From the IMG/VR virus record IMGVR_UViG_3300006931_000007: 64,000 nucleotides of DNA. One strand, written 5' to 3'. The translations under genes and the position numbers were made by a program. This document shows positions 1-64,000 of the stretch, piece by piece. Numbering within the stretch: position 1 is the first letter of the stretch; every line of letters starts with the position of its first letter. This DNA comes from a virus. Under the pieces are notes generated by a model that searched no databases, had not been told where the DNA came from, and worked only from the letters and a program-made list of their open reading frames with translations.

Positions 1-1003
1 CGTGGAAATAATCGGCGTGGGCAATTACCTCGACGCGCGCGCTGTCATCGCTTTCAATATCCATGATGACGTGTTCGCCGTCGAATACGCTATCAACCCG
101 AGCCCTCCAGATTTGTCCGTTCAACAAACCAATATCGTGGTTGTTCCGAAGACAGACAAGTTTGTCGCCTTCCTGCGGTAGCGTCGAGGACCGCTTCAGC
201 AATTCCCGGGTGCGACCGTTCGAGCTTGTGCGGGTGGCGTTACGCCCAACAAGGAGCTGGTCTGTAGCGAGGACCGCGGCGGCGAGTTCTTCCCGGGGCA
301 TACGTGCCTGCGGCACCACACGGCTTTCGCCGTAGGTGCCTGGGCGTAGCTCGCGGCCTTCCCGAATCTCCTTGGACATCCAGATGATCGGGTTATCGGT
401 CGCCTGGCGGTGGATTTCGGTCAGGAGCAGATCAGGCTTGCCGGTGAAATAGCTGTTGCCCTTTACCGGCGGGAGCTGTCCCGGATCGCCGAGGAGGAGG
501 ATTGGGCACTTGAAGCTCAGAAGGTCCTCACCCATCACTTCGTCAATCATGGAGTATTCGTCCACAACCAGGAGCGCGGCTTCAAACAGGGGGCTTTCCA
601 TATTCAGCTGAAACATCGGACGCGCCAAGTTCATCTTCTCGGCGTGGATCGCGGCTTCAACTTTCTCGATCAGTGTTTTGGGCGGAGGACTCTGCGCCAT
701 GAATTTCGCGCGTTCGGCTTCGAGGTCCTTCAGCCGTTGCTGTGATTTATCTTTGGGCGTATAGATCAGCTTATGGATTGTGCTGACATTCGTCGCGCCG
801 GCTTTGGTCAGAACGTGTGCCGCCTTCCCGGTGTACGCTGCGAAGTAGACGGGACCCTTGACGGTCGAAGCGAGGTGCTTGGCCAACGTTGTCTTCCCGG
901 TGCCGGCGTATCCGGCAAGCTGAAAGAACGGTTTGTCTTTAGTTTGTAACCAGCGCCCAACAGCATCAAGCGCGTGGACCTGCTGGGGTGACCAATTTGA
1001 CAT
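1..1003 (-). CDS. RecD/Dda-like SF1 DNA helicase, C-terminus cut by window edge
   Basis: Manual translation from ATG 1003 (MSNWSPQQVHALDAVGRW...). Walker A GYAGTGKTTLAK, LLVVDEYSM, LLGDPGQLPPV and TEIHRQ helicase motifs. Frame stays open to position 1, so it is absent from the ORF track. Confidence 0.85.
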   Translation of the reverse strand, partial: MSNWSPQQVHALDAVGRWLQTKDKPFFQLAGYAGTGKTTLAKHLASTVKGPVYFAAYTGKAAHVLTKAGATNVSTIHKLIYTPKDKSQQRLKDLEAERAKFMAQSPPPKTLIEKVEAAIHAEKMNLARPMFQLNMESPLFEAALLVVDEYSMIDEVMGEDLLSFKCPILLLGDPGQLPPVKGNSYFTGKPDLLLTEIHRQATDNPIIWMSKEIREGRELRPGTYGESRVVPQARMPREELAAAVLATDQLLVGRNATRTSSNGRTRELLKRSSTLPQEGDKLVCLRNNHDIGLLNGQIWRARVDSVFDGEHVIMDIESDDSARVEVIAHADYFH

Positions 1004-1012
1004 GATGGGCGT

Positions 1013-1023
1013 GCTCCATTTCT
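1013..1023 (-). promoter_or_regulatory. conserved leader/SD box AGAAATGGAGC (copy 1)
   Basis: Exact 11-mer on the minus strand. GGAG lies 10 nt before ATG 1003. Confidence 0.6.
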
Positions 1024-1049
1024 CGAAAAAGAGGGGGCCGAAGCCCCCT
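1024..1049 (-). terminator. intrinsic terminator (GC hairpin, TTCG loop, T-tract)
   Basis: Minus strand reads AGGGGGC-TTCG-GCCCCCT followed by CTTTTTC. It sits directly after the stop of 1071..1898. Confidence 0.7.
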
Positions 1050-1070
1050 AAAGGTCCGCAGCGAGCGTGA

Positions 1071-1898
1071 TCAGAATTTCGGCTTGCCGGGTTCGGAACC
1101 TTGCTCAGTATCATCACCCGAGCCCGGGGCCTGCGATTCATACGCTGCGCGAGCCTTACCGCTATCAATCAAGGCTTTTACAGCAACCGCTTCCTGGAAC
1201 AGGGGATCAGACGGCGCGAGACGGCACGCCAGCGCGTTTTCGCCATCAAAGGTAATGTCCCAGTTGTAGAACTGACCCTTGGTGTTTTTCTCGGAGACCG
1301 TTTTCAGGCGATAGCGATGCGCGAACAGCGGAGCCGGAATGCGGCGACCGTCGGGGAGCGCAATCTGAATCGTCTTGGCTTTGGTCTGCCAGGCTTTGTA
1401 TTTCTTGATCTTGGTCGAGCTGAATGAGAGAACGGCTTGGCAGGTGCTGCCATCGTCCATCACCGCGATCCCGTATACATAGAACGTTTCCAACAGCTCA
1501 TTACCATCCGGGGTCTTGTACACGCCGAAGTCTTGACCAGAGATACAAGCGCGCACCAGCTCGCTTTGAACTTCATGGATACCGACGAAGCCACCGCCTG
1601 CGTCGCGGGGTTTCCACTCGACGTAGCAATGGTTGGTGGTAGCTGGAACAAACGCGATACCGTTTTTGGCCTCGAACACTTCGCCGGTAACGGTATTGAT
1701 GATCATGCCTTGACGCAACGCTTCGTTTTCCTGAATCTGGGGGCTCAGAGCCTGGAGAATCTGGAGGAACGGAATAGCATAGTCATCACTGGTTTGGTTC
1801 TCGAAACCCGCGCCAGCATACGCTTCGTAATCCACGTTGGTGGATAGATCGGTTGACGCTTTCGCGCCGACTTCTTTGCTTGCTTTTTCAGTAGCCAT
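1071..1898 (-). CDS. hypothetical protein in the replication/recombination block
   Basis: 275-aa ORF, co-directional, with a terminator downstream. No motif I can assign. An ssDNA-binding or annealing role is only a positional guess. Confidence 0.7.
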   Translation of the reverse strand: MATEKASKEVGAKASTDLSTNVDYEAYAGAGFENQTSDDYAIPFLQILQALSPQIQENEALRQGMIINTVTGEVFEAKNGIAFVPATTNHCYVEWKPRDAGGGFVGIHEVQSELVRACISGQDFGVYKTPDGNELLETFYVYGIAVMDDGSTCQAVLSFSSTKIKKYKAWQTKAKTIQIALPDGRRIPAPLFAHRYRLKTVSEKNTKGQFYNWDITFDGENALACRLAPSDPLFQEAVAVKALIDSGKARAAYESQAPGSGDDTEQGSEPGKPKF

Positions 1899-2060
1899 GA
1901 TGTATTTCCTATCAAAGTGAGCGGGTTATTTAATGACCCCCGGTCGAAAAGTCACGCCGTACTCTCCGGCTGTCCCACACTTAACCTGGTGGCGGTAATT
2001 TTGGTGCCCGTCGGGCCAGGGGAGAGGCCCATCACCTCCGCTCCCCCGACCTCCCGGACA

Positions 2061-2618
2061 TTAAACCTTGATGCGCGATACGCGCTGGCGGTGTACGCCA
2101 AACAGCTCCAGGGGGATTTCCTCACCCTTGCTTAGTTTTTCTTTCACCCAGGCGCCGAGCGTCTGAGCATGTACTGAGGTCTGGTCCTCGACTTCAAAGC
2201 CTTCGGCGGTCAGGCGCGCGCGGAGGTCATCGGCCTTCTCATCTTCATTCTTGCCGAAGCTGAGGGTCACGACACGCTTGATCAAGGCCGCATGGCCGTG
2301 CTCGCGTAACCAGGCAAAGGAACGCGGGGCAACCGCTTTCGGGATACTGGCGCGGATCGTCTCGGCGACTTCAACAGTCAGGCCGGAGGCGGTTTTGAAC
2401 GAAGCCATACCGATCTGGTCCATGAGTTCAGGCACCTGACGTTCGGCGAAATCGCGAAGGACTTCTTTGGCTTTGTTCAATTCGGCTTCGATCCGCTTCA
2501 CTTCGGCTTCGGCGCCGGCTTGCAGTTCAGCGAGCTTTGAGAGTTGGGCGAGGTCACCACTTGCGGCGGTCTCGGGTTGGACATAGTCCAGATAGGATTC
2601 AGTGGGTTCAGTTGACAT
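2061..2618 (-). CDS. coiled-coil hypothetical protein
   Basis: ORF 2061..2630. I prefer the second in-frame ATG (2618), 6 nt after the GGAG of the leader box. The N-terminal half is A/E/K-rich (LAELQAGAEAEVKRIEAELNKAKEVL). Confidence 0.7.
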   Translation of the reverse strand: MSTEPTESYLDYVQPETAASGDLAQLSKLAELQAGAEAEVKRIEAELNKAKEVLRDFAERQVPELMDQIGMASFKTASGLTVEVAETIRASIPKAVAPRSFAWLREHGHAALIKRVVTLSFGKNEDEKADDLRARLTAEGFEVEDQTSVHAQTLGAWVKEKLSKGEEIPLELFGVHRQRVSRIKV

Positions 2619-2623
2619 AAAAT

Positions 2624-2634
2624 GCTCCATTTCT
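2624..2634 (-). promoter_or_regulatory. conserved leader/SD box AGAAATGGAGC (copy 2)
   Basis: Exact 11-mer. GGAG lies 6 nt before ATG 2618. Confidence 0.6.
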
Positions 2635-2671
2635 CGGGGCGTAGGGGTTCAGGAGTGGGAACTATACGGCA

Positions 2672-3031
2672 TCAATTTTCAGAAGTAAAGAGGCCAGCCG
2701 CTTCCACATTTATGTATCTTTGATCTTTACCGCTCCACTGGAGCAATGACACTTTTCCGCCGTTCATACTGGCAGCGATAGCGACGGCGAAACCAATCAG
2801 AACCGGGTTGCCGACCAACAGCAAATGATCATCCGCGCCGAAGTCCTTCAGTTTGTCCCGAAGCTCCGCGACGATAGGCGCCGACCGGAATGGGGCTGCT
2901 GTTGGGCTGAGGAGATAGACCAATTGACCGTAGCTTTCGGCGGGGGTGAGATCGAACTTGGGATTGAATACTTGCTTTTCCCGATCCCACTTGTGCTGAT
3001 TCTGTACAACAAATACACGGCTCATAGCCAT
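2672..3031 (-). CDS. hypothetical protein
   Basis: 119-aa ORF overlapping the SNF2 gene stop by 10 nt. Coding-like composition. Confidence 0.65.
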   Translation of the reverse strand: MAMSRVFVVQNQHKWDREKQVFNPKFDLTPAESYGQLVYLLSPTAAPFRSAPIVAELRDKLKDFGADDHLLLVGNPVLIGFAVAIAASMNGGKVSLLQWSGKDQRYINVEAAGLFTSEN

Positions 3032-4746
3032 TCCTTCATTCTGTCGCCGGTGATCTGGCTCGCAATATTGAACTTTTCTCTCAGGGCCGTTACGATCTTT
3101 TCATCCACAGTGTCCTCGCCGACAAGATCAACGTACAACACCTGGTTGGTTTGACCGATCCGGTGCGCCCGATCCTCCGACTGGAGGCGATCAATCAATT
3201 TGAAGCTGTTCGAGTAGTATATGACCATTTTGGCCGCGGTCAAAGTAAGGCCGGTTGCGCCAGCCGCTGGGTTGCCAACGAATACCTGGGCCTGCTCCTC
3301 CGGCGGGACGGGCTCGCGCCCAACCACTTGACCTTTGTGGTACAGCGTCCGCTCCCCTTGAAAGATTTCCTTGTTGAACGCGCGCTGGTCATCGTTCACC
3401 TGTCCGTCATACCGAACGGCCTTGATGCCTTTCGCGGTCAGGGCGTCGATAATCAGCGTGATGTCCATCTGGAAGCGAGCCCAGACGATTACCTTGTGGG
3501 CGGAGTTCTCGACCAACTCAACCAGTTGCTCCAGGCGCCGGTTCGCGCCGGGGATAATGTACATTGGCTCCTCTTGATCATCGGTCGGGATATACCCGCA
3601 AGTGATCTGCTGAAGCCGGAGAAGCCGAACCATAGCCAGCGCCGCTATGATTGGTGTATCGCCCTCCTGTTGGGCCTCATTACCGAAGCAATCGGGGCAT
3701 GGGTAAATATAACCATCAGCCTGTATTTCCTTCGTCCCCTTGCAGCTTGGGCAAGCGCCTTCGGGCGCCGGGAGGAGTTCGAGCTGTTCGGCCTCCTTCT
3801 CCAATCCGCCGGTTTCGATCCAGACAATATATTCCTCCTTCATGTCCCGGTAGAGCTTCGCCTGCTCCGGGGTCATTGTGAAGTAGCGTTTCTGGTAGAG
3901 CTTCGGCGGAAGGTCCAACACGTCATCCTTCGTGACGCGAGAGGATATGGGCTGAAGGAGTGTGTTCAATTCGTCCAGGCGGCGATAGCCCAACAACACA
4001 TCGTACTCGGCACCTGTGCGCTGCTTCGTCTTGTAGTTCATGGCGTTCGGGTTCCAACCCTTCTTCCATATTCCGAAGTGCTTTTTGAACTCCACAAAGG
4101 TCGAAAGCTCGGCGCGCTGCCAGTAGGCTTCATCAAGGAACGTGATTTCAGTGTAGGCATCGAACGGACCCTGAGCAATCGGGGTTCCGGTCAGGATGCG
4201 TCTGAAGGGGGCATACTTCGCCGATTTCAATATTGACTTCGTCCGGTCGGTGTCCGGGGTCTTGATCCAATGCCCTTCGTCGAGGACGTACAGGAGCTTG
4301 CGCTTGTCCATGAAGTCGATCAGCGCGCGCTTTCCCCCGTTCGTCATGAAGGCTTCATAGCTGATCGTCAGCCAGGCAAAGCCGTTGTGGTTGATGACTT
4401 CCTTCACGGCGCGAGCGTGCCATTTGGAATCGGCCTTGGGGGCTTGATAATGGAAGGCGCGGACGGATTTCATAACAGCGTCGGGGACGTGCGCCGGGAT
4501 TTCGTCGGCGACCCAATTGCGGTGTACGCCGTTCGGAGCGACTACCAGCACCCCGTCAATAAGTCCGCGGAGCCATAGCCAACAGGCGGTGTCAATGGTG
4601 AGCTTCGACTTACCAGTGCCCTGTTCCCAGAAGATAGCCCGGGCGACTTCTTCGCGGGAGCGTTCCCACTCAGCGCGCTGATGATTGAAGGGATCGGTTT
4701 TGAATTCGTAAAACTGGCCGGGGGCGATTTCATATTGCTGGGTCAC
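3022..4746 (-). CDS. SNF2-family helicase/translocase with internal Zn-ribbon insertion
   Basis: QGTGKS (motif I), LYVLDEGHWIK (DEGH, motif II), QSEDRAHRIGQ (motif VI). A CPSC...CPDC pair sits between the lobes. Start moved from TTG 4776 to GTG 4746, 8 nt after the GGAG box. Confidence 0.85.
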   Translation of the reverse strand: MTQQYEIAPGQFYEFKTDPFNHQRAEWERSREEVARAIFWEQGTGKSKLTIDTACWLWLRGLIDGVLVVAPNGVHRNWVADEIPAHVPDAVMKSVRAFHYQAPKADSKWHARAVKEVINHNGFAWLTISYEAFMTNGGKRALIDFMDKRKLLYVLDEGHWIKTPDTDRTKSILKSAKYAPFRRILTGTPIAQGPFDAYTEITFLDEAYWQRAELSTFVEFKKHFGIWKKGWNPNAMNYKTKQRTGAEYDVLLGYRRLDELNTLLQPISSRVTKDDVLDLPPKLYQKRYFTMTPEQAKLYRDMKEEYIVWIETGGLEKEAEQLELLPAPEGACPSCKGTKEIQADGYIYPCPDCFGNEAQQEGDTPIIAALAMVRLLRLQQITCGYIPTDDQEEPMYIIPGANRRLEQLVELVENSAHKVIVWARFQMDITLIIDALTAKGIKAVRYDGQVNDDQRAFNKEIFQGERTLYHKGQVVGREPVPPEEQAQVFVGNPAAGATGLTLTAAKMVIYYSNSFKLIDRLQSEDRAHRIGQTNQVLYVDLVGEDTVDEKIVTALREKFNIASQITGDRMKEWL

Positions 4747-4753
4747 TTTTGTG

Positions 4754-4764
4754 GCTCCATTTCT
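4754..4764 (-). promoter_or_regulatory. conserved leader/SD box AGAAATGGAGC (copy 3)
   Basis: Exact 11-mer. GGAG lies 8 nt before GTG 4746. Confidence 0.6.
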
Positions 4765-4826
4765 GTGTGTACTCAACGCCCAGAGATAATACCGGGCCGG
4801 CTCGGGTAACGCTCGCGGCTTTTCAT

Positions 4827-5172
4827 GTCTACTCGACTTACTCTGAATTCACTATACTTCGGTTTTAAAAAGTAAACAGGTCAAGTAGGTCCTAAGTCAT
4901 TGATAAGTCTCTTTTAATATATAATTATTATTATTATTACTTAACTTACTTAACTTACTTAACTAGAAACCCTGCAATGCTACCCGGAGCCGGCGCTGAG
5001 TTCTCTCGGGCGCATTCATCGGGAGATTTCGATTTGAAGTGGAGTAAGTCAAGTAAGTCAAGTAGACAAGTTTTAAGCGCATGAAAGCCTTGACGTTTTA
5101 CACAGAAAAACATCTACTTGACTAGCGGAAAAGTATAGCAGAATTGAAGTAAAAACACGATAAGTCAAGCGC
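4827..5172. repeat. AT-rich iteron island A, homologous to island B at 35927..36297
   Basis: 4881-4972 aligns column by column with 35991-36082 (offset 31110). A 35-bp core at 5043-5077 is identical to 36160-36194. At least 6 copies of the AAGTCAAGTAG/CTACTTGACTT box, an (ATT)n tract and (TTACTTAAC)x3. Visibly AT-rich against GC-rich flanks. Confidence 0.9.
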
Positions 5173-5173
5173 A

Positions 5174-5488
5174 TTATTTGGAAATCCACTGCTTGAGGCC
5201 CACAACGATAAGCCCAACAACCCCAGTTAGGAAGATGGTCAGGATGGCCAACATGCCCTTACTTCGGAGTTCTTCGCCTGCTCGACGCCACTGACGGAGG
5301 TGCTGAAAGTCCCTTTGCATCTCAATCGGCTGCGAAAAATCGACGCCGAGCTGTAGCAATGTCTGTTTTACGGCCTCAGCGACCACATCCGTGACGTCAT
5401 CGCGCGTTAAAACCGGGTGGTTTTGAAGCTCCAACCGGGCGGCTCTTTTGGCAATGGCTTCGATTTCGTCCGGGGAAAGGGGCATCAT
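5174..5488 (-). CDS. hypothetical protein with C-terminal transmembrane anchor
   Basis: 104-aa ORF. GAGG lies upstream of ATGATG. The C-terminus MLAILTIFLTGVVGLIVVGL is hydrophobic. Last gene of the structural block. Confidence 0.65.
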   Translation of the reverse strand: MMPLSPDEIEAIAKRAARLELQNHPVLTRDDVTDVVAEAVKQTLLQLGVDFSQPIEMQRDFQHLRQWRRAGEELRSKGMLAILTIFLTGVVGLIVVGLKQWISK

Positions 5489-5549
5489 ACAACCTCAAAA
5501 TGTTTGTATGGCGCGTATAGTACCGGGTCGGGTACTGATCCGCAAAATT

Positions 5550-5723
5550 TTATCCCGGGGCAAGGAGCATGAACGATGACTGCTTGTTCGAGAATCCAGC
5601 CGGCGCGCCGGAGCCGTCGGACTCCAGGTCAACAATGACGCTGTTACCGTCCGGCGGGTTATAGATCGGCGTCGGCGCGAACGCGATAACAATAGTGACC
5701 CCATCGGGTGGTGTGTAGCTCAT
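5550..5723 (-). CDS. small hypothetical protein (57 aa, below ORF-track cutoff)
   Basis: Manual translation MSYTPPDGVTIVIAFAPTPIYNPPDGNSVIVDLESDGSGAPAGFSNKQSSFMLLAPG. Its ATG overlaps the stop of 5720..6142 as ATGA. It fills an otherwise empty gap. Confidence 0.4.
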   Translation of the reverse strand: MSYTPPDGVTIVIAFAPTPIYNPPDGNSVIVDLESDGSGAPAGFSNKQSSFMLLAPG

Positions 5724-6142
5724 AGTTTCGGATACAGCCGGTCATAAGTCTGGGTATTGTAGGGGAAGTCCACAGCCACAATAAAGTAGTCATTGGAATT
5801 CCGATCTAACCCCGAGAACGAAAAAGCCCCGGTGGCGTCGCTCCGCGCCATACCGATCAATTGACCCGAGGGCCTGTGGTAGAGGTAGATTTGGACGAAC
5901 GGGGCAACCGTCGCGCCCAATCCAGAACCAATCTGCGTGATCCCGCGGAGGTTCCCGAGGCGATCCACGTTCAGATAGGCTTGGTTGTTTTGTTGAGTAT
6001 TGATCTCAAGCCGTTTCCACCAGGGCAACGGCTCATCATATTTCTTCCAGGCCTGTTTCACCGTTACAGCATAGCGCGCGATCCGGTCCGCCCGATAGAA
6101 GCCAGGAGGAGCACTGCATTTTGTCGTAATCGTCGCCATCAC
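5720..6142 (-). CDS. tail-fibre-associated protein, C-terminal beta-sandwich-like (tentative)
   Basis: 140-aa ORF, translationally coupled to the fibre paralogue upstream. The C-terminal IYLYHRPSGQLIGMARSDATGAFSFSGL pattern resembles carboxypeptidase-regulatory-like domains, from memory. Confidence 0.6.
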   Translation of the reverse strand: MMATITTKCSAPPGFYRADRIARYAVTVKQAWKKYDEPLPWWKRLEINTQQNNQAYLNVDRLGNLRGITQIGSGLGATVAPFVQIYLYHRPSGQLIGMARSDATGAFSFSGLDRNSNDYFIVAVDFPYNTQTYDRLYPKL

Positions 6143-7266
6143 CAGGTGTCCGAAGTTTCAATGAGGCAGGCTTGGCCGACCGCATTATTGTGGAAATACT
6201 CGAACGTTTTGCCAACTAGATCACCAGTTGCCGGGATATAGAAGTCACCGTGAGACAACGGGTCCGGGTGGCAAATGTTCCACAGCCCAGGCATAATCCC
6301 GCGGTGCGAGGCTGTTTCACCGATACCTACCGGCGCCAGAATTATCGCGCCATCAGCTCCGTTCGGATAGGTAACACCGTTCACGCCCATGTTCGCGCTC
6401 GCGAAGGAGCGGGCCGCATCGGTGTACTTTGAACACGTCACCGCGGTTCCGGTCTGGGCGAAAGTCCGTGCCATCCAATGACCTGTAGTAATTGTATTGG
6501 CATTAGTTGATAGGACCAGCAACGAAGTAGACGTTGCCGTGGCCGACGTACAGGGGATAATGATAGTGTGGTAAGCGTCACCGGATTTGTAAGACGTGAT
6601 ATCACCGAACGCAAACGCAACCGCTGTGGTCCACAGAGCTTGGGCGGCTTGGTTGATGAACAAATAGAACAACTTCCCATTACAAATGAGGGTCCAATCG
6701 CGAGACGCCGAGGAGGCTGCGTTGGATTTAACCAAATAACCTCCGCCGGCTGATTGAACAGCTGTGGGAAAGAGGCCGGTGCCGGTATTCACGGCGGACA
6801 TAGTTTCATAGCCGGTCATCCGCGCGGAAGTCGCGGTTGTATTATCGTCCACCATCAAATAGAAGCCGTTCGAGCCCGCCGGCTGTTTGTACGCAGCAAG
6901 GTTGGTTCCGGTGTAGGGCTTCGTCCAGCCCGAGGACGCCTTGCCTACGGTGCCTTGTACGCTTGCCGTTGCGGGGCTACCAGCGACGGCATAGGTGAAG
7001 GTACTTGCCCCCGTTACGGTGATTGTGTATTCGCCGTTATAGGCGGCGGGCGTGACCCCGGAAATCAGCACCTTCGGGGTTCCGGTCAAACCATGAGCAA
7101 CCGAAGTTGTGACCGTCGCGATTCCCCCGGACTGTGTCAGGGAGGTAGTGGCCAAGGAGCCATAGCCATTTACCAGACAGGCGTCGAGGACGTTAATCAA
7201 GGACCCAACCAAGCCATTCAGCGAGGGGGCGTTGGGATCAGTCGAACGGTAAACACGTACAGTCAT
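6139..7266 (-). CDS. tail fibre / receptor-binding protein, paralogue B
   Basis: 375 aa. Clear paralogue of 7270..8427: both start MTVR..., share SLI.LLDACLVNGYGS and AAYNGE, and end SDTW. Confidence 0.75.
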   Translation of the reverse strand: MTVRVYRSTDPNAPSLNGLVGSLINVLDACLVNGYGSLATTSLTQSGGIATVTTSVAHGLTGTPKVLISGVTPAAYNGEYTITVTGASTFTYAVAGSPATASVQGTVGKASSGWTKPYTGTNLAAYKQPAGSNGFYLMVDDNTTATSARMTGYETMSAVNTGTGLFPTAVQSAGGGYLVKSNAASSASRDWTLICNGKLFYLFINQAAQALWTTAVAFAFGDITSYKSGDAYHTIIIPCTSATATSTSLLVLSTNANTITTGHWMARTFAQTGTAVTCSKYTDAARSFASANMGVNGVTYPNGADGAIILAPVGIGETASHRGIMPGLWNICHPDPLSHGDFYIPATGDLVGKTFEYFHNNAVGQACLIETSDTW

Positions 7267-7269
7267 AAA

Positions 7270-8427
7270 TCACCAGGTGTCCGAAACTTCAAGGTGGATT
7301 TGGCCCGTACTGTAAATGTTGTGAGCCACGAAAATCTTGTTCAATAAGTCGCCTGTGGTTCCGGTAATGTACTCCAAATGTCCGTTGGGACGGGTCTGAT
7401 TGGATGACCAGATACCGGGGACCAATCCGCGGACGCAAAGAGCGGCGGCGAAACCGGGAGGAACTTGTTCACCACACCAGATCGCGCCCAAGGACAACGC
7501 ACCGTCGGGGGCATGCGGATAGGGAAGCGTGCCGCTACCAGTTAGCGTCGAGTTACCCGAGCGGGCACTATCTGATATACGGCAACAGCTAATAGATGAA
7601 CCAATCTGGGTGTACGAACGGGCCAGATAACTACCCAATTGGGTTGTCTGCAAGTTAGCCACAATCGTATTGATGTTTTGAGCCGTATTCGCCGCCGCGG
7701 TGTAACCAGTCAGAATAGTAGCATAGGCGTCGCCGCTGGAATACGAGTTAATCTGCCCAAAGGAGATACCGCCCCCGGTCGATGCGTCGCTGGAGTTATC
7801 CGCAAGAAGGTGAAACAAGTTTCCATTACAAATGAGAATCCAAGGCCGCGCCGTCGAGTTAGCCGTGGCGCTTTTAAACATCCATAAGTTACCATTACCG
7901 CCTTGTTGTGACGGCGAAGGAAAGTAATTCAGACCCGTCGATGCGTCATAGGCAACCTCGCAACCTTTCAGGGTCGCAACGTTCGCGGTGCCGGCGTCGT
8001 TGACCAACAAATAATGGCCGTTCGATCCGACCGGCATTTTGTAAGCGGCCTGGTTCGTTGCACTGAAGGCTTTCGTCCAGCCGCAACCGTTTTTCTTCGC
8101 GGTGATCGTACCCGTCGCCGGGCTCGCCGTTCCGCCGGGGACCGCATAGGTGAAGGTGTTCAAGCCGGTGATAGTGCAATCGAATTCGCCGTTGTACGCC
8201 GCCGGAGTCGCCCCGGCAATCAAGATACGGGTCTTGGGCACAGAACCATAGCCATGGGGTGCCGTAGTCGTGACCGTCGCGACGCCCGCCGCCTGCGTGA
8301 TCGAGGTAATAGCCACCGAACCGTAACCATTCACCAGACAGGCGTCCAGCAACGTGATCAATGATCCATTGTTACCGTTTAGGACGGGAGCGCCCGCGTC
8401 ACTGGAGGAGAAATAACGTACAGTCAT
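7270..8427 (-). CDS. tail fibre / receptor-binding protein, paralogue A
   Basis: 385 aa. Tandem paralogue of 6139..7266. Conserved N-terminal third, divergent middle. Confidence 0.75.
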   Translation of the reverse strand: MTVRYFSSSDAGAPVLNGNNGSLITLLDACLVNGYGSVAITSITQAAGVATVTTTAPHGYGSVPKTRILIAGATPAAYNGEFDCTITGLNTFTYAVPGGTASPATGTITAKKNGCGWTKAFSATNQAAYKMPVGSNGHYLLVNDAGTANVATLKGCEVAYDASTGLNYFPSPSQQGGNGNLWMFKSATANSTARPWILICNGNLFHLLADNSSDASTGGGISFGQINSYSSGDAYATILTGYTAAANTAQNINTIVANLQTTQLGSYLARSYTQIGSSISCCRISDSARSGNSTLTGSGTLPYPHAPDGALSLGAIWCGEQVPPGFAAALCVRGLVPGIWSSNQTRPNGHLEYITGTTGDLLNKIFVAHNIYSTGQIHLEVSDTW

Positions 8428-8428
8428 A

Positions 8429-9511
8429 TTAGAAACCCCTGATCAACGCAACAGCATCATATTTGTCATCTGCTGCGCAATAAATGAAGCCCATGTAGTC
8501 TATCTTGTTCGGGCTGGTCGAGAGACTTATGCCGGTCAAGTCCGTCCCGAAACGAATATGTGAACCCCAGCTGATCGTCCGCCCGCCGGCGGCATCTTGC
8601 TTCACGCGGAGGTTGATCTGTTGGCCGTCGAAGCCGCCGGTGAAGTCAATCGTGGTATTACCGTTCAACGGAACGAAGAATTTGTTGTTGACGCGCCAGT
8701 CAATCGTTAGCGTGGACGAATAGCCAATTGAAGTTGTCGGGTTCCCACCGTTACCGCCAGCACCACCATCGGTTTCAACAAGGTCCCAGGTATCGGTTCC
8801 GACCTTCATCAACCTGATGTAGCCATAGCGGCGATACATCGTCAAGGCTTCGGGGGCATTGATCGTTACGCCGCCTGCGCCGACTATCGAAGTGATGCCG
8901 GTCCCGGCCTGCGTGACCGTGATCTGTGTTCCAATCGGGTAGGACACCGCGCTGTTCAGGGGGATCGTAACTGTGTTGGGCGATGAGCTGGTCATCCGCA
9001 AAATCGCGTTGCGATCATTCGCCACAGCCGTGTAGGTAGTCCCGGCCTGTGTATTGATAATGGGCACGAGGCTTCGACCATCGACCCAAGCATTTAGCTT
9101 GCGGACATAATAGCCGCCGTCATTCGGATCGTCAGAGAACCCAGCACCAGTAACGGGCGCGCCAAACGCAACCCAAGTCGCCGGAGTCGATTTATAGACC
9201 ACCATTTGGTCTACATCATGGACATAGGCGTTCCAGCCATCCTGCGGAATTATGAAATACCACGTGGAATTCCGATAATAAGCAATCTGGTTGGTTTTAC
9301 CGGCGAACACGCCGGTAGCGCCAGAGGGCACAATGTATCGGTCGAGCGGAGACGGCGTGACGATGTCAACAATGTCCATCGCCTTGGATTTAACGCCGAT
9401 CTGGACAGTGGCCCCGATCCGCTGCCAGTTAGCGTCCGCGCCGGTATCCCAACCGCTTTCGCCGAAGGCCCACCCGTACAGGAGCCCGAGGAACGGATCA
9501 GTTGATGCCAC
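8429..9511 (-). CDS. DUF2793-like tail fibre protein
   Basis: 360 aa. The N-terminal pattern (GWDTGADANW..., PSPLDRYIVPSGATGVFAGKTNQIAYYRNSTWYFIIPQDGW) matches my memory of DUF2793 proteins, which sit next to GTA-type host-specificity genes. Confidence 0.6.
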   Translation of the reverse strand: MASTDPFLGLLYGWAFGESGWDTGADANWQRIGATVQIGVKSKAMDIVDIVTPSPLDRYIVPSGATGVFAGKTNQIAYYRNSTWYFIIPQDGWNAYVHDVDQMVVYKSTPATWVAFGAPVTGAGFSDDPNDGGYYVRKLNAWVDGRSLVPIINTQAGTTYTAVANDRNAILRMTSSSPNTVTIPLNSAVSYPIGTQITVTQAGTGITSIVGAGGVTINAPEALTMYRRYGYIRLMKVGTDTWDLVETDGGAGGNGGNPTTSIGYSSTLTIDWRVNNKFFVPLNGNTTIDFTGGFDGQQINLRVKQDAAGGRTISWGSHIRFGTDLTGISLSTSPNKIDYMGFIYCAADDKYDAVALIRGF

Positions 9512-9513
9512 TG

Positions 9514-11823
9514 TTATGCTCCATACCGTTTGCCGTAGTGCGTGCCATATCCGCCGCGCTCGACCGTAAAGTTGTGGGCTTGAAAGCTGGTGCGACCGCC
9601 AACCACGGATTCAAGGTTGACGCGGATCGTCCCATTCAATCTTGCTACTGGCGTCATTGACGGGTCAACGTCGCTGCTCGAATCGTACCAGGAATGAGGC
9701 ACGGTCATTATACCGCTGTCAGCAACTTCCGTCGTCCAAACGTTCGAGACCCCAGTCAAACCCGAGGACAAGTTGGCTAATGTACCAACTTCATTATAGT
9801 ACCGAACGTTGTATGTGGTTCCGACTTCCGGGCCGATGTTACCAGCGGTATGGTCGATAACGGTTGCCAGTTCCTGGGTCCGGTCTCTGTGGGCCCAAGA
9901 CACGGTAAGGGTACTGTAAATGACGTCAGGATAATAGACCGTGTTCAGTTTGAACTGACCCGGAGCATAGGGCTTGGCGTAACGCCCAACAAGGGTCAGT
10001 ACATCCTCGGGGGCGTCCGAAATCGACAACAGTGCGGTCGCGGTCCGCGTCAGTATCCGGGCGTTCAGAACCTCACTGGTTGCGTACTCCGTCGGATCGG
10101 CGGCTTCATTGCCTTCGGCAAAGAAGATGCGCGTGCCCGCCACGTGTTTCGCCGGGACCGTATCGAGACAACCCCGAGCGAAGGTCAACACGCCGGTCAC
10201 TTCGTCGAAAGCATCAACGCGGACGCGCTCGAACTCAATGATGGCGTAGCCGCCAATATCAAAGTTGGTGAAATCACCCTGGAGGCCGGTCAGCACCACC
10301 GACGTTGTCAAGTAATCAATATCAGTTACAAGAGCGCCATGGAAGCAGAATGAGCCATCGGACGCCTCCGTGTATACGCCGCCGGAGGGACGTGTCCAAA
10401 GCTCATAGCTCTGGGTTGCCGTCGTGGGTTCCCCGATAGCCGCGAGGAGGAAGGCGCTGGTGTTCGTCAGGTAAGCCAAATCAGCCGGGTTGAGCGTCCG
10501 TTGAATATCCCAGTAAGACGCCTCAAACACGCGACGGTACGCCGCGGGCTGAGGTGGCTGAATCGGATCAACCCAACCCGAAGGCTGATTGCCAATGTAA
10601 GTTGTCTCAGGAAGCCCAAACACATCTTCGATACAGTCCAGCTGAATCGTCCCGCTGGTTAGATCGCCGAAGTTGATTGCGAGAACGCGCAGGACCATTC
10701 CGACCACGCCGTGTTCCGCCCAGGAGAACTTGATCACGTCGCCAATGGTGATGTCCCAAGCCGTCCGGTTGACCTTCATTTTCACGCGCGCGAGCGGCGT
10801 GGACCTCTGGCGAAGGTCGCGCATAGCGACGCGCGCGGCGATGTTCGCGTTGTCAATGCCTGGGTAGTTTACCGTCTGCGACACAATCCCCTCTTGAGCT
10901 TGTACCGCGGCGAGGTTCTGGACCGTTACCGAATCGTCAGTCAGGAAGCCTTGGGGCCGATATGAAACAACAATCTCGTTGACCATTTCGGCGTAGCTGG
11001 GCCGCTCGAAGTTATCTAGCGAGACAATATTGGTCTCATCGAACTCCTCCAGGGCATCCACGTCATAATCTTCGCGCAACAATTTAATCGCGAATTGACC
11101 ATTGTCCGGGCGGCAATAGAACATGCCGTTGACGTGGCTCATTACCGAATAGATGAAGCTCTCAATGCTATCCTCCGTTGCGAGGATAAACGAAAGCCCG
11201 AAGTTTTCAGCATAGAGCGCATCGGCGACCGCTGTGAAGCTCGCGAGGTCCAATGAGGCTTCGGAGTACCCCATGCCCCAGTCGCTATTCGTCAAACACT
11301 CATAGATGATATGGGCCGCGTTCGCGCTGGTCCCGTTGACCGTCGCCTTCGCAGCATACCAGGTCTTGCCGGGTATCCGCTTGACCTTGAATGACCATGC
11401 CTTCGGATACGGGGACATGGCGCTGACGTAGCATTTGCGTAGAACGATAGACAGGACGCCGCGGAACGCCGGAATGACGGACCCGAGCTGGCCGACCAAA
11501 TAACTGTTTTTGGCCTGCGTCGGTTCCCCCATCATAATATCGACTTGACCGCTGACGCCGCCTTCCTTCTTCTCACCCCCGAACAAATCAGGCGCTTCGA
11601 CGTGAATCTGTTCGGAGACCGTCGTGGGGTGGGGTGAACCCGATTCAGTCCAACCGCTTTTCCCGGTCAGGCTGATGAAACTGTGCGTGTAGCGTTGACC
11701 GGCCCAAGCGACCCGCTCACCAACGATAATCTTCTGGACTTCATCGACCGGGCCGTGACAAACCACCATGTGCATGCCAAGGTAGTATTTATAGCCAATC
11801 GTGACGCTCTTGCTGCTACCCAT
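9514..11823 (-). CDS. tail tip / host-specificity protein (lambda gpJ / GTA g15-like)
   Basis: 769 aa, downstream of the hub genes. The N-terminus MGSSKSVTIGYKYYLGMH is typical of central tail fibre proteins, from memory. Confidence 0.7.
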   Translation of the reverse strand: MGSSKSVTIGYKYYLGMHMVVCHGPVDEVQKIIVGERVAWAGQRYTHSFISLTGKSGWTESGSPHPTTVSEQIHVEAPDLFGGEKKEGGVSGQVDIMMGEPTQAKNSYLVGQLGSVIPAFRGVLSIVLRKCYVSAMSPYPKAWSFKVKRIPGKTWYAAKATVNGTSANAAHIIYECLTNSDWGMGYSEASLDLASFTAVADALYAENFGLSFILATEDSIESFIYSVMSHVNGMFYCRPDNGQFAIKLLREDYDVDALEEFDETNIVSLDNFERPSYAEMVNEIVVSYRPQGFLTDDSVTVQNLAAVQAQEGIVSQTVNYPGIDNANIAARVAMRDLRQRSTPLARVKMKVNRTAWDITIGDVIKFSWAEHGVVGMVLRVLAINFGDLTSGTIQLDCIEDVFGLPETTYIGNQPSGWVDPIQPPQPAAYRRVFEASYWDIQRTLNPADLAYLTNTSAFLLAAIGEPTTATQSYELWTRPSGGVYTEASDGSFCFHGALVTDIDYLTTSVVLTGLQGDFTNFDIGGYAIIEFERVRVDAFDEVTGVLTFARGCLDTVPAKHVAGTRIFFAEGNEAADPTEYATSEVLNARILTRTATALLSISDAPEDVLTLVGRYAKPYAPGQFKLNTVYYPDVIYSTLTVSWAHRDRTQELATVIDHTAGNIGPEVGTTYNVRYYNEVGTLANLSSGLTGVSNVWTTEVADSGIMTVPHSWYDSSSDVDPSMTPVARLNGTIRVNLESVVGGRTSFQAHNFTVERGGYGTHYGKRYGA

Positions 11824-12019
11824 CTTTCATGGCCTCTTCAACTACCATTTGCGCCTGATGGTCTCCGGTCGCAAGGAGCACTTCAGCTTCGACTCCGTTT
11901 TTCAGGAAGTCGTCAAAGTCCAGATTATACCTGTCCGCAAACAATCTCATACCCCGGACGCAATAACCTCTGTTGTTGGCCGCAAGGATCGCGCGCGCAT
12001 GTCGAATATAGACCCGCAT
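11816..12019 (-). CDS. small tail-module protein
   Basis: 67-aa ORF, tightly coupled on both sides. Confidence 0.5.
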   Translation of the reverse strand: MRVYIRHARAILAANNRGYCVRGMRLFADRYNLDFDDFLKNGVEAEVLLATGDHQAQMVVEEAMKDG

Positions 12020-12243
12020 TATTTGCCCGACTTCGTTTTGACTTTGGAGTACCCCAAATTGCCGTACCAGACCACGTTCGAGCTTTTCACAATCACGGTC
12101 CCGAACACTACGGGAATCGGGCGCCCGGGCTCGGCGGTCGGAATCTGAAGATCAGAGAGGATCGGCGGCTTGGGAACCGGCGCTGATGGCGCCATCGCCA
12201 TCGCGATAGCGAAGGCAATAATGAAAACAACGATATACCACAT
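12019..12243 (-). CDS. small membrane-anchored tail-module protein
   Basis: 74 aa with an N-terminal hydrophobic helix (MWYIVVFIIAFAIAMAMA). Confidence 0.55.
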   Translation of the reverse strand: MWYIVVFIIAFAIAMAMAPSAPVPKPPILSDLQIPTAEPGRPIPVVFGTVIVKSSNVVWYGNLGYSKVKTKSGK

Positions 12244-12252
12244 GATGCCTCC

Positions 12253-13065
12253 TCAGAAGATCGGCGTGCCGTTCATCGGATTCTTGTCAGGATAGAACGG
12301 CTGACCGCCGTAATTATCCTCATTGTCAAATTTATCATGGCAGGTCTGAAGCATATGGTCACACCCCGGATACGCCACAACATCATCGGTTCCAACCAAG
12401 CCTTGGAACGGGAGGTTGATGGTTATATCCTCGCCGACGTGATCGACGATAAAGCGCCGCTCAACGTCGCCGTCATCCGTGGTCCAATCGACGTACCCGC
12501 CGGCAAACCAGCCATCTTCGGTCAACGCGAAAGTGGGCGAGGTGAGCACCGTGCCGGTTGTCCCAATCAGAGTAGCAGCAACAGCGAATGACGCGCGCTC
12601 GACGCTACACTGCGCCCCGTAAAGGACATGTGGGCAAGTGGTTTGGTATCGACGGCGAAGCGCCGGACGCTTCAGCGAAGTGAACACAGGTTCGCACCGC
12701 ACTTCGGCGTCGCGCTCCCCGAATTTCACGTTGGTTACGCGGCCCAACCATACCGTTACATACTCGGCGAGCCCCTGGTGGAATCGACGAATGGACAGCG
12801 TGGTTACGCTTGACGGCGGGCTCGACCGATACGGGAGGAGGAATGGGAGTGACTTGGACATCTTGAGGTTGATTGGGCCTCGGGCCACTTCCTGAGATTG
12901 ACCGATTTTGTCGCGGCTTATCGGATAGGCAACATACAAGAAACCGTCAACGGTTTGATCCGCGTCGGCGGAGGTATACCGCCATACATTGGTCTGACGC
13001 ACCAGCGTGTAGATTTCAACGGGGTTGCCGTCATACTCGCTTCGCTCAATTGTATCAATGGTCAC
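12253..13065 (-). CDS. tail hub protein, BR0599/DUF2163-like
   Basis: C-terminal YPGCDHMLQTCHDKFDNEDNYGGQPFYP matches the remembered BR0599 (GTA g13-like) signature. Confidence 0.65.
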   Translation of the reverse strand: MTIDTIERSEYDGNPVEIYTLVRQTNVWRYTSADADQTVDGFLYVAYPISRDKIGQSQEVARGPINLKMSKSLPFLLPYRSSPPSSVTTLSIRRFHQGLAEYVTVWLGRVTNVKFGERDAEVRCEPVFTSLKRPALRRRYQTTCPHVLYGAQCSVERASFAVAATLIGTTGTVLTSPTFALTEDGWFAGGYVDWTTDDGDVERRFIVDHVGEDITINLPFQGLVGTDDVVAYPGCDHMLQTCHDKFDNEDNYGGQPFYPDKNPMNGTPIF

Positions 13066-14720
13066 GGTTTAATCTCCACCATGCGGATTGTGGCCATGCT
13101 GATACCGTTCCCGGGCCAGTCGATTTCGAGCCGGTCGGTATCAAACCGCTTCAGCCCGAGGAAGGAAATCATTTGGATTTCGCTGGCGTCTACGCTGATT
13201 GGGCTATCAATCCCGATAATAATGTGTTCAGCATCGTCCAGGGAAGTCCCGGTGATTGCGCGCGCGTGCCAGGAACCATCCGCCAAAAGGATTCCGATAT
13301 GGTTGCGAGCGTCGCCCAGCCCCCGGTAGTTGTCCGCCATAACACGCAAACCCGAGCTGACCAAGCCAGTCATGTCCAGTCGCAGATCGTTCTCGAACGT
13401 CGGAAGCCAGAATGGGCGGAGCTTACCGGCGCGCCGATAAATGAACTCACGGAACGTCCAGGACTCCTCGGGACCGTAGTTGATGAACGTAAATGGGCGA
13501 CCGATCCGGTTGTTGATCCAAGGCGCATAGAACTCCACCTTGCCAGTCTCATAATCGACTACATCCACCCGGGTCAAAATATCGTCGGTGATTTCCCCGG
13601 AATCGCCAAGCAACTGTTCGGTCCAATACAAGTCATAGCCCAGGTATTGAGCCGGCGCCGCGCTCGCCAGGTCGATGTTGTCAGTGACGTTATAGTTCAC
13701 CTGCAGATAGCCTTGGAAGCCCGTCGTGGTCCGCTTAATGTTCCCAGTCACGCGACCGTTGTACACCGGACAGATCGCCGCGGCATCATAACTATTGCCC
13801 AACACACGCGTCAGCGTTATCGAGGCGGCGTCAATCGAGTCGATTTCAATGACTTCGTTCTGAGTCGCAGAAGCCCAAATCAAGAGCAATCCCCCGGCGC
13901 GGAAGTCGAAGTGATCCGTGTCGCAGGGAATAACGATGTCACCTGAAATGAGGTTCGGGACTATTTGGGCTTGAGACCAAACCGGGATCGCCCACTTGCG
14001 ACCGATCCAGCCATATGCGATGTTCTGGGCTCGGGCCATTTCGCCCGGGGGCACCGGGTAGCTCATATTGAAGCTCTGGCGCGCCGCTTGACGGAGACGC
14101 ACCCGCTGCTCGGAACCGTCGTTGGAAACCATGACGTCAGTAGACCATTCCAGGGTTTCTTTCAGCGGCGCCTCCGCCTGGTAGGGCAAGCTCACGATCC
14201 GCGCGCCGACTATTTCGACAACCGCATCATCAACCGTTCCGGTCCAATCGAAGTTGAGGAAGGCGTGAATGCTCGCCGGACCCTCGGCGAGGATCGCAAG
14301 CGGAATGATGATTGTTTGAAGTGGGAACCATACCGCCGGGAGCGCGGGCAGAGTGATTGAAAGGCCGTCGCCGCCGGAGACCAGAACTTGTTCGAGCGTC
14401 TTGTTGGTCAAGTAGCCGTTGAATACAGAAATTGGTCGAGACTGGTCACTGACCAAGTTGCCAATGTCAATGTAGCCGGGCTCAATCAGAATCCGGTTGT
14501 AGAAATCGTCCACAAAGCTCCGCATTTCGGTCCCGGGCTTATGGTCGGTGGCTTCGGCGGCAACAGGCTGGGTATCGGTCTTGGTAGAATCCAAAAGGCC
14601 GGACATGAGCCAGCCTTCGGTCGCGGTCTTGAATTCAATTGGCAGGTCAAGCCACGGCGGTGCAACCGCCGTCTTTCCCCATTCGATCAGGCTGTACAGA
14701 TTCCCCGGAAGGTTCGCCAT
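13062..14720 (-). CDS. distal tail protein-like structural protein
   Basis: 552 aa in the TMP-proximal tail block. The C-terminal half (ETLEWSTDVMVSNDGSEQRVRLR) resembles DUF2460/TIGR02217-type proteins, from memory. Confidence 0.6.
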   Translation of the reverse strand: MANLPGNLYSLIEWGKTAVAPPWLDLPIEFKTATEGWLMSGLLDSTKTDTQPVAAEATDHKPGTEMRSFVDDFYNRILIEPGYIDIGNLVSDQSRPISVFNGYLTNKTLEQVLVSGGDGLSITLPALPAVWFPLQTIIIPLAILAEGPASIHAFLNFDWTGTVDDAVVEIVGARIVSLPYQAEAPLKETLEWSTDVMVSNDGSEQRVRLRQAARQSFNMSYPVPPGEMARAQNIAYGWIGRKWAIPVWSQAQIVPNLISGDIVIPCDTDHFDFRAGGLLLIWASATQNEVIEIDSIDAASITLTRVLGNSYDAAAICPVYNGRVTGNIKRTTTGFQGYLQVNYNVTDNIDLASAAPAQYLGYDLYWTEQLLGDSGEITDDILTRVDVVDYETGKVEFYAPWINNRIGRPFTFINYGPEESWTFREFIYRRAGKLRPFWLPTFENDLRLDMTGLVSSGLRVMADNYRGLGDARNHIGILLADGSWHARAITGTSLDDAEHIIIGIDSPISVDASEIQMISFLGLKRFDTDRLEIDWPGNGISMATIRMVEIKP

Positions 14721-14722
14721 TG

Positions 14723-15652
14723 TTACGCTCTTTTGTAGGCCACGCCATAGTTACCGCAAGGAGCACAAACGATCCCGGTGGCGTTCTTCTGCGTCAACGG
14801 GAAGCATTGCCAGTCCGTCAGTATAACCTCCGCCGGGTCAATGTACTTGTTCGGGCAACCGCGGACGCCGGGAAGTTCGCCCGCGATCCGATATAGACCA
14901 GGTGCAGGGTCAAGAATCGTGACATACATAGGAAACAGCGGAGTGCGGAGCGTCGCGGCATTGGGAGAATCGCGATACAGCCGATCAACCATGCTATTGG
15001 GCCCAGACATACCGGCGCGCTGGTTATTCAGGAGGAACCCGAGGCCCGCAAAGTCGCGGTAATCGCCCAAAGCACCGGAGGCCGGCGCCGCGCGAACGAA
15101 GCCGGCGCCGTTGCCAGCTCCATTATTCAGTTGGCCGTTGAATACTGCTTTTTGATTCCCCGAGGTCACATCATAGAAATAGGTTTGGCCGGATTGAACG
15201 AAGGTTGATTCATAGCAACCCGCGGTCAGGAACTCGCCGCCGGTGAAGGTATCGACCTTGGCGATGTTGCCGAAGGCGATATGGTTGAAGATACCGTTGG
15301 TCAATTCCACCGCGGCGTAGACGCAGGTGCCTTCGCTGTACAGGTATAGGCTCGGATACGGCCCCGGGAAAGCATAGGCGCTCATCCGGGTGTCATAGGG
15401 CTGGCCATTGCCCGTAGTGCTGACAACGTCGGTTGTTTTTGCCGCGAGCGCCATGAAGGCGACGATCCCGTTGCCGGTCGAGCGCGGAACGAAATGCCAG
15501 TACACGCTCCCTTTCTGGAGTCGTTTCATGGTCCGGGAGCCCGACACAGTAACGTCCCCGGCGTCGGAGAAACCGGCGTGAGCGACCGCATAGGCATGCA
15601 GCTGAGAGATAACGTCAACGATGCTGGAGGCTGTAGTCAGCGAAAAGCTCAT
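14723..15652 (-). CDS. virion structural protein (tail)
   Basis: 309-aa ORF between the TMP and the distal tail gene. No assignable motif. Confidence 0.65.
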   Translation of the reverse strand: MSFSLTTASSIVDVISQLHAYAVAHAGFSDAGDVTVSGSRTMKRLQKGSVYWHFVPRSTGNGIVAFMALAAKTTDVVSTTGNGQPYDTRMSAYAFPGPYPSLYLYSEGTCVYAAVELTNGIFNHIAFGNIAKVDTFTGGEFLTAGCYESTFVQSGQTYFYDVTSGNQKAVFNGQLNNGAGNGAGFVRAAPASGALGDYRDFAGLGFLLNNQRAGMSGPNSMVDRLYRDSPNAATLRTPLFPMYVTILDPAPGLYRIAGELPGVRGCPNKYIDPAEVILTDWQCFPLTQKNATGIVCAPCGNYGVAYKRA

Positions 15653-15655
15653 AAT

Positions 15656-16546
15656 TCACCCAAGTTTTATGGCGGCATAATCGCGCCGGCCTGTACGGTA
15701 AGCACTCTGGACAACCAAGTAGTCATCCGCTCCAATATCCATGATGTTCTCGCTCGCGTTCGAGAACCCGGAAACAAAGAATACACCTTCAAGCTCGCCG
15801 TAAACGTTGGCGCCACTATAACTGGCGTGGAGAACCGCGGCCAACAGGCCATAGCCTCCGTCCTGATTGCGACCCAGGAACCAATCTTGCTCCCAAGGCC
15901 AGCAGGTGTTCGGGGTCAACTCCGACCGGATCGTGTCAGTGCGTGCTTGGAAGTTTGCGATTTCAAGCCACGCGCCGTCGAAGTGGCGCAGGTAAGCTGA
16001 TGTCTGCGTCGGGTCCCAGAACGATCCCACCCGGTAAGTGCCCTCAGACCAGCGCACAATCGTCGAGGCTGAAGCGCCGATGAATAATGGGTAGGGCATT
16101 TCATCTGAGGTTGCATACGGATAAATGAAACCGCCGTACAAGGTCTGGTAGGTGGTCGAGACCTTCGCAATCAGAATGAACCGCCGCCCGTTAGCAATTA
16201 CCCAATACGGGATCGCCGACTGCCACAGCGGAAGGTTTGCGGCAGGCGAGACTCCAGGCTGTTGATCAAACGGCTGTAGGGCATTGTACGCGACGGCACC
16301 GCGGACCTGCCAATTGTAGTAATCGCTAGACACGTTCTTGAACTGTCGAATGTTCACGTGAATCTGGTCGGTTCCGGCGAGCCCCGGGCCTTGGAGGTAT
16401 GCAATACGCTCATCGGTGATCGACGTATCGAGCGCGAGCTGCGTCCAAGCCTCCGCTCCCATCGTCCCGGAGGAGAGGTGCGTGATCAACTTGTCAAGCA
16501 GATCGGCCCAATCAGTCGCGGTCCCGGTGAATACGTGGCTGGCCAT
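15656..16546 (-). CDS. virion structural protein (tail)
   Basis: 296-aa ORF immediately after the TMP. The segment ANGRRFILIAKV faintly echoes CNGKLFYLFIN in the fibre paralogues. Confidence 0.65.
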   Translation of the reverse strand: MASHVFTGTATDWADLLDKLITHLSSGTMGAEAWTQLALDTSITDERIAYLQGPGLAGTDQIHVNIRQFKNVSSDYYNWQVRGAVAYNALQPFDQQPGVSPAANLPLWQSAIPYWVIANGRRFILIAKVSTTYQTLYGGFIYPYATSDEMPYPLFIGASASTIVRWSEGTYRVGSFWDPTQTSAYLRHFDGAWLEIANFQARTDTIRSELTPNTCWPWEQDWFLGRNQDGGYGLLAAVLHASYSGANVYGELEGVFFVSGFSNASENIMDIGADDYLVVQSAYRTGRRDYAAIKLG

Positions 16547-16547
16547 C

Positions 16548-19442
16548 TTAATTCCTCACAATGTCTTGAATCGCCGCCGGGTTCCGGCGCATCGTATTGA
16601 TCAGCACCTGTTCGCCCGCCGGAGTGTTCATGAAGTCCTCCAGCAACGCGGGATCAACCAGGTTGATAATCCGCAAGCCGTTCTGACCGTTCTGTTGTTG
16701 GGCTTGCGCATCTTTCGTGTTCGGATCGCCTTTGCGAACCTGGCGAGGCGTCGCAATGCTGACTTTCTCGCCGGGCGTCGCGCGGAAGGCGACCATTTGC
16801 GAATCCTGACCACCCGCGCCGCCGACAACGAAATCACCGCCGGTCTTGAATCCGAGACCGGCGATTTGAGCAACGTTCGCCGCGGCGCTAACGCCGACGG
16901 CTGCGGCCAGCGCATAGTTTACCGGAGGCGGAGCCGACGCCAAAGCCTTTTGCACCGCCAAGACACCGTCAATGGTCGCCTGTGTAACGGCTGCGGCCCG
17001 TCCAATAGCAGCGATCTTGCTATTGCCGGACTTCGAGAGGACGGCGAGGTTGCCAAAGAACTGTTGCGCATTGTTCAATTGAACCGCGCTGGTCTCCGCC
17101 TGGACCTTCGCCCGCATCTGTTGGGCAGTTTGCTCGCTGATCAGATCGGCCTGACGCATTTGGTCAATTTGATCGTACATCGTTTGGAAGCGCGCCATTT
17201 GCGCGTCCAACTGCTCTTGCGTACCGGCGAACAAGTCTTGGTTCTGCGATGCGAGCGCGTCCGTGGCATCACCTTTCGTGAAGCCCGAGGACGGATCAGC
17301 GAGCAGGGCCTGGATAGCCTGAAGCTGGGTGGTAAAGCCTTCGCGCTGCTTGACCGAATTCGACAGCAAAGCGTCTTGGGCTTGTACTACCTTGTTCAAG
17401 TCCTGCATAGCCACGAGGCGTTCGCGGATCGCCGCCGATTCCGCCGCCGAGAGGATGATGCCTTGATTCTGGAGGTCCTGTTGAATCGACATCATCTGGC
17501 TTTCGACTTCGCGGGCGTCCGCCGACATGCCCAACAGCTTTGTCTGCTGGTCCATTTCGCGGTTGAGCTTCCCGATAGGGTCGATCACGTCTTGATAATG
17601 GAGCTTGACAAGTTCCAAATACTGCGCTTCTTTCTCCCGGCTGATCAGACCCTTCTCGACCGATTGGGTCAAGATGTCCTGGGCCTTTTTCATTTCGAGC
17701 ATCGCACCATCTACCGGGTAAATGGTGTTCAGGAGCGAGCGGAGCTGATTCTGAAGTTTCTCCAGCGCCTTCTCCGCCTGCGGATCGGTGAATTGGGTAG
17801 GCTTCCCAATCGGTTTGGTCAGGTCCGCCGGGGCTTCAGTTTTTACCGCGGCCAGCCGATCCTTCCCGATCTGTTCGGCGCGCTTCAATTGGTCATCGAC
17901 AAACTTCTCAAGGGCTCCGCCTTGGGATTGGAAGCCCTCGTTGAAAATCTCGCCGAACGATTTGCCTGCGTCCGCAAATTCAGCTTTGTCGAACTTAACA
18001 AGCTCAATCGGGTCCTTCCCAACAGCTTTGCGAACCTCGTTGATTTTCCCGATGACAACGTTGCTCAGGTCCTCCATCGTTGTCAACACGGCGTTGTATG
18101 CCATCTTGAACGGAGCAATCAGCAAGGTCGGAATCGCCGAGAAGGTCGCGACCACCGCGTTGTAGAATCCGATCAGGAGCCCGCCGATAGCGTCGAAGGT
18201 CCGCGCGACGGCTTTCAATATGCCCGCGAACCCGGTGCCCACCCCCTGATAAAATTGAGAATAGCTGTTGGCCCAATCCTTCGTTGCCTGATCGGTCGAG
18301 GAGGTAACGGCTTGGAAAGCGGTCGAAGCGATCCCGCCCAACCAGGTGAAGAACTCGCCCGCGGCAGCGCGCGCGACTCCGAACGCGGCCACGGCGGCTT
18401 CGCCGAAGGCCCGGAGCACGTCGTTGACGCTGGTCACCCCGTCGATACCAGCATCCATTTCGTCGCCGAAGCGCGCCAGGTAGACGGTGGCAGCGGCTAT
18501 CGCCGCGGCGAGGGCAATGAACGGGTTCGAGTAGATGAGCGTGAACAGGGCTTGAAGCGCCTGCATGAATTTGAAAATCACCGCCGGGGCGAAGGCGACG
18601 GCGAGCGCGGCGCCGACTGACAACGCAATCGTCGCAATCTGGTCGATGTTCTCGGCAATGAAGCGCGCCGCGGCGCCGAAGGCTTTACTGGCTCCAATCG
18701 ACTCATTCAGCTCACCAATATATTTGGTGATCGCGTTGTCGATAACGATGAAGCCTTGACCAATCGTCGTTACCGACTTGGCAAAGTCCTCATCCAGCTG
18801 CGCCGATCCTTTCAAGAAGGCTTCAAAGAATTGTTTGTTGCTAACCTGACCCGATTTAACCATCTGGGTCAGCTTGCCAATACTGCCCCCAGTCGCGTCC
18901 ATACCTCGGGCGACCGTTTGGAGGATCACCGGCGCGCCGTCGATCAACGAGTTGAATTCTTGGGCTTGAATCTTCGCACCGCCGAGCGCCTGACCCAATT
19001 GGAGTAGAGCCCCGGAAGCCTGCGTGGAGGACGTATGCTGAACAGCGAGCGCCTTACCGACGCCCTCAGTGAACTTGATGATTTGGGCCTGGGATGCGCC
19101 CAAGTCAGAACCCGCTCGCGCGGCTCGGGAGTATAGGTCAACCACGTCGCTGAAACCAACCCGAGTTCGTTGCGCCGCGGCGAACAGCTGTTCAGTAACG
19201 GTCTTGGCTTCGTTCGTCGATTTCGTCGCGATAGCGATTTGACCCGCGGCGGCGGACCAGGCATCAGCATACTGTTTGACTTTGTCAATTGCGAGGAAAG
19301 CGAGAACGCCGGCCAGCGCCTTCTTGAGCAGGTCGAGACCGTCCGCAGATTTCTTCGCGGTGTCGCCTATGTCCTCCAGGTTACGCTTGACAACCTTGCT
19401 GCCCTGCTCCTGGATGACAATGTCAATGCGTTCAGTGGCCAC
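16548..19442 (-). CDS. tape measure protein
   Basis: 964 aa, Ala/Gln-rich helical sequence with a hydrophobic central segment. It lies downstream of the chaperone pair. Confidence 0.85.
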   Translation of the reverse strand: MATERIDIVIQEQGSKVVKRNLEDIGDTAKKSADGLDLLKKALAGVLAFLAIDKVKQYADAWSAAAGQIAIATKSTNEAKTVTEQLFAAAQRTRVGFSDVVDLYSRAARAGSDLGASQAQIIKFTEGVGKALAVQHTSSTQASGALLQLGQALGGAKIQAQEFNSLIDGAPVILQTVARGMDATGGSIGKLTQMVKSGQVSNKQFFEAFLKGSAQLDEDFAKSVTTIGQGFIVIDNAITKYIGELNESIGASKAFGAAARFIAENIDQIATIALSVGAALAVAFAPAVIFKFMQALQALFTLIYSNPFIALAAAIAAATVYLARFGDEMDAGIDGVTSVNDVLRAFGEAAVAAFGVARAAAGEFFTWLGGIASTAFQAVTSSTDQATKDWANSYSQFYQGVGTGFAGILKAVARTFDAIGGLLIGFYNAVVATFSAIPTLLIAPFKMAYNAVLTTMEDLSNVVIGKINEVRKAVGKDPIELVKFDKAEFADAGKSFGEIFNEGFQSQGGALEKFVDDQLKRAEQIGKDRLAAVKTEAPADLTKPIGKPTQFTDPQAEKALEKLQNQLRSLLNTIYPVDGAMLEMKKAQDILTQSVEKGLISREKEAQYLELVKLHYQDVIDPIGKLNREMDQQTKLLGMSADAREVESQMMSIQQDLQNQGIILSAAESAAIRERLVAMQDLNKVVQAQDALLSNSVKQREGFTTQLQAIQALLADPSSGFTKGDATDALASQNQDLFAGTQEQLDAQMARFQTMYDQIDQMRQADLISEQTAQQMRAKVQAETSAVQLNNAQQFFGNLAVLSKSGNSKIAAIGRAAAVTQATIDGVLAVQKALASAPPPVNYALAAAVGVSAAANVAQIAGLGFKTGGDFVVGGAGGQDSQMVAFRATPGEKVSIATPRQVRKGDPNTKDAQAQQQNGQNGLRIINLVDPALLEDFMNTPAGEQVLINTMRRNPAAIQDIVRN

Positions 19443-19457
19443 AACCTATCTCCGGGC

Positions 19458-19934
19458 TCAAACGTACTGGTCAGAAATAATATGAGCGCGTGTCACCGCA
19501 TCGACCGCCTCCAACACAGCTTCTTCGACGAAGCCGGCTGGCGCTTGGGCGGACGATCCATCATTCAAATCCTGGATGTACGGGACATTATTTGTAATAT
19601 GGATTTCTTGGCCGGAAGTATAACCCGCAATGACGGTTTCGGCTTGATCAATAGCGGCTTGGGTATTGGCGGCGGCGGTCGAGCCCAACTCACCGGGGAC
19701 ATAGGGCTCAATTTCGGTATCCGGGGCGGCGCCCAAGGTAGCAATCCAGTTGCTTCGGGCGCGTCCCGTATCGACCGGAGTGCCTGATACAACGGCTTGG
19801 TCGGCGACAAGCGCAACTTTTCTAACCAGGGTGTCAGCGTTCTTCGCTACACCCGCGGCTCGAACTTTGATGCGGCGACCAAAGTCATACAGGCTTGGCA
19901 CGGTTGGCACTCCACTCAAGGTACTTAGCATCAA
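19458..19934 (-). CDS. HK97 gp10-like protein
   Basis: The GTPVDTGRARSNW motif is typical of the HK97 gp10 family. The position between the GT chaperone and the TMP is unusual. The start may be later, because it overlaps 19885..20133 by 50 nt. Confidence 0.55.
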   Translation of the reverse strand: MMLSTLSGVPTVPSLYDFGRRIKVRAAGVAKNADTLVRKVALVADQAVVSGTPVDTGRARSNWIATLGAAPDTEIEPYVPGELGSTAAANTQAAIDQAETVIAGYTSGQEIHITNNVPYIQDLNDGSSAQAPAGFVEEAVLEAVDAVTRAHIISDQYV

Positions 19935-20636
19935 GCCGGGTCACCAGCCAAAGAAAGTCCTCACGCTGTTCCCCATAAATCTCGACCGCTTCACAATAGT
20001 CAATCATCATCAGCAGGGAGATCGGCCCGAGGGAGAAGCCCACCGAACGGGTCGAAGTCAAATCAATGAAGCCGCTGTAATACAGCTCAAGCCCCAAGAA
20101 TAACTCCGGCGCGTTCTGTATCCGGTCGGGCAAAGGGAGCCCGAACCGGAAACATTGCTCAATAATCTTTCCCTCTACTGGCCCTTGCTCGAATCCGTAA
20201 GCGAGGACCGCCCAGAGTTTCCCAGGTCGGCTTCCAGGACTTCTTCGCGGAATAACGCGATTGAAGCCGCTTGGTCAACGAGGTCGGCATACAGGTCCGG
20301 GAGGTCATTCATGACCTTCAGGACGTTCTCACGGTTGAAGGTGAGAGTCTTGCCGGTTTCGTCCTCGACGCCCATCCAATCGAGAATACAATGGTCAACA
20401 AAACAGTTCTTTTGCAGTTCGGTCGCCTGGTCATTCGTAAATGTACCGGCTTGAATTGACTTGCGGAACGGCTTGGCAGCGCGCTCCATGGCCTTCGTGT
20501 AGGCTTTGTTATCGCCGCCGGAGCGCGCGATGCGGATGCGCAGCGGCGTGACGCCGTCGCTCGCCTTGCCATACTCTAACCACACGCCTTCGGTTTCGAG
20601 GCTCTTGGACGTTTTGAACGTATTGTACAGGCTCAT
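19885..20636 (-). CDS. tail assembly chaperone G-T fusion via predicted -1 frameshift
   Basis: The -1 frame is open from about 20274 through 19885 and overlaps the 3' end of 20175..20636. The slippery site G_GGA_AAC is in the correct phase. Confidence 0.6.
20175..20636 (-). CDS. tail assembly chaperone (G-like, zero-frame product)
   Basis: 153-aa acidic ORF between the major tail gene and the TMP. It contains a slippery heptamer near its 3' end. Confidence 0.75.
   Translation of the reverse strand: MSLYNTFKTSKSLETEGVWLEYGKASDGVTPLRIRIARSGGDNKAYTKAMERAAKPFRKSIQAGTFTNDQATELQKNCFVDHCILDWMGVEDETGKTLTFNRENVLKVMNDLPDLYADLVDQAASIALFREEVLEADLGNSGRSSLTDSSKGQ
20217..20223 (-). other. -1 programmed ribosomal frameshift slippery heptamer GGGAAAC
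   Basis: The zero frame reads CTG GGA AAC (X XXY YYZ). This is the same class of site as the lambda G/GT GGGAAAG. Confidence 0.6.
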
Positions 20637-20654
20637 TCTCTGTTTCTCCGTAGA

Positions 20655-20679
20655 TGTAAGAAGGGGGCCGAAGCCCCCT
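20655..20679 (-). terminator. intrinsic terminator after the major tail gene
   Basis: Minus strand reads AGGGGGC-TTCG-GCCCCCT followed by TCTTAC. The U-tract is weak. Confidence 0.55.
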
Positions 20680-20683
20680 GCGA

Positions 20684-22210
20684 TTATACGTCAGCGAGGT
20701 TCGGAAGGTAAGGGAGTTCATTGAACAGCAAGGTATGACCCTGCGCGCCTTCCGCGGCGTCGGTCGAGAGGGGCAGCGTGATGGGCTGATCCTGCTCAAC
20801 GTTCAAACGGCCATCGCCGAGCGCGATCAACGGAATATCGAACACCAGACCAGCGTTGTTTTTAACCAGCGCGAAGTCCAGGGTGACATCGGAGTTGTTA
20901 CGCACAGCTTGGACCGCGGCGATGTCTGCAAAATACGCCGTGACATTACCAGATACCTCGAAGGTGCCTGCGGTAACGTCAAACGCGCCCAACACAGCGA
21001 CCGCCTTGTTGGGCGTCACGTTGTTGTTAATCGTCACGGTCAGTTCGGTCAGGAACGCGAACAGCGGCGAGGGGTTCGTGTTACCGGCGGTGATCAAGTG
21101 CATCTTGATCCGGCTGAAGTCCGAGCTGGTATTGAACGCCGGAGAATCGACCAGGTCAGGACGGGTGCCGGTTTTCACGCCAACCACGCCCGCGCGCTGT
21201 TCATTATCCGTCGCAACGAAGCTGAGATCAGCCGTGACCTTATCGGCCTGCTTGATCTGAAGCGCCATTTCGTTCGGAACCGCGCCCACCAGATACTCGG
21301 ACATCACGCCGTCAGCGTCATTGCCCAAGGTACGTTCCAGCTGGTACGTGCGACGCTTGACCAGGCTCGGGGTCTTTTCGTTCTTGATCACGTTACCGAA
21401 GAAGATTTGAACCGTTTTGCCAGTGCCGGTTTCAGCCGCCATCGTCGAAGCAGTCTTGTCCAGTTCGATATACGCCGCGGCGACCGCGCGAACGCGGGCG
21501 AAGCCGTTGTTCAGAGCGTTGGTGAAACGGAGCGTGGAGCTATCACCGCCAATGAAAATCCATTCTCCGGGGATCAAACCGAGCGTGGTGAAGTCGAAGG
21601 TGCCTGAAGCGCGATTGAGGCGCGGGTACGATCCACTGACAACCACATCCAGCGTCGCCGAAGCAAAACGGTGGCCGACCTTCTGGAGCTTGGCGGTAGC
21701 CGCCGGGGTTTCATCGGCCAGGTTCTCTGCGACAACCACGGTGCCAGAGGTCGAAGCCGTGACCGTCTTGAGGCCGTTGTTTGCCGCCTGGACGAAGCCC
21801 GAGGCCAGAATCAGATCGTCAAGCGCGAAGCCGCCGAGACCGGAGGCCGCTGCATAGGTATCGTCCACCGTAGTGACGCCGGTCAAAGCCAGGGCAACGG
21901 AGTTCATCGGCGCTGTGGTTAGCTTCTCACGAATGTCTGCGAAGAAAAAACCTTGCATCAAACGGGTAAAGTTGGTTTGGGTCAAGTCCTGACCGAAACC
22001 GCCGGAGGCGTCGAGGTCGGTGATGACGCCTTTCTTGCGTTGGCGGCTCGGGTTGATCGGATTCCGCGCAAGCAACTTCAGCTGACCGCCAAAGTCGTTG
22101 TAGCCATTCGGCTCACCGGGATACCAGATTGGAGTCACCGGGAGAACCTTGATGCTGGTTTCCTCCGCGTACCGCAAACCAGTTACGTTTGAATCAATCT
22201 TGTTCGCCAT
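20684..22210 (-). CDS. major tail (tube) protein
   Basis: 508 aa, lying between the tail terminator-like gene and the chaperones, and followed by a hairpin as abundant structural genes often are. Confidence 0.7.
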   Translation of the reverse strand: MANKIDSNVTGLRYAEETSIKVLPVTPIWYPGEPNGYNDFGGQLKLLARNPINPSRQRKKGVITDLDASGGFGQDLTQTNFTRLMQGFFFADIREKLTTAPMNSVALALTGVTTVDDTYAAASGLGGFALDDLILASGFVQAANNGLKTVTASTSGTVVVAENLADETPAATAKLQKVGHRFASATLDVVVSGSYPRLNRASGTFDFTTLGLIPGEWIFIGGDSSTLRFTNALNNGFARVRAVAAAYIELDKTASTMAAETGTGKTVQIFFGNVIKNEKTPSLVKRRTYQLERTLGNDADGVMSEYLVGAVPNEMALQIKQADKVTADLSFVATDNEQRAGVVGVKTGTRPDLVDSPAFNTSSDFSRIKMHLITAGNTNPSPLFAFLTELTVTINNNVTPNKAVAVLGAFDVTAGTFEVSGNVTAYFADIAAVQAVRNNSDVTLDFALVKNNAGLVFDIPLIALGDGRLNVEQDQPITLPLSTDAAEGAQGHTLLFNELPYLPNLADV

Positions 22211-22245
22211 GTCGGTGCTCCTAAAAGTTGTCTGGGGCGATGCAA

Positions 22246-22692
22246 TCAGCGCATCTCATCGTATCGAAACTCAACCACAACGTTGAATTGGAAATGCGCC
22301 TTGCTTGGGCCAATTTCTTGAATCCGAGCGTTGCGAAACCAAATACCGCTTGCGGTTCCTCGCCCCTCATATGCGTCCCGGGCGATTATGCCTAATTTTT
22401 CAGCAAGAGACAAGCCTTGGCCTTTGCTGAGTGGAGCGAATACCTGAACCGTGATTATGCCGGGACGGTTGAAACGCCGGGAGCCGGTCGGACCGAAGGT
22501 TGTTTGTTTACTGGTCGCATGCTTAATGAACAGGCGCGCAAAGGGCTCTTCCGGGGGCGGCGGGTCCATAGGGTCTACGCCCTGCCATTCGACCCGGGGC
22601 ACATTTCCTCCGTTCACAGCCGGAGTCTGAGCCTTCCAATAGTCATTGAACAGGGCCTGTATTTCATCCCGCGCGCTATCGAACGCTGTCAT
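22246..22692 (-). CDS. tail terminator-like protein (gpU/DUF4128-like)
   Basis: Start moved to ATG 22692 (ATGA overlap with the upstream stop). Size and position fit a tail terminator. The family call is from memory. Confidence 0.55.
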   Translation of the reverse strand: MTAFDSARDEIQALFNDYWKAQTPAVNGGNVPRVEWQGVDPMDPPPPEEPFARLFIKHATSKQTTFGPTGSRRFNRPGIITVQVFAPLSKGQGLSLAEKLGIIARDAYEGRGTASGIWFRNARIQEIGPSKAHFQFNVVVEFRYDEMR

Positions 22693-23078
22693 TGGCGCAC
22701 CCATAATTCATAGATGATTTTCTCACCGTTCGGGTCGAGAAGATCAGCGGCCTGAATACTCCATATGCTTCCGTCCTCGCGGATCAAGAAGCTGTTCAAA
22801 TCAGGATCGTTAATCAGCCCAACACAGGACAGGTAGACCTGCTTGTCACCGATCCGCGCCAAGGTTCCATCAGCATACACTTTTGCTTCGCGACCCTTCC
22901 CGCTGTAGTTCAGGAACACGCACTGGATTCCGGTTTGATCAACCGGAACCTTCGCGCTGGGCTTCCAAGGATGGTCAGGATCATCGACGCCCGCGGGAAA
23001 AGTACGAAGCGTGGTTGGTCCGCCATTCTTGTCAATCAACTTCTTGGCGAGTGCTATGGCGCTACTGAAGCGAGCCAT
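22689..23078 (-). CDS. head-tail joining protein (tentative)
   Basis: 129-aa ORF between the adaptor-like and terminator-like genes. Confidence 0.55.
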   Translation of the reverse strand: MARFSSAIALAKKLIDKNGGPTTLRTFPAGVDDPDHPWKPSAKVPVDQTGIQCVFLNYSGKGREAKVYADGTLARIGDKQVYLSCVGLINDPDLNSFLIREDGSIWSIQAADLLDPNGEKIIYELWVRQ

Positions 23079-23079
23079 A

Positions 23080-23595
23080 TCAGCCCCTCATCACTTGGCC
23101 GGCGGCGAGCACCAACCCGGTTGATGTCAGCTTCCGATCCGCCGCGGGATAGCGCGGCATCGCAAATGAAGCCCCATTCACATAAGTGACCGATTCTTTG
23201 ATTGGGCCAACTTCTTCCGATTTCGATTGGATCGCCGCGCCGGTCTCATCAGCAACCGGATCGGGCGCCAAGACCGCTGAAAGCGCGCGAAGGGCATATT
23301 CAGCCGTGGCTTCTTTGACCGCAGACGGAATTCCATTTTGGTAAAAGCGGTCACGGTCCCATGCGTTGTTACGGGGCCAGGAAGTATCTTGCTCAAGGTT
23401 ACGGCGGCGCCCGACATAGCTGAAGCGATCATCCAGATAGTCCGTCGCGAGGATAATTGCCTTTTCAATATCCGCGTCCGATTTACCAACATAAGAACCT
23501 CCGCGCGCGTCATGGTAGGCTTTGAACTCGGCAACCGTGATGTAGGCGTTCGCGCCCTCCACGGTCCCGTTATCGTCTTGAACAATCAGGGCCAT
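23080..23595 (-). CDS. head-tail adaptor (gp6-like) protein
   Basis: The N-terminus ANAYITVAEFKAYHDARG resembles gp6-like connector proteins, and the position fits. Confidence 0.55.
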   Translation of the reverse strand: MALIVQDDNGTVEGANAYITVAEFKAYHDARGGSYVGKSDADIEKAIILATDYLDDRFSYVGRRRNLEQDTSWPRNNAWDRDRFYQNGIPSAVKEATAEYALRALSAVLAPDPVADETGAAIQSKSEEVGPIKESVTYVNGASFAMPRYPAADRKLTSTGLVLAAGQVMRG

Positions 23596-24297
23596 TTATT
23601 CAGCCTCCCAAAAGACTTTGTATTTGTCTCGGCGAACCTGGAGAATCAGCCGAACATATCCGCGGTTGATATCATACGCGCTTTGTCCATATCCGGGGTT
23701 GACCCGGCGCGTTTTGAGACTGGTTGTTTCAACGTTCCCGAACCAGCGACGAGCGTCGCAGGTTCCGGTATTGCTACACAACCGGCGATCCTGAAGGACT
23801 CCGCCTTGACCGCCATTGTACCCGGCCAGCATAAAGGCCAGCTGATCGGTCGGCGTCGCGGCGTCGCGAATCTGCGTGAACAAAGTACGATCCATTTCAA
23901 CAAGCGCATCGAGCTGGAACTTGGGGTCATAGCGATTCTCCCAGGCCCAGTCCTTGAGGGATGCGTGTTGGGCCTTCAGGCCTTTGAAATTGTTGAACCG
24001 CTCGGAGCCGTCCGCCTTATAGGCGATGGTGATTTGGCCGAAGCCGAAACCGTATTCACGGCTGGTCTTGAGTTCGGCCCGGGGATTCCAGCAGCGTTTA
24101 TGCGTGAGGGTGATGCAGCTTTCTTGCTCGACTTGACCGCCGAGGGTCCATGGCTCAGGCGCGGAAGCCCAAGCGACACCCTGGACCGCGGCGAGCGTCG
24201 ATGCGTACAGCTTCGCCTGCTCCGGGATATAGCTGCGAACGTCCGCGGCTAGGGCACCCCCGGCAATCAGGCATAGCAGGATCAGGCCTTTGCCCAT
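23596..24297 (-). CDS. secreted/SAR endolysin, lytic transglycosylase-like
   Basis: Start moved to the internal ATG 24297 (the 345-aa track ORF has an Arg-rich, non-coding-like N-terminal extension). It has a signal-like MGKGLILLCLIAGGALAA and an SLT-like catalytic context GGQVEQESC. Confidence 0.75.
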   Translation of the reverse strand: MGKGLILLCLIAGGALAADVRSYIPEQAKLYASTLAAVQGVAWASAPEPWTLGGQVEQESCITLTHKRCWNPRAELKTSREYGFGFGQITIAYKADGSERFNNFKGLKAQHASLKDWAWENRYDPKFQLDALVEMDRTLFTQIRDAATPTDQLAFMLAGYNGGQGGVLQDRRLCSNTGTCDARRWFGNVETTSLKTRRVNPGYGQSAYDINRGYVRLILQVRRDKYKVFWEAE

Positions 24298-24620
24298 AGC
24301 ACTAGCCCGACGAACAGCGAGGCCAGAAGGAAGCAGACGCCGAACACAACGACGGCAGCGGATAGCGAGCCCCCGCGCGCGGCTTCGATCCACTCTGTTA
24401 AATCGACCTGGGGAAGAAGTAGCCGGCAGACCACAACGCTGTTCGCCGCCAGCGCGAGGCCGAACGCGGACCATTGCAGCAGGGTAAAGAGCATGGGCCG
24501 GTCGATGATCAACAGCGGGATCAGCGCGAGCAAGAGGAGGACCCAGGCGGTCAGATCGAAGAAGGGCGTCATGCGTTTGTACAGACGATCCCACTGGTGT
24601 TGCCAGAATTCTTTGTTCAT
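24282..24620 (-). CDS. holin candidate
   Basis: About 112 aa with three hydrophobic helices. ATG 24620 overlaps the i-spanin stop as ATGA and is preceded by TGGAGCAC 7 nt upstream. Confidence 0.65.
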   Translation of the reverse strand: MNKEFWQHQWDRLYKRMTPFFDLTAWVLLLLALIPLLIIDRPMLFTLLQWSAFGLALAANSVVVCRLLLPQVDLTEWIEAARGGSLSAAVVVFGVCFLLASLFVGLVLWAKA

Positions 24621-25141
24621 TTCGGTGCTCCACACAGTTTAACGGCTGACAACGCCCACTCTTGGAGCTTGGTCAGTTGGCGGGCGGCGCCGTCGGCGTC
24701 GGCGGCGATTCCCCAGAGAGACGCTGAAGCCTCTCCCGAAAGTTCGGCTGTACCGGCACCATCAGTTCCGGCGGGGGTGACTCCAGGCGTACTGGGTCCG
24801 GTTGCATTGCAGTTGGACACTGCGAGGCGCAACCGCTTATTGCCAGTGCGCAGATCAGTAATAGTGGCTTGGTCCTTGGTCTTTTCGATCCCGGACTCAA
24901 GCTGGAATTGGGCGCGAAGGTCCGCGACGGTTTGTGCATGATCCTTCTCCATTGTACGATTCTTGGTGTTGGCTTCGTTCAACTGTCGCGTCAGCTCGCG
25001 CTCGCGCTCCAGGTTCTCCGCCGTCGCCTTTTTCCAGGCGTATGAATAGCCGCCCCAAATGCCGAACCCCCCGAGGAGAAGCCCAACAATCAGGACGGCT
25101 ACACCGACCAGCGCAAACTTCTGCCAGTCGAGTCCGAACAT
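24617..25141 (-). CDS. i-spanin (Rz-like)
   Basis: N-terminal TM (FALVGVAVLIVGLLLGGFGIW) followed by a charged coiled-coil. It fully contains a lipoprotein ORF in another frame. Confidence 0.75.
   Translation of the reverse strand: MFGLDWQKFALVGVAVLIVGLLLGGFGIWGGYSYAWKKATAENLERERELTRQLNEANTKNRTMEKDHAQTVADLRAQFQLESGIEKTKDQATITDLRTGNKRLRLAVSNCNATGPSTPGVTPAGTDGAGTAELSGEASASLWGIAADADGAARQLTKLQEWALSAVKLCGAPK
24673..24939 (-). CDS. o-spanin (Rz1-like lipoprotein) embedded in the i-spanin gene
   Basis: Lipobox LAISGC follows KRPRTKPLLLICA. The mature part is Pro-rich (PDPVRLESPPPELMVPVQP). The true start codon is uncertain. Confidence 0.65.
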   Translation of the reverse strand: MHKPSRTFAPNSSLSPGSKRPRTKPLLLICALAISGCASQCPTAMQPDPVRLESPPPELMVPVQPNFRERLQRLSGESPPTPTAPPAN

Positions 25142-25308
25142 TACACGCCGCCCTTATCCGAGCCCTTGATGGGACCGACAGGGCCGGACGGACGGGCAAC
25201 GTGATGACCGCCGTGAACGATGTGCTTGTTGCTCGGACCGTGATGCGCGCCTTTCGACTTGCTCACGAAGTCGCTTGCGCGACTCATTGTGGTTCCGTTC
25301 TTTGCCAT
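25141..25308 (-). CDS. small His/Gly-rich protein (55 aa, below ORF-track cutoff)
   Basis: Manual translation MAKNGTTMSRASDFVSKSKGAHHGPSNKHIVHGGHHVARPSGPVGPIKGSDKGGV. Strong SD (GGAGA) 7 nt upstream. Its stop overlaps the spanin ATG as TAATG. Confidence 0.5.
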   Translation of the reverse strand: MAKNGTTMSRASDFVSKSKGAHHGPSNKHIVHGGHHVARPSGPVGPIKGSDKGGV

Positions 25309-25338
25309 GATAACTCTCCTGCAGGAAAGGTTGATTGA

Positions 25339-25941
25339 TTACTCTTTCGGGCCGCGCGCGGCTTCCCGATTGAAGCCCGGGGCGACGCCTTCGACATCAG
25401 CGCGGGTGAAGCCGGTCGAACCGTACAAGCCTTGTAGGGCTTGGATAGCCGGTTGACCTGCCGCAGTCCAGTGCGCATCGTTCTCGGGATCGAGACTGTG
25501 GACGGCCTTCAACAGACGCTGGTTCAGCTCCGCCGGTTGTCCGTCCCCGTTGGAAACACCCCCGGTTTGCCCGGCTTCGGAGCCAGTTGACTCGCCGCCG
25601 TTTGGTGCTGCACCACCGGCTTCAGACCCTGTCCCGTCGGACTCACTATTGCCTGAAAGCGTTGCTGCCGGGTCGGACTCTTGATTGGTCTGAAGATCAC
25701 CGAGGCCATCGCCGTTCTCCTGGTTGATTTGAGCCGCCGCGGTCGAGAGACCGACCAAGGCTGGGTGCCCTTCCGGGTAGGCTTGATAGCTACGCTCCAA
25801 AAATTGGAGGTCCATCGCTACATCGGTGGGTGGGCCAACCAGGTCGAGCTTGCCTTGAAAGAACTCAAACTTGTTGAGCTTAACTGTCTGGCCGGCGTAA
25901 TGGCCGATCAGTACAACGCGAACTTTAATTGGTGCTGACAT
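25339..25941 (-). CDS. hypothetical head-module protein with G/S/E-rich linker
   Basis: 200-aa ORF downstream of the capsid genes, with a low-complexity central region. Confidence 0.65.
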   Translation of the reverse strand: MSAPIKVRVVLIGHYAGQTVKLNKFEFFQGKLDLVGPPTDVAMDLQFLERSYQAYPEGHPALVGLSTAAAQINQENGDGLGDLQTNQESDPAATLSGNSESDGTGSEAGGAAPNGGESTGSEAGQTGGVSNGDGQPAELNQRLLKAVHSLDPENDAHWTAAGQPAIQALQGLYGSTGFTRADVEGVAPGFNREAARGPKE

Positions 25942-25963
25942 GATGTTCTCCGTTCTGTCGAAA

Positions 25964-26542
25964 TTAAACTTGTTTAACCGCGGCCAGCGAAATCGGAATC
26001 ACGGCAGCGTCCGCCGGTAATACTACCGAGAGAACTGCGCCAGCGATACCGCCATCCACGATAGTGCCGACCAGCGACGGGATCGCACCCTTGCCGTTCG
26101 GAGGAGTGATGGACACGAACAACTTTTTGTCGCCGATGTTGTCGGCGATACCCGCAACCGTGAGCACTTGCGAGGTCGAGTTGTACGCCGCGTTGGCGAT
26201 GACCGGGAGGGCGTTCAAGGCAACAACCAAGGCCGCACCGATTTCGTCGATAGTGTCGTTGGTCACGTCGCCGACTACAGTGACTTCCGCCGGATCAGCC
26301 CCACCAACGCCGAAGCCGCCGCTGATGCGGACATTGAAGGACCAGCCCACCCAATTGGTTCCGGCAACAATGGCCGTGACCGTGGTGTCATTCGCCCAAG
26401 CAAGACCATCCCCATCATAGCGGGCAGAGCAAATTTCTTTGGCAGCGGTTGCGTCGGCAGCGAATACAACTTGGGCGTCCGCGCCTTCAGGAAGATTGTG
26501 ACCGGATTTGTTGCGGTCCATTGTAACTAAATATGCTGGCAT
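25964..26542 (-). CDS. hypothetical head-module protein (possible decoration protein)
   Basis: 192 aa, directly after the major capsid gene and its attenuating hairpin. SD AGGAG upstream. Confidence 0.65.
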   Translation of the reverse strand: MPAYLVTMDRNKSGHNLPEGADAQVVFAADATAAKEICSARYDGDGLAWANDTTVTAIVAGTNWVGWSFNVRISGGFGVGGADPAEVTVVGDVTNDTIDEIGAALVVALNALPVIANAAYNSTSQVLTVAGIADNIGDKKLFVSITPPNGKGAIPSLVGTIVDGGIAGAVLSVVLPADAAVIPISLAAVKQV

Positions 26543-26564
26543 GATGTGACTCCTGAAAAGGGAT

Positions 26565-26600
26565 CAAACAAAAGGGCGGACCAGTTAGACCGGCCCGCCC
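26565..26600 (-). terminator. intrinsic terminator after the major capsid gene
   Basis: Minus strand reads GGGCGGGCC-(9 nt)-GGTCCGCCC (9-bp stem with one G.U) followed by TTTTGTTTG. Confidence 0.7.
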
Positions 26601-26635
26601 TTCGGGTACATCTTGGGCAAAGCCCCCGGGAGGGC

Positions 26636-27568
26636 TTAGTTGGTGATGCCGTCCGCGCAGGCCAGGCCTTTCTCGCTGAACAACGCGAGACCAGCATACC
26701 ACTTCACGCGCCAGATGTGTTCATCGGCATCTTCCTTCTCGCCGACGTCAACAACCTGGATACCCGAGGCGGTCGCAGCGGTCAGGCCGACGATACCGTG
26801 GGTGCGTGAACCGTCATCGAACGTACCCGCGAAGATCGTGGTTTGCGCCGAGCCGGTGCCTTTAACTTGGTTGGTGGGAATGTAGTCGTTGCGGAAGATC
26901 GGGCAACCACTGTACGCCGGAACTTCAGCGCCAGAAGGCAACTCGACAACTTCGTTGATCGACGCACCACCGAGTGCACGCAACAGCGCCTTGTAGCTAC
27001 GCAGAGTGCGGGCATGCATGGTGATATAATCCACCTGGCCGTCTTTGTCCACAACCAAGTCCATGAGCTGGTCGAGGAAGTCGAAGGACAGAGCGCCACC
27101 GTTGTTACCCGTCGCAACTTTCTGGCCAGCGGCGCAGAGTTGGATCAGACCGGCGATTTCGTTACCGGAACCGAGACCGTTGATCAGCTGATCTTGGAAT
27201 TTGCGGCCCGCGCTTTTCGCTTTCGAGGCGATCTGCGTAGCGGTTTGATCGTTACCGTCGCCGGAGCGAGTGGCTTGGATCAGGCCGTTGACTTCCGCAT
27301 CACCCATGATCGTGGTCAGGTTCGAGTTGACCTTGGTGAAGGTTGCAGCCGCTTTACCAGCGCCAGCGCCGGAGAAAGTGGTGCCAACACCTGCCATGAT
27401 CACGTCGCCGAGGACGTTTTCACGGTTGTACGCCAAGCTGTTACCGTCGATTGCGTCGAAGGGCAGCACGTCATACATGCGGTTTACGGTGATGATGTTT
27501 TCGATGACGCCAGCAACCAGTTCATCCTGGGCGAGCTTGGCGGATTCAGCGAGCGTTACAGAAGCCAT
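26636..27568 (-). CDS. major capsid protein (HK97-fold type)
   Basis: 310 aa, after the scaffold gene and flanked by hairpins. The N-terminal region LAQDELVAGVIENIITVNRMYDVLPF is typical of phage capsid family proteins, from memory. Confidence 0.8.
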   Translation of the reverse strand: MASVTLAESAKLAQDELVAGVIENIITVNRMYDVLPFDAIDGNSLAYNRENVLGDVIMAGVGTTFSGAGAGKAAATFTKVNSNLTTIMGDAEVNGLIQATRSGDGNDQTATQIASKAKSAGRKFQDQLINGLGSGNEIAGLIQLCAAGQKVATGNNGGALSFDFLDQLMDLVVDKDGQVDYITMHARTLRSYKALLRALGGASINEVVELPSGAEVPAYSGCPIFRNDYIPTNQVKGTGSAQTTIFAGTFDDGSRTHGIVGLTAATASGIQVVDVGEKEDADEHIWRVKWYAGLALFSEKGLACADGITN

Positions 27569-27693
27569 GATTGGCCCTCCAAAGTGGACAAAGAAATTCT
27601 GCGGTTCAGCCGTGACCGGATCACCCGGGGTCGCGGCCCTTTCCGAATCACTCTTGGGGGCCTGGAGCTTTGGGCTTTCACCAAAGTGCGCTC

Positions 27694-27722
27694 AGTATAA
27701 TCGCACTTGCTACAAAAGAAAA
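27694..27722 (-). promoter_or_regulatory. candidate promoter TTTTCT-N17-TATACT upstream of the capsid gene
   Basis: A weaker member of the TTTACT/TATACT family. It overlaps the T-tract of the scaffold terminator. Confidence 0.35.
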
Positions 27723-27741
27723 GCCCCTTGTTGGGGGCTTT
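27709..27741 (-). terminator. intrinsic terminator after the scaffold gene
   Basis: Minus strand reads AAAGCCCC-CAACAA-GGGGCTTT followed by TCTTTTGT. Confidence 0.65.
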
Positions 27742-27744
27742 CGA

Positions 27745-28551
27745 TTAACGACGATTTTGCTTGTTCAAACCTGCCGCGATCTTCTGCGTGGAGGTCAGCT
27801 GCTGACCTTGCTGCGGTGGGAGTTTCCGGGCGCCGTTCGCCGGGAAGCCTCCGCCGCCTTGTTGCTGTTCAGACTCGAACAACCGGCCATACTTCTCATT
27901 GGCCTTCATCTCAACAACAAGTTCCTTGATCGTCATAGGCGATCCGGTGGCGCCATAGCGAACCTCGCCGGCTCCGTCGATGACGGTCACTTTGAACTGA
28001 CCATCTTCTTCCATGACCTTGACTTGGTTCTTGATGAAGGGCAACAACAGCTCGGGGACGCCTTTCAATTCAGCGACCGCCGCGGTGGCGTTGTTCTCGA
28101 CCAATAGACTGTACAGCTGATCTTGGAGACCCTTGGCGCGGGCATCGCGCTTCGCGAGTTCCGCCGCGTGTGCTTGGGCCAAGCCCGCCTTCACGCCTTC
28201 GATTTTCTTTTCAACGTCGGTCCCTTTCGTGCCAGCGGCCTCGGCAATCGCTTTCACGATGTTTTCCTTGATCGTGGCAGGGCTGTCGCCGAACTCGGCC
28301 AGGGGCGAAAGATCAACCGCCTTGGTTTTGAGATCGTTCCGAAGTTGCTTGTTGGATTTGTTGAAACCGTTGATGGCTTCGGCGACGGGCTTCAGATTGT
28401 CGGCGATACCAAATTTGCCGTCCTCACCTGGAGTGGTCGAGTAGAGCGAACGAAATTGTTCAGGGACTTTGTCGACAGACTCGACGGGGGTGAAATCGAA
28501 TTCCATGTTGGTATCCTCAAGTATCAGCGAATCACTCGCCGGGTGCATCAC
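27745..28551 (-). CDS. scaffolding protein
   Basis: 268 aa, A/E/K-rich helical sequence between the head-morphogenesis and capsid genes. Confidence 0.7.
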   Translation of the reverse strand: MMHPASDSLILEDTNMEFDFTPVESVDKVPEQFRSLYSTTPGEDGKFGIADNLKPVAEAINGFNKSNKQLRNDLKTKAVDLSPLAEFGDSPATIKENIVKAIAEAAGTKGTDVEKKIEGVKAGLAQAHAAELAKRDARAKGLQDQLYSLLVENNATAAVAELKGVPELLLPFIKNQVKVMEEDGQFKVTVIDGAGEVRYGATGSPMTIKELVVEMKANEKYGRLFESEQQQGGGGFPANGARKLPPQQGQQLTSTQKIAAGLNKQNRR

Positions 28552-28569
28552 GCAAGGCGGATTGTAGCC

Positions 28570-29778
28570 CTAGAAAGTTGCGGGGTCAAGTCCCGCGCGG
28601 ACAAAGGCTTCAGGCTTCGTCGCGGCGAGCTGTGACAGGGTCAATTCGTTTCCACGACGGTCTACAAATTCTTGTACCGTGAGATCACCCCGACGGAACA
28701 AGGCACCCTTGGTTTGGCCCAACACCTGATCCTGGAACGCCGCGGGCTGGCGCTTCAAGAACTCCTGATATGTTGTCGCCGCGGGAACCCGGCCAATGTT
28801 CTGAGCAGCCCAAGCAGCGCGAACGTCCTGGATGGGGACGCCATCGGCGCGGGCCTGTTTCCTGAAGTCAATTTCGCGCTTGTCGGGCGTCCGGGTATCC
28901 GTCACGGTCGGACGCTTACCGATGAGGCCAACGCCGTCAATATACGCGACCATGATGGAGCGGCAATTCATATGAGCCGGCGGCTTCGCGTTCGGAGGAC
29001 TGAGGGCGATCAGGCCCGCGGGCAACTCATTATCGCCGACCGGCGCGGCGCAACCGTCCCGGGCTCGACAGATCGCCGAGGTGCGACCGTCGAGCGTGGC
29101 GTGCCAGATACGCGCGGTGATCACATCTTGGTTCGCGTCCCAGACGTACTCGCGCGCCGTATTGGAAACGTGATTCACCGCAGTACGGACGATTGTTTGG
29201 GCGTCACGCCGAGTGATCGACAGAATGCCGTCACTGTACTTGTTCGCTCGGGTCCCGACGATGCGCCGGACAATATCGTCAACAGGCTCGCCGTTGGCCA
29301 TACCGATCTGAAGGGCCTGCGTCAAGCGCACCTGGTCCTGCTGTTCCAGAGTCTTGTACCAATCACCCAACAACCGACCGTGAAAGGGGCGCGAAGTCGC
29401 TATGGCGCGCAACTGATCAACCGCGACGGAGGCGAAATCAACCTGGATCGGAATGGAGGCGAGCAATATATCCACCTCCTTGGCTGCTTCGAGCTTTCCA
29501 AGGTCCGACAGCTCAGGCTTGCTCATGTTCCGGTATTCGGCCATGGTCGCGGCGCGCGCGGTCCGAATGTCCGCCAGAAGGGCTTGCCAGCGTTCGCCGG
29601 TGAAGTCGATGGGTTTGCCCTCGAAGCGCGCCAGGCGAGTACGCAACTGCTCAACAAGATCGCGGTCAGCGAGTTCGAGCAATTGCGCGATCCGAAGGGT
29701 TAAGCCTGAGCTGTAGCGACGCACACCGATCTGGTGCCGAATCGCCGCATCACGGTACTCCTCGTTGGCGGTAGCCAT
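28570..29778 (-). CDS. head morphogenesis protein (Mu F / SPP1 gp7 family)
   Basis: WHATLDGRTSAICRARDG matches the D-x-R-T-x3-C-x3-D-G signature of the family. It lies directly after the portal gene. Confidence 0.75.
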   Translation of the reverse strand: MATANEEYRDAAIRHQIGVRRYSSGLTLRIAQLLELADRDLVEQLRTRLARFEGKPIDFTGERWQALLADIRTARAATMAEYRNMSKPELSDLGKLEAAKEVDILLASIPIQVDFASVAVDQLRAIATSRPFHGRLLGDWYKTLEQQDQVRLTQALQIGMANGEPVDDIVRRIVGTRANKYSDGILSITRRDAQTIVRTAVNHVSNTAREYVWDANQDVITARIWHATLDGRTSAICRARDGCAAPVGDNELPAGLIALSPPNAKPPAHMNCRSIMVAYIDGVGLIGKRPTVTDTRTPDKREIDFRKQARADGVPIQDVRAAWAAQNIGRVPAATTYQEFLKRQPAAFQDQVLGQTKGALFRRGDLTVQEFVDRRGNELTLSQLAATKPEAFVRAGLDPATF

Positions 29779-31391
29779 TATTTAATGGCCTTTTTCTTCG
29801 CTGGCGCCTTCTTAGCAGCAGGCTTTTTGGCCGCTGGTTTCTTCGCGGCTGGGCCTTTCGGCGCATTCGGATCGCCAGCCGGAGGCGTGGAACCGGGGAA
29901 CTGATTGACAGGTTCGCCAGTGAGCGGGTCCACTTTCGGCAGGATCGGCTTGCCGGTTGGATCAAGTTCGATACCCGCGGCACCAAGGGCTTCGGTCGCT
30001 TCGTCCTGAAGTTCTTGGGCATCCTCCTCGGCGTCGAAGTCCTCGGACAATAGGCCGCGCAGGCGGAGTTCTTCGAGGTAGGCAACGCGGCTGATGTCGC
30101 GGCGGTCGCGTGCCTTGTTCAAAGTATCCAGGCCCGCGGAATCAACCTCAGCCACGTCATAATCTTTCACCAACTCGACCGTGCCGCCCTCTGGGAGCTT
30201 CATCCAATCCGCAGTCATCTGTAGAGCTGACGCAATCGAGTCCTCGAAGATAACAACCATTGCTGCGAGGTCGCTGGAGGCTTCCGCCGAGTCGATAGCG
30301 CGACCCGTCGCCGTCTGATCGCCCGGGCGCTCCTTCAGAAACTGAGAGCCATAGCCCGCCATCTGTACTTCAAGGGCTTCGAGGTCCTTGCGACCGGCTT
30401 CAATCGCGGCGCCGGTGTGTTCCACGTAGTAAAACTTGCCATTTGGGTCGGGGTTGTACAGGATTTGGTTCGGCCCAACAACTACTGCAGTGCCGTCCTC
30501 ACCCGAAGCGCCCGAGCAAGCGAGCATCGGGAAGCGCGCGACCGTCAGGATGTGACGCTGGTCCGAGGTCGATTGCCAATGAGCAACGTTCAACCACGCG
30601 AGGTCCGTCAGCGGGGGCTTACCCTCCATGAAGGCTTCGCGGTTGGCGTAGAACGTCACCAGCGGAATGTAATCAATGCCGGTTGCCCAGCTATCGGCCA
30701 TGAACCACTCAGGCTCGCCGTCGCGTTTCTTCGTCGGGTGCGGTTCCCATAGCTCGACCAGGCCGGGTTCAAGGACGCGGATGCGTACCTTGCTCACTTC
30801 AGCAAAGCCGTCACGCACCGTGTAGGTTTCGAGGATGCGGACGTGCATCAGTACCTCGACGCCCTCGACAACTTGGGCCTCGGCGAACAGGACGCATTCA
30901 GGTTTGATCAGGGACCAATAGGGGCGCACACCTTCCTTCCGATCATCAGCCAAAGTACGCGGCTGACCCTCGACCTTGGGTTGAAGGCGGGGCATATCGA
31001 CCAGGACGTGAGCGAACGCCTTGGCGATACCCTCACGGAACCAACGCCGCGCAAACACGTCCAGGGAGTTACCCTGTAAATCGACATCCTCCAGGATCGG
31101 TTCAACGATGGCTGGAGGAACGTCATCATTGACCTTAATTTCCTCAATGAATGGCTTCCCAACCAAGTTTTCCAGCGTTTGCTCTGTCATATTGAGCAGA
31201 ACCGCCCCGGCGATCCGGGCCGCATAGTTCTGATCCGTCTCCTGACTGTACTTCGGGGCATAGGTCTCGCCCGCGGCGCGCATGGCCTCCGTTCCGCCCA
31301 ACAAGGTCTCAAGTAGCACCCAGCGCGGCATCATGCAGTCATGCGCGGCGGAGGTAGTGGCCGGGCTCTTTGGATCTTTCTTGTTTGACAT
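29778..31391 (-). CDS. portal protein with Lys/Ala/Pro-rich C-terminal tail
   Basis: 537 aa, lying between the terminase region and the Mu F-like gene. The C-terminus reads PAAKKPAAKKPAAKKAPAKKKAIK. Confidence 0.75.
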   Translation of the reverse strand: MSNKKDPKSPATTSAAHDCMMPRWVLLETLLGGTEAMRAAGETYAPKYSQETDQNYAARIAGAVLLNMTEQTLENLVGKPFIEEIKVNDDVPPAIVEPILEDVDLQGNSLDVFARRWFREGIAKAFAHVLVDMPRLQPKVEGQPRTLADDRKEGVRPYWSLIKPECVLFAEAQVVEGVEVLMHVRILETYTVRDGFAEVSKVRIRVLEPGLVELWEPHPTKKRDGEPEWFMADSWATGIDYIPLVTFYANREAFMEGKPPLTDLAWLNVAHWQSTSDQRHILTVARFPMLACSGASGEDGTAVVVGPNQILYNPDPNGKFYYVEHTGAAIEAGRKDLEALEVQMAGYGSQFLKERPGDQTATGRAIDSAEASSDLAAMVVIFEDSIASALQMTADWMKLPEGGTVELVKDYDVAEVDSAGLDTLNKARDRRDISRVAYLEELRLRGLLSEDFDAEEDAQELQDEATEALGAAGIELDPTGKPILPKVDPLTGEPVNQFPGSTPPAGDPNAPKGPAAKKPAAKKPAAKKAPAKKKAIK

Positions 31392-31407
31392 GTTATGTCC
31401 CCGAGTA

Positions 31408-33231
31408 TTAAGCAGCGGCTACAGGATACCGATAAAACCGCACCGGCGGCAAACCTTCCGCATTGCGAAGGAAGTTTGTAAATGCGGAGCCATCCGAGTT
31501 CTCCTGCATTGCAGCATAGCTTACCGTCGCGCTTCCGGCGGTAATCGGCGCCGACAGGGTAATATCAACCCGCGTCGTGTCCGCATTTATGACAACAGAG
31601 CTAATCGTTTGGGCAACCCCCGCAACTTCAACCAACCACAAGTTATCAGCGCCTTTGTTTGCAAGGACTTGGTTGAAGAAACAACTCACGACAGTTGTAC
31701 TTCCCGAAACGTTCCGGGCACTGGTTAAGTGAGGATGGCCGACATGAGGCACGTTGTTTCCACTACCGTCGATGACCCGAAGGTTAGGCAACCCCATGAT
31801 CCGATTCGCAATCACCAGAGCGGCACGGCGTCCATTCTCCTTCTGACCAGCAGTAGCTAGGTGGTAACCATCGGTCGAACCGTTCATAGCCACATCCCAC
31901 GTCGGGTATACAAACACCTTTGACGTTTTCGCGGTCGAGGCTTCTTGAATCACCATTTGCGTGAAATCACAAGTTGTGGTTGTACCTCCCGCGTTGCGTT
32001 GTATAGCAAATGAAGTTCCTGCGGTTGCGACAAAGGTAAATTCATATAAGTGATCGCCGGTCAAGCCGCTCGATTGCGTTGCTTGGGCTACTCCGTCAAG
32101 CGTCCATCCAGAAGCTGGGTTGACCAAGTTCAAAGCGATCTTAAACGCCCCAACCGTACAATTCGCCCTGAAACTTATCTTGTATGCGCGACCAATTACA
32201 TAATCGTGCGTAAGAGCAAGCCCATTACCGTCTCCGCCTAACGTCGTCATGCGAACGCCGCCAGCAATGCTCGTGAAATTTGAGGTTGCTGTATTTCCGC
32301 TGATATACCACTCCGGTGCCGCTGCTGTGAGTCCGTTGTTAATTGTTTTCCACGACGAAGTACCGAACGCCGAAGCAATAACAGAACTGTCTCCGTAATC
32401 TTGGTCAAGCTGGCGCTGGCTATCTGCTCCAATCGCTAAAGCGAGAGTAACAGCGGGATCAGTATGGGGAGCCAACTGTGGAATGATGACAGGCACGTTA
32501 CCAAACCAATAACGATAGGCTGAAATCAAAGATACATAATTTGTAGCCCGAGTCTGAGCCGTCCCGCCGGTTTCCCCTTCATGACCGTGGTGAAGGATAA
32601 TCAAGCGAGAGAAATCGCCCTGACATGCCAAGTTCACGCGGTCGCGCATCTGCCCAAACAAAGAAGTGAGCACCGGCGGGTCATCATAAGCGTTCTGCAG
32701 CCATCCCGGAATGAAAGTGGAACCGACCGCACACGGAAGGATCAAAACATCAGCCCCGGTGAGACGCTTGAGCCAATTTGCTAAATCTAACGCCAATGAG
32801 TAGCGCGCGTTGGCTGGGTTTCCCGCGTTCGGCGTCCAGTTGTCTACCGCGCCCGCGTACCGATTGTGGGATGGTTCGGTGAGGTTGCGGTAGACATTAT
32901 CTTTCGCGAGCATCATACAACCGGGAATCGAAAGCGGCAAATTGGCCGGCATAATACCATTGCCTTCTCCGTTCGATTGACCAGCAATAACAATAACCCA
33001 ACGATTGGTCGAACCCAGCTGGCCGAGAAGGCCATGACTACGGTTGTGATTGGATAGGCCGATGGCGGCTTGGTCCGAGCTAATTGGAGTCAGGATATTG
33101 TTGGTGACATCGTATTTGTAATTAACACCATCGACAACATAAGTATCAACTGTATTGAAAATCTGGGTGCCTGAGTTCTTCAAAGCCAAAAGGCGCAATA
33201 CTTCTGTTTTGGAATAGCCGATGGTGCTCAT
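31408..33231 (-). CDS. SASA/DUF303-type carbohydrate O-acetylesterase with inserted and C-terminal beta-domains
   Basis: It has the GQSNGEGNG nucleophile motif, then HHGHEGETGG, and a distal DGYHL (Asp/His) about 370 aa after the Ser. This implies an insertion of roughly 140 aa within the esterase fold. Confidence 0.65.
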   Translation of the reverse strand: MSTIGYSKTEVLRLLALKNSGTQIFNTVDTYVVDGVNYKYDVTNNILTPISSDQAAIGLSNHNRSHGLLGQLGSTNRWVIVIAGQSNGEGNGIMPANLPLSIPGCMMLAKDNVYRNLTEPSHNRYAGAVDNWTPNAGNPANARYSLALDLANWLKRLTGADVLILPCAVGSTFIPGWLQNAYDDPPVLTSLFGQMRDRVNLACQGDFSRLIILHHGHEGETGGTAQTRATNYVSLISAYRYWFGNVPVIIPQLAPHTDPAVTLALAIGADSQRQLDQDYGDSSVIASAFGTSSWKTINNGLTAAAPEWYISGNTATSNFTSIAGGVRMTTLGGDGNGLALTHDYVIGRAYKISFRANCTVGAFKIALNLVNPASGWTLDGVAQATQSSGLTGDHLYEFTFVATAGTSFAIQRNAGGTTTTCDFTQMVIQEASTAKTSKVFVYPTWDVAMNGSTDGYHLATAGQKENGRRAALVIANRIMGLPNLRVIDGSGNNVPHVGHPHLTSARNVSGSTTVVSCFFNQVLANKGADNLWLVEVAGVAQTISSVVINADTTRVDITLSAPITAGSATVSYAAMQENSDGSAFTNFLRNAEGLPPVRFYRYPVAAA

Positions 33232-33255
33232 GGTAAATCCTCAAAGTTAAGTGGA

Positions 33256-33624
33256 TTAATCTTCGCGACGGCAGAAGAACGGCAGGCGGTAGAAATGCCC
33301 CGGCATACCGATCTTGAGCTTGCCTTCGTTGTGAAGTTCGATGAAGCGGTGTTTCTGCTCTTCATCAAAGTGTTGGAAGTAGAACTTGATGGCGGACAAG
33401 GGCTCGCCACCGCTGTTCTCAATGTACACTTTGTAATCCTTGTCGGTCGGACCAAGCTGAATGTCACCAGCTTCGAGACGCGCCATCAACTGATCGGGGT
33501 TGTAGCTCCCGCAATAACTGCAAGTGTCGTTATCCCGCCAAACCATTTCGCCGTTGAACGGGGGCTTCATCATCGAGAGGGTCGCCCCGTTCTCACGAGC
33601 GCGTGGACAAATTTGATCGGTCAT
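33256..33624 (-). CDS. hypothetical protein
   Basis: 122-aa ORF between the large terminase and esterase genes. It contains CSYC. Confidence 0.6.
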   Translation of the reverse strand: MTDQICPRARENGATLSMMKPPFNGEMVWRDNDTCSYCGSYNPDQLMARLEAGDIQLGPTDKDYKVYIENSGGEPLSAIKFYFQHFDEEQKHRFIELHNEGKLKIGMPGHFYRLPFFCRRED

Positions 33625-33683
33625 AATTCAGCTCCTCGGATCGGTTGCTATTCTCGCCGGCCTGACGCGCGCCGGCAAGTTGT

Positions 33684-35219
33684 TTACATCTTACCAGTCG
33701 CGACACCGCGCAGTTTCTTCCGTACACGATAGCGCCAGGCATCGCCGATGTGGTCCTCAGTCTCTGTATCCACATCGTCGAGGTCCTTGTCATCGCGCTG
33801 GAGAGTCGGGATCAGCTCTTGCGACTGCAAACAAGTATCGAACACGAACAGACCAGGCATCTCACGCGGGAGACCGTTGGGCATAGGCAACGCGCCCTTC
33901 AGCGCTTTCCTGATCATTTCCCAACCCTGCTTCCGCGAGCCCGGACCCTTATCAGCAGCCTGCCAGCGCACACCCTTCTTGCGCATGTCCGCTTCGATGC
34001 TGTTACCATTCTCAGTGTCGAAGATCGAAGCATCAGCCGGACCTGGCTTGACCCGATTATGGATGCCCCAATCCTCCTCGCGATCCTTGATGCCTTGGGC
34101 GACTTCGACAGCGAGCATTTTCACGCCTTCGTTCCGAGTACCTGACCAGCCATACCATTCAGCAATCTGGTAGGTGTCGCCCTTGAGCTTGCCATACATG
34201 CGGCCTTGATACTCGAACGGCTCACCATTAGATTCGGCCCACCAGCAGACGCTGAAGGGCGCCGAGCTACCCCAGTCAAAGCTGCGGTCAATCTTCCAAC
34301 CGCGAGGGATCATGGTCAATGGCAGCGACGGAACAACGTGTATTTCGCCATTCCAGATATCATCGAACATGCCCCCGGCGAGAATGTCCCAGGAGCCGTC
34401 AAGCCAGGCTTTCAGTTCGCTCGGGTTCCGCGCCGCGGCCCTGATCTTTTGGATGTAATCGGGGTCAGCGTGAAGAAGTATTTTGTTTTCATAGATCGAA
34501 CCATGGATGGCGACCCGAGGCGGCTGAAGCTCGCCGTCCTTGTAGTCGTCAACAATAACCTTGCCGCGACTCTGCGGAAGGCGAAACCGACGCTTGACCC
34601 AGTTATGCCCTGGACCATAGGGATTGGTGGAGGCGCGATAACAACGCGGCATTCCAGGCTTCGTCGAGCGCGAGCACGACATCATAACGGTGTAACACTT
34701 ATCATCAGGCCAGTTGCAAAGCTCCTCCCAACCAATCCAGGGATAGGCGTGGCCGTGGTAGTTCCAATAGTCATCCTGGGTTTTCATGTGGCGCAGCAGG
34801 AGCTGTTCGCCGTCGGGGAAGGTCCAGGTGTGTTCGACCTTGTTGAACTTCGCGCCGGGGAAGATCAGGCGAAACCATTTCTGCGTCTTGGCGATAACGT
34901 CAGTCAGCTGCGGATAGGTTTGACGGAACAGGATGCCGCGCCATTCGGCTCCGAACCCCTTACCAACGTGTTGGAGGAAGTCCATGAGCAAGCAATCGGT
35001 CTTGCCCGGGCCTCGCGTCCCTTCATACAGGACCTCGAACACTGGACAAGCCAAGAACGCCTCTTGCGACCCGGGCTGAGGAGCCCAAGCACAATGGTGG
35101 TAGGTCGCGCCGTCCCAATACTGGGCGCACAACTCGCCGTCATCGTTGACATACCATTCAATGCCCGGCTCCTTCGGACGTTCGATGGTCTCGGCAATAG
35201 CGTCCGCAAGCTCACTCAT
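33684..35219 (-). CDS. terminase large subunit
   Basis: 511 aa. Walker A-like GTRGPGKTD. Its start overlaps the small-subunit gene stop. Confidence 0.85.
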   Translation of the reverse strand: MSELADAIAETIERPKEPGIEWYVNDDGELCAQYWDGATYHHCAWAPQPGSQEAFLACPVFEVLYEGTRGPGKTDCLLMDFLQHVGKGFGAEWRGILFRQTYPQLTDVIAKTQKWFRLIFPGAKFNKVEHTWTFPDGEQLLLRHMKTQDDYWNYHGHAYPWIGWEELCNWPDDKCYTVMMSCSRSTKPGMPRCYRASTNPYGPGHNWVKRRFRLPQSRGKVIVDDYKDGELQPPRVAIHGSIYENKILLHADPDYIQKIRAAARNPSELKAWLDGSWDILAGGMFDDIWNGEIHVVPSLPLTMIPRGWKIDRSFDWGSSAPFSVCWWAESNGEPFEYQGRMYGKLKGDTYQIAEWYGWSGTRNEGVKMLAVEVAQGIKDREEDWGIHNRVKPGPADASIFDTENGNSIEADMRKKGVRWQAADKGPGSRKQGWEMIRKALKGALPMPNGLPREMPGLFVFDTCLQSQELIPTLQRDDKDLDDVDTETEDHIGDAWRYRVRKKLRGVATGKM

Positions 35220-35761
35220 CGCGAGACCTCCCCCTTGGGCTTATGCCCCGGTGGCGGAGGAGCGGCGGGCCGTCCGGTGTTACCCTTCGCAAGCTCGCCA
35301 TAGCCTGATTCCCAATCGGCAACGGTCATACCCTTCGCGGGTACAACCATGACCCCGCCGACGCGACCTTGGTCAGCACTCGACTTGTCAACGCCTTTGA
35401 ATTCATCGCGACGGGATTTCAACAAGAATTGCGTCAGCGAATCGCTGTACACCTGAATGTGAGTAACAATCTCATCCTTGAACTTACCACCAATCACCGG
35501 CGTCTCGACGCCCTGGAAAGCCCGGCGGTACGCCTCCTTGGCTAACTCATCCGTGTTTGCGTCCTTCGCCTCGATACAACGGGCCGCAAACTCAGGGTCA
35601 CGCTTCTTGTGATCTTGGACTGTGCGAGGGGAGACGCCCGCGGCTTCGGCGGACAAGGTGTCATAACCGCATTCACGCAACGCGGCCAGGAATAACTCTT
35701 TGCGCTCGGGGGTGAACTCAACCGGCGGCTTTGGGGTCATCATTTCACTGCGATTCGGCAT
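35216..35761 (-). CDS. terminase small subunit
   Basis: Start moved to ATG 35761 (GAGGAAG lies 5 nt upstream). HTH-like LSAEAAGVSPRTVQDHKKRDPEF. It lies upstream of the large terminase gene. Confidence 0.7.
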   Translation of the reverse strand: MPNRSEMMTPKPPVEFTPERKELFLAALRECGYDTLSAEAAGVSPRTVQDHKKRDPEFAARCIEAKDANTDELAKEAYRRAFQGVETPVIGGKFKDEIVTHIQVYSDSLTQFLLKSRRDEFKGVDKSSADQGRVGGVMVVPAKGMTVADWESGYGELAKGNTGRPAAPPPPGHKPKGEVSR

Positions 35762-35817
35762 CACGCTTCCTCGGGGCTCGAATATGTGACGCAGCATCAC
35801 GCTTTGTCTTGGCTCGC

Positions 35818-35846
35818 ATTATAGCCCAACCACTTCGATCCGGCAA
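35818..35846 (-). promoter_or_regulatory. sigma70-like promoter TTGCCG-N17-TATAAT for the morphogenesis operon
   Basis: A perfect -10 TATAAT (plus strand attata, 35818-35823) with TTGCCG exactly 17 nt upstream. It sits about 50 nt before the small-terminase start. Confidence 0.45.
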
Positions 35847-35926
35847 CCTCGGGCTCGCGCGCGTAGATCACGACAGACGCACCAGGATAGGGAGCCCAAC
35901 ACAGGGCTTCGGTGCATCTAGTCGCG

Positions 35927-36297
35927 TCTACTTGACTTCGTCCAGCATTACTTCAATATTGGTATACTTCAGGAAAATAAAGTATAGAAGTCAAGTAGCA
36001 CCTAAGTCATTGATAAGTCTTTATTATATTATTATTATTATTATTATTACTTAACTTACTTAACTTACTTGACTAGAATCCCCGGGTGCCGTCTTGGGCC
36101 TCTCGTGACCCGTCGAAACCCCCGCAACCGATTTGACGGGAGATTTTAAAATGAACCCAAGTAAGTCAAGTAAGTCAAGTAGACAAGTTTTAAGTCGATG
36201 ATCCCTAACAGGAAAACCATGTACTTGACTTAAAATGAAGTCAAGAGAAGTATACCAAAATTGGAGTAAAACGTGAGTAAGTCAAGTAGTTGTTGAG
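35927..36297. repeat. AT-rich iteron island B, homologous to island A at 4827..5172
   Basis: At least 8 AAGTCAAGTAG/CTACTTGACTT boxes, (ATT)7, (TTACTTAAC)x2-3, and a 35-bp core at 36160-36194 identical to 5043-5077. Confidence 0.9.
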
Positions 36298-36333
36298 TAG
36301 AGAAAAGACGAAAGCCCTTAGAATCAAGGGCTT
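36298..36333 (-). terminator. intrinsic terminator after the early-gene block
   Basis: Minus strand reads AAGCCCTT-GATTCT-AAGGGCTT followed by TCGTCTTTTCTCT. It lies 55 nt after the MazG-like stop. Confidence 0.55.
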
Positions 36334-36387
36334 ATAAAACGTGAAGTAAAGTTAGTAAGTGACAGCTAACTATACTTAGTGGGGGAT

Positions 36388-36861
36388 TTACAGACCGGCC
36401 GCAATAATAATAGGTGCGAGGTCCGGCGGGGAATAGTTCGGACCCTTCATGATTTTTCCGTCCTCGCGACGGATCGGAAGGCCATCAGCGCCTAGCTTCG
36501 ACATGTTCGAGCGGTGAACTTCAGCCGCAAGGGCCTCCGCCGGAAGCCCAAAGACCAGGTTGCTACCCTGAACGACGTAATCGAGGTCAGCAAGGGCATC
36601 CGCCGCTTCCACTAAATCGACTTTTTCATCTGGAGTAACGGCGACCGCTTTGAAGTAGATTTCGTCAGATTTCTGCACATCGACGTGTAAATGAAGGCTG
36701 ACTCCGAGGGCTAAACACAGCTCACCCAGCTCCTCCGCGATCAATTTCACCCGCAATTCGCGAATTCCGCGTTCAGAAACGGTCGGTTTCGACGGCGCCG
36801 GGTGTCCGAATGCCTCGTGAAAGGCCCGAACGGAGTGAATAGTGTGACCATTATTGCTCAT
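36388..36861 (-). CDS. MazG-like / PRA-PH-like all-alpha NTP pyrophosphohydrolase
   Basis: Start moved to ATG 36861 (AGGAG upstream). LIAEELGELCLALG and EAADALADLDYVVQG are acidic metal-binding helices, and the C-terminus EVHRSNMSK is typical of this family, from memory. Confidence 0.7.
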   Translation of the reverse strand: MSNNGHTIHSVRAFHEAFGHPAPSKPTVSERGIRELRVKLIAEELGELCLALGVSLHLHVDVQKSDEIYFKAVAVTPDEKVDLVEAADALADLDYVVQGSNLVFGLPAEALAAEVHRSNMSKLGADGLPIRREDGKIMKGPNYSPPDLAPIIIAAGL

Positions 36862-36910
36862 GGTGGTGCTCCTTTTCATTTTAAAGTGGCAGGGCTGATG
36901 GTCTGTTTCA

Positions 36911-37279
36911 TCAGCCCTGGGGGTTATCGAGCTTGCGCTTGACTTCGTCAAAGGCTTCGTGATCGACTTCGAGGCCGTTTTCATTAGCCACTACGGTTGC
37001 GAGGTCGCGGAGGACTTCGACCGGGTGGGGTGATTCGATAAAGCGGAAAGCGAGGCCAGACGATCCGAAAAGCGCGCCGCAGAAGCAGCGTTTGCCAAAC
37101 ATACGGAGTCCGACATTGAACGTTTTTACCGACGCAATACAGTAGGGGCAATAGATCATCTTCCAGGTTCGACCGTTCTGGATATGCTCGGCGCTCGCGC
37201 TATAGAAGCGAGTCTCAAACGTCTTGCCTTCGTTCTCCAGCTTTATATCAGACGGTTGAAACAGTCGATTATGCATCAT
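36911..37279 (-). CDS. hypothetical protein (Cys-containing)
   Basis: 122-aa ORF in the early block. Confidence 0.6.
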   Translation of the reverse strand: MMHNRLFQPSDIKLENEGKTFETRFYSASAEHIQNGRTWKMIYCPYCIASVKTFNVGLRMFGKRCFCGALFGSSGLAFRFIESPHPVEVLRDLATVVANENGLEVDHEAFDEVKRKLDNPQG

Positions 37280-37406
37280 CAGCTCCGCGACAGGGGGCCT
37301 TCATCGCTTTGCGAGTGGCCTCATTTTTGAGAGTGAGGAGCCCGCATTTGACGCAGTAGCTCCAGTTGAATATCTTCCCGAGGAAGCTATGTTGGTGCTT
37401 GCTCAT
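37269..37406 (-). CDS. small Zn-ribbon-like protein (45 aa, below ORF-track cutoff)
   Basis: Manual translation MSKHQHSFLGKIFNWSYCVKCGLLTLKNEATRKAMKAPCRGADDA. AGGTGA lies 6 nt upstream. It bridges a gap and overlaps both neighbours. Confidence 0.35.
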   Translation of the reverse strand: MSKHQHSFLGKIFNWSYCVKCGLLTLKNEATRKAMKAPCRGADDA

Positions 37407-37593
37407 CGGCTTTCACCTGTTCTTGAAGCTCGGCCAATACCTTTGCGCGGGCTTCCTTCGTCATAGACGTGATCAGCATCGTCGCAGCCATATCGAGCGG
37501 AGCGTTGGTGAACTCCAGGCGATTTCCGCCAGGCGCCGTATATTTGAGCGAATGAACAATGTTTACCACTTTGGCTTTGGCCATTACTTCCAC
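37387..37593 (-). CDS. hypothetical protein
   Basis: 68-aa ORF, coupled to its neighbours. Confidence 0.55.
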   Translation of the reverse strand: MEVMAKAKVVNIVHSLKYTAPGGNRLEFTNAPLDMAATMLITSMTKEARAKVLAELQEQVKADEQAPT

Positions 37594-37979
37594 CCCATTT
37601 TCAGATCAGAAAGGTTGGTGAGCGCCCCAGTGTAGTCCCAGTAGCGGTCCCATTCGTTGTTACAGTTGTAAACTACCCAAACGCCGTCGGTTCTCCCGGG
37701 GCGAATCTCTTTCACCATCCCATTCTCCCAGCGCGCGTCGCCGTAGTGCTCGGGTTGGTAGTGAACCTTATCGCCGACCTGTAATTGGATCGTGTCCACG
37801 AGGTTCGAGCCTTCGCGGCGAATATCTGCATTCAGGGGCTTCTGGATCGGAAGCGACACCAGCGGATCGCCGAGGAGCGGCGTCACGCGAATGTGGTGAT
37901 CATCCTCGAACGTAATACAGGCGCGCTGACCCTTCAGCGATCCCTCCAGGAACGTAATGAGCTCAACGGGCCGGCGCAT
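37584..37979 (-). CDS. hypothetical protein
   Basis: 131-aa ORF in the early block. Confidence 0.6.
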   Translation of the reverse strand: MRRPVELITFLEGSLKGQRACITFEDDHHIRVTPLLGDPLVSLPIQKPLNADIRREGSNLVDTIQLQVGDKVHYQPEHYGDARWENGMVKEIRPGRTDGVWVVYNCNNEWDRYWDYTGALTNLSDLKMGWK

Positions 37980-38742
37980 GGGCTTTCTCCGCGGCGGCTT
38001 CCGCCTTCAGTATCTTCTTATGAACCGCTTCAAAGGTCCGTGCCGGGGCCTTAATCAGCACCTCGTCATAGGGCCGTGTCTCGACCGGCTTGAGCCACTT
38101 CGATAGCTCGCGGAACGTGATTGGGCGAGTTAGCCGGAGCAGATCGGGGTTGGTTATAAAGAGGCGCATCATTTCAGCGAACCATTCGCCGTCGTTTGGG
38201 CAGTAGTTCGTCAGCTTTTCCTCGCCCGAGGCTTTGCGAATGTTCTTGCTGAATTCGGAATTATAGGCGTTGCCGTTCTTTACATTGCCCAACACGACAT
38301 CGACGTGGTGCCCGATCTCATGCGCCAGGACGCCGTAGGGCTCGCGGTCCACGGTGTACCCCGGATAGGACCAGGACGCCCCGCCGGTTCCGATATGCGC
38401 ACAGCGTTCGAGGCAGATTGCTATGTATGTTGGGCGATAATACGCACAGTGACCGGGTATCCGCCATTCATCCGGCGTGCTCACGCGGACCTCGGGCACG
38501 ATCAGGTTATTGGCTTCGCAGAATTTGGTTATGCGGATCACTCCGCGGTCGAACAGATCGCGTTTGCTCACAGGAAAGGCCCCCGGCGCAGCTGGCGCAT
38601 TGACACGTAGACGATAGCGAAATCCAGGACCTGTTCGAGGACCAGGAGACCGATGATGGTGTAAGCAACGTAGCTCATTCTTGTATCCTCGATTGGAATT
38701 CAGATTTTGCGCCCTCGCCGCGTTGGCTGACCGCGTAGTCAT
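37963..38742 (-). CDS. ImmA/IrrE-like HExxH zinc metallopeptidase (tentative)
   Basis: LAHEIGHH followed by EWFAEMMRLF resembles the M78-type HExxH plus E-x2-A-x3-F arrangement. The start is uncertain: ATG 38742 overlaps the upstream gene by 68 nt, and GTG near 38571 is an alternative. Confidence 0.5.
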   Translation of the reverse strand: MTTRSANAARAQNLNSNRGYKNELRCLHHHRSPGPRTGPGFRYRLRVNAPAAPGAFPVSKRDLFDRGVIRITKFCEANNLIVPEVRVSTPDEWRIPGHCAYYRPTYIAICLERCAHIGTGGASWSYPGYTVDREPYGVLAHEIGHHVDVVLGNVKNGNAYNSEFSKNIRKASGEEKLTNYCPNDGEWFAEMMRLFITNPDLLRLTRPITFRELSKWLKPVETRPYDEVLIKAPARTFEAVHKKILKAEAAAEKAHAPAR

Positions 38743-38923
38743 TCAACTCCCGCCAGAACTTCAATTTGTCTTCGACGGTCTCCGGGGTTACATTGCAATT
38801 CAAGACTTCCCATTCAGTCCAAACAAGTTCAGAACTGAAGTGACAACCGTTGTAGCAACGGCGTTGCGGATCAGTATTGATCAGCATACGCCTCCGCGAT
38901 TCGATAACGAATAGTTGTGTCAT
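38675..38923 (-). CDS. hypothetical protein
   Basis: Start moved to ATG 38923 (GGAGG upstream, ATGA overlap with the 38920 stop). Confidence 0.6.
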   Translation of the reverse strand: MTQLFVIESRRRMLINTDPQRRCYNGCHFSSELVWTEWEVLNCNVTPETVEDKLKFWRELNDYAVSQRGEGAKSEFQSRIQE

Positions 38924-39339
38924 AGAATCCTCCGAATGCCCAACACAGACCGATCCCACCAGGTTGTGAACTGATCGCGCCAGGCGTCCAGGGAGTTCTC
39001 GAACTCGCGCAGGATGCGGGGCCAATCGCTCGGGTGGATGCGGCGTATCACATAGAACTCATAGTGCTCCGCTTGCCATCCCAGCGTTGTTTCGAGGTAC
39101 TTGCCCGCGACCGGATCGAAGTTGAGGTAATGTAGCGTTGGTTGGGCTATGTCGTCAATGTAGATACACTCGAAGATTTCGAGCCCGGGGAGGTCCGCCG
39201 CGTGGTCGATAGCGTATTGCACGCAGTTCTCGTGGCAGCGGTAGTTGAACAGGCCCTGGGTCGATACCGGCTTGATCAGCGGGTAGCGTGACCGAACGTA
39301 TTTGATCAGCTTATTCTGAACAGCAATCTTGCGGGTCAT
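38920..39339 (-). CDS. hypothetical protein
   Basis: 139-aa ORF with ATGA coupling on both sides. Confidence 0.6.
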   Translation of the reverse strand: MTRKIAVQNKLIKYVRSRYPLIKPVSTQGLFNYRCHENCVQYAIDHAADLPGLEIFECIYIDDIAQPTLHYLNFDPVAGKYLETTLGWQAEHYEFYVIRRIHPSDWPRILREFENSLDAWRDQFTTWWDRSVLGIRRIL

Positions 39340-39623
39340 GGTTTCGGTTGTCCTTCAATTCCGGGAACGCGCCAATAGTTTCCTTCCTCATCAGTATGGC
39401 CATAAACCTCTTTGTTCATGATAGCCGGGTGGACATCGTATCGGTGCGACTTGACGGCGTTCGCGCGGTGACTCTCCCAAACCGACTTCTTCGCCGTTCG
39501 GACGTGGTATGGTTCCCGGCCATACTCGCGCTTCAGCCTGAGTATCGTCGTGCGATAGCGGGCGCCGTAGCCAGCGAGGATTCGAGCGGCCCGGCGGATG
39601 CGTTTGGCGGCTTTTCCGTTCAT
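39336..39623 (-). CDS. hypothetical basic protein
   Basis: 95-aa ORF. GAGGAGAAGG SD upstream. Confidence 0.6.
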   Translation of the reverse strand: MNGKAAKRIRRAARILAGYGARYRTTILRLKREYGREPYHVRTAKKSVWESHRANAVKSHRYDVHPAIMNKEVYGHTDEEGNYWRVPGIEGQPKP

Positions 39624-39887
39624 TCAGTCCTTCTCCTCAATCACGATAAGATCGCCCGAGGCGTCGCGCCGACAAAGCAGGCAATAACAGCTATTATACA
39701 TACAGCCGCCGTCCGTTCGACCGCGCAGGTGTATTCCGAGGAAGCAAAGGGCCTTGGTCAGTCGAGTAGGCCCAAACCGCTTCCGGTGTTTGTCGAGTTC
39801 ATCCGCGATCTGAAGAAGATCAGTGCCCGTCAGCGCGTTAAGTTTGTTTTGCTTTACGGCCAGGCGAATGAACTCAGTGTTAATCAT
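39624..39887 (-). CDS. hypothetical Cys-rich protein
   Basis: Start moved to ATG 39887 (ATGATTAA overlap with the upstream stop). The C-terminus carries GGCMYNSCYCLLC. Confidence 0.55.
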   Translation of the reverse strand: MINTEFIRLAVKQNKLNALTGTDLLQIADELDKHRKRFGPTRLTKALCFLGIHLRGRTDGGCMYNSCYCLLCRRDASGDLIVIEEKD

Positions 39888-40140
39888 GAGTGCCGCCGTC
39901 CCGCGCATCGTCGGCCAGGCCTGATTTTGACAACTTCAGTTCAACAACTTCTTCCTCGACGTAGGTGACCACGTTCCAGCCGGTGAGTTTGTGCCAATCT
40001 TCCGCCGACTTTTCGGCGTCCGGGACGTTCTGGTGTTCCTCGACCGTCTTGATTTGGCTCTGATACCCAGCGAGGTCGATGCGCACCCCGGAGTCCTTCT
40101 TGAACGGGTGGTTGTATTTTACGATGCGGACTTCACACAT
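39880..40140 (-). CDS. hypothetical protein
   Basis: Start moved to ATG 40140 (AGGAGAA lies 8 nt upstream). Confidence 0.55.
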   Translation of the reverse strand: MCEVRIVKYNHPFKKDSGVRIDLAGYQSQIKTVEEHQNVPDAEKSAEDWHKLTGWNVVTYVEEEVVELKLSKSGLADDARDGGTHD

Positions 40141-40345
40141 ATTGATGTTTCTCCTTTTCTTGTTGAACACTACATTCTTTGCACAGAAAGAATTCGCGAC
40201 CACCTGTGGTAATCCAACGGAACCGCTCGACTATATTGATCACCCTAAGATCGGGGTCAGTCTGATCGGGCTCCTCAACTTGAACTCGCGGCTCCCGACC
40301 GTCAAACGGGAGGTGATAACGACAATTGCGATTCTCACAAATCAT
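40133..40345 (-). CDS. hypothetical Zn-ribbon-like protein
   Basis: 70 aa with CENRNC ... CKEC cysteine pairs. Confidence 0.55.
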   Translation of the reverse strand: MICENRNCRYHLPFDGREPRVQVEEPDQTDPDLRVINIVERFRWITTGGREFFLCKECSVQQEKEKHQYV

Positions 40346-40698
40346 TCTAGCACCACAACTTTATCAGAGCAGTATTCCTCCGCCGCGGTCAGCGCCCGGC
40401 GAAGATCGGAACGGAAATCATTCAGAGCGAATCGCTCATGAATATCGAAATCGACTGACGGAGCCGCTTCAAGTATCTTCAGGGTCAGGTCAAGCTCGCG
40501 CGCCGTCGCGCCGCAAGGTATCGGTTCGGGTCCCCTGATGCAATTGTTCCAGCCCCAGAGGTGACCGCCGCATTTACCCGCGGAGACGCATGAAGCGTCA
40601 TAGTGGAGCGCGGAGAGGCGAAGCAATCCTTCAACTACCAATACCGACGGCTCCAGATAAAATTTGGGGACGGCTCGAATTGTGATTGGTGTTTTCAT
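40342..40698 (-). CDS. hypothetical protein
   Basis: 118-aa ORF with ATGA coupling. Confidence 0.6.
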   Translation of the reverse strand: MKTPITIRAVPKFYLEPSVLVVEGLLRLSALHYDASCVSAGKCGGHLWGWNNCIRGPEPIPCGATARELDLTLKILEAAPSVDFDIHERFALNDFRSDLRRALTAAEEYCSDKVVVLE

Positions 40699-40865
40699 AG
40701 CTGAGTATCCGTGCGGCGGCGCCGATGGTTTTCAAGTGGAATTCCGTCATCGTCCAACAAGAGAGTCTTGCTGAGATCAACGGGTTTCCGACGTTCCGTG
40801 GTTACTACAACGCGAGGCGCCGCCGGCTTTTCGTCCGGCATAGCTTGGTCTGTGGCGGCATTCAT
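40695..40865 (-). CDS. small hypothetical protein
   Basis: ORF 40695..40880. I favour ATG 40865, 9 nt after GGAG, because the first ATG lies inside the leader box. Confidence 0.5.
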   Translation of the reverse strand: MNAATDQAMPDEKPAAPRVVVTTERRKPVDLSKTLLLDDDGIPLENHRRRRTDTQL

Positions 40866-40873
40866 GTCCATGT

Positions 40874-40884
40874 GCTCCATTTCT
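40874..40884 (-). promoter_or_regulatory. conserved leader/SD box AGAAATGGAGC (copy 4)
   Basis: Exact 11-mer. Confidence 0.6.
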
Positions 40885-40892
40885 CGTGTTGC

Positions 40893-41024
40893 TTAGATGT
40901 TCGCCAGAAGCTCCGCGCGATCTTGCGCTTGTTGCTTCAGCTTTCCCGACGCTTCCGAGGTGAAGTGACACGCACCAACGGCAACGATAACCAGGGCAAC
41001 CAAACTTTCATTTCCGTGCTCCAT
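40893..41024 (-). CDS. possible 43-aa membrane peptide (alternative: 24-aa ORF from ATG 41011)
   Basis: Manual translation MEHGNESLVALVIVAVGACHFTSEASGKLKQQAQDRAELLANI. It would start at the ATG inside the leader box. A 24-aa ORF, MKVWLPWLSLPLVRVTSPRKRRES, starts 7 nt after GGAG in another frame. Confidence 0.35.
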   Translation of the reverse strand: MEHGNESLVALVIVAVGACHFTSEASGKLKQQAQDRAELLANI

Positions 41025-41028
41025 TTCT
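41018..41028 (-). promoter_or_regulatory. conserved leader/SD box AGAAATGGAGC (copy 5)
   Basis: Exact 11-mer, 14 nt downstream of the -10 of the promoter at 41043..41070. Confidence 0.6.
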
Positions 41029-41042
41029 TAATCTGTATAAGA

Positions 41043-41070
41043 AGTATAGTGGAGCCGTCGGAAAAGTAAA
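41043..41070 (-). promoter_or_regulatory. phage promoter TTTACT-N16-TATACT
   Basis: Minus strand reads ACTTTACTTTTCCGACGGCTCCACTATACTTC, nearly identical to the element at 42233..42260. Confidence 0.55.
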
Positions 41071-41075
41071 GTCAA

Positions 41076-41729
41076 CTAATGAATCTTTTTGCGTCTTGAC
41101 CAAAATAAAGCGACAAGCCCTGAGCCCAACAGATAGATCGCTGAGGGTTCCGGGACGCTCGCGACGGTTCCGGGTGTCGTTGGCAGGGTCTCGCAACAGT
41201 CGGGACAGGTCTGGACAACATAGCCCCCGCCTCCACCGTAATAGCTCGGAGGAAACCAGCCCGCGATGTCGTTATGAGTGACAACGATGTCCTGCCCAAT
41301 CACTCCTTCGTCGAAGGGCGTCATGGTCTCCTCGGGGGTGAATGTCGTTGCTTGGGCTTCAGGCTTTGGATCGAACGGTGGCGGACCCTGATAGACGGTC
41401 CAGCCGCTCGGGTCCTCCTTCTCATAGACGCCCATCTTGTTCGGCGCGCGGCGACCGCTCGCCATATCGTCGTTTAACTTTTTGTACATGCGTTCCGAGG
41501 CGAGGCGCTGGGCGCGCTCCTCCGCGGTCATCGGCTTTACGTCGAGCGAGGGGACGGGCTCGCCGTGACGCGAGACCTCGACCGCTGTCAAGCCGCCGGG
41601 GGCAACGGGTCGCAGCCGGTCCTCTGCTTGGGCTTTGTAGCTATCGACCGCGCACTTGGACAGTAGGAGGATCGCGAGCAGGGCGGCAACCGTTGCCCCA
41701 CCGATGAACAGATTGTTACGCGCTTTCAT
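41076..41729 (-). CDS. PEP-CTERM sorting-signal protein with N-terminal signal anchor
   Basis: The C-terminus VPEPSAIYLLGSGLVALFWSRRKKIH has the three parts of a PEP-CTERM signal: a PEP motif, a hydrophobic helix and a basic tail. The N-terminus is FIGGATVAALLAILLL. Confidence 0.7.
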   Translation of the reverse strand: MKARNNLFIGGATVAALLAILLLSKCAVDSYKAQAEDRLRPVAPGGLTAVEVSRHGEPVPSLDVKPMTAEERAQRLASERMYKKLNDDMASGRRAPNKMGVYEKEDPSGWTVYQGPPPFDPKPEAQATTFTPEETMTPFDEGVIGQDIVVTHNDIAGWFPPSYYGGGGGYVVQTCPDCCETLPTTPGTVASVPEPSAIYLLGSGLVALFWSRRKKIH

Positions 41730-41913
41730 GTTGTATCTCCGGGTAATCGAAACGATGGGGAGCTTGGCCCTGACGTTCTTGAAAATTGAAACAGTTTTGT
41801 ACGATCTTCGCCAACTCCCGTTGGGTCAGGTCGCCATCGTAAAATGCCTTGAACTCGCCGCTGAGATAATCCCCGAGCGGAGGAGTTATGGCCACTATGC
41901 GTACAGCGTTCAT
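41716..41913 (-). CDS. hypothetical protein
   Basis: 65-aa ORF, coupled to the downstream gene. Confidence 0.5.
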   Translation of the reverse strand: MNAVRIVAITPPLGDYLSGEFKAFYDGDLTQRELAKIVQNCFNFQERQGQAPHRFDYPEIQHESA

Positions 41914-41925
41914 CCTTGAGGGTCC

Positions 41926-42201
41926 TCAGTATCGGTAAAGGTGAATGACGATAGGTTTCTGGATTTCGCCACGGTCAACACGCCACAGCATCTCACCGAC
42001 ATCACCGGGGAGAATCTTGTAACAGGCGTGTTGCGCTTCGTCCGTTTTCGCATCGAGCTTACAGCGCGCTACGTCGATGACATCACCCTTGCCGGGCTCG
42101 ACCGGGTGGGTGTAGTAGCGCGTCGGAATAACGCGAGGCATGAAGGCGTCCTCCGCGTGCGCGATCCCGGTGAGCAACATTAGCAAAACAAAAGCCTTCA
42201 T
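41926..42201 (-). CDS. small secreted protein
   Basis: Signal peptide MKAFVLLMLLTGIAHA. First gene after the promoter at 42233..42260. Confidence 0.6.
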   Translation of the reverse strand: MKAFVLLMLLTGIAHAEDAFMPRVIPTRYYTHPVEPGKGDVIDVARCKLDAKTDEAQHACYKILPGDVGEMLWRVDRGEIQKPIVIHLYRY

Positions 42202-42232
42202 GATCTAATCCATTTCCTCAGTCTGTTCGAGA

Positions 42233-42260
42233 AGTATAGTGAGACCGCTCGAAAAGTAAA
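42233..42260 (-). promoter_or_regulatory. phage promoter TTTACT-N16-TATACT
   Basis: Minus strand reads ACTTTACTTTTCGAGCGGTCTCACTATACTTC. It is followed by the variant leader AGGAAATGGAT. Confidence 0.55.
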
Positions 42261-42264
42261 GTTG

Positions 42265-42813
42265 TTATCCAATAATTCTTAAATGGTTCAGCGCGCTCAC
42301 CAACTGGATACATTGACGCCGGCAATCCTCCGCCGCATCATGCTTGGGGTCCCCGCCTTCGGGTTCCGCCCAAACACCGATAGTCCGAGCGAGGTCAATC
42401 ACCGTCCGGGTATCGCGCGGCTGATTGTAACGCCAGGGGCGCTTGATTCCCAGGCGGTCATAGTAGCCTTCGAGCACGGTCAGATCAAAGGTTGGACCCT
42501 TCGCCCAAACACGTTCAATCGTCGGGTACTGCCCGAGCCAGTTGCTCAGCGCGTGAAGCACCACGCCGATCTGCTTGGGCTCAATTTGGTCGAGCCCTTC
42601 TTGTTCGCGCCACCAGGCCGTCGTCAGGCGATCCGTTTCACCGCCGGCCATAATCGAGGACATCAGGTCAACGTCCTCGCGGAAGATATCAGGGGGCATC
42701 ATTCCGGTCTGCCAGTCGAATACCAGCGCACCGATCTGAATCACTGCGGCGTCGCGGTTTACACCCATTGTTTCGATGTCAATCATGACGTCTGTTAGGT
42801 TCACATCGCTCAT
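42265..42813 (-). CDS. DnaQ-like (DEDDh) 3'-5' exonuclease
   Basis: Start moved to ATG 42813 (ATGA overlap). Exo I MIDIETMG and C-terminal HDAAEDC motifs. Confidence 0.75.
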   Translation of the reverse strand: MSDVNLTDVMIDIETMGVNRDAAVIQIGALVFDWQTGMMPPDIFREDVDLMSSIMAGGETDRLTTAWWREQEGLDQIEPKQIGVVLHALSNWLGQYPTIERVWAKGPTFDLTVLEGYYDRLGIKRPWRYNQPRDTRTVIDLARTIGVWAEPEGGDPKHDAAEDCRRQCIQLVSALNHLRIIG

Positions 42814-43091
42814 TTCTTGGTCCTCATTTTGATTTCTTCCGACGCAATAAGCTCCTGGACCACCGGGCATTGCTCCGGGGTTTCCTGGCCGTTGACTACT
42901 TCGCAAAAGATGTCGCCGAAACGGCGATCACGTGAAAAACAGTGACAGTCTTTACAGTACCCGAAGCCGCCGTGATTCTCGAAATAGGCTTCAGCGATCT
43001 GTTGACCTGTACATTTACCGCCACCAAAGCGGTGCGGGAATGGATAAGCGATACAGTTGCACACATACTCTCCTTTTCTTTTCTTCCGCAC
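42810..43091 (-). CDS. Cys-rich hypothetical protein
   Basis: 93 aa with a GTG start and about 9 Cys (CNC, GGGKC, CKDCHC, C..V, C). Confidence 0.55.
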   Translation of the reverse strand: MRKKRKGEYVCNCIAYPFPHRFGGGKCTGQQIAEAYFENHGGFGYCKDCHCFSRDRRFGDIFCEVVNGQETPEQCPVVQELIASEEIKMRTKK

Positions 43092-43099
43092 TATTCCAC

Positions 43100-43127
43100 C
43101 GCCGAAAGATCGGGGCCGAAGCCCCGA
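43100..43127 (-). terminator. intrinsic terminator
   Basis: Minus strand reads TCGGGGC-TTCG-GCCCCGA followed by TCTTTCGG. Confidence 0.6.
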
Positions 43128-43168
43128 GCCTTATTTACAATAACCAAACAATTTTAACAACCAACCAA

Positions 43169-43894
43169 TCAATCGTGGGAAATCAGAACATTGGTTGGTT
43201 TGTTCGGCTTGGGGAGGTTGTTACAAACATCCTCCGACAGCGTCGCCGTCGCCGGGTCCGAGGTGAGCGGAATCAGTTGATTGTCGGTAACAGTAACGTC
43301 AAACACCGTCCCGGCCTTAAAGCACTGACCCTTTGCAATCGGTACAACCTTATGGCAAGGAGGCGCCTGAACCGCGGGCAATAACGGAACGCGAACCGTT
43401 GCGGGTTGCGTGTATCCGAAAGTGTAGCCCGCGATTTCGGTTGCAGCAAACACGCTGTTGTCCGTCCGCGTAGTTGGAGCTTGACAATCAAGTACAACTT
43501 GCGTCGAAGCCTGTGCCCCGCTCGGGACGAATAGCCCAACCAGAAGCAGAGCCCCGAGGATAGCCGCCAGCGGCGTACCCGGTGCGCCCGTCGTGGTTTT
43601 CACCTGCGAGGACGGCGTGTTGACCGCACTGTTGATGGTAAATCCCATGAAGAACAAGGCCAGCAAGCCTTCCGCCGAGGACGTACTGACCGCCCCGCTC
43701 AACGCCGACGCGATAGCGCCGCCGAAGATCGTGAACAGCGTCCAAAGCGTCGGACGCCAGCTGTTGGGCCCCCAATACTCGCGCAGGGAGTCGATGCCGC
43801 CCCGCAGGTAGGTTTTTAGAGCGTGAGCGAACGCCCCGAGGAAGATCACACCGACAGTCAGCAGCAACTGCGGCAACAAAGTTTTCCAGTCCAT
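43169..43894 (-). CDS. polytopic membrane protein with extracytoplasmic C-terminal domain
   Basis: 241 aa with 3-4 N-terminal hydrophobic helices, then a Cys-containing beta-rich C-terminus. Confidence 0.65.
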   Translation of the reverse strand: MDWKTLLPQLLLTVGVIFLGAFAHALKTYLRGGIDSLREYWGPNSWRPTLWTLFTIFGGAIASALSGAVSTSSAEGLLALFFMGFTINSAVNTPSSQVKTTTGAPGTPLAAILGALLLVGLFVPSGAQASTQVVLDCQAPTTRTDNSVFAATEIAGYTFGYTQPATVRVPLLPAVQAPPCHKVVPIAKGQCFKAGTVFDVTVTDNQLIPLTSDPATATLSEDVCNNLPKPNKPTNVLISHD

Positions 43895-43931
43895 AATAAT
43901 TTACCTTTACAGTGGGGTTAGGGGTTTGTTT

Positions 43932-43942
43932 GCTCCATTTCT
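43932..43942 (-). promoter_or_regulatory. conserved leader box AGAAATGGAGC (copy 6, not adjacent to a start codon)
   Basis: Exact 11-mer overlapping the TAG stop of 43941..44561. The next gene start is 38 nt further on. Only a 6-codon mini-ORF follows its internal ATG. Confidence 0.5.
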
Positions 43943-44561
43943 AACGAAAGCGTTTCATGGTATCGGAGACACCCTGGAAACTATCGTACTGAATACCGTG
44001 ATCCAAAACCGGACCGCGGCGAGGATAACCCGAGACCGTGCGCTCATAAACAGCGCCAACAGAAGCCTCGCGCTCATGCTGGAAGTTCGCCGCGGGCGGC
44101 TCCGCTTCCGTTACGCGGTCGATGTATCCGAGCGCGCGGGATAGATTAGCCTTGGTGACTTCGAGTTCGCGCCGGGTAGCATCCAGGACCTCTTGGAGAT
44201 TCTTGTTTGCTACCTTCGTCAGCTCGACTTCGGTGGACAGCTTCGACTTCTCAACCAACGCCTTATCGAGCCGCGAGTGAACGTCATACACGTGTTCGTC
44301 GAAGGCTTTAATGATATGGGCTTCCGCCGCGTCGGGGCGATTAAACAGCATCATGAGATAGTTCGCCGCGTCGATGTATTCACCCTTGGCGACCTTGGCA
44401 ATGAAGCGGGTCGCGAGGCGCGAGGGCGGGCACTCTTTCTGACTATGCCAGCCGCTGTAGCCTTTCTCGCGCTTCTCGGCGAGGCGTTGGCGCATTTCGT
44501 GAGCCAGGTTATCGACGCCGCAGTTGTCGATGGACTCGGGGTTGGTCAGTTCTTCAATCAT
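43941..44561 (-). CDS. hypothetical protein (helical N-domain plus coiled-coil)
   Basis: 206-aa ORF with GGAGAAG SD upstream. The N-terminal helices (NLAHEMRQRLAEKREKGYSGW ... YIDAANYLMML) faintly resemble MazG-type folds. Unverified. Confidence 0.6.
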   Translation of the reverse strand: MIEELTNPESIDNCGVDNLAHEMRQRLAEKREKGYSGWHSQKECPPSRLATRFIAKVAKGEYIDAANYLMMLFNRPDAAEAHIIKAFDEHVYDVHSRLDKALVEKSKLSTEVELTKVANKNLQEVLDATRRELEVTKANLSRALGYIDRVTEAEPPAANFQHEREASVGAVYERTVSGYPRRGPVLDHGIQYDSFQGVSDTMKRFR

Positions 44562-44848
44562 GTTTCTTCTCCGTTTCTGATCCGTTTCATAGTATCGGCG
44601 CCCAACAAAGACTCCAACCCGTCCCAGGAGACGGGGAGGCGGTCAGGATCGGGCACCGGGGTTCCGTTTTCAAGCGCGACTTGCATCAGCTCGCGTTCGA
44701 GGTTATGGCAAAATACCTCGAACACCCAGCTTGGTGATTGCGGATTGCAGGTCATCTTGACTATCGAGCGACAATTGGGGTGCGTCGGCGGCAGGCCGTG
44801 TTTCCCCATGATTGCTTCGATCTTGCGGCGGCGTTCGGCTTCGTCCAT
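44558..44848 (-). CDS. hypothetical protein
   Basis: Start moved to ATG 44848 (GAGG lies 6 nt upstream, immediately after the upstream stop). Confidence 0.55.
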   Translation of the reverse strand: MDEAERRRKIEAIMGKHGLPPTHPNCRSIVKMTCNPQSPSWVFEVFCHNLERELMQVALENGTPVPDPDRLPVSWDGLESLLGADTMKRIRNGEET

Positions 44849-44849
44849 T

Positions 44850-45155
44850 TCAGACCTCGAAGCAACCATCAGCAGTTTGGCGCTGGATGGCAGCGAAATG
44901 TTTCAAGAAGCGAGCACGCCTGGATTCGATCTGGACCTTGAGCGACCGACCATTGACCACCTCATCAGCGGAATGGCGACCGTACACACTGTCCAGATAA
45001 TTACGAATTTCAACCGGCGTCGCGGTCGGAACGGCTTCAGCGATTTGGTTGAACGCGAGAGTCCAGTGAGTCTCCGCGATCTGTTTGACCTTCTTGAAGT
45101 CAACGATGGTTCCGAAGAAGCCGTGGCCGGGGTTCGCGGTCGGTATAACTTTCAT
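44850..45155 (-). CDS. hypothetical protein
   Basis: 101-aa ORF. First gene after the promoter at 45188..45216 and its leader box. Confidence 0.6.
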   Translation of the reverse strand: MKVIPTANPGHGFFGTIVDFKKVKQIAETHWTLAFNQIAEAVPTATPVEIRNYLDSVYGRHSADEVVNGRSLKVQIESRRARFLKHFAAIQRQTADGCFEV

Positions 45156-45161
45156 TGTGGT

Positions 45162-45172
45162 GCTCCATTTCT
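45162..45172 (-). promoter_or_regulatory. conserved leader/SD box AGAAATGGAGC (copy 7)
   Basis: Exact 11-mer. GGAG lies 7 nt before ATG 45155. Confidence 0.6.
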
Positions 45173-45187
45173 AGTGTAGGTCTGAAA

Positions 45188-45216
45188 AGTATAGTTACCA
45201 ACGCTTAAAAAGTAAA
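45188..45216 (-). promoter_or_regulatory. phage promoter TTTACT-N17-TATACT
   Basis: Minus strand reads GGTTTACTTTTTAAGCGTTGGTAACTATACTTTT. It overlaps the stop of the upstream gene. Confidence 0.55.
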
Positions 45217-45941
45217 CCCCGGCGACGCTCTTGTACAACTAATTCGGTCAAGGGTATCCAAACCGGCAACTGAGGGTCCTCCGCCTGCATGGCCCATTCG
45301 CCTTTATGCGGACCCTTATCAATCTTGAACATCGCCGTCCAAAGTACCAGACGGCCCACAAGCTGTTCAGCGCCCGCCGGGGGAACGTCCTTGGGCAGAT
45401 AGACCGCCCTCAGCGAATCCCCGATGCCCTGGATCATAGGCCGGGGCCGGCGTAGCTCCAGCACGAGGGCAAAGAGCGTTGACGCTCCCGAGCCGATCAT
45501 TGAGGCGACCCAGAACAGCGAGGTGGGTTCAGGAATCAGGGCCCACAACCCGAGCGTAATCAGACTGATGAGATTGACCAAGAAATAAACCAGTGCCATG
45601 ATATTCGCTCCAGCGAAAAGTCCTGGCATTTTAACCCGGACCGGCTTCAACGGCAAAGCCGTCGCTGAGAGCGATTCGATATGCTGAGACACGTCCTTGA
45701 AAAGATCGTCCTCATCAAAATAAATCCGGTCCTGGTTTTTCGCGCGAACGCGCTCAGTCACGAGGACGCCTTGACAGAGGTCCCAGAATGAATCTTTGTC
45801 GATAAATCCCAGCTGTTCCCGATACTCAGTGAACAGAGTCATAAAGGAACCGTGCCCGGTCTTGCCGTGTTCGGGGCAAACCCATAGGCCCGGGGCAGCT
45901 TCGCCCAGGGCCCTAAAGCCGTGACAAACGCAGGTTCTCAT
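45195..45941 (-). CDS. membrane protein with N-terminal Cys/His cluster
   Basis: Start moved to ATG 45941 (ATGA overlap). The N-terminus is MRTCVCHGF...WVCPEHGKTGH. Two to three hydrophobic helices lie mid-protein. Confidence 0.6.
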   Translation of the reverse strand: MRTCVCHGFRALGEAAPGLWVCPEHGKTGHGSFMTLFTEYREQLGFIDKDSFWDLCQGVLVTERVRAKNQDRIYFDEDDLFKDVSQHIESLSATALPLKPVRVKMPGLFAGANIMALVYFLVNLISLITLGLWALIPEPTSLFWVASMIGSGASTLFALVLELRRPRPMIQGIGDSLRAVYLPKDVPPAGAEQLVGRLVLWTAMFKIDKGPHKGEWAMQAEDPQLPVWIPLTELVVQERRRGLLFKRW

Positions 45942-46417
45942 CCCAGCTGTTCTCCGTGGAGACGGCCCAACATAGTATCGAGGGCGTGCACTTCGTTCGG
46001 CGTCAGCTTTTCGTCGTGGTTGACCAACCACTGAAGGCGGTCGAACAATTCCAGCTCATTGTTCTGTAGCGCGAACTTGTTGGAGTCGAGCCGCTTCAGC
46101 TTCGCCGGGACCTCCTTGGCGAGTTCGGCGCACAGCTTCATTTCTTCGAGAAACGCGCGCTGGGCGTAGATGACGCAGGTGGTTGGGTCGAGCGCGTCGC
46201 CGTACTTATCGGCCAGATACTCCGCCCCGGCTCCTCCCGCGGCGCCGACCATCTTCAGGAGATTGGCCTGACTGCCCGCTTCACCCGGGTCGATTTCACA
46301 ATTGGCCTTGAAACCGGGCTTCAGAGACGAATGGACCTGGACAATGACCGCGAACTTGCGCCAATCGGTATCGAGCCGCCCCAGTTTGACTTCAACCCCT
46401 TCCATCACCGTTGTCAT
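45938..46417 (-). CDS. hypothetical protein
   Basis: 159-aa ORF, coupled on both sides. Confidence 0.6.
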   Translation of the reverse strand: MTTVMEGVEVKLGRLDTDWRKFAVIVQVHSSLKPGFKANCEIDPGEAGSQANLLKMVGAAGGAGAEYLADKYGDALDPTTCVIYAQRAFLEEMKLCAELAKEVPAKLKRLDSNKFALQNNELELFDRLQWLVNHDEKLTPNEVHALDTMLGRLHGEQLG

Positions 46418-47061
46418 ACAGCACCACGCATTTTCTGAACTTCGTTTAAGAACTCCGGGTCATCGCTTTCCCAGAAGCTGAATAGATCGCCGCCGCGCAT
46501 AATGTTGACGCCGTCAACCTCCTCCCAGTGTCCATTGACAAAATGAGGCACCACGGCTTTATCCGCGCCGGCTTCGACGCCCGCCGGGGATTTCGCCCAA
46601 GCAATGGCTTCGTCCGAGGAGGCAAACCCCTTCGGATAGTACGCACTGCCCGAATCCGCGAGAATGTACCACTGATCCATTTCCATGATCAGACCGCTTC
46701 CGGGCTCCTTGAACTCGTTGTCACCAATCGGGTTCGGTCCGTCCTCATGCTGACGCTGACCCGAGGGAAGCGTGATCCATTTGCGGCGGCGGTTGATCGC
46801 CATCTTCTTGTTAATTTCGCTGAGAAGATCGGCGCCCAGAAGCTCGGAGACCTGCATGACCATAATGACCACGTCAGCGCACTCGACGCCGCAAGCGATC
46901 CGGCGCTGTTCGTACAATTCAGCGTCGCCGGTCTCGGCCAGATTGCTGAGAGCGTTCAACAACTCGGACATTTCGACGTTGGCGCGGGTTGCGATAGCCA
47001 GGGGCTTGTTTGGGCCGAAGGTCGCAACACCCCACGCCGTAATCGTTTGTTGAGTTTCCAT
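46414..47061 (-). CDS. MazG-family nucleotide pyrophosphohydrolase with C-terminal extension
   Basis: The N-terminal half has RANVEMSELLNAL and ECADVVIMVMQVSELLGADL, the E-rich helices typical of MazG. Confidence 0.7.
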   Translation of the reverse strand: METQQTITAWGVATFGPNKPLAIATRANVEMSELLNALSNLAETGDAELYEQRRIACGVECADVVIMVMQVSELLGADLLSEINKKMAINRRRKWITLPSGQRQHEDGPNPIGDNEFKEPGSGLIMEMDQWYILADSGSAYYPKGFASSDEAIAWAKSPAGVEAGADKAVVPHFVNGHWEEVDGVNIMRGGDLFSFWESDDPEFLNEVQKMRGAV

Positions 47062-47070
47062 ATCCTGTCC

Positions 47071-47415
47071 TCAGTGCTGGGTTTGTTGATTGCGGAGCAT
47101 TTCGCCTAAGTCGAAGCTGCCCTGCGGTTGGTCGAACTCAATGGGGCGAAGGAAGGCGAGACCGTGATCAGCCGCATAACTCATGTCAAGTGAATACTGA
47201 TCCTTCAGCGAAAGCGGAAGGCCCTGCGCAATGAACAACTGATCAAACATCGCGCCCATAACGGCTTGACGGTCGGCGCCGAGCCGTTCGCAATCTTCGT
47301 TCGCCTTCTCGTGGATGCGCTTCCGCTCGACAAGGAAGTTGTTTGCCACATCGTGGATTTGTCGCGCTATCGCGACGGCCTCCGGGTTGAGATTCACAGT
47401 TGGTTTCATGGTCAC
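47071..47415 (-). CDS. hypothetical protein
   Basis: 114-aa ORF. Confidence 0.6.
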   Translation of the reverse strand: MTMKPTVNLNPEAVAIARQIHDVANNFLVERKRIHEKANEDCERLGADRQAVMGAMFDQLFIAQGLPLSLKDQYSLDMSYAADHGLAFLRPIEFDQPQGSFDLGEMLRNQQTQH

Positions 47416-48593
47416 AGCGGTTCTCCAAGTAGCTTTTCGCCCAGGGTCATGATCGCGTCAACCAGGAAATTCTGGAAGGAGCGGGTTTCATCGTAGGTGT
47501 TGAACTTGAGGTGAAAATACTCCTCCGCCAGGGTTCCGGCAAGCATCTTCGTCCCCATCATAAACGTTCGACGGCTTACAAAGATGGTCCCATTCTCGGC
47601 GCGGCCCAACACGCCCTCGCCGAGGAATTCAGTGACAACTATCGGGTAATCACTGACGGCGTACCCCATCGCGATATTGAAGTTGATCGCCTTCTGAAGC
47701 ATCGCCGATTCTACCGGATCAAGCTGAAGCGCCGGGCCGGCGTGCAATTCGTCCGAAGCCCAAACACGGACCGCTTCGAGCGCGCTGCGGTTGAGGTGAA
47801 TGTCGCGTTTGTTCGCGAGGTCCCGGACGATCCCAATGAACTCCTTCGATGGCAAGCAGCCCTCGAACGTCATCGTGTTCTCATAGGTCTGTTTGGGCGC
47901 CGTCACCGCGCGCTGAATCAGGGCTGGCGTTTTCGATTCGCAGAAGCCTTTACGGATCGCTGCATCAGCGTCCCAGGAATACTTCAGGGTGCGATCTTCG
48001 GTCAGCTCGCACTTCCGTTGAATGTTGTAGGTAAAGCTCGACGGAGTGTTGAGCTTATAGGCCCTGATCCCGCGGTAAAAGACATATTGCGATTGCCCCG
48101 GGTGGATATGGACTGACTCATTTTTCTCAATCGCGTCGGTGCTCAGGATGATGTCGGAGCGAGAGGCCCAGGCGTCGGTGAACTTCTCCCCGCGAACGAT
48201 GATCTGCGTGGATTCCGGGTCAGGCTCGGGGAAGTTCTCGACCTCGACGGCCTCGCCGCGTTCGTCGAGCATGTTACAATACAGCTCGCGCATCGCTTGC
48301 CAAACTTCCCAGGTCTTGCCGAGTTCGGTGGTGAAGCCGATAGCGCGCTTGTTCATTGTCACCAAGTCAAAGGAATCAACCCGGATTTTGGTTTTGCGTG
48401 ACCCGAAGTCGAGACGCTTATTGCCCGACAGAATGCTGATCTCACAGCCTTCCCGGAGGAGGATTGCAACGGCGTACTTCAGCCCGGTTCCGAAAAAGCC
48501 AATGGCTCCCTTGTTCTCCTTCGAGCTGGCGCCGAAGGTAGTGATGGACCGCGGGTCAATGACCCCCTTATTGCGGAATACGACATATGACAT
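47412..48593 (-). CDS. large early protein of unknown function (Gly-rich loop near N-terminus)
   Basis: Start moved to ATG 48593, 6 nt after GGAG. AIGFFGTGLKYAV resembles a nucleotide-binding G-loop, but no full ATPase motif set is recognised. Confidence 0.65.
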   Translation of the reverse strand: MSYVVFRNKGVIDPRSITTFGASSKENKGAIGFFGTGLKYAVAILLREGCEISILSGNKRLDFGSRKTKIRVDSFDLVTMNKRAIGFTTELGKTWEVWQAMRELYCNMLDERGEAVEVENFPEPDPESTQIIVRGEKFTDAWASRSDIILSTDAIEKNESVHIHPGQSQYVFYRGIRAYKLNTPSSFTYNIQRKCELTEDRTLKYSWDADAAIRKGFCESKTPALIQRAVTAPKQTYENTMTFEGCLPSKEFIGIVRDLANKRDIHLNRSALEAVRVWASDELHAGPALQLDPVESAMLQKAINFNIAMGYAVSDYPIVVTEFLGEGVLGRAENGTIFVSRRTFMMGTKMLAGTLAEEYFHLKFNTYDETRSFQNFLVDAIMTLGEKLLGEPL

Positions 48594-48598
48594 GGTTT

Positions 48599-48609
48599 GC
48601 TCCATTTCT
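48599..48609 (-). promoter_or_regulatory. conserved leader/SD box AGAAATGGAGC (copy 8)
   Basis: Exact 11-mer. Confidence 0.6.
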
Positions 48610-48617
48610 GTTGGTGG

Positions 48618-48809
48618 TTAATACTTGTATGCGCACACGTACTTGGGTGGAAGATTGTCGCAGGTGTAATGCTGGTCCGAGGGCTGGACGATCTCAACGC
48701 AATCACCACTCAAAGGATCGCGCAGCACCGTCGGGCGGTCGAAATAGCTGGCAATCGCGCTATATACCATCCATACGATTGCAACCGGAATCAGGAGATA
48801 CCACTTCAT
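48618..48809 (-). CDS. small membrane protein
   Basis: Only the C-terminal 63 aa of ORF 48618..48980 look coding: MKWYLLIPVAIVWMVYSAIASYF, a TM helix followed by Cys. Confidence 0.5.
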   Translation of the reverse strand: MKWYLLIPVAIVWMVYSAIASYFDRPTVLRDPLSGDCVEIVQPSDQHYTCDNLPPKYVCAYKY

Positions 48810-49011
48810 GATTATTCCAAGCATAACCTCGGAGGCGGTTGACCTCGAATTCAAAGCGGTTGCCATAGGACGCCGCGAGCCCGCGCGCAACGTCCGCCGA
48901 TTTGGCGCCCCGCGGGAGGTCGCGTTGGAATATAGCTTTGTAGGCTTCTCGCAATTCATGATGGGTGAGTTCCTGTCCAAGTGAGTATCGTTGTTCCATA
49001 ATCAGGCTCAT
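48760..49011 (-). CDS. hypothetical protein
   Basis: 83-aa ORF starting about 9-16 nt after the -10 of the promoter at 49027..49056. No SD is visible. Its 3' end overlaps the next gene, so the true stop or extent is uncertain. Confidence 0.5.
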   Translation of the reverse strand: MSLIMEQRYSLGQELTHHELREAYKAIFQRDLPRGAKSADVARGLAASYGNRFEFEVNRLRGYAWNNHEVVSPDSGCNRMDGI

Positions 49012-49026
49012 GTTCGCCGCCGGGAA

Positions 49027-49056
49027 AGTATAGTTGTGTGAGTTCGTAAAAGTAAA
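49027..49056 (-). promoter_or_regulatory. phage promoter TTTACT-N18-TATACT
   Basis: Minus strand reads ACTTTACTTTTACGAACTCACACAACTATACTTTC. Confidence 0.5.
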
Positions 49057-49063
49057 GTAATTT

Positions 49064-49276
49064 TCATTGATTCATCGCCGTTCGGATTTCGCGCCGTACT
49101 TGCAGGCGGGCGTTCAAGATCGCGCGGTGGTCGCTCGCCGAGCGCGAACAGGTCACCATGCAAGCCTTACCACAGACCGTGAAGCGGACCTTATAGTGCC
49201 GCTTCCCGTTCTCGACCCGGTACGCAATACCGGCTTCAGCCAGCTCCCGCTTTGTCGCTTCCAGTGTCTCGCTCAA
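49064..49276 (-). CDS. hypothetical protein
   Basis: 70-aa ORF overlapping the primase gene stop. Confidence 0.55.
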   Translation of the reverse strand: MSETLEATKRELAEAGIAYRVENGKRHYKVRFTVCGKACMVTCSRSASDHRAILNARLQVRREIRTAMNQ

Positions 49277-51690
49277 AATGGAATCGGTTCCTCATCCGGG
49301 GGCACCAACTGCGTTTGAACCGCGTCCAGCTTGGGCCAATCGAACGGCCCACCAAAGTTAGTGTCCCAATGTTCTCTGCAAAGATCAACCGGCGGGAGAT
49401 AGATCACATACATGCGTTTCTTGACCAGTACCTCGAAGCCGGTGTCATTCGTCCAGGGCACTTCAACCGTCTCCTGTTTCGAGACCGGATGGCCCGGCGG
49501 GAACGCGCGGAGGAGGAATTTGCCAAACCCGGTCCGACTCATACGGAAGTTGCGGCCCTGGTCCTTGAGGTCCATAACGTAGTCGTCATACAGGAAATCT
49601 TTGATGACCTTTTCCCGCCACTCCTGGTCGCCGCGCAATATCCGACCCTCCCAGAACTTCTCGAACAACCACTGAATTTCGGGGTCCATGCTCAATATTT
49701 TCTGATCCTGCAACGCCTTCGTTTGGGGGACGGCGCGGACTTCGTATTTGCTCAGGTCATAGGTCAGGAGGAAGTGCAGCAGGTTCTCGAAGCCGCCTTC
49801 ATCCAGCTCCAACGACAATTTCTTGAAATAGTTGTGGTCCTGTTTCTTCCCCTCGCCAACTTCCATCACGAAAAAGCGGCGTTCATCGAGACCGGCGGGC
49901 ACCACCCAGTTTTCGTTCGAGGCGAGCATCAGGTGCGTATAGTTCGGCGCCGCCTCGGCGTCTACGCCCTTGCCTTCGATCACCAGGTGTTCTTCCGTGA
50001 TCAGCGTTTTCAGAACTGATTCATGTTTCTTGTCTCCGGCGAAGAAGGCTTCATCACCGAACAGCACGACGGTATCGCGGAGGTGGGCGTTGAAAGAGCC
50101 CACCAAATGCTTCGAGTCCGACACCTGAAGGTAGTGCCGCCCAAACAAGGCCCCGAACTTCTTGGCAAAGAAGCTCTTGCCGGTTCCGCGCTTCCCGCGG
50201 AGCACCACGGCGACCTCTCCCGGGCCGTCCGGGTGCTGAACGGTCCGAGCCATCCAGCCTACCAGGTAGTCATAGTGCTCCTGATTCCCCGAGCAGACGT
50301 TGAGGAATAGATGCTGCATGAAGCCCTTGTGCTTATCGCCCGGGAGCGAATCGCAGGCGAATCCACGCCAGAGGTTGTAAGCGTCGGGAACATCGCGACC
50401 CGGCGAGAAAACAATGGTGTCAAACTGGCGGCGATTCGGGTGATCAATCCAAAAGTTTCCCGCGGCCTTCTCGACCGGCGCGCCGGCTTCGGTACGCCCA
50501 ACAATCACCTTGATGTGGCGGTAACGGTTGCGGAAGTCCTCAAACGATTGCTTGCTGATCTTCGTCCGCTGTAGCGAAGGGTCCATGACCTCGCTGATAA
50601 TTCGGCACTTCCCGCCGATGTCAGAAATGACCGCATGCTTTTCGTTCAGTTTGCGCAGCATCGGGTCGATGGCTTCTTCAAGCGCGCGTTCGATCTGCCG
50701 CAGCGCATAGCCTTCTGGGTCCGGTTTATCGCGGACACTGACCGCAATCTCATTCGATCCGGTGATGACCGCATAGATCATTTCCGGCGGAACTTCGGCG
50801 CGCACGAGGTCGCAACAGACTCTGAACAGCGCCTCAGATCGTGATTGGTATTTCGTCGGGTCGAGCGGGTCCTGTCCGGTCGCGATCAGCGCCAGGGTAT
50901 GGTCCGTGATCGCCTTGCCGTTCTGTTGGGCCCACTCCTTCAGCTCCTCCGTCCCGATATCAGCGACATTGCCCGTCACTCTGACTTTGGGCGGACCGCT
51001 CGCGAGCCCTTGATCACGTGATTGAACCCGCGGCGCCGGGATAAACTGGTCAATGGTGTACAGCGCCGCATCGTTCCATTCTACAAGCGTGGACAATGTA
51101 GGCTGGCGCCCTTTCTTGATCTTCTTCGCTGTCGGAACGTTAATGGTGCCCGGTAGCCGCATGATGCGGTCTACGTTGTGGCAATGGTCCGCCTGGAATA
51201 GCTTCTCCAGCTGAATGTTGTAGGCTTCGAGTTCCTGAGCCTTCTCGACCACGCCGTTGATTTCCAGGCGTTCGCTTGGCTGGAGTTTCCAAAAGCCCTG
51301 ATAGCCACCGCCCGAGTCGATGATGACCGTTGGCGCCGGCTTGAAGTTCTTCAACATCTTCAGCGCGCGGGTCCGCTCCTCGGCGAAATCCTCCCCGGCG
51401 CGCGGGTCAATGTCGATGTGGAGCCATGCCAATCGCGCAATATCTTCCTTGGAGGCTTTATTATCCAACGCCTTCCGAACCGGATTGACGTGAAAGTACA
51501 GATTCTTGATGCCTTGATGACCTTCGATCCAGGCGGCAGCGTCCGTCCACTTGGCCGCGGGAAAGGTCATTGTTTCGGTTTTCCCGTCCGGGATAATCGC
51601 GGTGAGGACCCATGGACCCTCGGGGCTCCACTTCTGAAGGAACTCCACCGCACTTTTTGTATCGTGCTTAACCTTCTTCAGTACCGCCAT
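49273..51690 (-). CDS. primase-polymerase (AEP/RepB'-like) fused to SF3/D5-type helicase
   Basis: Start moved to ATG 51690, just after the upstream TAA. The N-terminal domain has LHIDIDP and DSGGGYQGFWKL. The C-terminal domain has the P-loop LRGKRGTGKSFFAKKF. Confidence 0.8.
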   Translation of the reverse strand: MAVLKKVKHDTKSAVEFLQKWSPEGPWVLTAIIPDGKTETMTFPAAKWTDAAAWIEGHQGIKNLYFHVNPVRKALDNKASKEDIARLAWLHIDIDPRAGEDFAEERTRALKMLKNFKPAPTVIIDSGGGYQGFWKLQPSERLEINGVVEKAQELEAYNIQLEKLFQADHCHNVDRIMRLPGTINVPTAKKIKKGRQPTLSTLVEWNDAALYTIDQFIPAPRVQSRDQGLASGPPKVRVTGNVADIGTEELKEWAQQNGKAITDHTLALIATGQDPLDPTKYQSRSEALFRVCCDLVRAEVPPEMIYAVITGSNEIAVSVRDKPDPEGYALRQIERALEEAIDPMLRKLNEKHAVISDIGGKCRIISEVMDPSLQRTKISKQSFEDFRNRYRHIKVIVGRTEAGAPVEKAAGNFWIDHPNRRQFDTIVFSPGRDVPDAYNLWRGFACDSLPGDKHKGFMQHLFLNVCSGNQEHYDYLVGWMARTVQHPDGPGEVAVVLRGKRGTGKSFFAKKFGALFGRHYLQVSDSKHLVGSFNAHLRDTVVLFGDEAFFAGDKKHESVLKTLITEEHLVIEGKGVDAEAAPNYTHLMLASNENWVVPAGLDERRFFVMEVGEGKKQDHNYFKKLSLELDEGGFENLLHFLLTYDLSKYEVRAVPQTKALQDQKILSMDPEIQWLFEKFWEGRILRGDQEWREKVIKDFLYDDYVMDLKDQGRNFRMSRTGFGKFLLRAFPPGHPVSKQETVEVPWTNDTGFEVLVKKRMYVIYLPPVDLCREHWDTNFGGPFDWPKLDAVQTQLVPPDEEPIPF

Positions 51691-51691
51691 T

Positions 51692-51985
51692 TTACAGCCC
51701 CCAGAACATGCCCAAGCGATCAATCGGCGCGTCACCCGCTTCCATTTGAACTACCCACAAGCGAGTACAGCCAAGTTTCTCGGCGACTTCCTTCTGGGTA
51801 AGTCCTTTACGGCGGCGGAGCAATACACATACCTCATGAGGCTTCGGTGGTCCTGAGAGCGCAACGTTTGGTTTTTGTTCGGCAAGGCCGCGCGCTTTAT
51901 ACTTTGCGCGCATTGCGTTCAGCTTCCGGCGACGGCCTTCCAGCCACTTCAACTCGGAATCTGAAACACTTATTTCGATAGACAT
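51692..51985 (-). CDS. XRE-type helix-turn-helix protein
   Basis: LTQKEVAEKLGCTRLWVVQMEAG is a classic HTH. Confidence 0.65.
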   Translation of the reverse strand: MSIEISVSDSELKWLEGRRRKLNAMRAKYKARGLAEQKPNVALSGPPKPHEVCVLLRRRKGLTQKEVAEKLGCTRLWVVQMEAGDAPIDRLGMFWGL

Positions 51986-52368
51986 TTTAACAACTCCTCA
52001 GTTCTCGGCAGTCTTTCCCACCGGGCGATGACTACAGCATAAAGTTCTTCGCGTGTGGACTTCCCCAAGTAGGCGGACGCTATACGGCCATTGAACAACA
52101 GCCATTCGTTATTACCCACCTTTAGCAACAAAAATACATGACCGCCCGCGCGCTCCCGGCGAACCGCCCAAACACGCTGTTCCTGCGTGTAGTGGTCGAT
52201 TCTCAGCGGCCCGCCGGCCCGCGGCCATTCAGGAGCATATTTCAGCTCAATCCAGCCGTGCGCATAATTGACGTCAGGCGTTCCCGGCACCATATGGTTT
52301 TCAACCCGGATCGGGTCGAGGCCCTTTAGCTTCGGGCGTAGGGCCTCCCACATAGATGACTCAGACAT
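51970..52368 (-). CDS. VRR-NUC / PD-(D/E)xK nuclease
   Basis: GTPDVNY...GWIELKY (PD...ExK) followed by TQEQRVW...AGG. Confidence 0.6.
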   Translation of the reverse strand: MSESSMWEALRPKLKGLDPIRVENHMVPGTPDVNYAHGWIELKYAPEWPRAGGPLRIDHYTQEQRVWAVRRERAGGHVFLLLKVGNNEWLLFNGRIASAYLGKSTREELYAVVIARWERLPRTEELLKCLSK

Positions 52369-52825
52369 GACGGATAGAAACCGTGATGCCTTTGTCCCGG
52401 GCGATGTCCAGGGATTCTCCGACCTTGCGCCGCCACTCCGTTATCCAGGCCTGTTCGCGACCCTCGACGGGCAGAGACGCGAAAACCACGCGACGAATAC
52501 CGGCGGCGGCAGCGCGTTCGATGCATGCAGGGCAGATCGGGAAAGAAGTATAGAGCGTGAACCCCTCCGCCGTCTCGCCATCAAGAAATTCTATGGCGTT
52601 GACTTCCGCATGGACCACGTTCTTGAGTTTGTATTCGCGGTCAGCGTACAGGTGCGGTGAATCATCCTCGCCCGGACGAAAGCCATTGAAGCCTGTGGAC
52701 GCGACGCTGTTGTTGGGCCGAACCAACACAGCCCCAACCTTCGTCGAAGGGTCCTTGCTCCAGGTTCCGACGTGCTTTGCCAGCTCCAAATAACGCTGGT
52801 CCCATCTATCTTGACGCGTGTTCAT
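52361..52825 (-). CDS. dCMP deaminase
   Basis: Zinc motifs VHAEVNAI and PICPACIERAAAAG (HAE ... PCxxC). Confidence 0.8.
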   Translation of the reverse strand: MNTRQDRWDQRYLELAKHVGTWSKDPSTKVGAVLVRPNNSVASTGFNGFRPGEDDSPHLYADREYKLKNVVHAEVNAIEFLDGETAEGFTLYTSFPICPACIERAAAAGIRRVVFASLPVEGREQAWITEWRRKVGESLDIARDKGITVSIRHV

Positions 52826-53007
52826 ACAAGCCCCTTCTCAATAGCAAAACTTTCGCGGAGGAAAATGCTGGTGACTTTTCCGTTCTCTTCACATTCGTCC
52901 GTGATCTGCGACTTCGGGACCCAAACTTCAACGGTTCCGTTATCGACCAGCATTGCCAAATTTGTTTCGGCCTTGACCGTGACTTCAATTTCGACTTCGT
53001 TGCTCAT
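52822..53007 (-). CDS. small hypothetical protein
   Basis: 61-aa ORF with ATGA coupling to the polymerase gene. Confidence 0.5.
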   Translation of the reverse strand: MSNEVEIEVTVKAETNLAMLVDNGTVEVWVPKSQITDECEENGKVTSIFLRESFAIEKGLV

Positions 53008-54971
53008 GATTCATACCCCATCGAATGACCCCAGGAAGCGCCCACCTCCACATCGACTTTTGAGGGGAGTTCGAGCGGCGTACAGTTGCGCATTATCTCC
53101 GCGGCGCGTTCGGCTTCCGCCTTGTCCTCGACGCTGAAGGCGATCTCATCGTGAACCTGAATGATGATGTCAAAGCCCGCGGCGTCGCAATCGACCATGG
53201 CTTGCTTCGTCTGATCGGCGGAGCCGCCCTGGATCAATCGGTTGAAACCCTTATGCGTCCAATCAAAGTTTCCGTCCTTATCGAGCGGGAACCGGCAACG
53301 GCGACCGCTGAGGGTGATGATATAGCCGCGCGACTTCGCGACGTTCTCACATGCCTTGGCCATCTTCTTGATGAATGGCACCTTAGCATCGAAGGTATCG
53401 AGAAGCGCCTGCCCTTCCGGTCCTGCAGCCTCGAACCGGCGAGCCCCTTCTGCCAGCAACGCGCGGCCCTCCTCGCTGTTTATATCGTACAGGCGACCTC
53501 TCGGACCGCGAACGGCGTACATGGTAGGCAGGCCCAGTTTCCGGCACATCTTCGCGCCGCCCATCCCATAGCTCAAGCCCAAATAGATTTCCTTCGCAGC
53601 TTTCCGTTTAATTCCGGCCATGTCGGCCATCATCTGATGGTTGTCCGTGGTCGGGTCGGTGCGGTACTTATCCCGGGCGACGCAGGCGCTGGCCCAAGCC
53701 TGTTGTCCGATAATCTCCCGGCTGATGCTGGCGTAATGGACAGCCATCCGCGGCTCCTGCTGCGAATAGTCGTTTGAAGCCCATAGCCGGCCTTCCTCGG
53801 GCTGATAGATCGCGCGCCACATCGGCGCGAAATCGTCCCGGGCGGGTTGCTGCTGCAAATTCGGGTTCTGACAGCTCAACCGACCGTAGGCCGCGCCCTC
53901 GGATTGACCTGAATCATCGTCTTTCGATTTCCGCAGCTGATTAAACGTACAGTGGATGCGACCGTTGATCATGTGTTCGCGGACGGAGGCACCGAACTGG
54001 CGGAGCTTGCTCACCTTCCGGGCGCGTTCGAGCGCGTTTGCCACCGGGTGGTCTATCCCCTCCAACAGCTCCTTGTCTATCTGCGGCGCTCCCTTGGGCG
54101 TTTTCTGGACACGAACACCAATGAATTCGAGCGCGGGGGCAATAACCTCGGGCTTCCAAACGTCTCCCACATTGACCCGTATTCCTGTTTGGGCGCGGAC
54201 AATCGCCAGTTGTTCGGCTTCGCGTTCGAGGGCCCAACGCTCCACGTATGTGAGGTGCGCTTCATTGATCCGAACGCCGCGGCGCCGTAGCTTGAGGAGG
54301 ACCGGAAGAAGTCGGGATTCAAGGTCATAGACGCCCCACAGGTTTTGTTCTTCAATTTCGCGTTCTTGACGGCGGAGAATATTCAACGGCAACCGCGTGT
54401 CCTCCTCGGCGTATTGCCCAACAAAGCGAGCGGGCAGCATCCACATTCCGGCTTTCGGGTCCACCTTGTAGTCATTCGCGGCGGCGCGCAGCACCGCCTC
54501 ATTCTTGCCCTCAAAACCCCAGCGGGTCGCAATCGACTGCATACTGTAGCTGTTGTGAAGTTCGTTGATCAGCGGGTCAGCAATCTGAATATCGCGGAAG
54601 AAGCGCACCCGGTCAAAGGTGATCTGTTCTTGGGCCAAGAAGTCCAAGTCATAGGGGAGATTCGCGCCGACTATATCGCCGTTGAAGCTCGCGGCCTGCT
54701 CGCGGATATATTTCAGAACGCCTTCCACCGGAAGGTTGTCACCCCCATCGTGCCGGATCGGTAAATAAGCACCCGGGCCATCCTCAATCGCAAAGCTGAT
54801 CCCGGTGATGTAGCTATCGGGGCGACGGACGCCCGGCCCGAGCGTTTTCAGCGTCGGGTCCCGGGTCTCGCAGTCAATCGCGATCCGCTTTGCGCCGGCC
54901 CAGGATGGGAGCGAGTCGAGGCGCGGGGGCCTCCAATCGCTCTGGACGGTATTGAACAGCGGGAATTGCAT
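53004..54971 (-). CDS. family A DNA polymerase with 3'-5' exonuclease domain
   Basis: Exo I IAIDCETRD, motif A NDYSQQEPR, motif B RKAAKEIYLGLSYGMG, motif C IIQVHDEIAF. Confidence 0.9.
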   Translation of the reverse strand: MQFPLFNTVQSDWRPPRLDSLPSWAGAKRIAIDCETRDPTLKTLGPGVRRPDSYITGISFAIEDGPGAYLPIRHDGGDNLPVEGVLKYIREQAASFNGDIVGANLPYDLDFLAQEQITFDRVRFFRDIQIADPLINELHNSYSMQSIATRWGFEGKNEAVLRAAANDYKVDPKAGMWMLPARFVGQYAEEDTRLPLNILRRQEREIEEQNLWGVYDLESRLLPVLLKLRRRGVRINEAHLTYVERWALEREAEQLAIVRAQTGIRVNVGDVWKPEVIAPALEFIGVRVQKTPKGAPQIDKELLEGIDHPVANALERARKVSKLRQFGASVREHMINGRIHCTFNQLRKSKDDDSGQSEGAAYGRLSCQNPNLQQQPARDDFAPMWRAIYQPEEGRLWASNDYSQQEPRMAVHYASISREIIGQQAWASACVARDKYRTDPTTDNHQMMADMAGIKRKAAKEIYLGLSYGMGGAKMCRKLGLPTMYAVRGPRGRLYDINSEEGRALLAEGARRFEAAGPEGQALLDTFDAKVPFIKKMAKACENVAKSRGYIITLSGRRCRFPLDKDGNFDWTHKGFNRLIQGGSADQTKQAMVDCDAAGFDIIIQVHDEIAFSVEDKAEAERAAEIMRNCTPLELPSKVDVEVGASWGHSMGYES

Positions 54972-55447
54972 CAGAAATGTTCCTCAGAATTTGCGCCGGC
55001 CTGAGCAATAAGGGCTTCAACAATACCGTGGGCGGCATCGAGGTCGGTTTCATCACCCCAGAAAGCGAGGAGCGTACACACCATCATTTCGTCCGGGGTC
55101 AAATCATTGGCCTCTCCGAACTCCTCAACCGATACCGCGAGCTGACGGCCCCAACAGATGAGGGTCAACGGCGGAATGTTACGATGCGTCAGGCGATAGA
55201 GCCAAAGCGCGAAACGGTTGCGAGGCTTCGCGACGCCCAACAAGAACAGCTCGCGGAGCTTTTCGATGTAGTGGAGCGCCTTGGTCAGGTCGATAGTTGG
55301 GTCAGGATATTTCTTGCGATTCCGCGCGACATATTTGGTGGCGCAGCCTTCGATATAGCCGATGCTGTTATACACCACCCAGTCCCAGTGTTGAAATTGA
55401 GCCTGGTAGTGGCTCCCGTCAACTTGTTTATCGTTGGCGCTTGACAT
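54971..55447 (-). CDS. DUF3310-like protein
   Basis: The N-terminal QVDGSHYQ ... IEGCATKYVARN pattern matches my memory of DUF3310 (SaV-like) phage proteins. Confidence 0.55.
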   Translation of the reverse strand: MSSANDKQVDGSHYQAQFQHWDWVVYNSIGYIEGCATKYVARNRKKYPDPTIDLTKALHYIEKLRELFLLGVAKPRNRFALWLYRLTHRNIPPLTLICWGRQLAVSVEEFGEANDLTPDEMMVCTLLAFWGDETDLDAAHGIVEALIAQAGANSEEHF

Positions 55448-55643
55448 GTTCTAACTCCTTCAGGGCTTCTCGCAATCGGCGAGTTTGTTGTTGGTAAAGA
55501 TATCCGACCAGCATGGCGTCAGGACCCATCAAGGACTTATGGACCTTAACCAGCTGTTCAGCAAGCTCCTCCACCGTATCATATGCGGCATATTTCAGGG
55601 AGGGCTCGGACTTCCAATCAGCCGCGAGCTTTTCCAGGTCCAT
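55428..55643 (-). CDS. small hypothetical protein
   Basis: Start moved to ATG 55643 (GAGGAAG lies 9 nt upstream). The remainder of the 104-aa track ORF is Arg/Ser-rich and non-coding-like. Confidence 0.5.
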   Translation of the reverse strand: MDLEKLAADWKSEPSLKYAAYDTVEELAEQLVKVHKSLMGPDAMLVGYLYQQQTRRLREALKELEHVKRQR

Positions 55644-56181
55644 CGGCCATTGCTTCCTCGAAGAAGTCCGACAGGCGCCCGCGGTTCGAGTTGAAGTTGT
55701 CCACGAAGAAGCGGACCTCACCCGGCAGCGTACCTTCGTCATGGCGTTTCATTAGTACGTCGAAACAAACCTGGAACATTTGCTGGACGCGCTTGTTGCC
55801 AAGGCGGTGTTCTTCCCAGCACCACAGCCAGAGGTCGAGCGTGTCAACGGCCTTGAGCCACTGAGTTTCCTCCTCTGTCAAGACCTGAGCCAATTCAAGC
55901 GTTTCGAGGATCGCTTGTTCAGCCTCCTCATAAACGCGGCCCAGGTCGGGGTTGGAATACTTCGCCGGGGCCGGCATATCACCCAACCAGCGTTCGCCGA
56001 CATCGTGCCACTGTACGGCCTTGATCAGCGCGAGCGACGGCCCGGGGTGAAGCAGGAGGAGCAGCGACAGCGCACCATAACTGTGTTGGGCGATGTTATA
56101 CTGACCGTGATGGGGGATTATATGACACCGGCGCACCGCGCCGGCCTCCCGAGTCGCGAGGACCTGCAAGAATTTATTCAT
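55618..56181 (-). CDS. HD-domain phosphohydrolase (YfbR-like 5'-deoxynucleotidase type)
   Basis: Start moved to ATG 56181, an 8-nt overlap with the ThyA-like stop. H...HD...D pattern: IIPHHGQYNIAQHS ... VQWHDVGERWLGD. Confidence 0.7.
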   Translation of the reverse strand: MNKFLQVLATREAGAVRRCHIIPHHGQYNIAQHSYGALSLLLLLHPGPSLALIKAVQWHDVGERWLGDMPAPAKYSNPDLGRVYEEAEQAILETLELAQVLTEEETQWLKAVDTLDLWLWCWEEHRLGNKRVQQMFQVCFDVLMKRHDEGTLPGEVRFFVDNFNSNRGRLSDFFEEAMADGPGKARG

Positions 56182-57244
56182 ATGCGACTCCGTTATCATT
56201 CGCTTTAGCCTGGCGCTCAAGATAAGCCCGACGCCGCCGCTCAATCCACTCCTTTCCAGCCAGCTGCCAATCAGTCGCCTTGACGTTGTCGAGGTGTTGT
56301 TGAGCTTCATCAAAGCGGATTTCCCCTTGTCCGGTTTTCTTGAACGCTGCGTGGGCCAGCATCATCGGAACCGCGACCCGACGGAAGAAAGGATCACGCA
56401 AACCCATTGCAGTCGGGTTATCCATGAACATTTCCAGATCATCGCGCCACTGCTCCAGATCGGTACTGATCAGCGGGTAGGGCTCGACCTCGGGCATGCC
56501 CTTGCGCCAAGCGTAGGGGTCCATCACGGTCATTCCGGGAACGTCGAAGTTGGCATGCTCCGCGAGAATTTCCATTGTCTTCAACACTTCGGTATAGGCG
56601 TGAAAGTTCGCCGACACCTGACGATATATCCCCTGCTCGACGCCGACGCCCCGGGCGACATACTCGTGAAGATAGCTGAAATGAACCGCGTTGGCGCCGT
56701 AGGCTCCCCATATAATATCGTTGGAGCGATTGGTCACGGTCATATCCAACCGGCCATCGGGAGCGATCTGGAAAATGGCCTGGAGATTGCAGGGAAGGTC
56801 CTTGCCGAGACGGCCCAAGTCAGCGCGCGCGTCCCACATCGAAAGAACCTGGCGGCGGTCGGTCGGGTCCTTCTTCAGCGCGTCGATAATAACAGGGAGC
56901 TGATCGAACAGGAAATGTTTGCGCCAGCGCCAGCCGTAGGCTCCATGGAAGGTTACGCCGTCATCACTGAAGGAGCGCATGCGCTCGACGTACCGGGCAA
57001 CGAATTCCACGTCATTGCGTCCACCCAACATCCAGAGCGATTCGACCAGGTGAAAGAACGGGTTGGCGTCGCGTTCGGCCCAAAACAGAACGCGCTCCGC
57101 CGGGCGCTCATAGACCGTCGTGACCGGCTCCGGGAACACCAGGACGGGTCCATTGCGCGAATCGCGGGCGACGCCTTCCAGCTTCAGCTGGCGGATCGCC
57201 TCGGGTAAGGCTTGATGGACGTTACGGGCACGAATCACTTTCAT
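56174..57244 (-). CDS. ThyA-family pyrimidine C5-methylase/hydroxymethylase (predicted dUMP hydroxymethylase)
   Basis: Thymidylate-synthase motifs: SRNGPV, ESLWMLGG, AYGWRWR, DRRQVLSMWD, catalytic LPCNLQ, and NRSNDIIWGAYGAN. The hydroxymethylase assignment, as opposed to dTMP synthase, is inferred from context only. Confidence 0.75.
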   Translation of the reverse strand: MKVIRARNVHQALPEAIRQLKLEGVARDSRNGPVLVFPEPVTTVYERPAERVLFWAERDANPFFHLVESLWMLGGRNDVEFVARYVERMRSFSDDGVTFHGAYGWRWRKHFLFDQLPVIIDALKKDPTDRRQVLSMWDARADLGRLGKDLPCNLQAIFQIAPDGRLDMTVTNRSNDIIWGAYGANAVHFSYLHEYVARGVGVEQGIYRQVSANFHAYTEVLKTMEILAEHANFDVPGMTVMDPYAWRKGMPEVEPYPLISTDLEQWRDDLEMFMDNPTAMGLRDPFFRRVAVPMMLAHAAFKKTGQGEIRFDEAQQHLDNVKATDWQLAGKEWIERRRRAYLERQAKANDNGVAYE

Positions 57245-57819
57245 TTCTTGGCTCCTTTCTTCTCCGGCGGGAGGCCGAACTGTTTGTTGAGGTCTTGGAT
57301 TGGGAGTGCGGGCAGATTCACCTTGCCTTCGCCGGGGAGGAAATCTGCGCAGAAGGGCGCGATTTCAGGCCATACTTCACAGAGCTTCTTGACGGTGCTA
57401 ACGCTATCGAGGACAGCGCGAGCGGAGCGCCTGGCGTGTTCGCGGGCTTCGTTATGATCGTTGCGGCGTTTACAAAGAACCGCATAACGTTCGCTCATTG
57501 GATCATTGTTAGCCAATACCAACGCGATATTACTGCGGTGTTTATCGAATATCCGGCGGTGTTCCCCGAAACTAACGCGAGACCAATTGTTATCAATCCC
57601 CTCGAAACGGATACGCAAATCATCGTCCGTCGGCAAGGCCCCTTCTGGCATTGCGTTCATAGATTCTTGTATCTTCTTCGGATAAACCTTGTTGTAAATA
57701 TCGTTTCCGAATTTGAGAAAGTCGGCGTTGATCGCCTTATCTTTATCGTCAAATCCAGCTTTTGCGAGGCGAGAGAGCAATTCATCTTTCATCCACGTAT
57801 TCAAGCGAATCGAGGCCAT
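57241..57819 (-). CDS. hypothetical protein inside the hypermodification operon
   Basis: 192-aa ORF, translationally coupled on both sides. No motif recognised. Confidence 0.65.
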   Translation of the reverse strand: MASIRLNTWMKDELLSRLAKAGFDDKDKAINADFLKFGNDIYNKVYPKKIQESMNAMPEGALPTDDDLRIRFEGIDNNWSRVSFGEHRRIFDKHRSNIALVLANNDPMSERYAVLCKRRNDHNEAREHARRSARAVLDSVSTVKKLCEVWPEIAPFCADFLPGEGKVNLPALPIQDLNKQFGLPPEKKGAKK

Positions 57820-57821
57820 TT

Positions 57822-58745
57822 CTATTCTCCGTTTCTGGTAAGGTCAGTGGCTTTGCGCCAGTCATATTTCGAGCGCATCTTGCCGTCTCCGGCTTGAACA
57901 CGTTCGTACTTATCAAACTCGCAAAGCGAGTGTTCCACGTCGCGCATTTCGAGCCGCGGCCACTTCTCCGGCCAGAGCATCGGGTTGGCGTTCATTTGTT
58001 CCATGAGCAGAAACATTTCGTTGTTGGTCTGCTCCTTCTTCGGCTGCGTGTTCAATTCCCGACCATACAACCGATTCAGCCCGCGGATTGCGCCGGGACC
58101 AGCATTGGCCCAAGTCATAATGTCCGGGGCGTCGCGGAGGTAGCGGGTATGACGGAGGTCAGTCACTACCTCATAGGCCATGAAGGGACCCCAGCCGATG
58201 AAATAAGGCTCCTGAAATAAGTCCCAAACATCTTCAAGCGTCGCCGGAGATTCAAGCCGGCACTCAAACTGATCCCGATATTCCCACAAGCGACCGATAA
58301 CGATTTCAGCAATATAACGGTGCTTAGTCCAAACGTACCATGGTTTGTTCGGATCGGACTCCGCGCGGATCATGTACGCGCCGGTGTAGACCTTGTGACC
58401 CATCGCCGCGAGCCCTTCGAGCGCCGTGGTCAAATACTCCGGGGTGAACTCCGGGTGACTCGGCCAAGCCTTCGATTCGATCAGGGCGGCGAGCGTTGGG
58501 GGCCAGTTAATGTAGCGAGCGATACAAAGCATCAACCAGAGGTTCGGGTGATCGGCGTAGGGCTCGCGGATATTCTCGCGAACCCAAATGGTCACCGTGT
58601 CGAGTTCCCGGAAGATGTTACAGAACCGACCGTCACGAAGCACCGGGTCATCGGTCCACGGACCGGGCCAACCTCCGATCCGCTTCAGATAGATGTTGTG
58701 GCGCGCTTTCATAAAGCGGCTGAGGGCTTCGGTTCTTGGGCTCAT
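57822..58745 (-). CDS. aGPT-Pplase-like DNA base hypermodification enzyme, paralogue 1 (tentative)
   Basis: Start moved to ATG 58745 (ATGA overlap with the kinase stop). WTDDPVLRDGRFCNIFRELDTVT and the C-terminal EHSLCEFDKY resemble my memory of alpha-glutamyl/putrescinyl thymine pyrophosphorylases. Context supports this. Confidence 0.55.
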   Translation of the reverse strand: MSPRTEALSRFMKARHNIYLKRIGGWPGPWTDDPVLRDGRFCNIFRELDTVTIWVRENIREPYADHPNLWLMLCIARYINWPPTLAALIESKAWPSHPEFTPEYLTTALEGLAAMGHKVYTGAYMIRAESDPNKPWYVWTKHRYIAEIVIGRLWEYRDQFECRLESPATLEDVWDLFQEPYFIGWGPFMAYEVVTDLRHTRYLRDAPDIMTWANAGPGAIRGLNRLYGRELNTQPKKEQTNNEMFLLMEQMNANPMLWPEKWPRLEMRDVEHSLCEFDKYERVQAGDGKMRSKYDWRKATDLTRNGE

Positions 58746-59479
58746 TGCGGTGCTCCACAGGAGATACAGACGCCCCGAGGACTGATGTTGGGCTTGTCGC
58801 AGCATGTTGTATTCTGAATCGAACTTTTCTGAAGGGGCGCCGGGTACTCAGTGACCCATGGACTATCAGGGAGAACTGATTTGTGGTGGTTTCGCACCTC
58901 TGGGTCAATAGGGTGACGCATAAAATTTATCAACGCTTTGATATCACGCAAAGCCGTCTGCCAATGAAGATCGCAAACAGCCTCGCCATCAAACATAGCT
59001 TTGTCTCGTACTCGCGCTATCGTGCGGTGCTTATCGGCCACCTGATCCTCTTTGATAGGCTTGCCGCCGTTACGCTCCTGAATCCGGCCCAAGCATATCT
59101 CCAGCGGAGTGTCGAGGAACGCCCAGGCCATGCCTCCGTTGGCACGCGACCAATCGCGCCAAGGGCCATAGATAGTGCTTACTACAACGCCCTCGAATAG
59201 AATGAAATCCACCTGCGGATCGCGCGCGACGAATTCCAAAATGTCTTTGGCGGCTTGTTGAGTTTTTATCCGGTCGCAACCAGCTGTGGTCGCGCCCGCC
59301 GCCGCGCGGGTGTAGTCACCAATAATTGCGAGCCCGTTTGGAATATAGGTGACGGGTATGCGACAATCATGCGCGGGCATGACGATAGACTGAACCTGGC
59401 ATAGCGGATCGGTCGCGAGCGAGCGGAGGAGAGTTGTTTTGCCGGAGCCATTACAGCCCCGGATGTTTATGAATTTCAT
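58742..59479 (-). CDS. P-loop kinase (candidate 5-hmdU DNA kinase)
   Basis: N-terminal Walker A RGCNGSGKTTLL. About 245 aa. It is adjacent to the aGPT-Pplase-like and radical SAM genes. Confidence 0.6.
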   Translation of the reverse strand: MKFINIRGCNGSGKTTLLRSLATDPLCQVQSIVMPAHDCRIPVTYIPNGLAIIGDYTRAAAGATTAGCDRIKTQQAAKDILEFVARDPQVDFILFEGVVVSTIYGPWRDWSRANGGMAWAFLDTPLEICLGRIQERNGGKPIKEDQVADKHRTIARVRDKAMFDGEAVCDLHWQTALRDIKALINFMRHPIDPEVRNHHKSVLPDSPWVTEYPAPLQKSSIQNTTCCDKPNISPRGVCISCGAPQ

Positions 59480-59503
59480 GTCGTGCTCCTTTTCGGGTGT
59501 TGC

Positions 59504-60952
59504 TTAATCTATTTGTTTTATTTCGATGAACTGAGCCGGCTCCTGAACAACCGGGGCGCGTTCGATCTTGTGCTTGTAGTCCGGTGAACGGAGGGCCTTG
59601 GCCACGCCGAATATCTCGGAACCGCAAGCGCCTTTTCCTTCGGTTTCGTCGCCGCAGTGGAGACAACCCGACGGCGCGCACTCGGCGACTTCCTCGAATA
59701 GATCAGCGACCTTGTCCCGGGTGTACATCGGAACCTTCTGGCCGTGGCACTGATCCGCCGTGGTGTATTCGCGCCCAACAGACAACCATTTAGGTTCGGA
59801 GGTCCCGGGCTTCCCGCGACGATACTCATAACAGGTCGCATAGGTCATACCCAATTCGGTCGCCCACTTCTGGTACAGCGCATGGGCTTCGAGCCGGTAC
59901 GATTCGACGATGGTGCGTTGGGCACCGGCCTGGTTCTCCGTGAACAAGTCTTGAAAGGCTTTCGCCCGCGCCGGCCCGAACCGCTTTGTCAGGCGTTCGG
60001 TCATCGCCGGAGCCCATGAATAGCCGGCTTCAACGAATTTGACGATGACGTGGTTGTTACCGACCGCGGCGAGCTTTTCAAACAGGCAACGAATATCGTC
60101 ATGGGTTACGATCCCAGGCACTACTGGATTGCACTGAATCGAGGTATAGATGCCCTGGCGGCGAAGCTCGCGGACTTCTTCGAGGTGGGCATCAAGACTA
60201 ATCGCCCCAGGGCTCAACTTTTGCCAGTCCTCGGGATTGCCGGTGTTCAACGATTTCTGGGCGTAGCTGTAGCGATTCTTTTTCAGCAGATCGAACGCCC
60301 AACCCGGATAGGACAGACGGCTGAGAAAGAACACCGGGAGGCCCAAGTCAGTGAACGCCTCGGCGCCGCGCTGGGTGTTATGGTAAACGTCCTCAATCGG
60401 GAGGAAGGGGTCAGTGAAGCTGCTGAAATAGCCGGCAGCTGAAGCGCGGGTCTTGCTCAGCATCTTCCGTACCTGATCGCCATAGTTCAACGGGACACTT
60501 ATCAAACCTGAGCCCCGATAACCGCGGAAGCCGCTGTTGACGTAGCAGAAGGCGCAACCCACGGTACAATAGCCGCCATAGGGTTCCGTCAGGATCGCTT
60601 CGGAGAAACAAGGGCGCGGGCGCGAGCCCTGCTTGTTGTTATCCCGGTCCTGATACCAACCCTGCAACGGCTTCGCGTTCGGTATCCGAAGGTGCGGCAC
60701 GTAGGTCTTGTCATTGAAACCCAAATACACCTTGACCTCACGCATCGACTCGACGGGAGCGTTGCGGATCATACCCACTTTGGCGAGACGGAAACGCGCC
60801 GTCATCCCGGTCAGCTCATCGAATTCCTCTTCAATTGGTCCGAGGAATTCCCGCTGGTTAGGATCGGGACGCATGAAATAATTGTAGGCTTCCTGGGCTT
60901 GTTCACCAGTATCGCCTTTGAGCCATTCGGTGTGGTCAGATTCGGATTGCAA
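59504..60952 (-). CDS. radical SAM enzyme
   Basis: CX3CX2C cluster in YGGYCTVGCAFCYV. TTG start, 8 nt after AGGAG. Confidence 0.8.
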   Translation of the reverse strand: MQSESDHTEWLKGDTGEQAQEAYNYFMRPDPNQREFLGPIEEEFDELTGMTARFRLAKVGMIRNAPVESMREVKVYLGFNDKTYVPHLRIPNAKPLQGWYQDRDNNKQGSRPRPCFSEAILTEPYGGYCTVGCAFCYVNSGFRGYRGSGLISVPLNYGDQVRKMLSKTRASAAGYFSSFTDPFLPIEDVYHNTQRGAEAFTDLGLPVFFLSRLSYPGWAFDLLKKNRYSYAQKSLNTGNPEDWQKLSPGAISLDAHLEEVRELRRQGIYTSIQCNPVVPGIVTHDDIRCLFEKLAAVGNNHVIVKFVEAGYSWAPAMTERLTKRFGPARAKAFQDLFTENQAGAQRTIVESYRLEAHALYQKWATELGMTYATCYEYRRGKPGTSEPKWLSVGREYTTADQCHGQKVPMYTRDKVADLFEEVAECAPSGCLHCGDETEGKGACGSEIFGVAKALRSPDYKHKIERAPVVQEPAQFIEIKQID

Positions 60953-60978
60953 GGGGGTATCTCCTATGAATGAGAAAA

Positions 60979-61008
60979 AGTCTACTCCAGGACGGGGCGA
61001 GAAGTAAA
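60979..61008 (-). promoter_or_regulatory. candidate internal promoter TTTACT-N18-TAGACT
   Basis: A family member with a weaker -10, lying in the 72-nt gap between the PLP and radical SAM genes. Confidence 0.4.
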
Positions 61009-61024
61009 CTATTATTACTTGGAT

Positions 61025-61873
61025 TTAATCGCCGATATTCCAGAAAACTATTGGCTTTCCGGTCGCTACCAGGCCGGCCAGGACTTCGGGCTTGCTGAGG
61101 AACTTCCACGCCTTCGCGTCATAGAACTTGTTACATGGGAAGGGCACATCAATGTCGCGCGCGGCGTCGGCGTAGCCGTAGCCTTCGTCAACGAATTGAA
61201 TGTTAGGCCCGAGCGGGAAACCAACACAACTTTCAATATATTTCCGGGTGGCCTCCTCGCTCCGCGAATAACCCATGTGGAGTATGACCTGATAATTCTT
61301 CAGGAAACCGGCATAATGGAAGCCCTTCAGGACGCCCGCGGCGACGGTCCCCGAACTGATACTGAGCACCAGAATTCCGGTCAGCGGGATATTGCCCAAC
61401 AGACACGTCCGTTCAGCTTCCACGGCGTTTTCGGTGATCGACTCGGGGAGCTTCAGCGCGTTGGGCATCAGGTAGGAATCGGACCAACCCGCGGCCAATT
61501 GTTTCTTCGCTTGGTGGAACAGGACGGAGGAACGCCCGGCCTGTAGCGTTACCATCTGGGCGCCGAAGCCGTGGGCATACTGTTGCTGCTTCCTCGGGAA
61601 GCCCTCAGCGGGGTCCGCTTTATAGCGCGGCCAGAAGTTCACGGCGACCTTCCCGAGCTGCTGACAGACGTAGCTCACGCACCAACCGGCCTTGGAGTGG
61701 AATGTGTCGAGCACGCCAATAAACTTTTCGTCTCGCGCTTCGATATGAGCAACCACCCCTCGCATCTTACTGAAGGACGGCCCCGGGAACGGGGCGCAAA
61801 GGTCCTCGCGCTTGACGAGGATCGGAATGCCGTTGAGCTGGTAGGTCTCCAGCGGAGTATTGTTGACTAGCAC
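61025..61873 (-). CDS. fold-type II PLP-dependent enzyme (ACC deaminase / Trp-synthase beta-like)
   Basis: ILVKREDLCAPFPGPSFSKMRGV parallels the KRxDL...NKxRK lysine motif of the ACC-deaminase/D-Cys desulfhydrase family. GTG start. Confidence 0.65.
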   Translation of the reverse strand: MLVNNTPLETYQLNGIPILVKREDLCAPFPGPSFSKMRGVVAHIEARDEKFIGVLDTFHSKAGWCVSYVCQQLGKVAVNFWPRYKADPAEGFPRKQQQYAHGFGAQMVTLQAGRSSVLFHQAKKQLAAGWSDSYLMPNALKLPESITENAVEAERTCLLGNIPLTGILVLSISSGTVAAGVLKGFHYAGFLKNYQVILHMGYSRSEEATRKYIESCVGFPLGPNIQFVDEGYGYADAARDIDVPFPCNKFYDAKAWKFLSKPEVLAGLVATGKPIVFWNIGD

Positions 61874-62178
61874 GGTTCAATCTCCCAATAGGTCTCGGCG
61901 TGATTCAGGCCCGGGGTGCCGTCTTTCTTGAGCACAAACCCGGTTGCGCGCCAGTGGAATTGCCCGCGGCCCTCGCTGATTAAGGCTATGCGCACAACTT
62001 GCATACTGCTTCCGCGATACGAATAGCCGGTGATTTCGACAATGTCCCCGGGCTTCGCCGGGGATTCAACCAAGCTGGCCTCCGTGTATTTCTCTAACTC
62101 CTCTCGCGCCATCCGCACGGCTTGTTCCAGGCGTTGTAATTCGGCGACTCGGGCGCCGCTCATTTTGACTATGGTCAT
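61867..62178 (-). CDS. hypothetical protein inside the hypermodification operon
   Basis: Start moved to ATG 62178 (AAGGAAA upstream, directly after the upstream stop). Confidence 0.55.
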   Translation of the reverse strand: MTIVKMSGARVAELQRLEQAVRMAREELEKYTEASLVESPAKPGDIVEITGYSYRGSSMQVVRIALISEGRGQFHWRATGFVLKKDGTPGLNHAETYWEIEPC

Positions 62179-62180
62179 CA

Positions 62181-63053
62181 CTATTTCCTTTTGGGCATGC
62201 AATCGAGAAACTGTGCAGCCGCCGGGCTATCCGACACCCAGGGCTCCAATCCGTTGTTTATTTCGTCAATATCGTTCCAGAGCGGATAGTGACCATTCAT
62301 GTGGCTTTTCCACTTACACAGAACGGTCTCAACCTCCTGAATGTTGATGGCGCGGTCGCCGAGCGGCGGCGCGCGGTGCTTTGCAAAGGTCTTTTCAAGA
62401 TAGGCTGTGACACCTTTCAAGATAACCTCGCGCTTCGGCTTCGCCCCTTCCGGGTACTTGTGCGCCTCACGCTGTTCCCAGAGCATCATCGCCGCCTTCT
62501 CCGGGTCCTTGAACATGAATACTGCGGCGGCGTCGAAATCAACCCGAACGCCCAACACACGGTCGATCATGTCTGCGATCTTGAACCCAATCCATGGACC
62601 GAAGCCCCAGTGGCTTTGAGCCCGAGAAGATACCAGCCCCATCGTGAGCGGTATCTGATCATTGGTCGCATACATGTAATATACCATGTTCTCCGGCTGA
62701 TTGCCGTAGCGTTGGCGTAGGGCTTCCACCGCGTCAGTCGCTATCTTCGCCCGGAAGTGACGGCGCTCATGCCCCCGCGGCCAGCGACCTCCAGCCGGCG
62801 ACTCGCGTTCATTCAACGCGGCCTCGCGCATCCAGAACCAGAAGTCATTCCCTTCGTGTTCGCTCAGAAAGCTCGCGACGCCTGCGTGGTAGTAGCACCA
62901 ATAGGCGATAAGCCAACGCTGTACCTGAGCAAGATTGTAAGCCCCATTTTGTCGAGCGTCTACAAGCGCAACATAAATCGGGTCGAGGTCATAGCTGGTC
63001 AAGAGGTGATCGCCGAACGTTTCAATGTCCAGCCTTTCGTAATTACGGCTCAT
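62181..63053 (-). CDS. aGPT-Pplase-like protein, paralogue 2 (tentative)
   Basis: 290 aa. It shares with 57822..58745 a C-terminal E-x3-LC-x-(F/W)-x-K motif ([12 protein letters not shown] versus VEHSLCEFDKY). The N-terminal DLDPIYVAL pattern is recalled for clade-2 enzymes. Confidence 0.45.
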
Positions 63054-63061
63054 GCGGGCTC

Positions 63062-63088
63062 CCGAAAAGAGGAGGGCCAGAGCCCTCC
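63062..63088 (-). terminator. intrinsic terminator upstream of the hypermodification operon
   Basis: Minus strand reads GGAGGGC-TCTG-GCCCTCC followed by TCTTTTCGG. Confidence 0.65.
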
Positions 63089-63095
63089 CAATCTT

Positions 63096-63557
63096 TTAGT
63101 GTTTTGTTTTGGACGGTTTGTGCGCGGTCCGACGCCGCAAGGGCGTTCTTTCGGTCGCATGCTTTGGAATTCGGCAACCCTTCGGCATGATCAGGTGAAA
63201 GTGCTCCTGACCCGTTGAGTCAAATTCCGAGCGAACGCCATAGCCCTTCTGTTTCAAGTCCCATCCGAACCCGGAGCGGACAGTGGCCTCAGTCCAAGGC
63301 CGCGAGCCCCCAGAAAGCGCCTCAATCAGCTCGCTCATCGTCGCGCCTTCCGGTTTCCGCAACATATCCACGAGAATGGACTGCTTGGTGCCAGCAAGGC
63401 AGGATTTGAGCGGGTATCCGGGCGGCTGAAGGTTCGTACCACGCAGAAAGATTCGAGCGGCGACGTGGCGCCGAGTATCGGCCCGGCGGTCACTGCTCTT
63501 TCGCCGTTCCGGTTGAAACGGCGGGGGTTTTTGCTTACTATCTGTTGAAAAGTTCAT
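63096..63557 (-). CDS. winged-helix-like DNA-binding protein candidate, paralogue 1
   Basis: Start moved to ATG 63557, 8 nt after GGAG. A basic N-terminus is followed by ILVDMLRKPEGATMSELIEAL...WTEATVRSGFGWDLKQKGYGV. Confidence 0.6.
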   Translation of the reverse strand: MNFSTDSKQKPPPFQPERRKSSDRRADTRRHVAARIFLRGTNLQPPGYPLKSCLAGTKQSILVDMLRKPEGATMSELIEALSGGSRPWTEATVRSGFGWDLKQKGYGVRSEFDSTGQEHFHLIMPKGCRIPKHATERTPLRRRTAHKPSKTKH

Positions 63558-63564
63558 AACGTAT

Positions 63565-63575
63565 GCTCCATTTCT
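63565..63575 (-). promoter_or_regulatory. conserved leader/SD box AGAAATGGAGC (copy 9)
   Basis: Exact 11-mer. Confidence 0.6.
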
Positions 63576-63645
63576 AGCGTCCGATAATGGACGGAGGTTC
63601 AACCGTAAAATATCGAGCAGAAAAAGTAAAGCGGGTACGTTATTT

Positions 63646-64000
63646 TTATTCTGTCACCGGGTCAAACAGAGAAGTCTGCTTGGCCTGGGCGGCAGCTTGG
63701 GCCTTCGCTTTTCCGCGCAACGGCGTATGGGCCGGCACAGAATAGCCTAGGGTGACTACCAGTTCAAAACGCTCAACGCCTTCTTCATCCACAAAGGATT
63801 GGACGCCGTAGCCTTTCTGTTTCAGGTCCCAACCGAAGCCCGAGCGAACGGTGGCTTCAATCCAGGGTTTTTTGCCGAACGCGAGACCGGCGATCAGTTG
63901 TTCCATCGTCACACCGCCTTTGGTTTGGAGGAGGTCAACCAACGCGGCTTGTTTCGAGCCGGCGCGGCATGGGCGAGGAGCCTTGTGATCATCGGGTGCG
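63646..64000 (-). CDS. winged-helix-like DNA-binding protein candidate, paralogue 2 (N-terminus beyond window)
   Basis: The frame stays open upstream of the track start (…APRPCRAGSKQAALVDLLQTKGGVTMEQLIAGL...). This parallels …LKSCLAGTKQSILVDMLRKPEGATMSELIEAL in paralogue 1, so the gene is 5'-truncated by the window edge. Confidence 0.6.
   Translation of the reverse strand, partial: APDDHKAPRPCRAGSKQAALVDLLQTKGGVTMEQLIAGLAFGKKPWIEATVRSGFGWDLKQKGYGVQSFVDEEGVERFELVVTLGYSVPAHTPLRGKAKAQAAAQAKQTSLFDPVTE

Follow-up and report, generated by a model that had tools for sequence, protein, structure and literature searches.

Paired composite repeat islands at the structural-block boundaries of a YuA/M6-type siphovirus are putative boundary control regions

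Two AT-rich islands with the same composite architecture bracket the packaging, structural and lysis genes in the window, by which we mean the whole 64,000-nucleotide stretch of viral DNA that was analyzed (IMG/VR record IMGVR_UViG_3300006931_000007). The same central module lies at the same two gene boundaries in relatives, including phage YuA. Because promoters and terminators have been mapped in the matching YuA regions, the islands are most likely transcription control points. On balance, we favor the reading that they are boundary control regions of YuA/M6-type siphoviruses, which would insulate one operon from the next and allow transcription to be initiated anew.

The source phage is identified by its sequence as a YuA/M6-type siphovirus (Mesyanzhinovviridae): its TerL is 76% identical to Yuavirus TerL, and the gene order of the window is colinear with that of Sphaerotilus phage SN1 throughout. 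All genes of the window are carried on the minus strand. Island B (35925-36290) lies directly upstream of the gene for TerS (35216-35761/35800, minus strand), which is the first gene after it. Island A (4827-5172) lies between the final gene of the structural block (5174-5488, minus strand) and the SNF2 helicase operon, and the lysis genes are located between these two block-end genes. That the islands bracket the packaging, morphogenesis and lysis block exactly, as a preliminary description had it, is thus correct. The SNF2 helicase gene most likely starts at GTG 4746; the 574-aa product read from there corresponds to the gene called on the 67-kb contig. The phage also encodes a DUF5906/VapE-type primase-helicase (49273-51735), a family A polymerase, and an HTH protein (51692-51985) homologous to the 'putative repressor' gp25 of YuA, and it encodes no RNA polymerase. 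A third island in the ~3 kb of the 67,135-bp contig that lie beyond the window is unlikely, because this stretch begins with a ribonucleotide reductase gene and the colinear SN1 genome has no large intergenic gap there.

Reading and alignment of the two islands revealed colinear direct repeats 31.11 kb apart. In each, an inverted box and a box are followed by CCTAAGTCATTGATAAGTCT, an AT/ATT microsatellite and (TTACTTAAC)x3, and then by an unalignable G+C-rich core, CGGGAGATTT, (AAGTAAGTC)x2-AAGTAGAC, an inverted box and a box (Table 1). A repeat search returned two pairs, 4853-4972 with 35963-36082 (120 nt, 84% identity) and 5020-5084 with 36137-36201 (65 nt, 83%). In total, the islands are similar over ~235 bp, and the longest exact strings that they have in common are 37, 35 and 20 nt long. 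The alignment therefore bears out the order, orientation and 31.1-kb spacing of the elements noted previously, as well as a 35-bp exact shared block and the presence of the same arms (83-84%) around different cores; a conserved block described as 92 bp long does exist, with an actual extent of ~120 nt at 84%. Both cores start with CTAGAA(A/T)CCC and both end in CGGGAGATTT. Reverse-complementing core A does not give core B, which rules out an inversion switch. The left (TTACTTAAC)x3 and right (AAGTAAGTC)n arrays are inverted copies of one another, a relationship overlooked previously, so that within each island the core is the center of a pseudo-palindrome. The repeat units, in tandem and inverted arrays, are 9 bp long with a 5-bp conserved heart.

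The islands are the sole two AT-rich gaps of the window and its sole two strong dips in G+C content (0.39 and 0.38 versus ~0.56). All 11 matches to AAGTCAAGTAG with at most one mismatch in the window fall inside them (0.48 matches are expected from shuffles), as do all 8 matches to the 9-mer array motif (0 expected). The pentamer TACTT/AAGTA is enriched 24-fold (27 per kb versus 1.14 per kb). The exact IHF consensus occurs six times in the 64 kb, twice at the homologous island position.

Table 1. Features of islands A and B and their flanks (promoters and terminators of the window are predictions)
Feature	Position	Strand	Remarks
Island A and flank
-10-like hexamer TATTAT, predicted gene-proximal promoter of SNF2 helicase operon	4786..4791	minus	read from sequence
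Left palindrome	4827..4888		inverted box 4829-4839, TATACTTC 4853-4860, box 4878-4888
CCTAAGTCATTGATAAGTCT, 20 nt, identical in both islands	4891..4910	minus	exact IHF consensus TATCAATGACTTA 4893-4905
AT/ATT microsatellite	4915..4936		immediately upstream of array promoter
(TTACTTAAC)x3 array, read as antisense promoter	4937..4969	plus	homologous to YuA P002
Variable G+C-rich core	4970..5012		unalignable with island B except CTCYYTGGGC-like motif TCTCTCGGGCG
Conserved motif CATTCATCGGGAGATTT	5013..5029		family consensus CGATTTRTCGGGMGA
(AAGTAAGTC)x2-AAGTAGAC array, sense-direction promoter-like	5033..5067	minus	
Right palindrome	5110..5172		inverted box 5114-5124, AAGTATAG, box 5158-5168, then T-run on minus strand
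Island B and flanks
Predicted sigma70-type promoter TTGCCG-17-TATAAT	35818..35846	minus	10/12 match; just upstream of TerS
Left palindrome	35922..36002		12-bp perfect arms CTACTTGACTTC / GAAGTCAAGTAG around TATACTTC...AAGTATA
IHF-consensus 20-nt block, (ATT)8 microsatellite, (TTACTTAAC)x2-TTACTTGAC array as antisense promoter	36001..36079	plus	
Variable core and conserved GATTTGACGGGAGATTTT	36080..36146		
Right array, sense-direction promoter-like	36143..36183	minus	
Right palindromes	36218..36290		hairpin CTTGACTT-N6-AAGTCAAG 36223-36245 and 43-nt arm 36247-36289
Intrinsic-terminator-like hairpin and T-run	36312..36333	minus	ends upstream (early) operon after MazG-like gene

Islands with the same central module are found in the same two gaps of SN1 (25042-25468 and 52227-52932) and YuA (413-839 and 32840-33498), and islands also occupy these gaps in ZC01, a member of the other subfamily. 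Among relatives in IMG/VR, the 22-mer CTTAACTTACTTAACTTACTTA is located upstream of SNF2 homologues or of TerS. The positional conservation presupposed in the preliminary description thus extends over YuA, SN1, ZC01 and many metagenomic relatives. The central module that defines this type of region consists of a simple-sequence repeat, a CTTAACTTACTT-type 9-mer array, a variable core, CGATTTRTCGGGMGA and an inverted AAGTA array, all of which are present in the window islands. Phages carrying CTTAACTTACTTAACTTACTTA range in G+C content from 0.38 to 0.65, with TerL proteins only 54-57% identical. Even between phages with ~55% protein identity the 22-nt array is unchanged, and it is more conserved than any protein compared in this analysis. 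The microsatellite position is taken by (CTT)n, (GATA)n, (TA)n or (ATT)n and varies even between near-identical phages. The outer boxes are specific to each genome and identical within it: GTCAAGTAG in the window, CCCAAGCGCA in YuA and SN1, and GGTAAGCGC, CCAAGTAGG and AAGTCGAG in the relatives L010, L009 and L081, respectively.

Searches of a phage collection by megablast with 4000-9000 and by blastn with 4780-5200 found nothing, nor did a single-protein locus search of IMG/VR with SNF2. Exact-pattern scans of IMG/VR with a window-specific 19-mer and 17-mer, and of metagenome contigs with the 19-mer, gave only chance matches in unrelated AT-rich contigs. No close relative with GTCAAGTAG boxes was found in these DNA and pattern searches. 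The SNF2/Pam3 gp32-34 module was rejected as the carrier of the island, which is absent upstream of it in Pbunavirus JG024 and Xanthomonas phage Carpasina.

The family comparison also bears on the possibility, raised in the preliminary description, that the direct repeats allow the 31-kb structural block to be deleted or excised, and on the related idea that the islands are copies of a mobile inverted-repeat element. The exact 37-nt and 35-nt repeats in direct orientation and the inverted repeats nested within the islands speak for these readings. However, the positions of the islands are conserved family-wide, and they are therefore not recent insertions. The two islands of ZC01 share 304 bp in inverted orientation and those of YuA and of SN1 have only 57 bp in common, so that long direct repeats, and with them deletion between direct repeats, are not conserved. 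With the block, every virion gene would be lost, there is no neighboring recombinase gene, and two Logan contigs can be explained by an intact 67-kb circle that was broken at the repeats, a deletion junction being absent. We therefore give next to no credence to either version, and excision as a function of the islands is not supported by the relatives.

In the GenBank record of YuA (NC_010116), promoter-trap sigma70 promoters are annotated at 489-568 and 33014-33160, inside both islands; these fragments, from the gp01-gp02 and gp49-gp50 regions, reportedly go back to Ceyssens et al. 2008, as the annotation has it. The two YuA regions have the same positions as the window islands and the same central module with a CTTAACTTACTTAACTTACTTA array and CGATTTRTCGGGMGA, and in both phages box palindromes stand at the edges and gene-proximal promoters follow. 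YuA differs from the window in its outer box (CCCAAGCGCA versus GTCAAGTAG), in the length over which its two islands are alike (57 bp versus ~235 bp) and in the orientation of the TATACTTC motifs, which point outward in YuA and inward in the window.

ONT-cappable-seq of YuA identified P002, P003, P014, T003 and T004 (Putzeys et al. 2024, bioRxiv 10.1101/2023.10.13.562163, Tables S3-S5). P002 starts at 612 on the antisense (minus) strand, its -50..+1 region is composed of the microsatellite and the same array, and its antisense units are 201 nt and 552 nt long; sense starts were mapped just before gp02 (P003, 814) and gp50 (P014, 33417), and termination sites at 471(+) and 411(-) lie on both sides of the box palindrome 418-468 (10.1101/2023.10.13.562163). 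This palindrome folds with z = -6.0. An antisense start was not detected by ONT-cappable-seq in island B of YuA (10.1101/2023.10.13.562163), where the -10 of the array is degraded to TAAACC, which favors the promoter reading of the array. As a point against the boundary reading, this method did not detect a sense start in the central module either (10.1101/2023.10.13.562163), for which the promoter-trap annotation is the sole source of the sense promoter; the authors equate the promoter-trap result with P014, although P014 falls outside the annotated fragment (10.1101/2023.10.13.562163). P002 was classed by the authors as a 'phage promoter', a class that is inactive without infection (10.1101/2023.10.13.562163). 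P002 may therefore need a phage factor, in which case it would not be a plain host sigma70 promoter.

The corresponding elements of the window are consensus matches and fold predictions. The predicted antisense promoter of island A has a -35 TTAACT (4941-4946), a 17-nt spacer and a -10 TAGAAA (4964-4969), with a start near 4976; that of island B, flagged in a promoter scan with a 9/12 match, combines TTAACT (36051-36056) with TAGAAT (36074-36079). The inverted right array offers TTGACT-17-TTCAAA in island A (5061-5056 and 5038-5033). In island B it offers either TTGACT (36178-36173), 17 nt and TTCATT (36155-36150) or TTGACT (36169-36164), 15 nt and TAAAAT (36148-36143). Transcripts from the arrays would begin near 4976 (+) and 5026 (-) in island A and near 36086 (+) and 36144 (-) in island B. 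The right array of island A is homologous to the -35 TTAGGT and -10 TTCAAT annotated in the YuA promoter-trap fragment 489-568, and CATTCATCGGGAGATTT sits where the sense transcript from it would start, as placed by the YuA -10 annotation. Closer to the genes, TATTAT at 4786-4791 occupies the same position as YuA P003, which starts 26 nt before gp02. Some 47-61 nt separate the predicted start of the SNF2 promoter from the inverted box 4829-4839 upstream of it, just as a CCCAAGCGCA box precedes P003, and the predicted promoter before TerS is the positional homologue of P014, a sigma70 promoter. The CCTAAGTCATTGATAAGTCT block holds a -35-like TTGATA, with promoter-like matches TTGATA-17-AATTAT and TTGATA-17-TATTAT.

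We defined a sigma70 promoter by hexamers 16-18 bp apart, at least 9 of 12 matches, and A2 and T6 in the -10. The antisense TTAACT-17-TAGAAT of island B and the TerS-proximal promoter conform to this definition. The antisense -10 of island A (TAGAAA) has no T6. The sense -10 hexamers (TTCAAA, TTCATT, TTCAAT and TGAAAT) do not have the canonical A at position 2, which argues against the boundary reading. A sigma54 promoter in the CTGGGC motif was rejected on inspection, the spacing not fitting GG-N10-GC. A G+C-rich stable hairpin with a direct U-run, as in intrinsic terminators, is found at 36312-36333, after the gene upstream of island B. The box palindromes are AT-rich with displaced T-runs, and only that at 35922-36002 is clearly stable (-29.6 kcal/mol; z -6.3 on the minus and -5.1 on the plus strand). 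Also against the boundary reading, the other three of the four window palindromes fold no better than shuffles (z 0 to -1.7), among them the left (z -1.7 / -0.7) and right (z 0 / -1.1) palindromes of island A. The latter is a candidate terminator of the structural operon, its YuA homologue being the palindrome 418-468. The 43-nt arm at 36247-36289 can pair with 35928-35970 (81% complementary).

Under the boundary control reading, island B would separate the early region from the packaging/structural/lysis block on a circular map with its genes on one strand, and island A would separate this block from the operon for SNF2 helicase and DNA metabolism. In the direction of the genes, a box palindrome would first end the upstream operon. 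The central module would follow, with two inverted arrays of 9-bp TACTT repeats, each providing a -35 element and spacer and then a -10-like hexamer, so that two promoters would face each other across a 50-60-bp non-conserved core, the one on the microsatellite side firing against the gene direction. After a second box palindrome, the gene-proximal promoter would start the next operon. RNA polymerases reading through would thus run into terminator hairpins and oncoming transcription, and the next operon would be restarted under separate control. The earlier suggestion that the islands insulate transcription domains fits the promoters, antisense start and termination sites mapped in the homologous YuA regions. 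The inverted module of ZC01 is compatible with a face-to-face promoter pair that is functionally symmetric.

Face-to-face promoter geometry causes transcriptional interference. In coliphage 186 (pR/pL) and P2 (Pe/Pc), promoters likewise face each other with starts tens of base pairs apart; the predicted start-to-start distance is ~50-58 bp in the window and ~67 bp in YuA. The head-on geometry is present in the islands, with the antisense start mapped in YuA and the sense start supported there by the promoter-trap annotation only. Unlike the 186 and P2 switches, the window islands involve no lysogeny decision, are present in two copies per genome and have putative promoters built of tandem 9-bp repeats, between which interference is a prediction. 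Phage LUZ19 has an antisense promoter, P001, at a module junction of an otherwise one-directional genome, which its authors proposed to stop read-through on the circularized genome (Putzeys et al. 2024, PMC10914365). LUZ19 differs in that it relies on a single-subunit RNA polymerase of its own and has only one such site, which lacks arrays and palindromes.

The YuA papers treat these sites singly and not as one conserved composite pair. Our comparison suggests that the scattered promoter and terminator signals of YuA form one composite element that recurs twice per genome at module boundaries, in both subfamilies and at G+C contents from 38% to 65%. Phages of the YuA/M6 type, which contain hypermodified thymidine, find use in Pseudomonas phage therapy, yet little is understood of how they time gene expression. 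They do not encode an RNA polymerase, and host sigma70 promoters, host sigma54 promoters and 'phage promoters' that depend on a further factor have all been reported for them. The composite element may be an engineering target for insulating inserted genes or controlling late genes.

A promoter needs no conserved spacer, yet the 22-nt array is identical across these divergent phages, which counts against the boundary reading; some other constraint must therefore act on it, for example a dedicated binding protein or an origin function. This raises the possibility that replication starts at the islands, with two origins in each genome or with one origin and an enhancer, as in P4 ori/crr. The primase-SF3-helicase would then be loaded head to head on the inverted TACTT arrays, or an array promoter would make a primer transcript, with the microsatellite as the unwinding element and IHF bending the DNA. 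In T7 and T4, an origin is a promoter with an unwinding region after it; in SV40 and SaPI, the repeats of the origin surround a central region; and P4 has two distant repeat clusters. As in P4 ori/crr, SV40 site II and the SaPI origin, the islands combine short repeats in both orientations, here flanking a core, with a very AT-rich simple repeat (4915-4936 and 36021-36046; island G+C 0.38-0.39), and as in P4 two distant clusters occur together with a primase-helicase. The exact IHF consensus at matching positions of the two islands, an array conservation far exceeding promoter needs, an orientation relative to the genes that is not fixed (ZC01), as expected of an origin, and the presence of primase-helicase and family A polymerase genes with no RNA polymerase gene all point the same way. 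However, the islands are 13 kb and 44 kb away from the primase-helicase gene, unlike in P4 and other SF3-helicase origins, the inter-array region is G+C-rich and not AT-rich, and promoters have been mapped where the repeats lie. There is no enrichment of DnaA boxes (one weak match with a mismatch in island A, none in island B), and neither in the window nor in SN1 do the extremes of cumulative GC and AT skew fall at the islands. The 9-bp units with their 5-bp heart are unlike iterons, which are direct repeats of ~17-22 bp. The cores have, by eye, no consistent bias that would favor an R-loop, and a literature search found no paper reporting an origin in Mesyanzhinovviridae. An origin role is possible though unlikely. 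As iteron origins specifically, the islands are unproven, having the repeats and AT-rich DNA but no further hallmark, and the label 'iteron island' given to them previously does not suit TACTT units of 9 bp that fall on promoters, mapped or predicted, far from the primase-helicase gene and with no DnaA or GC-skew signal.

A combined reading, which we regard as doubtful, would make the twin islands a previously undescribed, orientation-independent 'punctuation' element, at once replication origin and transcription-domain boundary of Mesyanzhinovviridae. The invariant (CTTAACTTA)n arrays would then be bound by a conserved phage protein such as the primase-SF3-helicase, and the hypervariable microsatellite would tune firing.

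The location of island B directly upstream of terS suggests packaging recognition sites, in which TerS would bind pac-like boxes that flank a cleavage core. In pac sites of the SPP1 type, the region that is cut has boxes to its left and right. TerS is among the most divergent of the conserved proteins (36-51% identity across genomes with different boxes), which would suit such a role, but covariation of TerS and box cannot discriminate because TerS is divergent wherever the box differs. A headful pac site would be a single recognition and cleavage site, within terS or at it. The islands are two equivalent copies, and the second, 31 kb away beside the SNF2 helicase gene, would start packaging in mid-genome. 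Moreover, the family is reported to be circularly permuted without defined ends, and contigs ending inside the islands do so exactly at the shared 37-mer, as a k=31 assembler does at a repeat. This explanation is extremely improbable.

The arrangement of conserved arms around variable cores could also mean that the cores encode small structured RNAs or peptides between conserved promoter and terminator arms. The discrete 201-nt RNA of the YuA antisense unit agrees with this, as does a hairpin with a U-rich tail ending in CGGGAGAUUUU that can be drawn in both window islands. However, core fold energies are no better than those of shuffles (z -0.7 to +1.2), with no unusual fold in core A (z -0.6 / -0.7) or core B (z 0.2 / 0.1). 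RNAalifold on 11 diverse cores found neither a consensus structure nor compensatory changes, and there was no Rfam, tRNA or tmRNA match; a structured RNA in the core was rejected on these grounds. A 16-codon ORF follows GGGAGA in the window, and its start codon is absent in two relatives (L005 and L010). The mini-ORF after GGGAGATTT (MKWSKSSKSSRQVLSA / MNPSKSSKSSRQVLSR) was rejected, relatives having no start codon, and conservation of the DNA alone explains why it is in frame in both islands. Core products are thus very improbable.

Finally, the islands could be mainly docking platforms for a phage-encoded DNA-binding protein, with promoter activity secondary. The confinement of all 11 boxes to the islands and the genome-specific outer boxes, identical within each genome, are consistent with this, and so are the TACTT element common to the phage-type promoters and the presence of a gene for an HTH/sigma70-region-4-like protein. 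Candidates for the docking protein are the HTH protein 51692-51985 and an activator of the TTTACTT...TATACTT 'phage promoters' of YuA, which share TACTT with the islands. Box identity within a genome could equally reflect gene conversion between the islands, and many boxes are palindrome arms that coincide with mapped YuA termination sites. We consider docking as the main function improbable; within the boundary control reading, a regulator encoded by the phage probably binds to the genome-specific boxes as well. The YuA 'phage promoters' CTTTACTTC-N-CACTATACTTC resemble the MotA-dependent middle promoters of T4, in which a phage motif replaces the -35. Unlike in T4, no MotA or AsiA homologue was identified here, and the 9-10-bp spacing of TACTT in the islands does not fit a single promoter. 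The islands offer a starting point toward the missing regulator, with the 22-nt array most in need of explanation.

Reading 4600-5400 and 35600-36500 and aligning the two bore out the preliminary description in that islands A (4827-5172) and B (35925-36290), both AT-rich and intergenic, carry the same elements in the same order and orientation (see table). They are paired in a repeat search over 120 nt at 84% (spacing, 31,110 bp) and 65 nt at 83% (spacing, 31,117 bp), and their longest exact common strings are 37, 35, and 20 nt. The window has no G+C troughs other than the islands (0.39 and 0.38 versus ~0.56). All 11 matches to AAGTCAAGTAG with at most one mismatch lie inside them (0.48 expected), the density of TACTT/AAGTA pentamers is 27 per kb versus 1.14 per kb elsewhere, and an exact IHF consensus is present at the homologous position in both, accounting for two of the six such matches in 64 kb. 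The array motif has 8 matches (0 expected): those to the left of a core are on the plus strand, and those to its right are on the minus strand. The arrays within an island are thus mutually inverted copies, which had previously been missed.

Island elements, predicted signals, and genes of the window, with outer boxes and islands of related phages
Feature	Location	Strand	Sequence or remark
Element 1	both islands		inverted box, then box
Element 2	both islands		block CCTAAGTCATTGATAAGTCT
Element 3	both islands		AT/ATT microsatellite
Element 4 (left array)	both islands		(TTACTTAAC)x3
Element 5 (core)	both islands		G+C-rich, unalignable between A and B
Element 6	both islands		CGGGAGATTT
Element 7 (right array)	both islands		(AAGTAAGTC)x2-AAGTAGAC
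Element 8	both islands		inverted box, then box
Left-array promoter (predicted), island A	4941-4969	plus	TTAACT-17-TAGAAA, predicted start near 4976
Left-array promoter (predicted), island B	36051-36079	plus	TTAACT-17-TAGAAT, predicted start near 36086
Right-array promoter-like site	island A	minus	TTGACT-17-TTCAAA
Right-array promoter-like site	island B	minus	TTGACT-17-TTCATT (or -15-TAAAAT)
Gene-proximal promoter (predicted) before SNF2	4791-4786	minus	TATTAT
Gene-proximal promoter (predicted) before TerS	35846-35818	minus	TTGCCG-17-TATAAT
Intrinsic terminator (predicted) closing upstream operon at island B	36333-36312	minus	
YuA "phage promoter" motif	41042-41070, 42232-42260, 45187-45216, 2660-2689	minus	TTTACTT-N15-17-TATACTT, sequence match
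SNF2 helicase	3022-4746/4776	minus	
TerL	33684-35219	minus	
TerS	35216-35761/35800	minus	
MazG-like gene	36388-36984	minus	abuts island B
DUF5906/VapE primase-helicase	49273-51735	minus	
Family A polymerase	53004-54971	minus	
Outer box	window phage		GTCAAGTAG
Outer box	YuA/SN1		CCCAAGCGCA
Outer box	L010 (relative)		GGTAAGCGC
Outer box	L009 (relative)		CCAAGTAGG
Outer box	L081/L043 (relatives)		AAGTCGAG
ZC01 islands (NC_052965)	L131 1-370 + L132 31846-32062; L132 5817-6750		

The long ORFs of the window lie on the minus strand; the plus-strand ORFs at 63-949 are antisense shadows cast by a Dda-like helicase gene extending beyond the window. TerL has 76% identity to its Yuavirus counterparts (YuA, M6 relatives, and the Sphaerotilus phage SN1), and colinearity of the window with SN1 holds gene by gene. 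Island B separates the variable early region from terS. Island A is flanked by the SNF2/Pam3-gp32/33/34-like operon and by the gene at 5174-5488, a homolog of YuA gp01 and SN1_035 and the last of the structural and lysis block. These flanking gene positions confirm the proposal that the pair exactly brackets the packaging, morphogenesis, and lysis block. Their presence in two copies makes a role as pac sites unlikely. The source genome is circular (~67.1 kb), and two Logan contigs stop within the 37-mer shared by islands B and A, as expected of a k=31 assembler on reaching a repeat. Outside the window, the remaining ~3 kb opens with the ribonucleotide reductase gene and is unlikely to hold a third island, because the corresponding stretch of SN1 has no large intergenic gap.

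The same central module (microsatellite to right array) occupies the same two boundaries in SN1 (25042-25468 and 52227-52932), in YuA (413-839 and 32840-33498), and in the closest IMG/VR TerL relatives, where G+C dips 925-1016 bp upstream of TerL. The 22-mer CTTAACTTACTTAACTTACTTA is found 42 times as an exact match in IMG/VR; where flanking genes are recognizable, it lies upstream of an SNF2 homolog (contigs L089, L091, L107, and L122) or of TerS (L098, L108, L111, L112, L117, L118, and L126), and four contigs have two or more copies each, with all copies in a contig on the same strand. Among its carriers are phages ranging in G+C from 0.38 to 0.65, with TerL just 54-57% and TerS 32-44% identical, so this noncoding DNA is better conserved than the proteins. 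The microsatellite, however, differs even between the near-identical phages L005 and L008, (GATA)n versus (ATT)n, and is (CTT)n or (TA)n in other relatives. The core is variable except for CTCYYTGGGC and CGATTTRTCGGGMGA, and a structured RNA or peptide encoded in it is not supported. A six-unit (CTTAACTTA)n array with (TA)n in front is also found in a low-G+C phage contig (IMGVR_UViG_3300025587_000084, L088, 3263-3320; G+C 0.40), ~1.7 kb upstream of a distant SNF2-like match (26% identity); the array motif therefore extends well beyond the YuA group.

Outer boxes are the same within a genome and different between genomes, and a single core type occupies the SNF2 position in L089 but the TerS position in L111 and L117. 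The Pseudomonas phage ZC01 (Bradleyvirinae) has both islands at the same boundaries as inverted copies (304 bp at 84.5%), whereas the stretch shared between the islands of YuA and of SN1 is just 57 bp, in direct orientation. Comparison of these sequences points to occasional homogenization between the two islands of a genome and shows that they can lie either way round with respect to the genes. Deletion of the structural block, earlier suggested as something that direct repeats could mediate, is contradicted as a function by how long the shared sequence is, and how it is oriented, in ZC01, YuA, and SN1; recombination between the inverted islands of ZC01 would invert that block, not delete it.

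Transcription signals have been mapped in the homologous YuA regions. The GenBank record lists promoter-trap fragments at 489-568 (in island A) and 33014-33160 (in island B) with "medium activity, clear -35/-10"; the annotated hexamers, TTAGGT-17-TTCAAT and TTAGGT-17-TGAAAT, fall within the right-hand array in window orientation. By ONT-cappable-seq (Putzeys et al. 2024; bioRxiv supplement Tables S3-S5), promoter P002 starts on the antisense strand at 612 and yields units of 201 nt (to 411) and 552 nt (to 60), P003 (814, plus) and P014 (33417, plus) lie directly before gp02 and gp50, respectively, and termination occurs at 471 (plus) and 411 (minus). The -50 to +1 sequence of P002, TTCTTCTTCTTCTTAACTTACTTAACTTACTTACCTTAAACTCCCGGACG, consists of microsatellite and array, and the two termination sites lie on either side of the box palindrome 418-468 (-24.9 kcal/mol, z = -6.0). 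P002 was classed with eight other "phage promoters" sharing CTTTACTTC...CACTATACTTC, and four of these were inactive without infection (Putzeys et al. 2024). The same motif, matched at four sites in the window (see table), requires a phage factor.

As in YuA, the predicted left-array (antisense) starts fall at the beginning of the cores in the window islands, and the site in island B was picked up independently by a promoter consensus scan. The predicted right-array (sense) starts face them ~50-58 bp away, with the conserved element 6 at the beginning of the predicted sense transcript. The left palindrome of island B (35922-36002) has a very stable fold (z = -6.3); the remaining three in the window are not stable (z of 0 to -1.7). 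Elsewhere, the hairpin GGGGCCGAAGCCCC, preceded by A-rich sequence, is repeated at 1028-1047, 20658-20677, and 43106-43125 and is probably a terminator common to three operon ends. The recurrent TGCTCCATTTCT (coding strand, AGAAATGGAGCA; 2613-2634, 40873-40895, 45161-45183, 48598-48620, 59484-59506, and 63564-63586) is a ribosome-binding context common to many gene starts and is present before YuA gp02 too.

The best-supported reading, to which we give about an even chance, takes the islands as boundary control regions in a genome transcribed one way around the circle. Terminator palindromes and the outward-firing antisense promoter would halt read-through from the preceding module, and the sense promoters would set transcription going again at the next operon. 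A phage regulator probably also binds the genome-specific boxes; one candidate is an HTH protein (51692-51985) homologous to the YuA gp25 "putative repressor". The near symmetry of the face-to-face promoter pair would explain why the module is invertible in ZC01. Against boundary control, cappable-seq detected no sense start inside the YuA central module, the sense -10 hexamers are noncanonical, and array identity across distant phages exceeds what a promoter requires. The suggestion that the islands insulate transcription domains survives, as it matches the promoters, antisense start, and termination sites of the homologous YuA regions.

The main alternative, that the islands are replication origins, is compatible with boundary control but improbable. 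An origin would suit the inverted repeat arrays, the AT-rich simple repeat, and the IHF sites, as well as the extreme conservation, the independence of orientation, and the phage-encoded primase-SF3-helicase. It is opposed by the G+C-rich inter-array region, the distance of the islands from the initiator gene, the lack of a DnaA-box or skew signal, and repeat units unlike iterons; the name "iteron" is not earned. The islands are further members of a partly characterized kind of phage regulatory region; literature searches found no published account of the two as one repeated composite element. Their interest lies in an invariant 9-mer array joined to a hypervariable microsatellite and in the twin, orientation-flexible arrangement.

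Several other genes deserve mention. A thymidine-hypermodification set colinear with SN1 (56174-63053, minus strand) includes thymidylate synthase/pyrimidine hydroxymethylase, aGPT-pyrophosphorylase clades 1 and 2, a P-loop kinase, a radical SAM protein (59504-60952), and a PLP enzyme; as a consequence, heavy modification of the T-rich islands is expected in virion DNA. Beside island A, the genes at 5495-9511 (minus strand) have no SN1 homolog and are probably a host-range (tail fiber) cassette; 6139-7266 and 7270-8427 are tandem paralogs (repeat families D4, D6, and D16; spacing, ~1.13-1.15 kb). Also absent from SN1 is a 607-aa protein with a SASA (sialate O-acetylesterase-like, PF03629) domain, encoded at 31408-33231 (minus strand) downstream of TerL, from which a single small gene (33256-33624) separates it, and directly upstream of the homolog of the SN1 "62kDa structural protein" gene. 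Of two minus-strand MazG-like pyrophosphohydrolase genes, that at 46414-47061 is the SN1_001 ortholog; the other, abutting island B, lacks an SN1 counterpart but has homologs beside island B in L098 and L112.

Follow-up and report, generated by a model that had tools for sequence, protein, structure and literature searches.

What function could be served by a long, AT-rich palindrome that a phage keeps in two copies between its blocks of genes? The question is raised by island B, an intergenic element that lies between a MazG-like gene and the small terminase gene (terS), and by its second copy, island A, in the 64,000-nucleotide stretch of viral DNA that was analysed (hereafter the window; IMG/VR record IMGVR_UViG_3300006931_000007). 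The initial annotation, made from the letters alone, had offered three readings of island B: an operator array for a phage DNA-binding protein controlling the early-to-late switch, a replication origin, or a packaging site. Transcription control is the sole one of these with experimental support in a homologue, phage YuA; the packaging reading is weak, and the origin reading is without direct support. Islands A and B are interpreted here as conserved transcription-control and boundary elements with face-to-face promoters, hairpin terminators, and box arrays for a phage DNA-binding factor, an interpretation whose chances of being correct are close to even. It corresponds to the operator array for an early-late switch, made more specific.

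Its sequence places the window among the YuA/M6-like siphophages, family Mesyanzhinovviridae. Its closest DNA matches are the Bordetella phages CN1, FP1, and MW2 and the Pseudomonas YuA-like phages, and a gene-order comparison finds it syntenic with YuA throughout. TerL (75%), the major capsid protein (85%), the primase-helicase (77-78%), and the DNA polymerase are all 75-85% identical to their YuA counterparts, and TerS is 44.5% identical. Nearly all genes, including the MazG-like pyrophosphohydrolase gene and terS, are on the minus strand. In transcriptional order, the early and replication genes are followed by island B, the morphogenesis and lysis genes, island A, and then the helicase and further replication genes; the islands sit at both junctions of the replication/early block with the morphogenesis block. 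The setting is made up of the following features, with the strand given where one applies:

3022-4776, minus strand: SNF2-family helicase gene, downstream neighbour of island A
4829-5170: island A, the second copy, in direct orientation, in the spacer of the 5174-5488 gene and the SNF2-family helicase
5174-5488, minus strand: last gene of the morphogenesis/lysis block, upstream neighbour of island A
33684-35219: TerL gene, adjoining terS
35216-35800, minus strand: terS, downstream neighbour of island B
35928-36289: island B, AT-rich quasi-palindrome, intergenic from the MazG-like gene to terS
36388-36984, minus strand: MazG-like pyrophosphohydrolase gene, upstream neighbour of island B
49273-51735: prim-pol/SF3 helicase gene

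The ~6 kb that lie transcriptionally upstream of island B (36388-42265) form a lineage-variable block with no detectable YuA homologue, the exception being MazG, which is common to the window and CN1. On the other side of the island, TerS is only 45-52% identical to that of any relative, compared with 73-77% for the adjacent TerL, and the same disparity is seen between YuA and L050 (46% for TerS, 86% for TerL). TerS, which recognizes the DNA, therefore evolves or is swapped at a much higher rate than TerL. The idea that the islands mark joints at which a YuA-like replication block has recombined with a foreign structural block was rejected, as identities to YuA are alike on both sides and TerS is the sole outlier.

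Island B is AT-rich as annotated, with 38% GC against ~56% for the genome overall and ~0.52-0.63 elsewhere in the window; the low-GC intervals are 36001-36400 (0.38) and, for island A, 4801-5200 (0.39). The boxes in both orientations that the annotation had noticed are equally real: AAGTCAAGTAG has 11 matches in the window with at most one mismatch, every one of them in islands A or B, where 0.48 would be expected, and a count of 11 was reached in 0 of 100 shuffles. Six of these matches fall in island B, starting at 35928 (minus), 35988 (plus), 36163 (plus), 36172 (plus), 36221 (minus), and 36279 (plus). These agree with copies listed in the initial annotation, of which a further two, at 36066-36074 and 36238-36246, turned out to be weaker partial copies. 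The (ATT)7 run at 36029-36049 and the TTACTTAAC repeats at 36044-36070 are both present, and scans recovered the terminator (36333-36312, minus) and the near-consensus promoter (35846-35818, minus) said to flank the island.

Several properties had escaped notice. The ends of island B are inverted repeats of 43 nt (35928-35970 and 36247-36289; 81% complementary), and the island folds whole as one long imperfect palindrome with z = -7.6 on either strand. The tetranucleotide AAGT/ACTT occurs in 27 copies, against 4.3 ± 1.9 expected from composition, and the islands are composed almost wholly of it. GATC, counted 734 times in the window over both strands, has only 0 and 1 sites in the two islands (4820-5180 and 35920-36300). 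The map of island B and its flanks is as follows:

35818-35846, minus strand: proximal terS promoter TTGCCG-17-TATAAT, outside island B, homologue of YuA promoter P014
35928-35970: left outer arm, terminal inverted repeat, comprising the box 35928-35938 and TGGTATACTTC, with TTGACT-17-AATATT on the plus strand
35963-35986: hairpin TATACTT / AAGTATA
35988-35998, plus strand: box copy AAGTCAAGTAG, whose palindrome partner is the copy at 36221-36231
36003-36015, minus strand: perfect match to the IHF consensus, TATCAATGACTTA, with its island A counterpart at 4893-4905
36029-36049: (ATT)7 microsatellite, abutting the core and upstream of the antisense -35 in a position like that of an UP element
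36050-36070, minus strand: ultraconserved 21-nt core, AAGTAAGTTAAGTAAGTTAAG on the gene strand, conserved across relatives
36074-36079, plus strand: TAGAAT, predicted antisense -10; TTAACT-17-TAGAAT scores 9/12
36080-36139: GC-rich palindrome centre, variable apart from CTTGGGCC (36093-36100) and CGATTTGACGGGAGA (36129-36143)
36143-36169, minus strand: predicted gene-strand sigma70-type promoter, with -35 TTGACT at 36169-36164, a 15-nt spacer, and -10 TAAAAT at 36148-36143
36160-36194: box array of 9-bp period, AGTAAGTCAAGTAAGTCAAGTAG and ACAAGTTTTAAG, identical to 5043-5077 and inverted partner of the core
36224-36245: two-box hairpin CTTGACTT / AAGTCAAG, positional analogue of the YuA upstream-arm hairpin
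36247-36289: right outer arm, terminal inverted repeat (repeat I1), comprising the box 36279-36289 and GAAGTATACCA
36312-36333, minus strand: intrinsic-terminator-like hairpin ending the MazG transcription unit, found by terminator scan and identical in the close relative L101

Read on the plus strand, the core gives the -35 (TTAACT, 36051-36056) and the 17-nt spacer of the putative antisense promoter, whose start is predicted at ~36086-36089 (plus) by alignment with YuA. The sense start is predicted at ~36136 (minus), so that the two predicted starts face each other ~50 bp apart with the GC-rich centre between them. Only six IHF-consensus matches occur in the whole window, and two of the six are the island sites. 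By eye, no match to GG-N10-GC, the sigma54 pattern, was seen in the island centre; YuA late genes use sigma54. A small plus-strand ORF, MNPSKSSKSSRQVLSR, preceded by a GGGAGA ribosome-binding site, is present in both window islands and was rejected as a candidate gene because its frame is lost in YuA, CN1, and L050. An attP or telomere-resolution site was likewise discarded, as neither an integrase nor a protelomerase is among the annotated genes.

Island A shares this organization. The two islands align over their full length with 81% column identity. The left-block alignment reported in the initial annotation extends to 35963-36082 against 4853-4972, gap-free at 84%, and the identical 35-mer (36160-36194 = 5043-5077) lies within a longer match of 36137-36201 to 5020-5084 (83%). 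Island A folds with z = -5.1, carries the core at 4940-4960 and an antisense promoter-like site, TTAACT-17-TAGAAA, at 4941-4969, and occupies the position of the YuA gp01-gp02 spacer.

The proposed search of related phages bore out the islands as a family feature: all Mesyanzhinovviridae examined retain both, with unchanged position and architecture. These relatives have one island upstream of terS and a second upstream of the SNF2 helicase, every one of them forming a giant imperfect palindrome with fold z between -3.3 and -7.6. In Bordetella phage CN1, an AT-rich island matches island B in place and layout, and this layout recurs in 15 of 15 viral contigs that were found through TerS only and have enough sequence upstream of terS. 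The core was searched by exact-pattern scans. It is present without change in 43 IMG/VR stretches, with two copies in complete or near-complete genomes, and, among 16 loci retrieved by their TerS only, 14 have it 318-360 nt upstream of the TerS match, in phages whose TerS is merely 45-49% identical to that of the window. Outside such phages, 596 Gb of bacterial genomes yielded 25 matches, mostly simple satellites in AT-rich genomes, and 4 of the 25 belong to phage contigs within metagenome bins. Long tandem satellites, with up to 7 or more matches, are likewise formed by the 9-mer AAGTAAGTT in the AT-rich genomes of Ignavibacteria, Legionellaceae, and others; those in the bacterial metagenome bins L070, L086, L089, and L090 have no relation to a phage context.

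The core is always followed by a microsatellite, the unit of which varies between phages: (TAA)n in the window, (TATC)6 or (AAG)6 in YuA/M6, (TATC)6 in CN1, and (TAA)5 or (TA)n in other relatives. The islands of YuA, the gp01-gp02 and gp49-gp50 spacers, are true homologues of those of the window. They share the flanking genes (upstream of terS and of the SNF2 helicase), the core with its microsatellite, the TTCNCCCGNCAAATCG and GCCCAAG blocks, and the palindromic layout, and their blocks are collinear (core, microsatellite slot, CCCGNCAAATCG, GCCCAAG). YuA differs in its dispersed boxes, GCGCTT(G/A)GG rather than the CTACTTGAC of the window, in having a different microsatellite in each island, and in a longer centre. 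The blocks GCCCA(A/G)G and CCCGNCAAATCG are kept far more widely than the boxes. Distant members likewise have an island at both positions, with a box peculiar to each phage: AGCTACTTCAA in Sonora, ACTTGAGTT in Ab18, and TCAGGTC(C) in PhiJL001, where it occurs in both orientations and as three tandem 9-bp copies beside an AT-rich tract. The box type is common to both islands of a genome and different between lineages. A close metagenomic relative, L101, varies in part of the GC-rich centre, in one core base, and in one box, at the site of window 35988-35998, which is swapped to the YuA type CCAAGCGC. The islands of the window, YuA, and PhiJL001 are direct repeats; in Ab18 (L121), island A is inverted relative to island B (84-388 against 31294-31598, 86% over 310 bp). 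Further viral contigs, L022/L028/L056 (IMGVR_UViG_3300043400_000014), L039, and L049, have the same core flanked by inverted box families of their own (GTCTTAACTTAGC, AGTTAAGTC, GGTTGTGCCGGCTAAGTG) but no GC-rich centre; the core-plus-box design may extend beyond YuA-like phages.

In the YuA homologue, fragments of the islands have promoter activity, an antisense start lies at the core, and transcription terminates at the island edge. The promoter-trap sigma70 promoters are annotated at 489-568 and 33014-33160, with the comment "medium activity, clear -35/-10" (GenBank NC_010116 annotation). One trap fragment falls within the homologue of island A and the other within that of island B, both in the direction of the genes, and the sense promoter predicted in the window is the positional homologue of the one at 33014-33160, its hexamers being read from the sequence. 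ONT-cappable-seq of YuA mapped 21 starts (Putzeys et al., 2023/2024; PMC10914365; Table S3, bioRxiv supplement). P002 is an antisense start (TSS 612, minus strand) that its authors class as a "phage promoter" (PMC10914365), and the 50 nt upstream of it (-50 to -1), checked against the YuA sequence, are the exact reverse complement of the microsatellite, the core, and TTAAAC. The TAGAAT of the window (36074-36079) aligns with this TTAAAC, directly upstream of the mapped start. Antisense RNAs of 201 nt (612 to 411) and 552 nt (612 to 60) arise from P002, and termination sites at 395 (plus), 471 (plus), and 411 (minus) flank the arm hairpin at the upstream edge of island A (PMC10914365). The downstream operons of YuA have proximal promoters of their own, P003 (TSS 814) and P014 (TSS 33417, TTGGCT-17-TATACT) (PMC10914365), both of which have window counterparts. 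For the sense promoters, ONT-cappable-seq called no start, and none was called inside the island B homologue (PMC10914365).

The first half of the core resembles CTTTACTTCTTCGG, the upstream element of a YuA phage-specific promoter class (CTTTACTTCTTCGG-N10-TATACT), but the match to that element is only partial and the -10 of the window is TAGAAT, not TATACT. Promoter-like sites of the form ACTTTACTTTT-N12/13-(C)ACTATACTT(C/T) occur on the minus strand upstream of early genes at 41019-41070, 42209-42260, 45164-45215, and 49003-49054. Those sites (41041, 42231, 45186, and 49025, minus) match the YuA repeats described as a "phage-specific promoter requiring a phage cofactor", which account for nine mapped starts (PMC10914365).

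Homology of the islands, their palindromic form, their conservation, and promoter-like hexamers at positions homologous to those of YuA are all observed in the window. On the transcription-control reading, the promoters of the window would fire, a protein would bind the boxes, and the arrangement would act as a switch. Each island would be a ~360-bp imperfect palindrome in which two promoters converge across the GC-rich centre. The first, of host sigma70 type, would read with the genes from a -35 (36169-36164) inside the 9-bp-period box array and a -10 at 36148-36143. The second, antisense, would consist of the core, which supplies the -35 TTAACT and the spacer, together with TAGAAT; it would belong to the phage-specific class and have the microsatellite upstream in the position of an UP element. 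AAGT/ACTT hairpins at the island edges would stop transcription arriving from either side and so insulate the neighbouring units, the downstream operon (terS or helicase) being driven by its separate proximal promoter. The lineage-specific boxes may bind a phage-encoded factor, which would tip the balance between the convergent promoters so that the early host-type promoter is shut off as infection proceeds. Boxes that are the same within a genome and different between lineages are as expected for the sites of a co-evolving trans factor, and the inversion of the Ab18 island would be tolerated by a bidirectional promoter and terminator unit. Convergent promoters tens of base pairs apart, with flanking operator repeats and mutual interference, are known from pR/pL of coliphage 186 and Pe/Pc of P2. 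The islands resemble these switches in their proposed face-to-face promoters with operator repeats. They differ in that the 186 and P2 switches are single-copy lysis-lysogeny switches with a known repressor, whereas the phage of the window is virulent and has two copies, with one promoter assigned to a phage-specific class.

The transcription-control reading is held at even chances for four reasons: the homologous sense promoters of YuA were unseen during infection, the sense spacer of the window is short (15 nt, where sigma70 uses 16-18), the invariance of all 21 nt of the core, spacer included, exceeds what a promoter needs, and no box binder was found. One candidate put forward in the initial annotation, the HTH protein encoded at 51692-51985 (97 aa), has a recognition helix that is conserved even in PhiJL001, whose boxes differ entirely, and is therefore unlikely to read the variable box. 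Comparison of the boxes with this HTH protein, the primase C-terminus, and TerS gave no convincing co-variation. A second candidate region, 63096-64000, contains the ORF 63646-63942 (minus). This ORF and its neighbour, 63096-63602 (minus), both match phrog_7790, the latter also matching DUF3489, and both align to the same segment of YuA gp08, which indicates that a small putative DNA-binding domain has been duplicated in tandem.

It is possible, though rather unlikely, that the islands are instead twin replication origins. Arrays of initiator boxes would then converge on an AT-rich microsatellite that melts readily, and transcription begun at the promoters within the island would open the origin or prime it, as happens at origins that combine a promoter with an unwinding element. 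The helicase loaded there would be the prim-pol/SF3 helicase (49273-51735) or the SNF2 helicase beside island A. The anatomy suits an origin in the window, YuA, and PhiJL001 (box TCAGGTC), with tandem 9-bp units abutting an AT-rich low-complexity tract and inverted arrays opposite. At least three repeated sites lie beside the AT-rich tract, as in iteron origins, in the form of 9-bp arrays that flank the microsatellite, although these units are shorter than classic iterons (repeat units of 9-11 bp against 17-22 bp). Dyad symmetry over the whole island, the IHF-consensus site in both window islands, the presence of two homologous copies per genome, and the independence of orientation in Ab18 also fit. 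So does the conservation of the core in step with the replication proteins, the primase-helicase being 77-78% identical to that of YuA and 44% to that of PhiJL001, whose array differs. In contrast, the literature searched gave no sign of origin activity in relatives, and the experiments on homologues all concern transcription. PHROG and Pfam scans of the early genes examined found no Rep- or O-type initiator gene, and the microsatellite may be (TATC)6 or (AAG)6, which is not especially easy to melt. The islands contain no cluster of DnaA boxes, and with 0-1 DnaA boxes per island a host DnaA-dependent origin was rejected.

Origins of comparable layout are known. In oriL/oriR of SPP1 and ori/crr of P4, the initiator (G38P and alpha) and its binding have been demonstrated. 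Like these, the islands are two homologous repeat regions kilobases apart with boxes beside an AT-rich tract; unlike these, their units are shorter and in both orientations. In oriS/oriL of HSV, palindromes in which inverted initiator boxes flank an AT-rich spacer exist in several copies and lie in promoter regions between transcription units. The palindrome, the several homologous copies, and the promoter regions are shared by analogy only, the virus and its proteins being unrelated and the symmetry centre of the islands being GC-rich, with the AT tract off-centre.

A 9-bp tandem array beside an AT-rich tract, with inverted arrays flanking, is at least as origin-like as it is promoter-like, and both functions could coexist. 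The paired islands might then be a previously unrecognised class of boundary element, promoter switch and replication origin in one, a proposal about as unlikely as origins by themselves. Were it true, face-to-face promoters would fire into a box-flanked microsatellite to open or prime an origin at either end of the morphogenesis block, and throughout the Mesyanzhinovviridae the early-to-late transcription switch would be coupled to the initiation of replication.

Action at the level of RNA is improbable. Here, read-through of the island would yield a hairpin cut by RNase III, or the antisense transcript would serve as a regulatory non-coding RNA of ~200 nt. The rod-like fold (z down to -7.6), the conversion of mismatches in the core/array helix into G-U pairs on the gene strand, and the 201-nt antisense RNA mapped in YuA (PMC10914365) would all accord with such a role. 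The fold is equally strong on either strand, however, which points to symmetry at the DNA level. In addition, RNAalifold, applied to the centre in several lineages together, returns no consensus structure, the conserved blocks are kept as sequence and not as pairs, and neither Rfam nor tRNA searches of the window returned a match.

Slightly more improbable still is that island B is the pac region at which TerS assembles and headful packaging starts, with island A as a second recognition site. Island B lies directly upstream of terS, and the family is described in the literature as packaging permuted genomes by a headful mechanism, its members having been reported without a mapped pac. TerS is also by far the most divergent conserved protein, paralleling the lineage-specific boxes, but its identity does not follow box type: L050 shares YuA and window boxes, and its TerS is ~46% identical to all. 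Island A is equally conserved ~31 kb from terS, and the published PhageTerm terminus prediction for the relative Sonora is far from terS. Part of the island sequence is, moreover, already explained by the promoter and TSS data.

The Correia/NEMIS elements of Neisseria have terminal inverted repeats with promoter-like hexamers, an IHF site, and hairpin-forming transcripts, and are present in hundreds of copies with target duplications. The islands share with them the terminal inverted repeats, the promoter-like hexamers, and the internal IHF site, and differ in being two syntenic, vertically inherited copies. That the islands are selfish, MITE-like miniature inverted-repeat copies without function for the phage, as their 43-nt terminal repeats, hairpin-prone whole, promoter-like ends, and IHF site might suggest, is highly improbable, given exactly two syntenic copies even in lineages as distant as PhiJL001 and Ab18, no visible target-site duplication at either island, and the near absence of the core from 596 Gb of bacterial genomes outside phages of the YuA-like kind.

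To return to the transcription-control reading, individual YuA promoters have already been published, reportedly by Ceyssens et al. in 2008. In the YuA papers the promoters are dealt with singly, and nothing was found there that describes the paired palindromic architecture. A literature search found no paper with the core sequence, and a 2025 paper comparing the whole family uses none of the words "intergenic", "promoter", and "origin of replication". As a family feature, the paired quasi-palindromes, the core with its variable microsatellite, the box types co-varying between islands, and the Ab18 flip therefore seem to be undescribed. YuA/M6-like phages are common on Pseudomonas, Bordetella, Stenotrophomonas, and Xanthomonas and are considered for therapy, and throughout the family one elaborate non-coding element is maintained in duplicate, always in the same two places. 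Its 21-nt core is better conserved than most proteins, and in YuA part of it is an experimentally mapped promoter. The islands offer a concrete target in the search for the phage factor by which host RNA polymerase is redirected, in mapping the origin, and in the engineering of YuA/M6-like phages. They are also natural module junctions, and the element could be used as a sequence marker of the family in metagenomes.

Two further regions of the window deserve mention. On the minus strand, the genes of 55600-61900 resemble the thymidine-hypermodification cluster of YuA/M6, with a dU hydroxymethylase-like thymidylate synthase, a radical-SAM/photolyase-like protein, and a threonine-dehydratase-like protein, and the DNA of the phage is probably hypermodified. 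A kinase encoded within this cluster (58742-59479) is labelled "terminase small subunit" in PHROGs. In the tail region, the adjacent minus-strand genes 6139-7266 and 7270-8427 (375 and 385 aa) share DNA repeats D3, D4, and D10 at an offset of 1.13-1.15 kb and are probably tandem paralogues.

Follow-up and report, generated by a model that had tools for sequence, protein, structure and literature searches.

A small protein with a predicted PEP-CTERM sorting signal encoded by a YuA-like siphovirus

In our analysis of 64,000 nucleotides of viral DNA (IMG/VR record IMGVR_UViG_3300006931_000007; this whole stretch is referred to as the window), we identified a phage gene whose product ends in what is almost certainly a genuine PEP-CTERM domain. 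Taken as a whole, this is probably an accessory gene of the phage ('moron'-type), whose small product is targeted to the envelope and bears a genuine PEP-CTERM signal. The gene represents a real and new family carried by phages, with a sorting signal of a known class. The coordinates of the gene, its domains and the surrounding features are given in Table 1.

Table 1. Features of the PEP-CTERM gene and of the phage genome around it
Feature	Position	Strand	Description	Basis
PEP-CTERM protein CDS	41076..41729	minus	217 aa, ATG start, stop codon 41076-41078	ORF list
Shine-Dalgarno GGAG	41737..41740	minus	7 nt before the ATG of the PEP-CTERM gene (plus strand CTCC)	Read from sequence; kept in L001
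N-terminal Sec signal peptide or signal anchor (predicted)	41652..41729	minus	Residues 1-26: basic n-region, 17-residue hydrophobic core, SKC	Hydropathy, AF2
Conserved helix and motif MYKKLNDDMASGRRAPNKMGV	41415..41525	minus	Residues 69-105; family signature outside the sorting tail	
Gly/Cys-rich patch YYGGGGGYVVQTCPDCC	41193..41240	minus	Residues 164-179	Family alignment
PEP-CTERM sorting domain (predicted)	41079..41159	minus	Residues 191-217: SVPEP, helix SAIYLLGSGLVALFWS, RRKK, then IH	HMMs, AF2, family conservation
YuA-type phage promoter repeat TTTACT-N16-TATACT	42230..42262	minus	Just past the exonuclease gene; presumed to drive the three-gene unit	
First gene of unit	41926..42201	minus	91-aa protein with classical signal peptide (MKAFVLLMLLTGIAHA/ED)	ORF; syntenic in L001 and L028
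Second gene of unit	41716..41913	minus	65-aa protein without hydrophobic segment	ORF; syntenic in L001 and L028
Second YuA-type promoter repeat	41040..41072	minus	4 nt past the stop of the PEP-CTERM gene; end of unit, start of next	
Holin/endolysin homologues	23596-24633		Adjoin the Rz gene	Collinear with YuA gp60-62
Rz-type spanin (PF03245)	24617-25141		16 kb from the PEP-CTERM gene	Collinear with YuA gp60-62 lysis genes
SASA/SGNH carbohydrate esterase ORF	31408-33231		Same phage	

The first-pass annotation had described a complete tripartite tail (PEP motif, hydrophobic helix and Arg/Lys cluster) with a Cys-rich CPDCC stretch close by, and had proposed a search with the TIGR02595 model. All of this held up. 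The protein ends in ...TCPDCCETLPTTPGTVASVPEPSAIYLLGSGLVALFWSRRKKIH, as that annotation quoted it, with CPDCC 13 residues before VPEP, and TIGR02595 (PEP_CTERM) matched residues 192-215 over all 24 model positions (E 4.5e-5, 24 bits versus a cut-off of 16). In agreement, Pfam PF07589 scored 23.4 bits versus a gathering score of 20.7, and AF2 predicted a helix at residues 197-216 (pLDDT about 91). The TIGR02595 domain stops 2 residues short of the C-terminus; a median of 3 residues follow the 24-residue domain in PEP-CTERM proteins (Haft 2006, PMC1569441). Residues V192, E194 and P195 are invariant in 17 relatives with just 24-38% identity to the protein, 13 of which match TIGR02595 individually at E <= 0.01. 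The C-terminal placement, the invariant residues and the matches among relatives lift the TIGR02595 hit beyond chance. The last 25-35 residues also align to the ends of the profiles for floc_PepA (NF033554), XDP1 (NF041927), THxN (NF038125), NF038129 and CCXG (NF038118). Since these alignments cover the tail only and reach 16-23 bits versus cut-offs of 65-125, the protein is not a member of those named families. A crude six-frame regex screen of the window flagged two other stretches, at 62912-63190 (plus strand) and 26275-26526 (minus strand), both lying within longer homology-supported ORFs in other frames or strands. By this screen, no other ORF of the window has a convincing PEP-CTERM-like tail.

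The ORF is a real gene, and purifying selection acts on it, its tail included. Its dN/dS was 0.17 against the close relative L001 and 0.08 against L028 (about 0.08-0.18 overall), with dS up to 0.9, and the last 35 codons gave 0.05-0.25. Homologues are present as P0001 (95%), P0002 (77%) and P0003 (31%). GC-rich phage DNA contains many long false ORFs on both strands, and the ORF could in principle be one of them, or its PEP-like motif could have arisen by chance in non-coding or out-of-frame DNA. The selection and conservation data refute this explanation, and we consider its probability negligible. Besides the dN/dS values, the gene has a Shine-Dalgarno sequence and runs in the same direction as every neighbour (its start overlaps the end of the preceding ORF by 14 nt), homologues down to 24% identity keep the same architecture, and the TIGR02595 and PF07589 scores exceed curated cut-offs.

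The N-terminus, MKARNN followed by LFIGGATVAALLAILLL, is hydrophobic, with a 17-residue Kyte-Doolittle mean that exceeds 1.5 for window starts from residue 5 to residue 15. AF2 modelled a helix at residues 6-38 (pLDDT 81-85), and an equivalent hydrophobic segment is found in 17/17 family members. The segment had been read as a signal anchor; the hydrophobic segment itself was supported by hydropathy, and either an anchor or a cleaved signal peptide would fit, with a possible signal peptidase I (SPase I) site predicted after S-K-C. No hydrophobic window was detected by hydropathy between this segment and the tail. Within the intervening region, R94, K98 and G100 (RxxxKxG) are invariant in 17 sequences, preceded by a predicted helix at residues 69-91 (pLDDT about 90). 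The Gly run at residues 164-179 belongs to the family consensus, and at least one Cys is aligned there in about 10 of 17 members. Residues ~27-190 are rich in Pro, Gly and Thr, and residues 35-189 carry a net charge of -9 and contain 9.0% Thr, 3.9% Ser, 1.9% Asn and 1.9% Cys (3/155). PEP-CTERM proteins average 0.4% Cys and are enriched in Thr, Ser and Asn (Haft 2006, PMC1569441); Thr therefore fits, whereas Ser and Asn are lower and Cys is higher. Modelling from four sequences gave a pLDDT of 44, and from 17 sequences a pLDDT of 60 and a pTM of 0.24, with just three helices confident. The protein is thus predicted to have no globular or enzymatic fold and to be largely disordered outside the helices. 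The best match in a PDB profile search had an E of 0.74. In searches of the protein and its neighbours against PHROGs, Pfam, NCBIfam and PADLOC, the sorting tail was the only match; no anti-phage defence (PADLOC) family matched at E <= 0.01.

The replicon had been called a phage, and its gene content bears this out. PHROG matches in the window include portal, capsid, tape measure, terminase, primase and polymerase, and 43 ORFs are collinear with Pseudomonas phage YuA at 26-90% amino-acid identity. The portal protein is 69% identical to that of YuA, and gene order is shared through the replication, packaging, head, lysis and tail modules. Judged by this similarity, the window derives from a YuA-like siphovirus (Mesyanzhinovviridae). 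Near-identical contigs occur in the samples ERZ27252134 and SRR22868758. The first-pass annotation had assigned the PEP-CTERM gene to an early region; it lies upstream of the terminase genes, among accessory genes that are non-structural. It occupies a hypervariable accessory slot between the exonuclease gene and the small terminase gene, the same position as YuA gp42-gp49, which also follow the exonuclease gene and a promoter repeat and precede the small terminase gene. The genes at 35.8-42.3 kb in the window have no sequence similarity to YuA gp42-49, and the cargo differs. The YuA slot includes gp44, a GGDEF protein annotated with a 'putative role in host cell conversion', and Bordetella phages FP1 and MW2 have a GGDEF gene in the same slot; in contrast, the window carries the PEP-CTERM protein and other small envelope proteins.

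The PEP-CTERM gene is the third of a three-gene unit between two YuA-type promoter repeats. The exact promoter pattern occurs twice in the window versus 0 expected by chance, and both copies are kept in L001. YuA has repeats with an identical core, annotated 'putative sigma70 promoter requiring phage-encoded cofactor'; one of them likewise follows the YuA exonuclease gene. The 91-aa product of the first gene in the unit had no family match. A sigma-54/PrsR-type element (TGGCAC-N5-TTGC) was not found near the PEP-CTERM gene.

An exhaustive profile search recovered about 15 relatives or clusters of 180-250 aa, which share the architecture of the protein and the central RxxxKxG motif. Every readable genomic context of the family is phage-like, a total of seven loci including the window; contexts could be read for few of the distant members, as the word-indexed protein searches listed at most 8000 candidates. 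Four are clearly phage: the window, L001 and L028 (both YuA-like contigs syntenic with the window) and L004, whose 62.7-kb contig carries terminase, holin, LysC and primase-polymerase genes. L005 is a prophage end: the family gene stands at one edge of an array of small ORFs, beside a YqeY-family gene, and a phage integrase is two genes away; an NCBIfam scan of the L005 flank genes gave no match. L026 and L027 consist only of short, packed small-ORF arrays. The L002 contig (728 bp) is uninformative and is not counted among the seven loci. No partner gene is common to the window, L004 and L005. Three scans of IMG/VR with family alignments (A1, A6 and A7) yielded no relatives, and tblastn against 50,697 cultured-phage records gave no match to the protein; blastn of 35.9-43.9 kb against cultured phages gave scattered matches, none covering the gene. 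The phage association therefore rests on the seven loci. The protein belongs to a small family that is known to date only from phage-like DNA.

The protein resembles the bacterial PEP-CTERM/exosortase system (EpsH, XrtA; PMC1569441) in having a tripartite tail at its extreme C-terminus. Its predicted layout also agrees with the one described by Haft 2006: an N-terminal signal (here a signal peptide or an anchor), no internal transmembrane segment, a Thr/Pro-rich linker and, outside the tail, no similarity to known families. Bacterial PEP-CTERM genes are usually multi-copy, in single-gene operons and associated with a sigma-54/PrsR site (PMC1569441). In contrast, this gene is on a tailed phage, in a single copy, in a tight operon with a phage promoter, and its product is relatively Cys-rich. 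A single copy is expected because the replicon is a phage, and the multi-copy criterion applies to the host genome. Also unlike the bacterial system, there is no cognate exosortase on the same replicon: no exosortase-like protein is encoded in the 64-kb window, and processing, if it occurs, would depend on an enzyme of the host. Relatives of the tail fibre were at most 39% identical in cultured phages (hosts Burkholderiales and Xanthomonadales) and at most 38% identical in 185,579 genomes (including Rhodospirillaceae, Burkholderia, Roseateles, Rhodocyclaceae and Ferrovum), levels that are not decisive for the host. No tRNA genes were found in the window. The SASA/SGNH esterase of this phage would fit a polysaccharide-coated host, although this is a weak indication.

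We propose that the protein would be exported by Sec through its N-terminal signal, exposing residues ~27-190 in the periplasm as an acidic, mostly disordered region save for the conserved helix and basic motif. The C-terminal helix would then reside in the inner membrane, with RRKK in the cytoplasm and VPEP at the periplasmic face. There, a host exosortase of the XrtA/EpsH type would cut at PEP and pass the mature polypeptide to the surface or exopolysaccharide layer. We consider such exosortase-dependent processing reasonably likely. The role may be surface or matrix conversion of the infected or lysogenic cell, for example by receptor masking or superinfection exclusion, which we suggest only tentatively. 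Among possible roles, surface conversion or exclusion is the most likely; it is also the weakest step, one that we purely infer and hold with considerable doubt.

Alternatively, the helix and basic cluster could be a simple anchor for an exosortase-independent inner-membrane protein, which might for instance keep other phages from injecting their DNA. Small bitopic membrane proteins are common among the superinfection-exclusion proteins of phages. Consistent with an anchor, P0022 has an extra 25-residue hydrophobic extension beyond the basic cluster, P0006 and P0027 carry the degenerate motif VSEP, and the presence of an exosortase in the host is predicted rather than read from a genome. However, an anchor would not need V-x-E-P to be invariant across sequences 24-38% identical to the protein, nor above-cut-off PEP-CTERM scores in most members, nor exact placement 2 residues from the end. 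We therefore consider this explanation unlikely, and it is just as unlikely that the PEP motif arose by convergence or is a relic of descent. A unimolecular spanin or lysis protein like T1 gp11 would combine an outer-membrane lipoprotein signal at Cys26 with a C-terminal inner-membrane helix, and the protein does have a Cys after its hydrophobic N-terminal stretch, a transmembrane helix at the C-terminus and a linker of periplasm length. This is largely refuted and very improbable: LSKC at the N-terminus is no lipobox (Lys at position -1), the Cys is missing in P0003 and most relatives, the phage already has an Rz-type spanin in a lysis cassette elsewhere, beside its holin/endolysin homologues, and the holin and LysC genes of L004 lie 8 kb from the family member.

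The tail might instead dock the host exosortase as a decoy or inhibitor, with the central helix and RxxxKxG or the Cys patch stalling the enzyme. The invariant non-tail motif (R94, K98 and G100), the atypical Cys patch and a remainder that is disordered and without an enzymatic fold would all suit an inhibitor, and the tail is as conserved as that of real substrates. Host PEP-CTERM sorting would then be blocked and the EPS or floc matrix loosened, aiding progeny release or spread. In agreement, floc formation in Zoogloea is reported to need both EPS and PEP-CTERM proteins (PMC9012009). However, sequence cannot tell a decoy from a normal substrate, and the temperate relative L005 would damage the matrix of its own lysogen. 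We regard inhibition as improbable, and its effect on the matrix as no less so. Our preferred reading remains that of an envelope-targeted protein processed by the host exosortase.

Phage proteins that enter host envelope-sorting pathways have precedents. SasX is an LPXTG protein encoded on a Staphylococcus prophage, and the phage lipoproteins Cor and Llp use the host Lgt/Lsp/Lol pathway. Like the gene in the window, these are phage accessory genes that borrow a host envelope-sorting machine via a short signal, in order to alter the cell surface or keep out other phages; for the gene in the window such a role is a proposal. They use sortase or Lol and another envelope type, whereas exosortase use is here a prediction from sequence. 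Our literature search found no PEP-CTERM protein or exosortase link in tailed phages. The only PEP-CTERM annotation that it found on a virus-like mobile element was a passing mention of this domain on the conserved gene HOG10 of Dehalococcoides IME1 virus-like elements (bioRxiv 10.64898/2026.09.15.751708). Unlike the phage in the window, IME1 is a filamentous/budding-virus-like element with a host that has no classical outer membrane.

PEP-CTERM/exosortase systems are widespread in environmental, biofilm- and floc-forming bacteria and their biochemistry is poorly characterised. If the tail is only an anchor, the protein simply adds to the small membrane proteins already known from phages. A substrate or ligand conserved among phages would, in contrast, show viruses tapping the exosortase pathway, in parallel to prophage sortase substrates and phage lipoproteins. 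It is plausible, if short of probable, that the family comprises the first recognised virus-encoded exosortase clients: an effector of ~200 aa, built of a signal peptide, the conserved helix with RxxxKxG, the Gly/Cys patch and the PEP-CTERM domain, and used by lytic YuA-like and temperate tailed phages of EPS- or floc-forming Gram-negative hosts. Fed into the host XrtA pathway, this effector would decorate the surface or EPS, or jam the enzyme, and so control matrix or receptor access, and its gene would be a sequence-only marker of an exosortase-positive host. With about 190 largely unstructured mature residues, such a protein would be a compact, portable probe for exosortase recognition and cleavage. 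The gene could also mark the host range of uncultivated phages as exosortase-positive hosts with an outer membrane, and the finding could bear on the effects of phages in activated-sludge flocs and biofilms.

The PEP-CTERM gene begins at an ATG preceded by GGAG at 7-nt spacing, and its first 14 nt overlap the end of the upstream ORF. Its 217-aa product opens with a basic n-region, after which comes a hydrophobic core of 17 residues (MKARNN-LFIGGATVAALLAILLL-SKC), and CPDCC lies 13 residues upstream of VPEP. The C-terminus agreed exactly with that quoted in the first-pass annotation, which had assigned a PEP-CTERM domain to it. In support of that assignment, TIGR02595 (NCBIfam PEP_CTERM) aligned to residues 192-215 over all 24 model positions, scoring 24 bits (curated cut-off 16), and Pfam PF07589 scored 23.4 bits (cut-off 20.7). 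The remaining NCBIfam matches covered the tail only and were to named PEP-CTERM families, at scores far under their cut-offs; the NCBIfam scan placed the protein in no named PEP-CTERM family. The tail appears to have every sequence-level feature of a PEP-CTERM domain. Of the genome-level features, which also include a cognate exosortase, multiple paralogs and a sigma-54 regulon are absent from the phage itself, and no sigma-54-type site, as occurs upstream of proteobacterial PEP-CTERM genes, was found near the gene. A crude six-frame regex screen flagged three PEP-like tails in the window, this one alone being convincing; the other two, flagged by regex alone, fall within longer homology-supported ORFs. 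Compared with the two closest relatives, dN/dS was 0.17 (dS 0.92) and 0.08, with values of 0.05-0.25 over the last 35 codons. Selection acts on the gene and on its tail, and both are real; with the GGAG upstream of the ATG and the HMM scores above cut-off, this effectively excludes a spurious ORF.

A PHROG scan of the window identified genes for packaging and the head (portal, head-morphogenesis protein, major head protein and large terminase), the tail (tape measure and tail proteins) and replication (primase, DNA polymerase and helicase). By tblastn, window ORFs gave 43 collinear matches to Pseudomonas phage YuA at 26-90% amino-acid identity (69% for the portal protein), in a run from the gp15 homologue (57.2-57.8 kb) to gp77 (8.4-9.5 kb). 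These genes and matches bear out the phage origin proposed for the PEP-CTERM protein. Homologues of the gp08-15 region lie at the far end (57241-64000). Since those of gp02, gp04 and gp05 are at 1-4.8 kb and the collinear run extends to gp77, the YuA map origin is crossed within the window and there is no host flank. No terminal repeat was found within the window; therefore, either the genome exceeds 64 kb or the record is a permuted or concatemeric one. The phage, with a GC content of 56%, is a new YuA-like siphovirus (Mesyanzhinovviridae). Its lysis cassette, including an Rz gene, lies elsewhere, which effectively excludes a u-spanin role for the PEP-CTERM protein. The window also carries thymidine-hypermodification genes, encoding a dU hydroxymethylase-like thymidylate synthase homologue, a 5-hmdU DNA kinase (two ORFs), a 'DNA repair photolyase'-annotated protein (phrog_9252), a PLP enzyme and an amino acid:DNA transferase. 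This set suggests that the phage DNA is modified, as is reportedly the case for YuA/M6-type phages.

The gene occupies the sole long stretch of the window without YuA similarity (35.8-42.3 kb), bordered by the exonuclease and small terminase genes. In YuA the equivalent slot is taken up by gp42-gp49, among them an anti-restriction protein and a GGDEF protein whose annotation mentions 'host cell conversion', and Bordetella phages FP1 and MW2 also have a GGDEF gene there. Three YuA-type repeats (CTTTACTT...CACTATACTT) are intergenic in the window, at positions equivalent to annotated YuA promoters. Two of them are copies of a 33-nt element, ACTTTACTTTTC-N4-GG-N3-CACTATACTTCT, for which the chance expectation is none and which is kept in L001, a contig carrying a close relative. 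YuA has repeats with the same core, annotated 'putative sigma70 promoter requiring phage-encoded cofactor', and there too one copy comes after the exonuclease gene. The two 33-nt copies bracket a three-gene unit that ends with the PEP-CTERM gene, and many of the genes nearby encode small products directed to the envelope. Among these, a multi-TM protein, with several N-terminal hydrophobic segments and a soluble C-terminal part of ~110 aa, is syntenic in L001 and had no match in PHROGs, Pfam, NCBIfam or PADLOC. A lipoprotein-like ORF just downstream was without a family match; relative to L001, a 4-nt indel alters its N-terminus and start codon, and the mature part is conserved. Within the slot, a 259-aa ORF has weak HExxH zinc-metallopeptidase-like matches, and the corresponding region in FP1 and MW2 is annotated 'SprT'.

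Features of the window discussed in the text
Feature	Coordinates	Strand	Remarks
Tandem tail-fibre or assembly-like paralogs	6139-7266; 7270-8427	-	phrog_9998/9600
Lysis cassette	23596-25141		YuA gp60-62 homologues
Rz-type lysis gene	24617-25141		Pfam Phage_lysis (Rz) match
Regex-flagged tail	26275-26526	-	
Esterase-domain ORF	31408-33231	-	607 aa
Small terminase gene	35216-35800		slot border
Metallopeptidase-like ORF	37963-38742	-	259 aa
Lipoprotein-like ORF	40893-41024	-	~40 aa; lipobox-like AVGAC
33-nt promoter repeat	41040-41072	-	
PEP-CTERM gene	41076-41729	-	217 aa
Unit gene	41716-41913		65 aa
Unit gene	41926-42201		91 aa; classical signal peptide
33-nt promoter repeat	42230-42262	-	
Exonuclease gene	42265-42906		slot border; gp41 homologue
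Multi-TM protein	43169-43894	-	241 aa
Promoter repeat, third copy	49026-49057	-	
Thymidine-hypermodification genes	56174-63053	-	
Regex-flagged tail	62912-63190	+	

A word-indexed search of 5.8 billion proteins recovered only three homologues, P0001 (95%), P0002 (77%) and P0003 (31%), all retaining S-VPEPSA. Of 1.84 billion cluster representatives searched exhaustively by profile, 28 matched at E <= 1e-3, about 15 of them full-length relatives of 180-250 aa; the others were tail-only, to ordinary PEP-CTERM proteins or fused gene predictions. The members of a 17-sequence alignment have in common a hydrophobic segment at the N-terminus, the central motif (M/F)Y..LNADI.SGRRA..K(M/S)G, in which R94, K98 and G100 do not vary, a Gly run, often with Cys residues after it, and the PEP-CTERM tail (V192, E194, P195 and G204 invariant), which TIGR02595 matched individually in 13 of the 17. 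The family was found neither in 50,697 cultured-phage records nor in IMG/VR. L001 and L028, which carry the closest relatives, are YuA-like fragments syntenic with the window. L004 belongs to a 62.7-kb contig of a different phage type, on which primase-polymerase, Thy1, RNase H, GGDEF, holin, LysC and terminase genes are present. Its family member, P0022 (L004 10001-10684), has ~25 extra hydrophobic residues beyond the basic cluster of the tail, which may be read-through or a decayed signal. In L005, a prophage end, a phage integrase lies two genes away from the family gene, which is at the margin of a small-ORF array and adjoins a YqeY-family gene; L026 and L027 are short stretches of small, closely packed ORFs. 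Because the readable contexts have no neighbour gene in common and the GC content of the loci spans 42%-62%, the family gene behaves as a self-contained accessory module that passes between unrelated phages with diverse hosts. Genes for GGDEF proteins (diguanylate cyclases) turn up repeatedly in or near its accessory region (L004 14930-15397, YuA gp44 and Bordetella FP1/MW2), and the two gene types, both tied to EPS/biofilm control, may reflect a common theme.

The positive-inside rule is satisfied at both ends of the protein (MKAR and RRKK). The middle would be periplasmic, with VPEP at the periplasmic face of the inner membrane, the same topology as described for PEP-CTERM proteins by Haft et al. 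AlphaFold2, run on the 17-sequence alignment, gave a mean pLDDT of 60 and a pTM of 0.24, with only three confident elements, helices 6-38, 69-91 (pLDDT ~90) and 197-216 (~91), and predicted disorder at residues 43-58 and 121-186. Residues 35-189 carry a net charge of -9 and are rich in Pro, Gly, Thr and Glu, and a PDB profile search found nothing.

No exosortase-like protein was found in the window, where the larger ORFs tested were YuA homologues or had other assignments and the accessory ORFs were scanned without such a match. Since the phage encodes none, the best-supported reading is that the protein would be exported by Sec and then presented to a host exosortase. PEP-CTERM signals are cleaved by exosortases (Haft 2023 preprint), and the mature product would be an acidic polypeptide of ~160 residues. 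A rival reading makes the tail a mere membrane anchor, independent of exosortase, but the strict conservation of the PEP motif opposes this; in another, the protein would act as an exosortase decoy or inhibitor. For the mature product of host sorting we favour a putative role in surface or matrix conversion, e.g. receptor masking or superinfection exclusion, because the places that the gene occupies are of the conversion type (the accessory slot of YuA and, in L005, the prophage end near the integrase), and because it would be co-transcribed with a secreted protein and is surrounded by other small envelope proteins.

The window contains no tRNAs. Relatives of the tail fibre reached <=39% identity in cultured phages and <=38% in 185,579 reference genomes, where they were scattered across Alpha-, Beta- and Gammaproteobacteria. 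The tandem paralogs have no YuA counterpart; their nearest relatives (<=38-39%) come from phages of Ralstonia, Curvibacter, Xylella and Xanthomonas and from MAGs, Roseateles, Rhodocyclaceae and Ferrovum among them. An ORF with a SASA/SGNH carbohydrate-esterase domain (Pfam; residues 78-257) sits between the large terminase gene and the portal gene, a position that is empty in YuA; by tblastn it matched none of 50,697 phage records. Its product may act as an O-acetyl esterase on EPS or capsule, a hint that would fit a polysaccharide-coated host.

In a full-text literature search, no paper was found to report a PEP-CTERM protein from a tailed phage, the sole mention being in passing, for a virus-like element of Dehalococcoides. 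LPXTG proteins borne by prophages, and phage lipoproteins, use host sorting machinery, and the protein described here parallels them in concept. Together with its relatives, it forms a phage-restricted family of PEP-CTERM proteins, and gives a clean starting point for tests of a sorting pathway that has been little studied, as well as a possible marker of the host.
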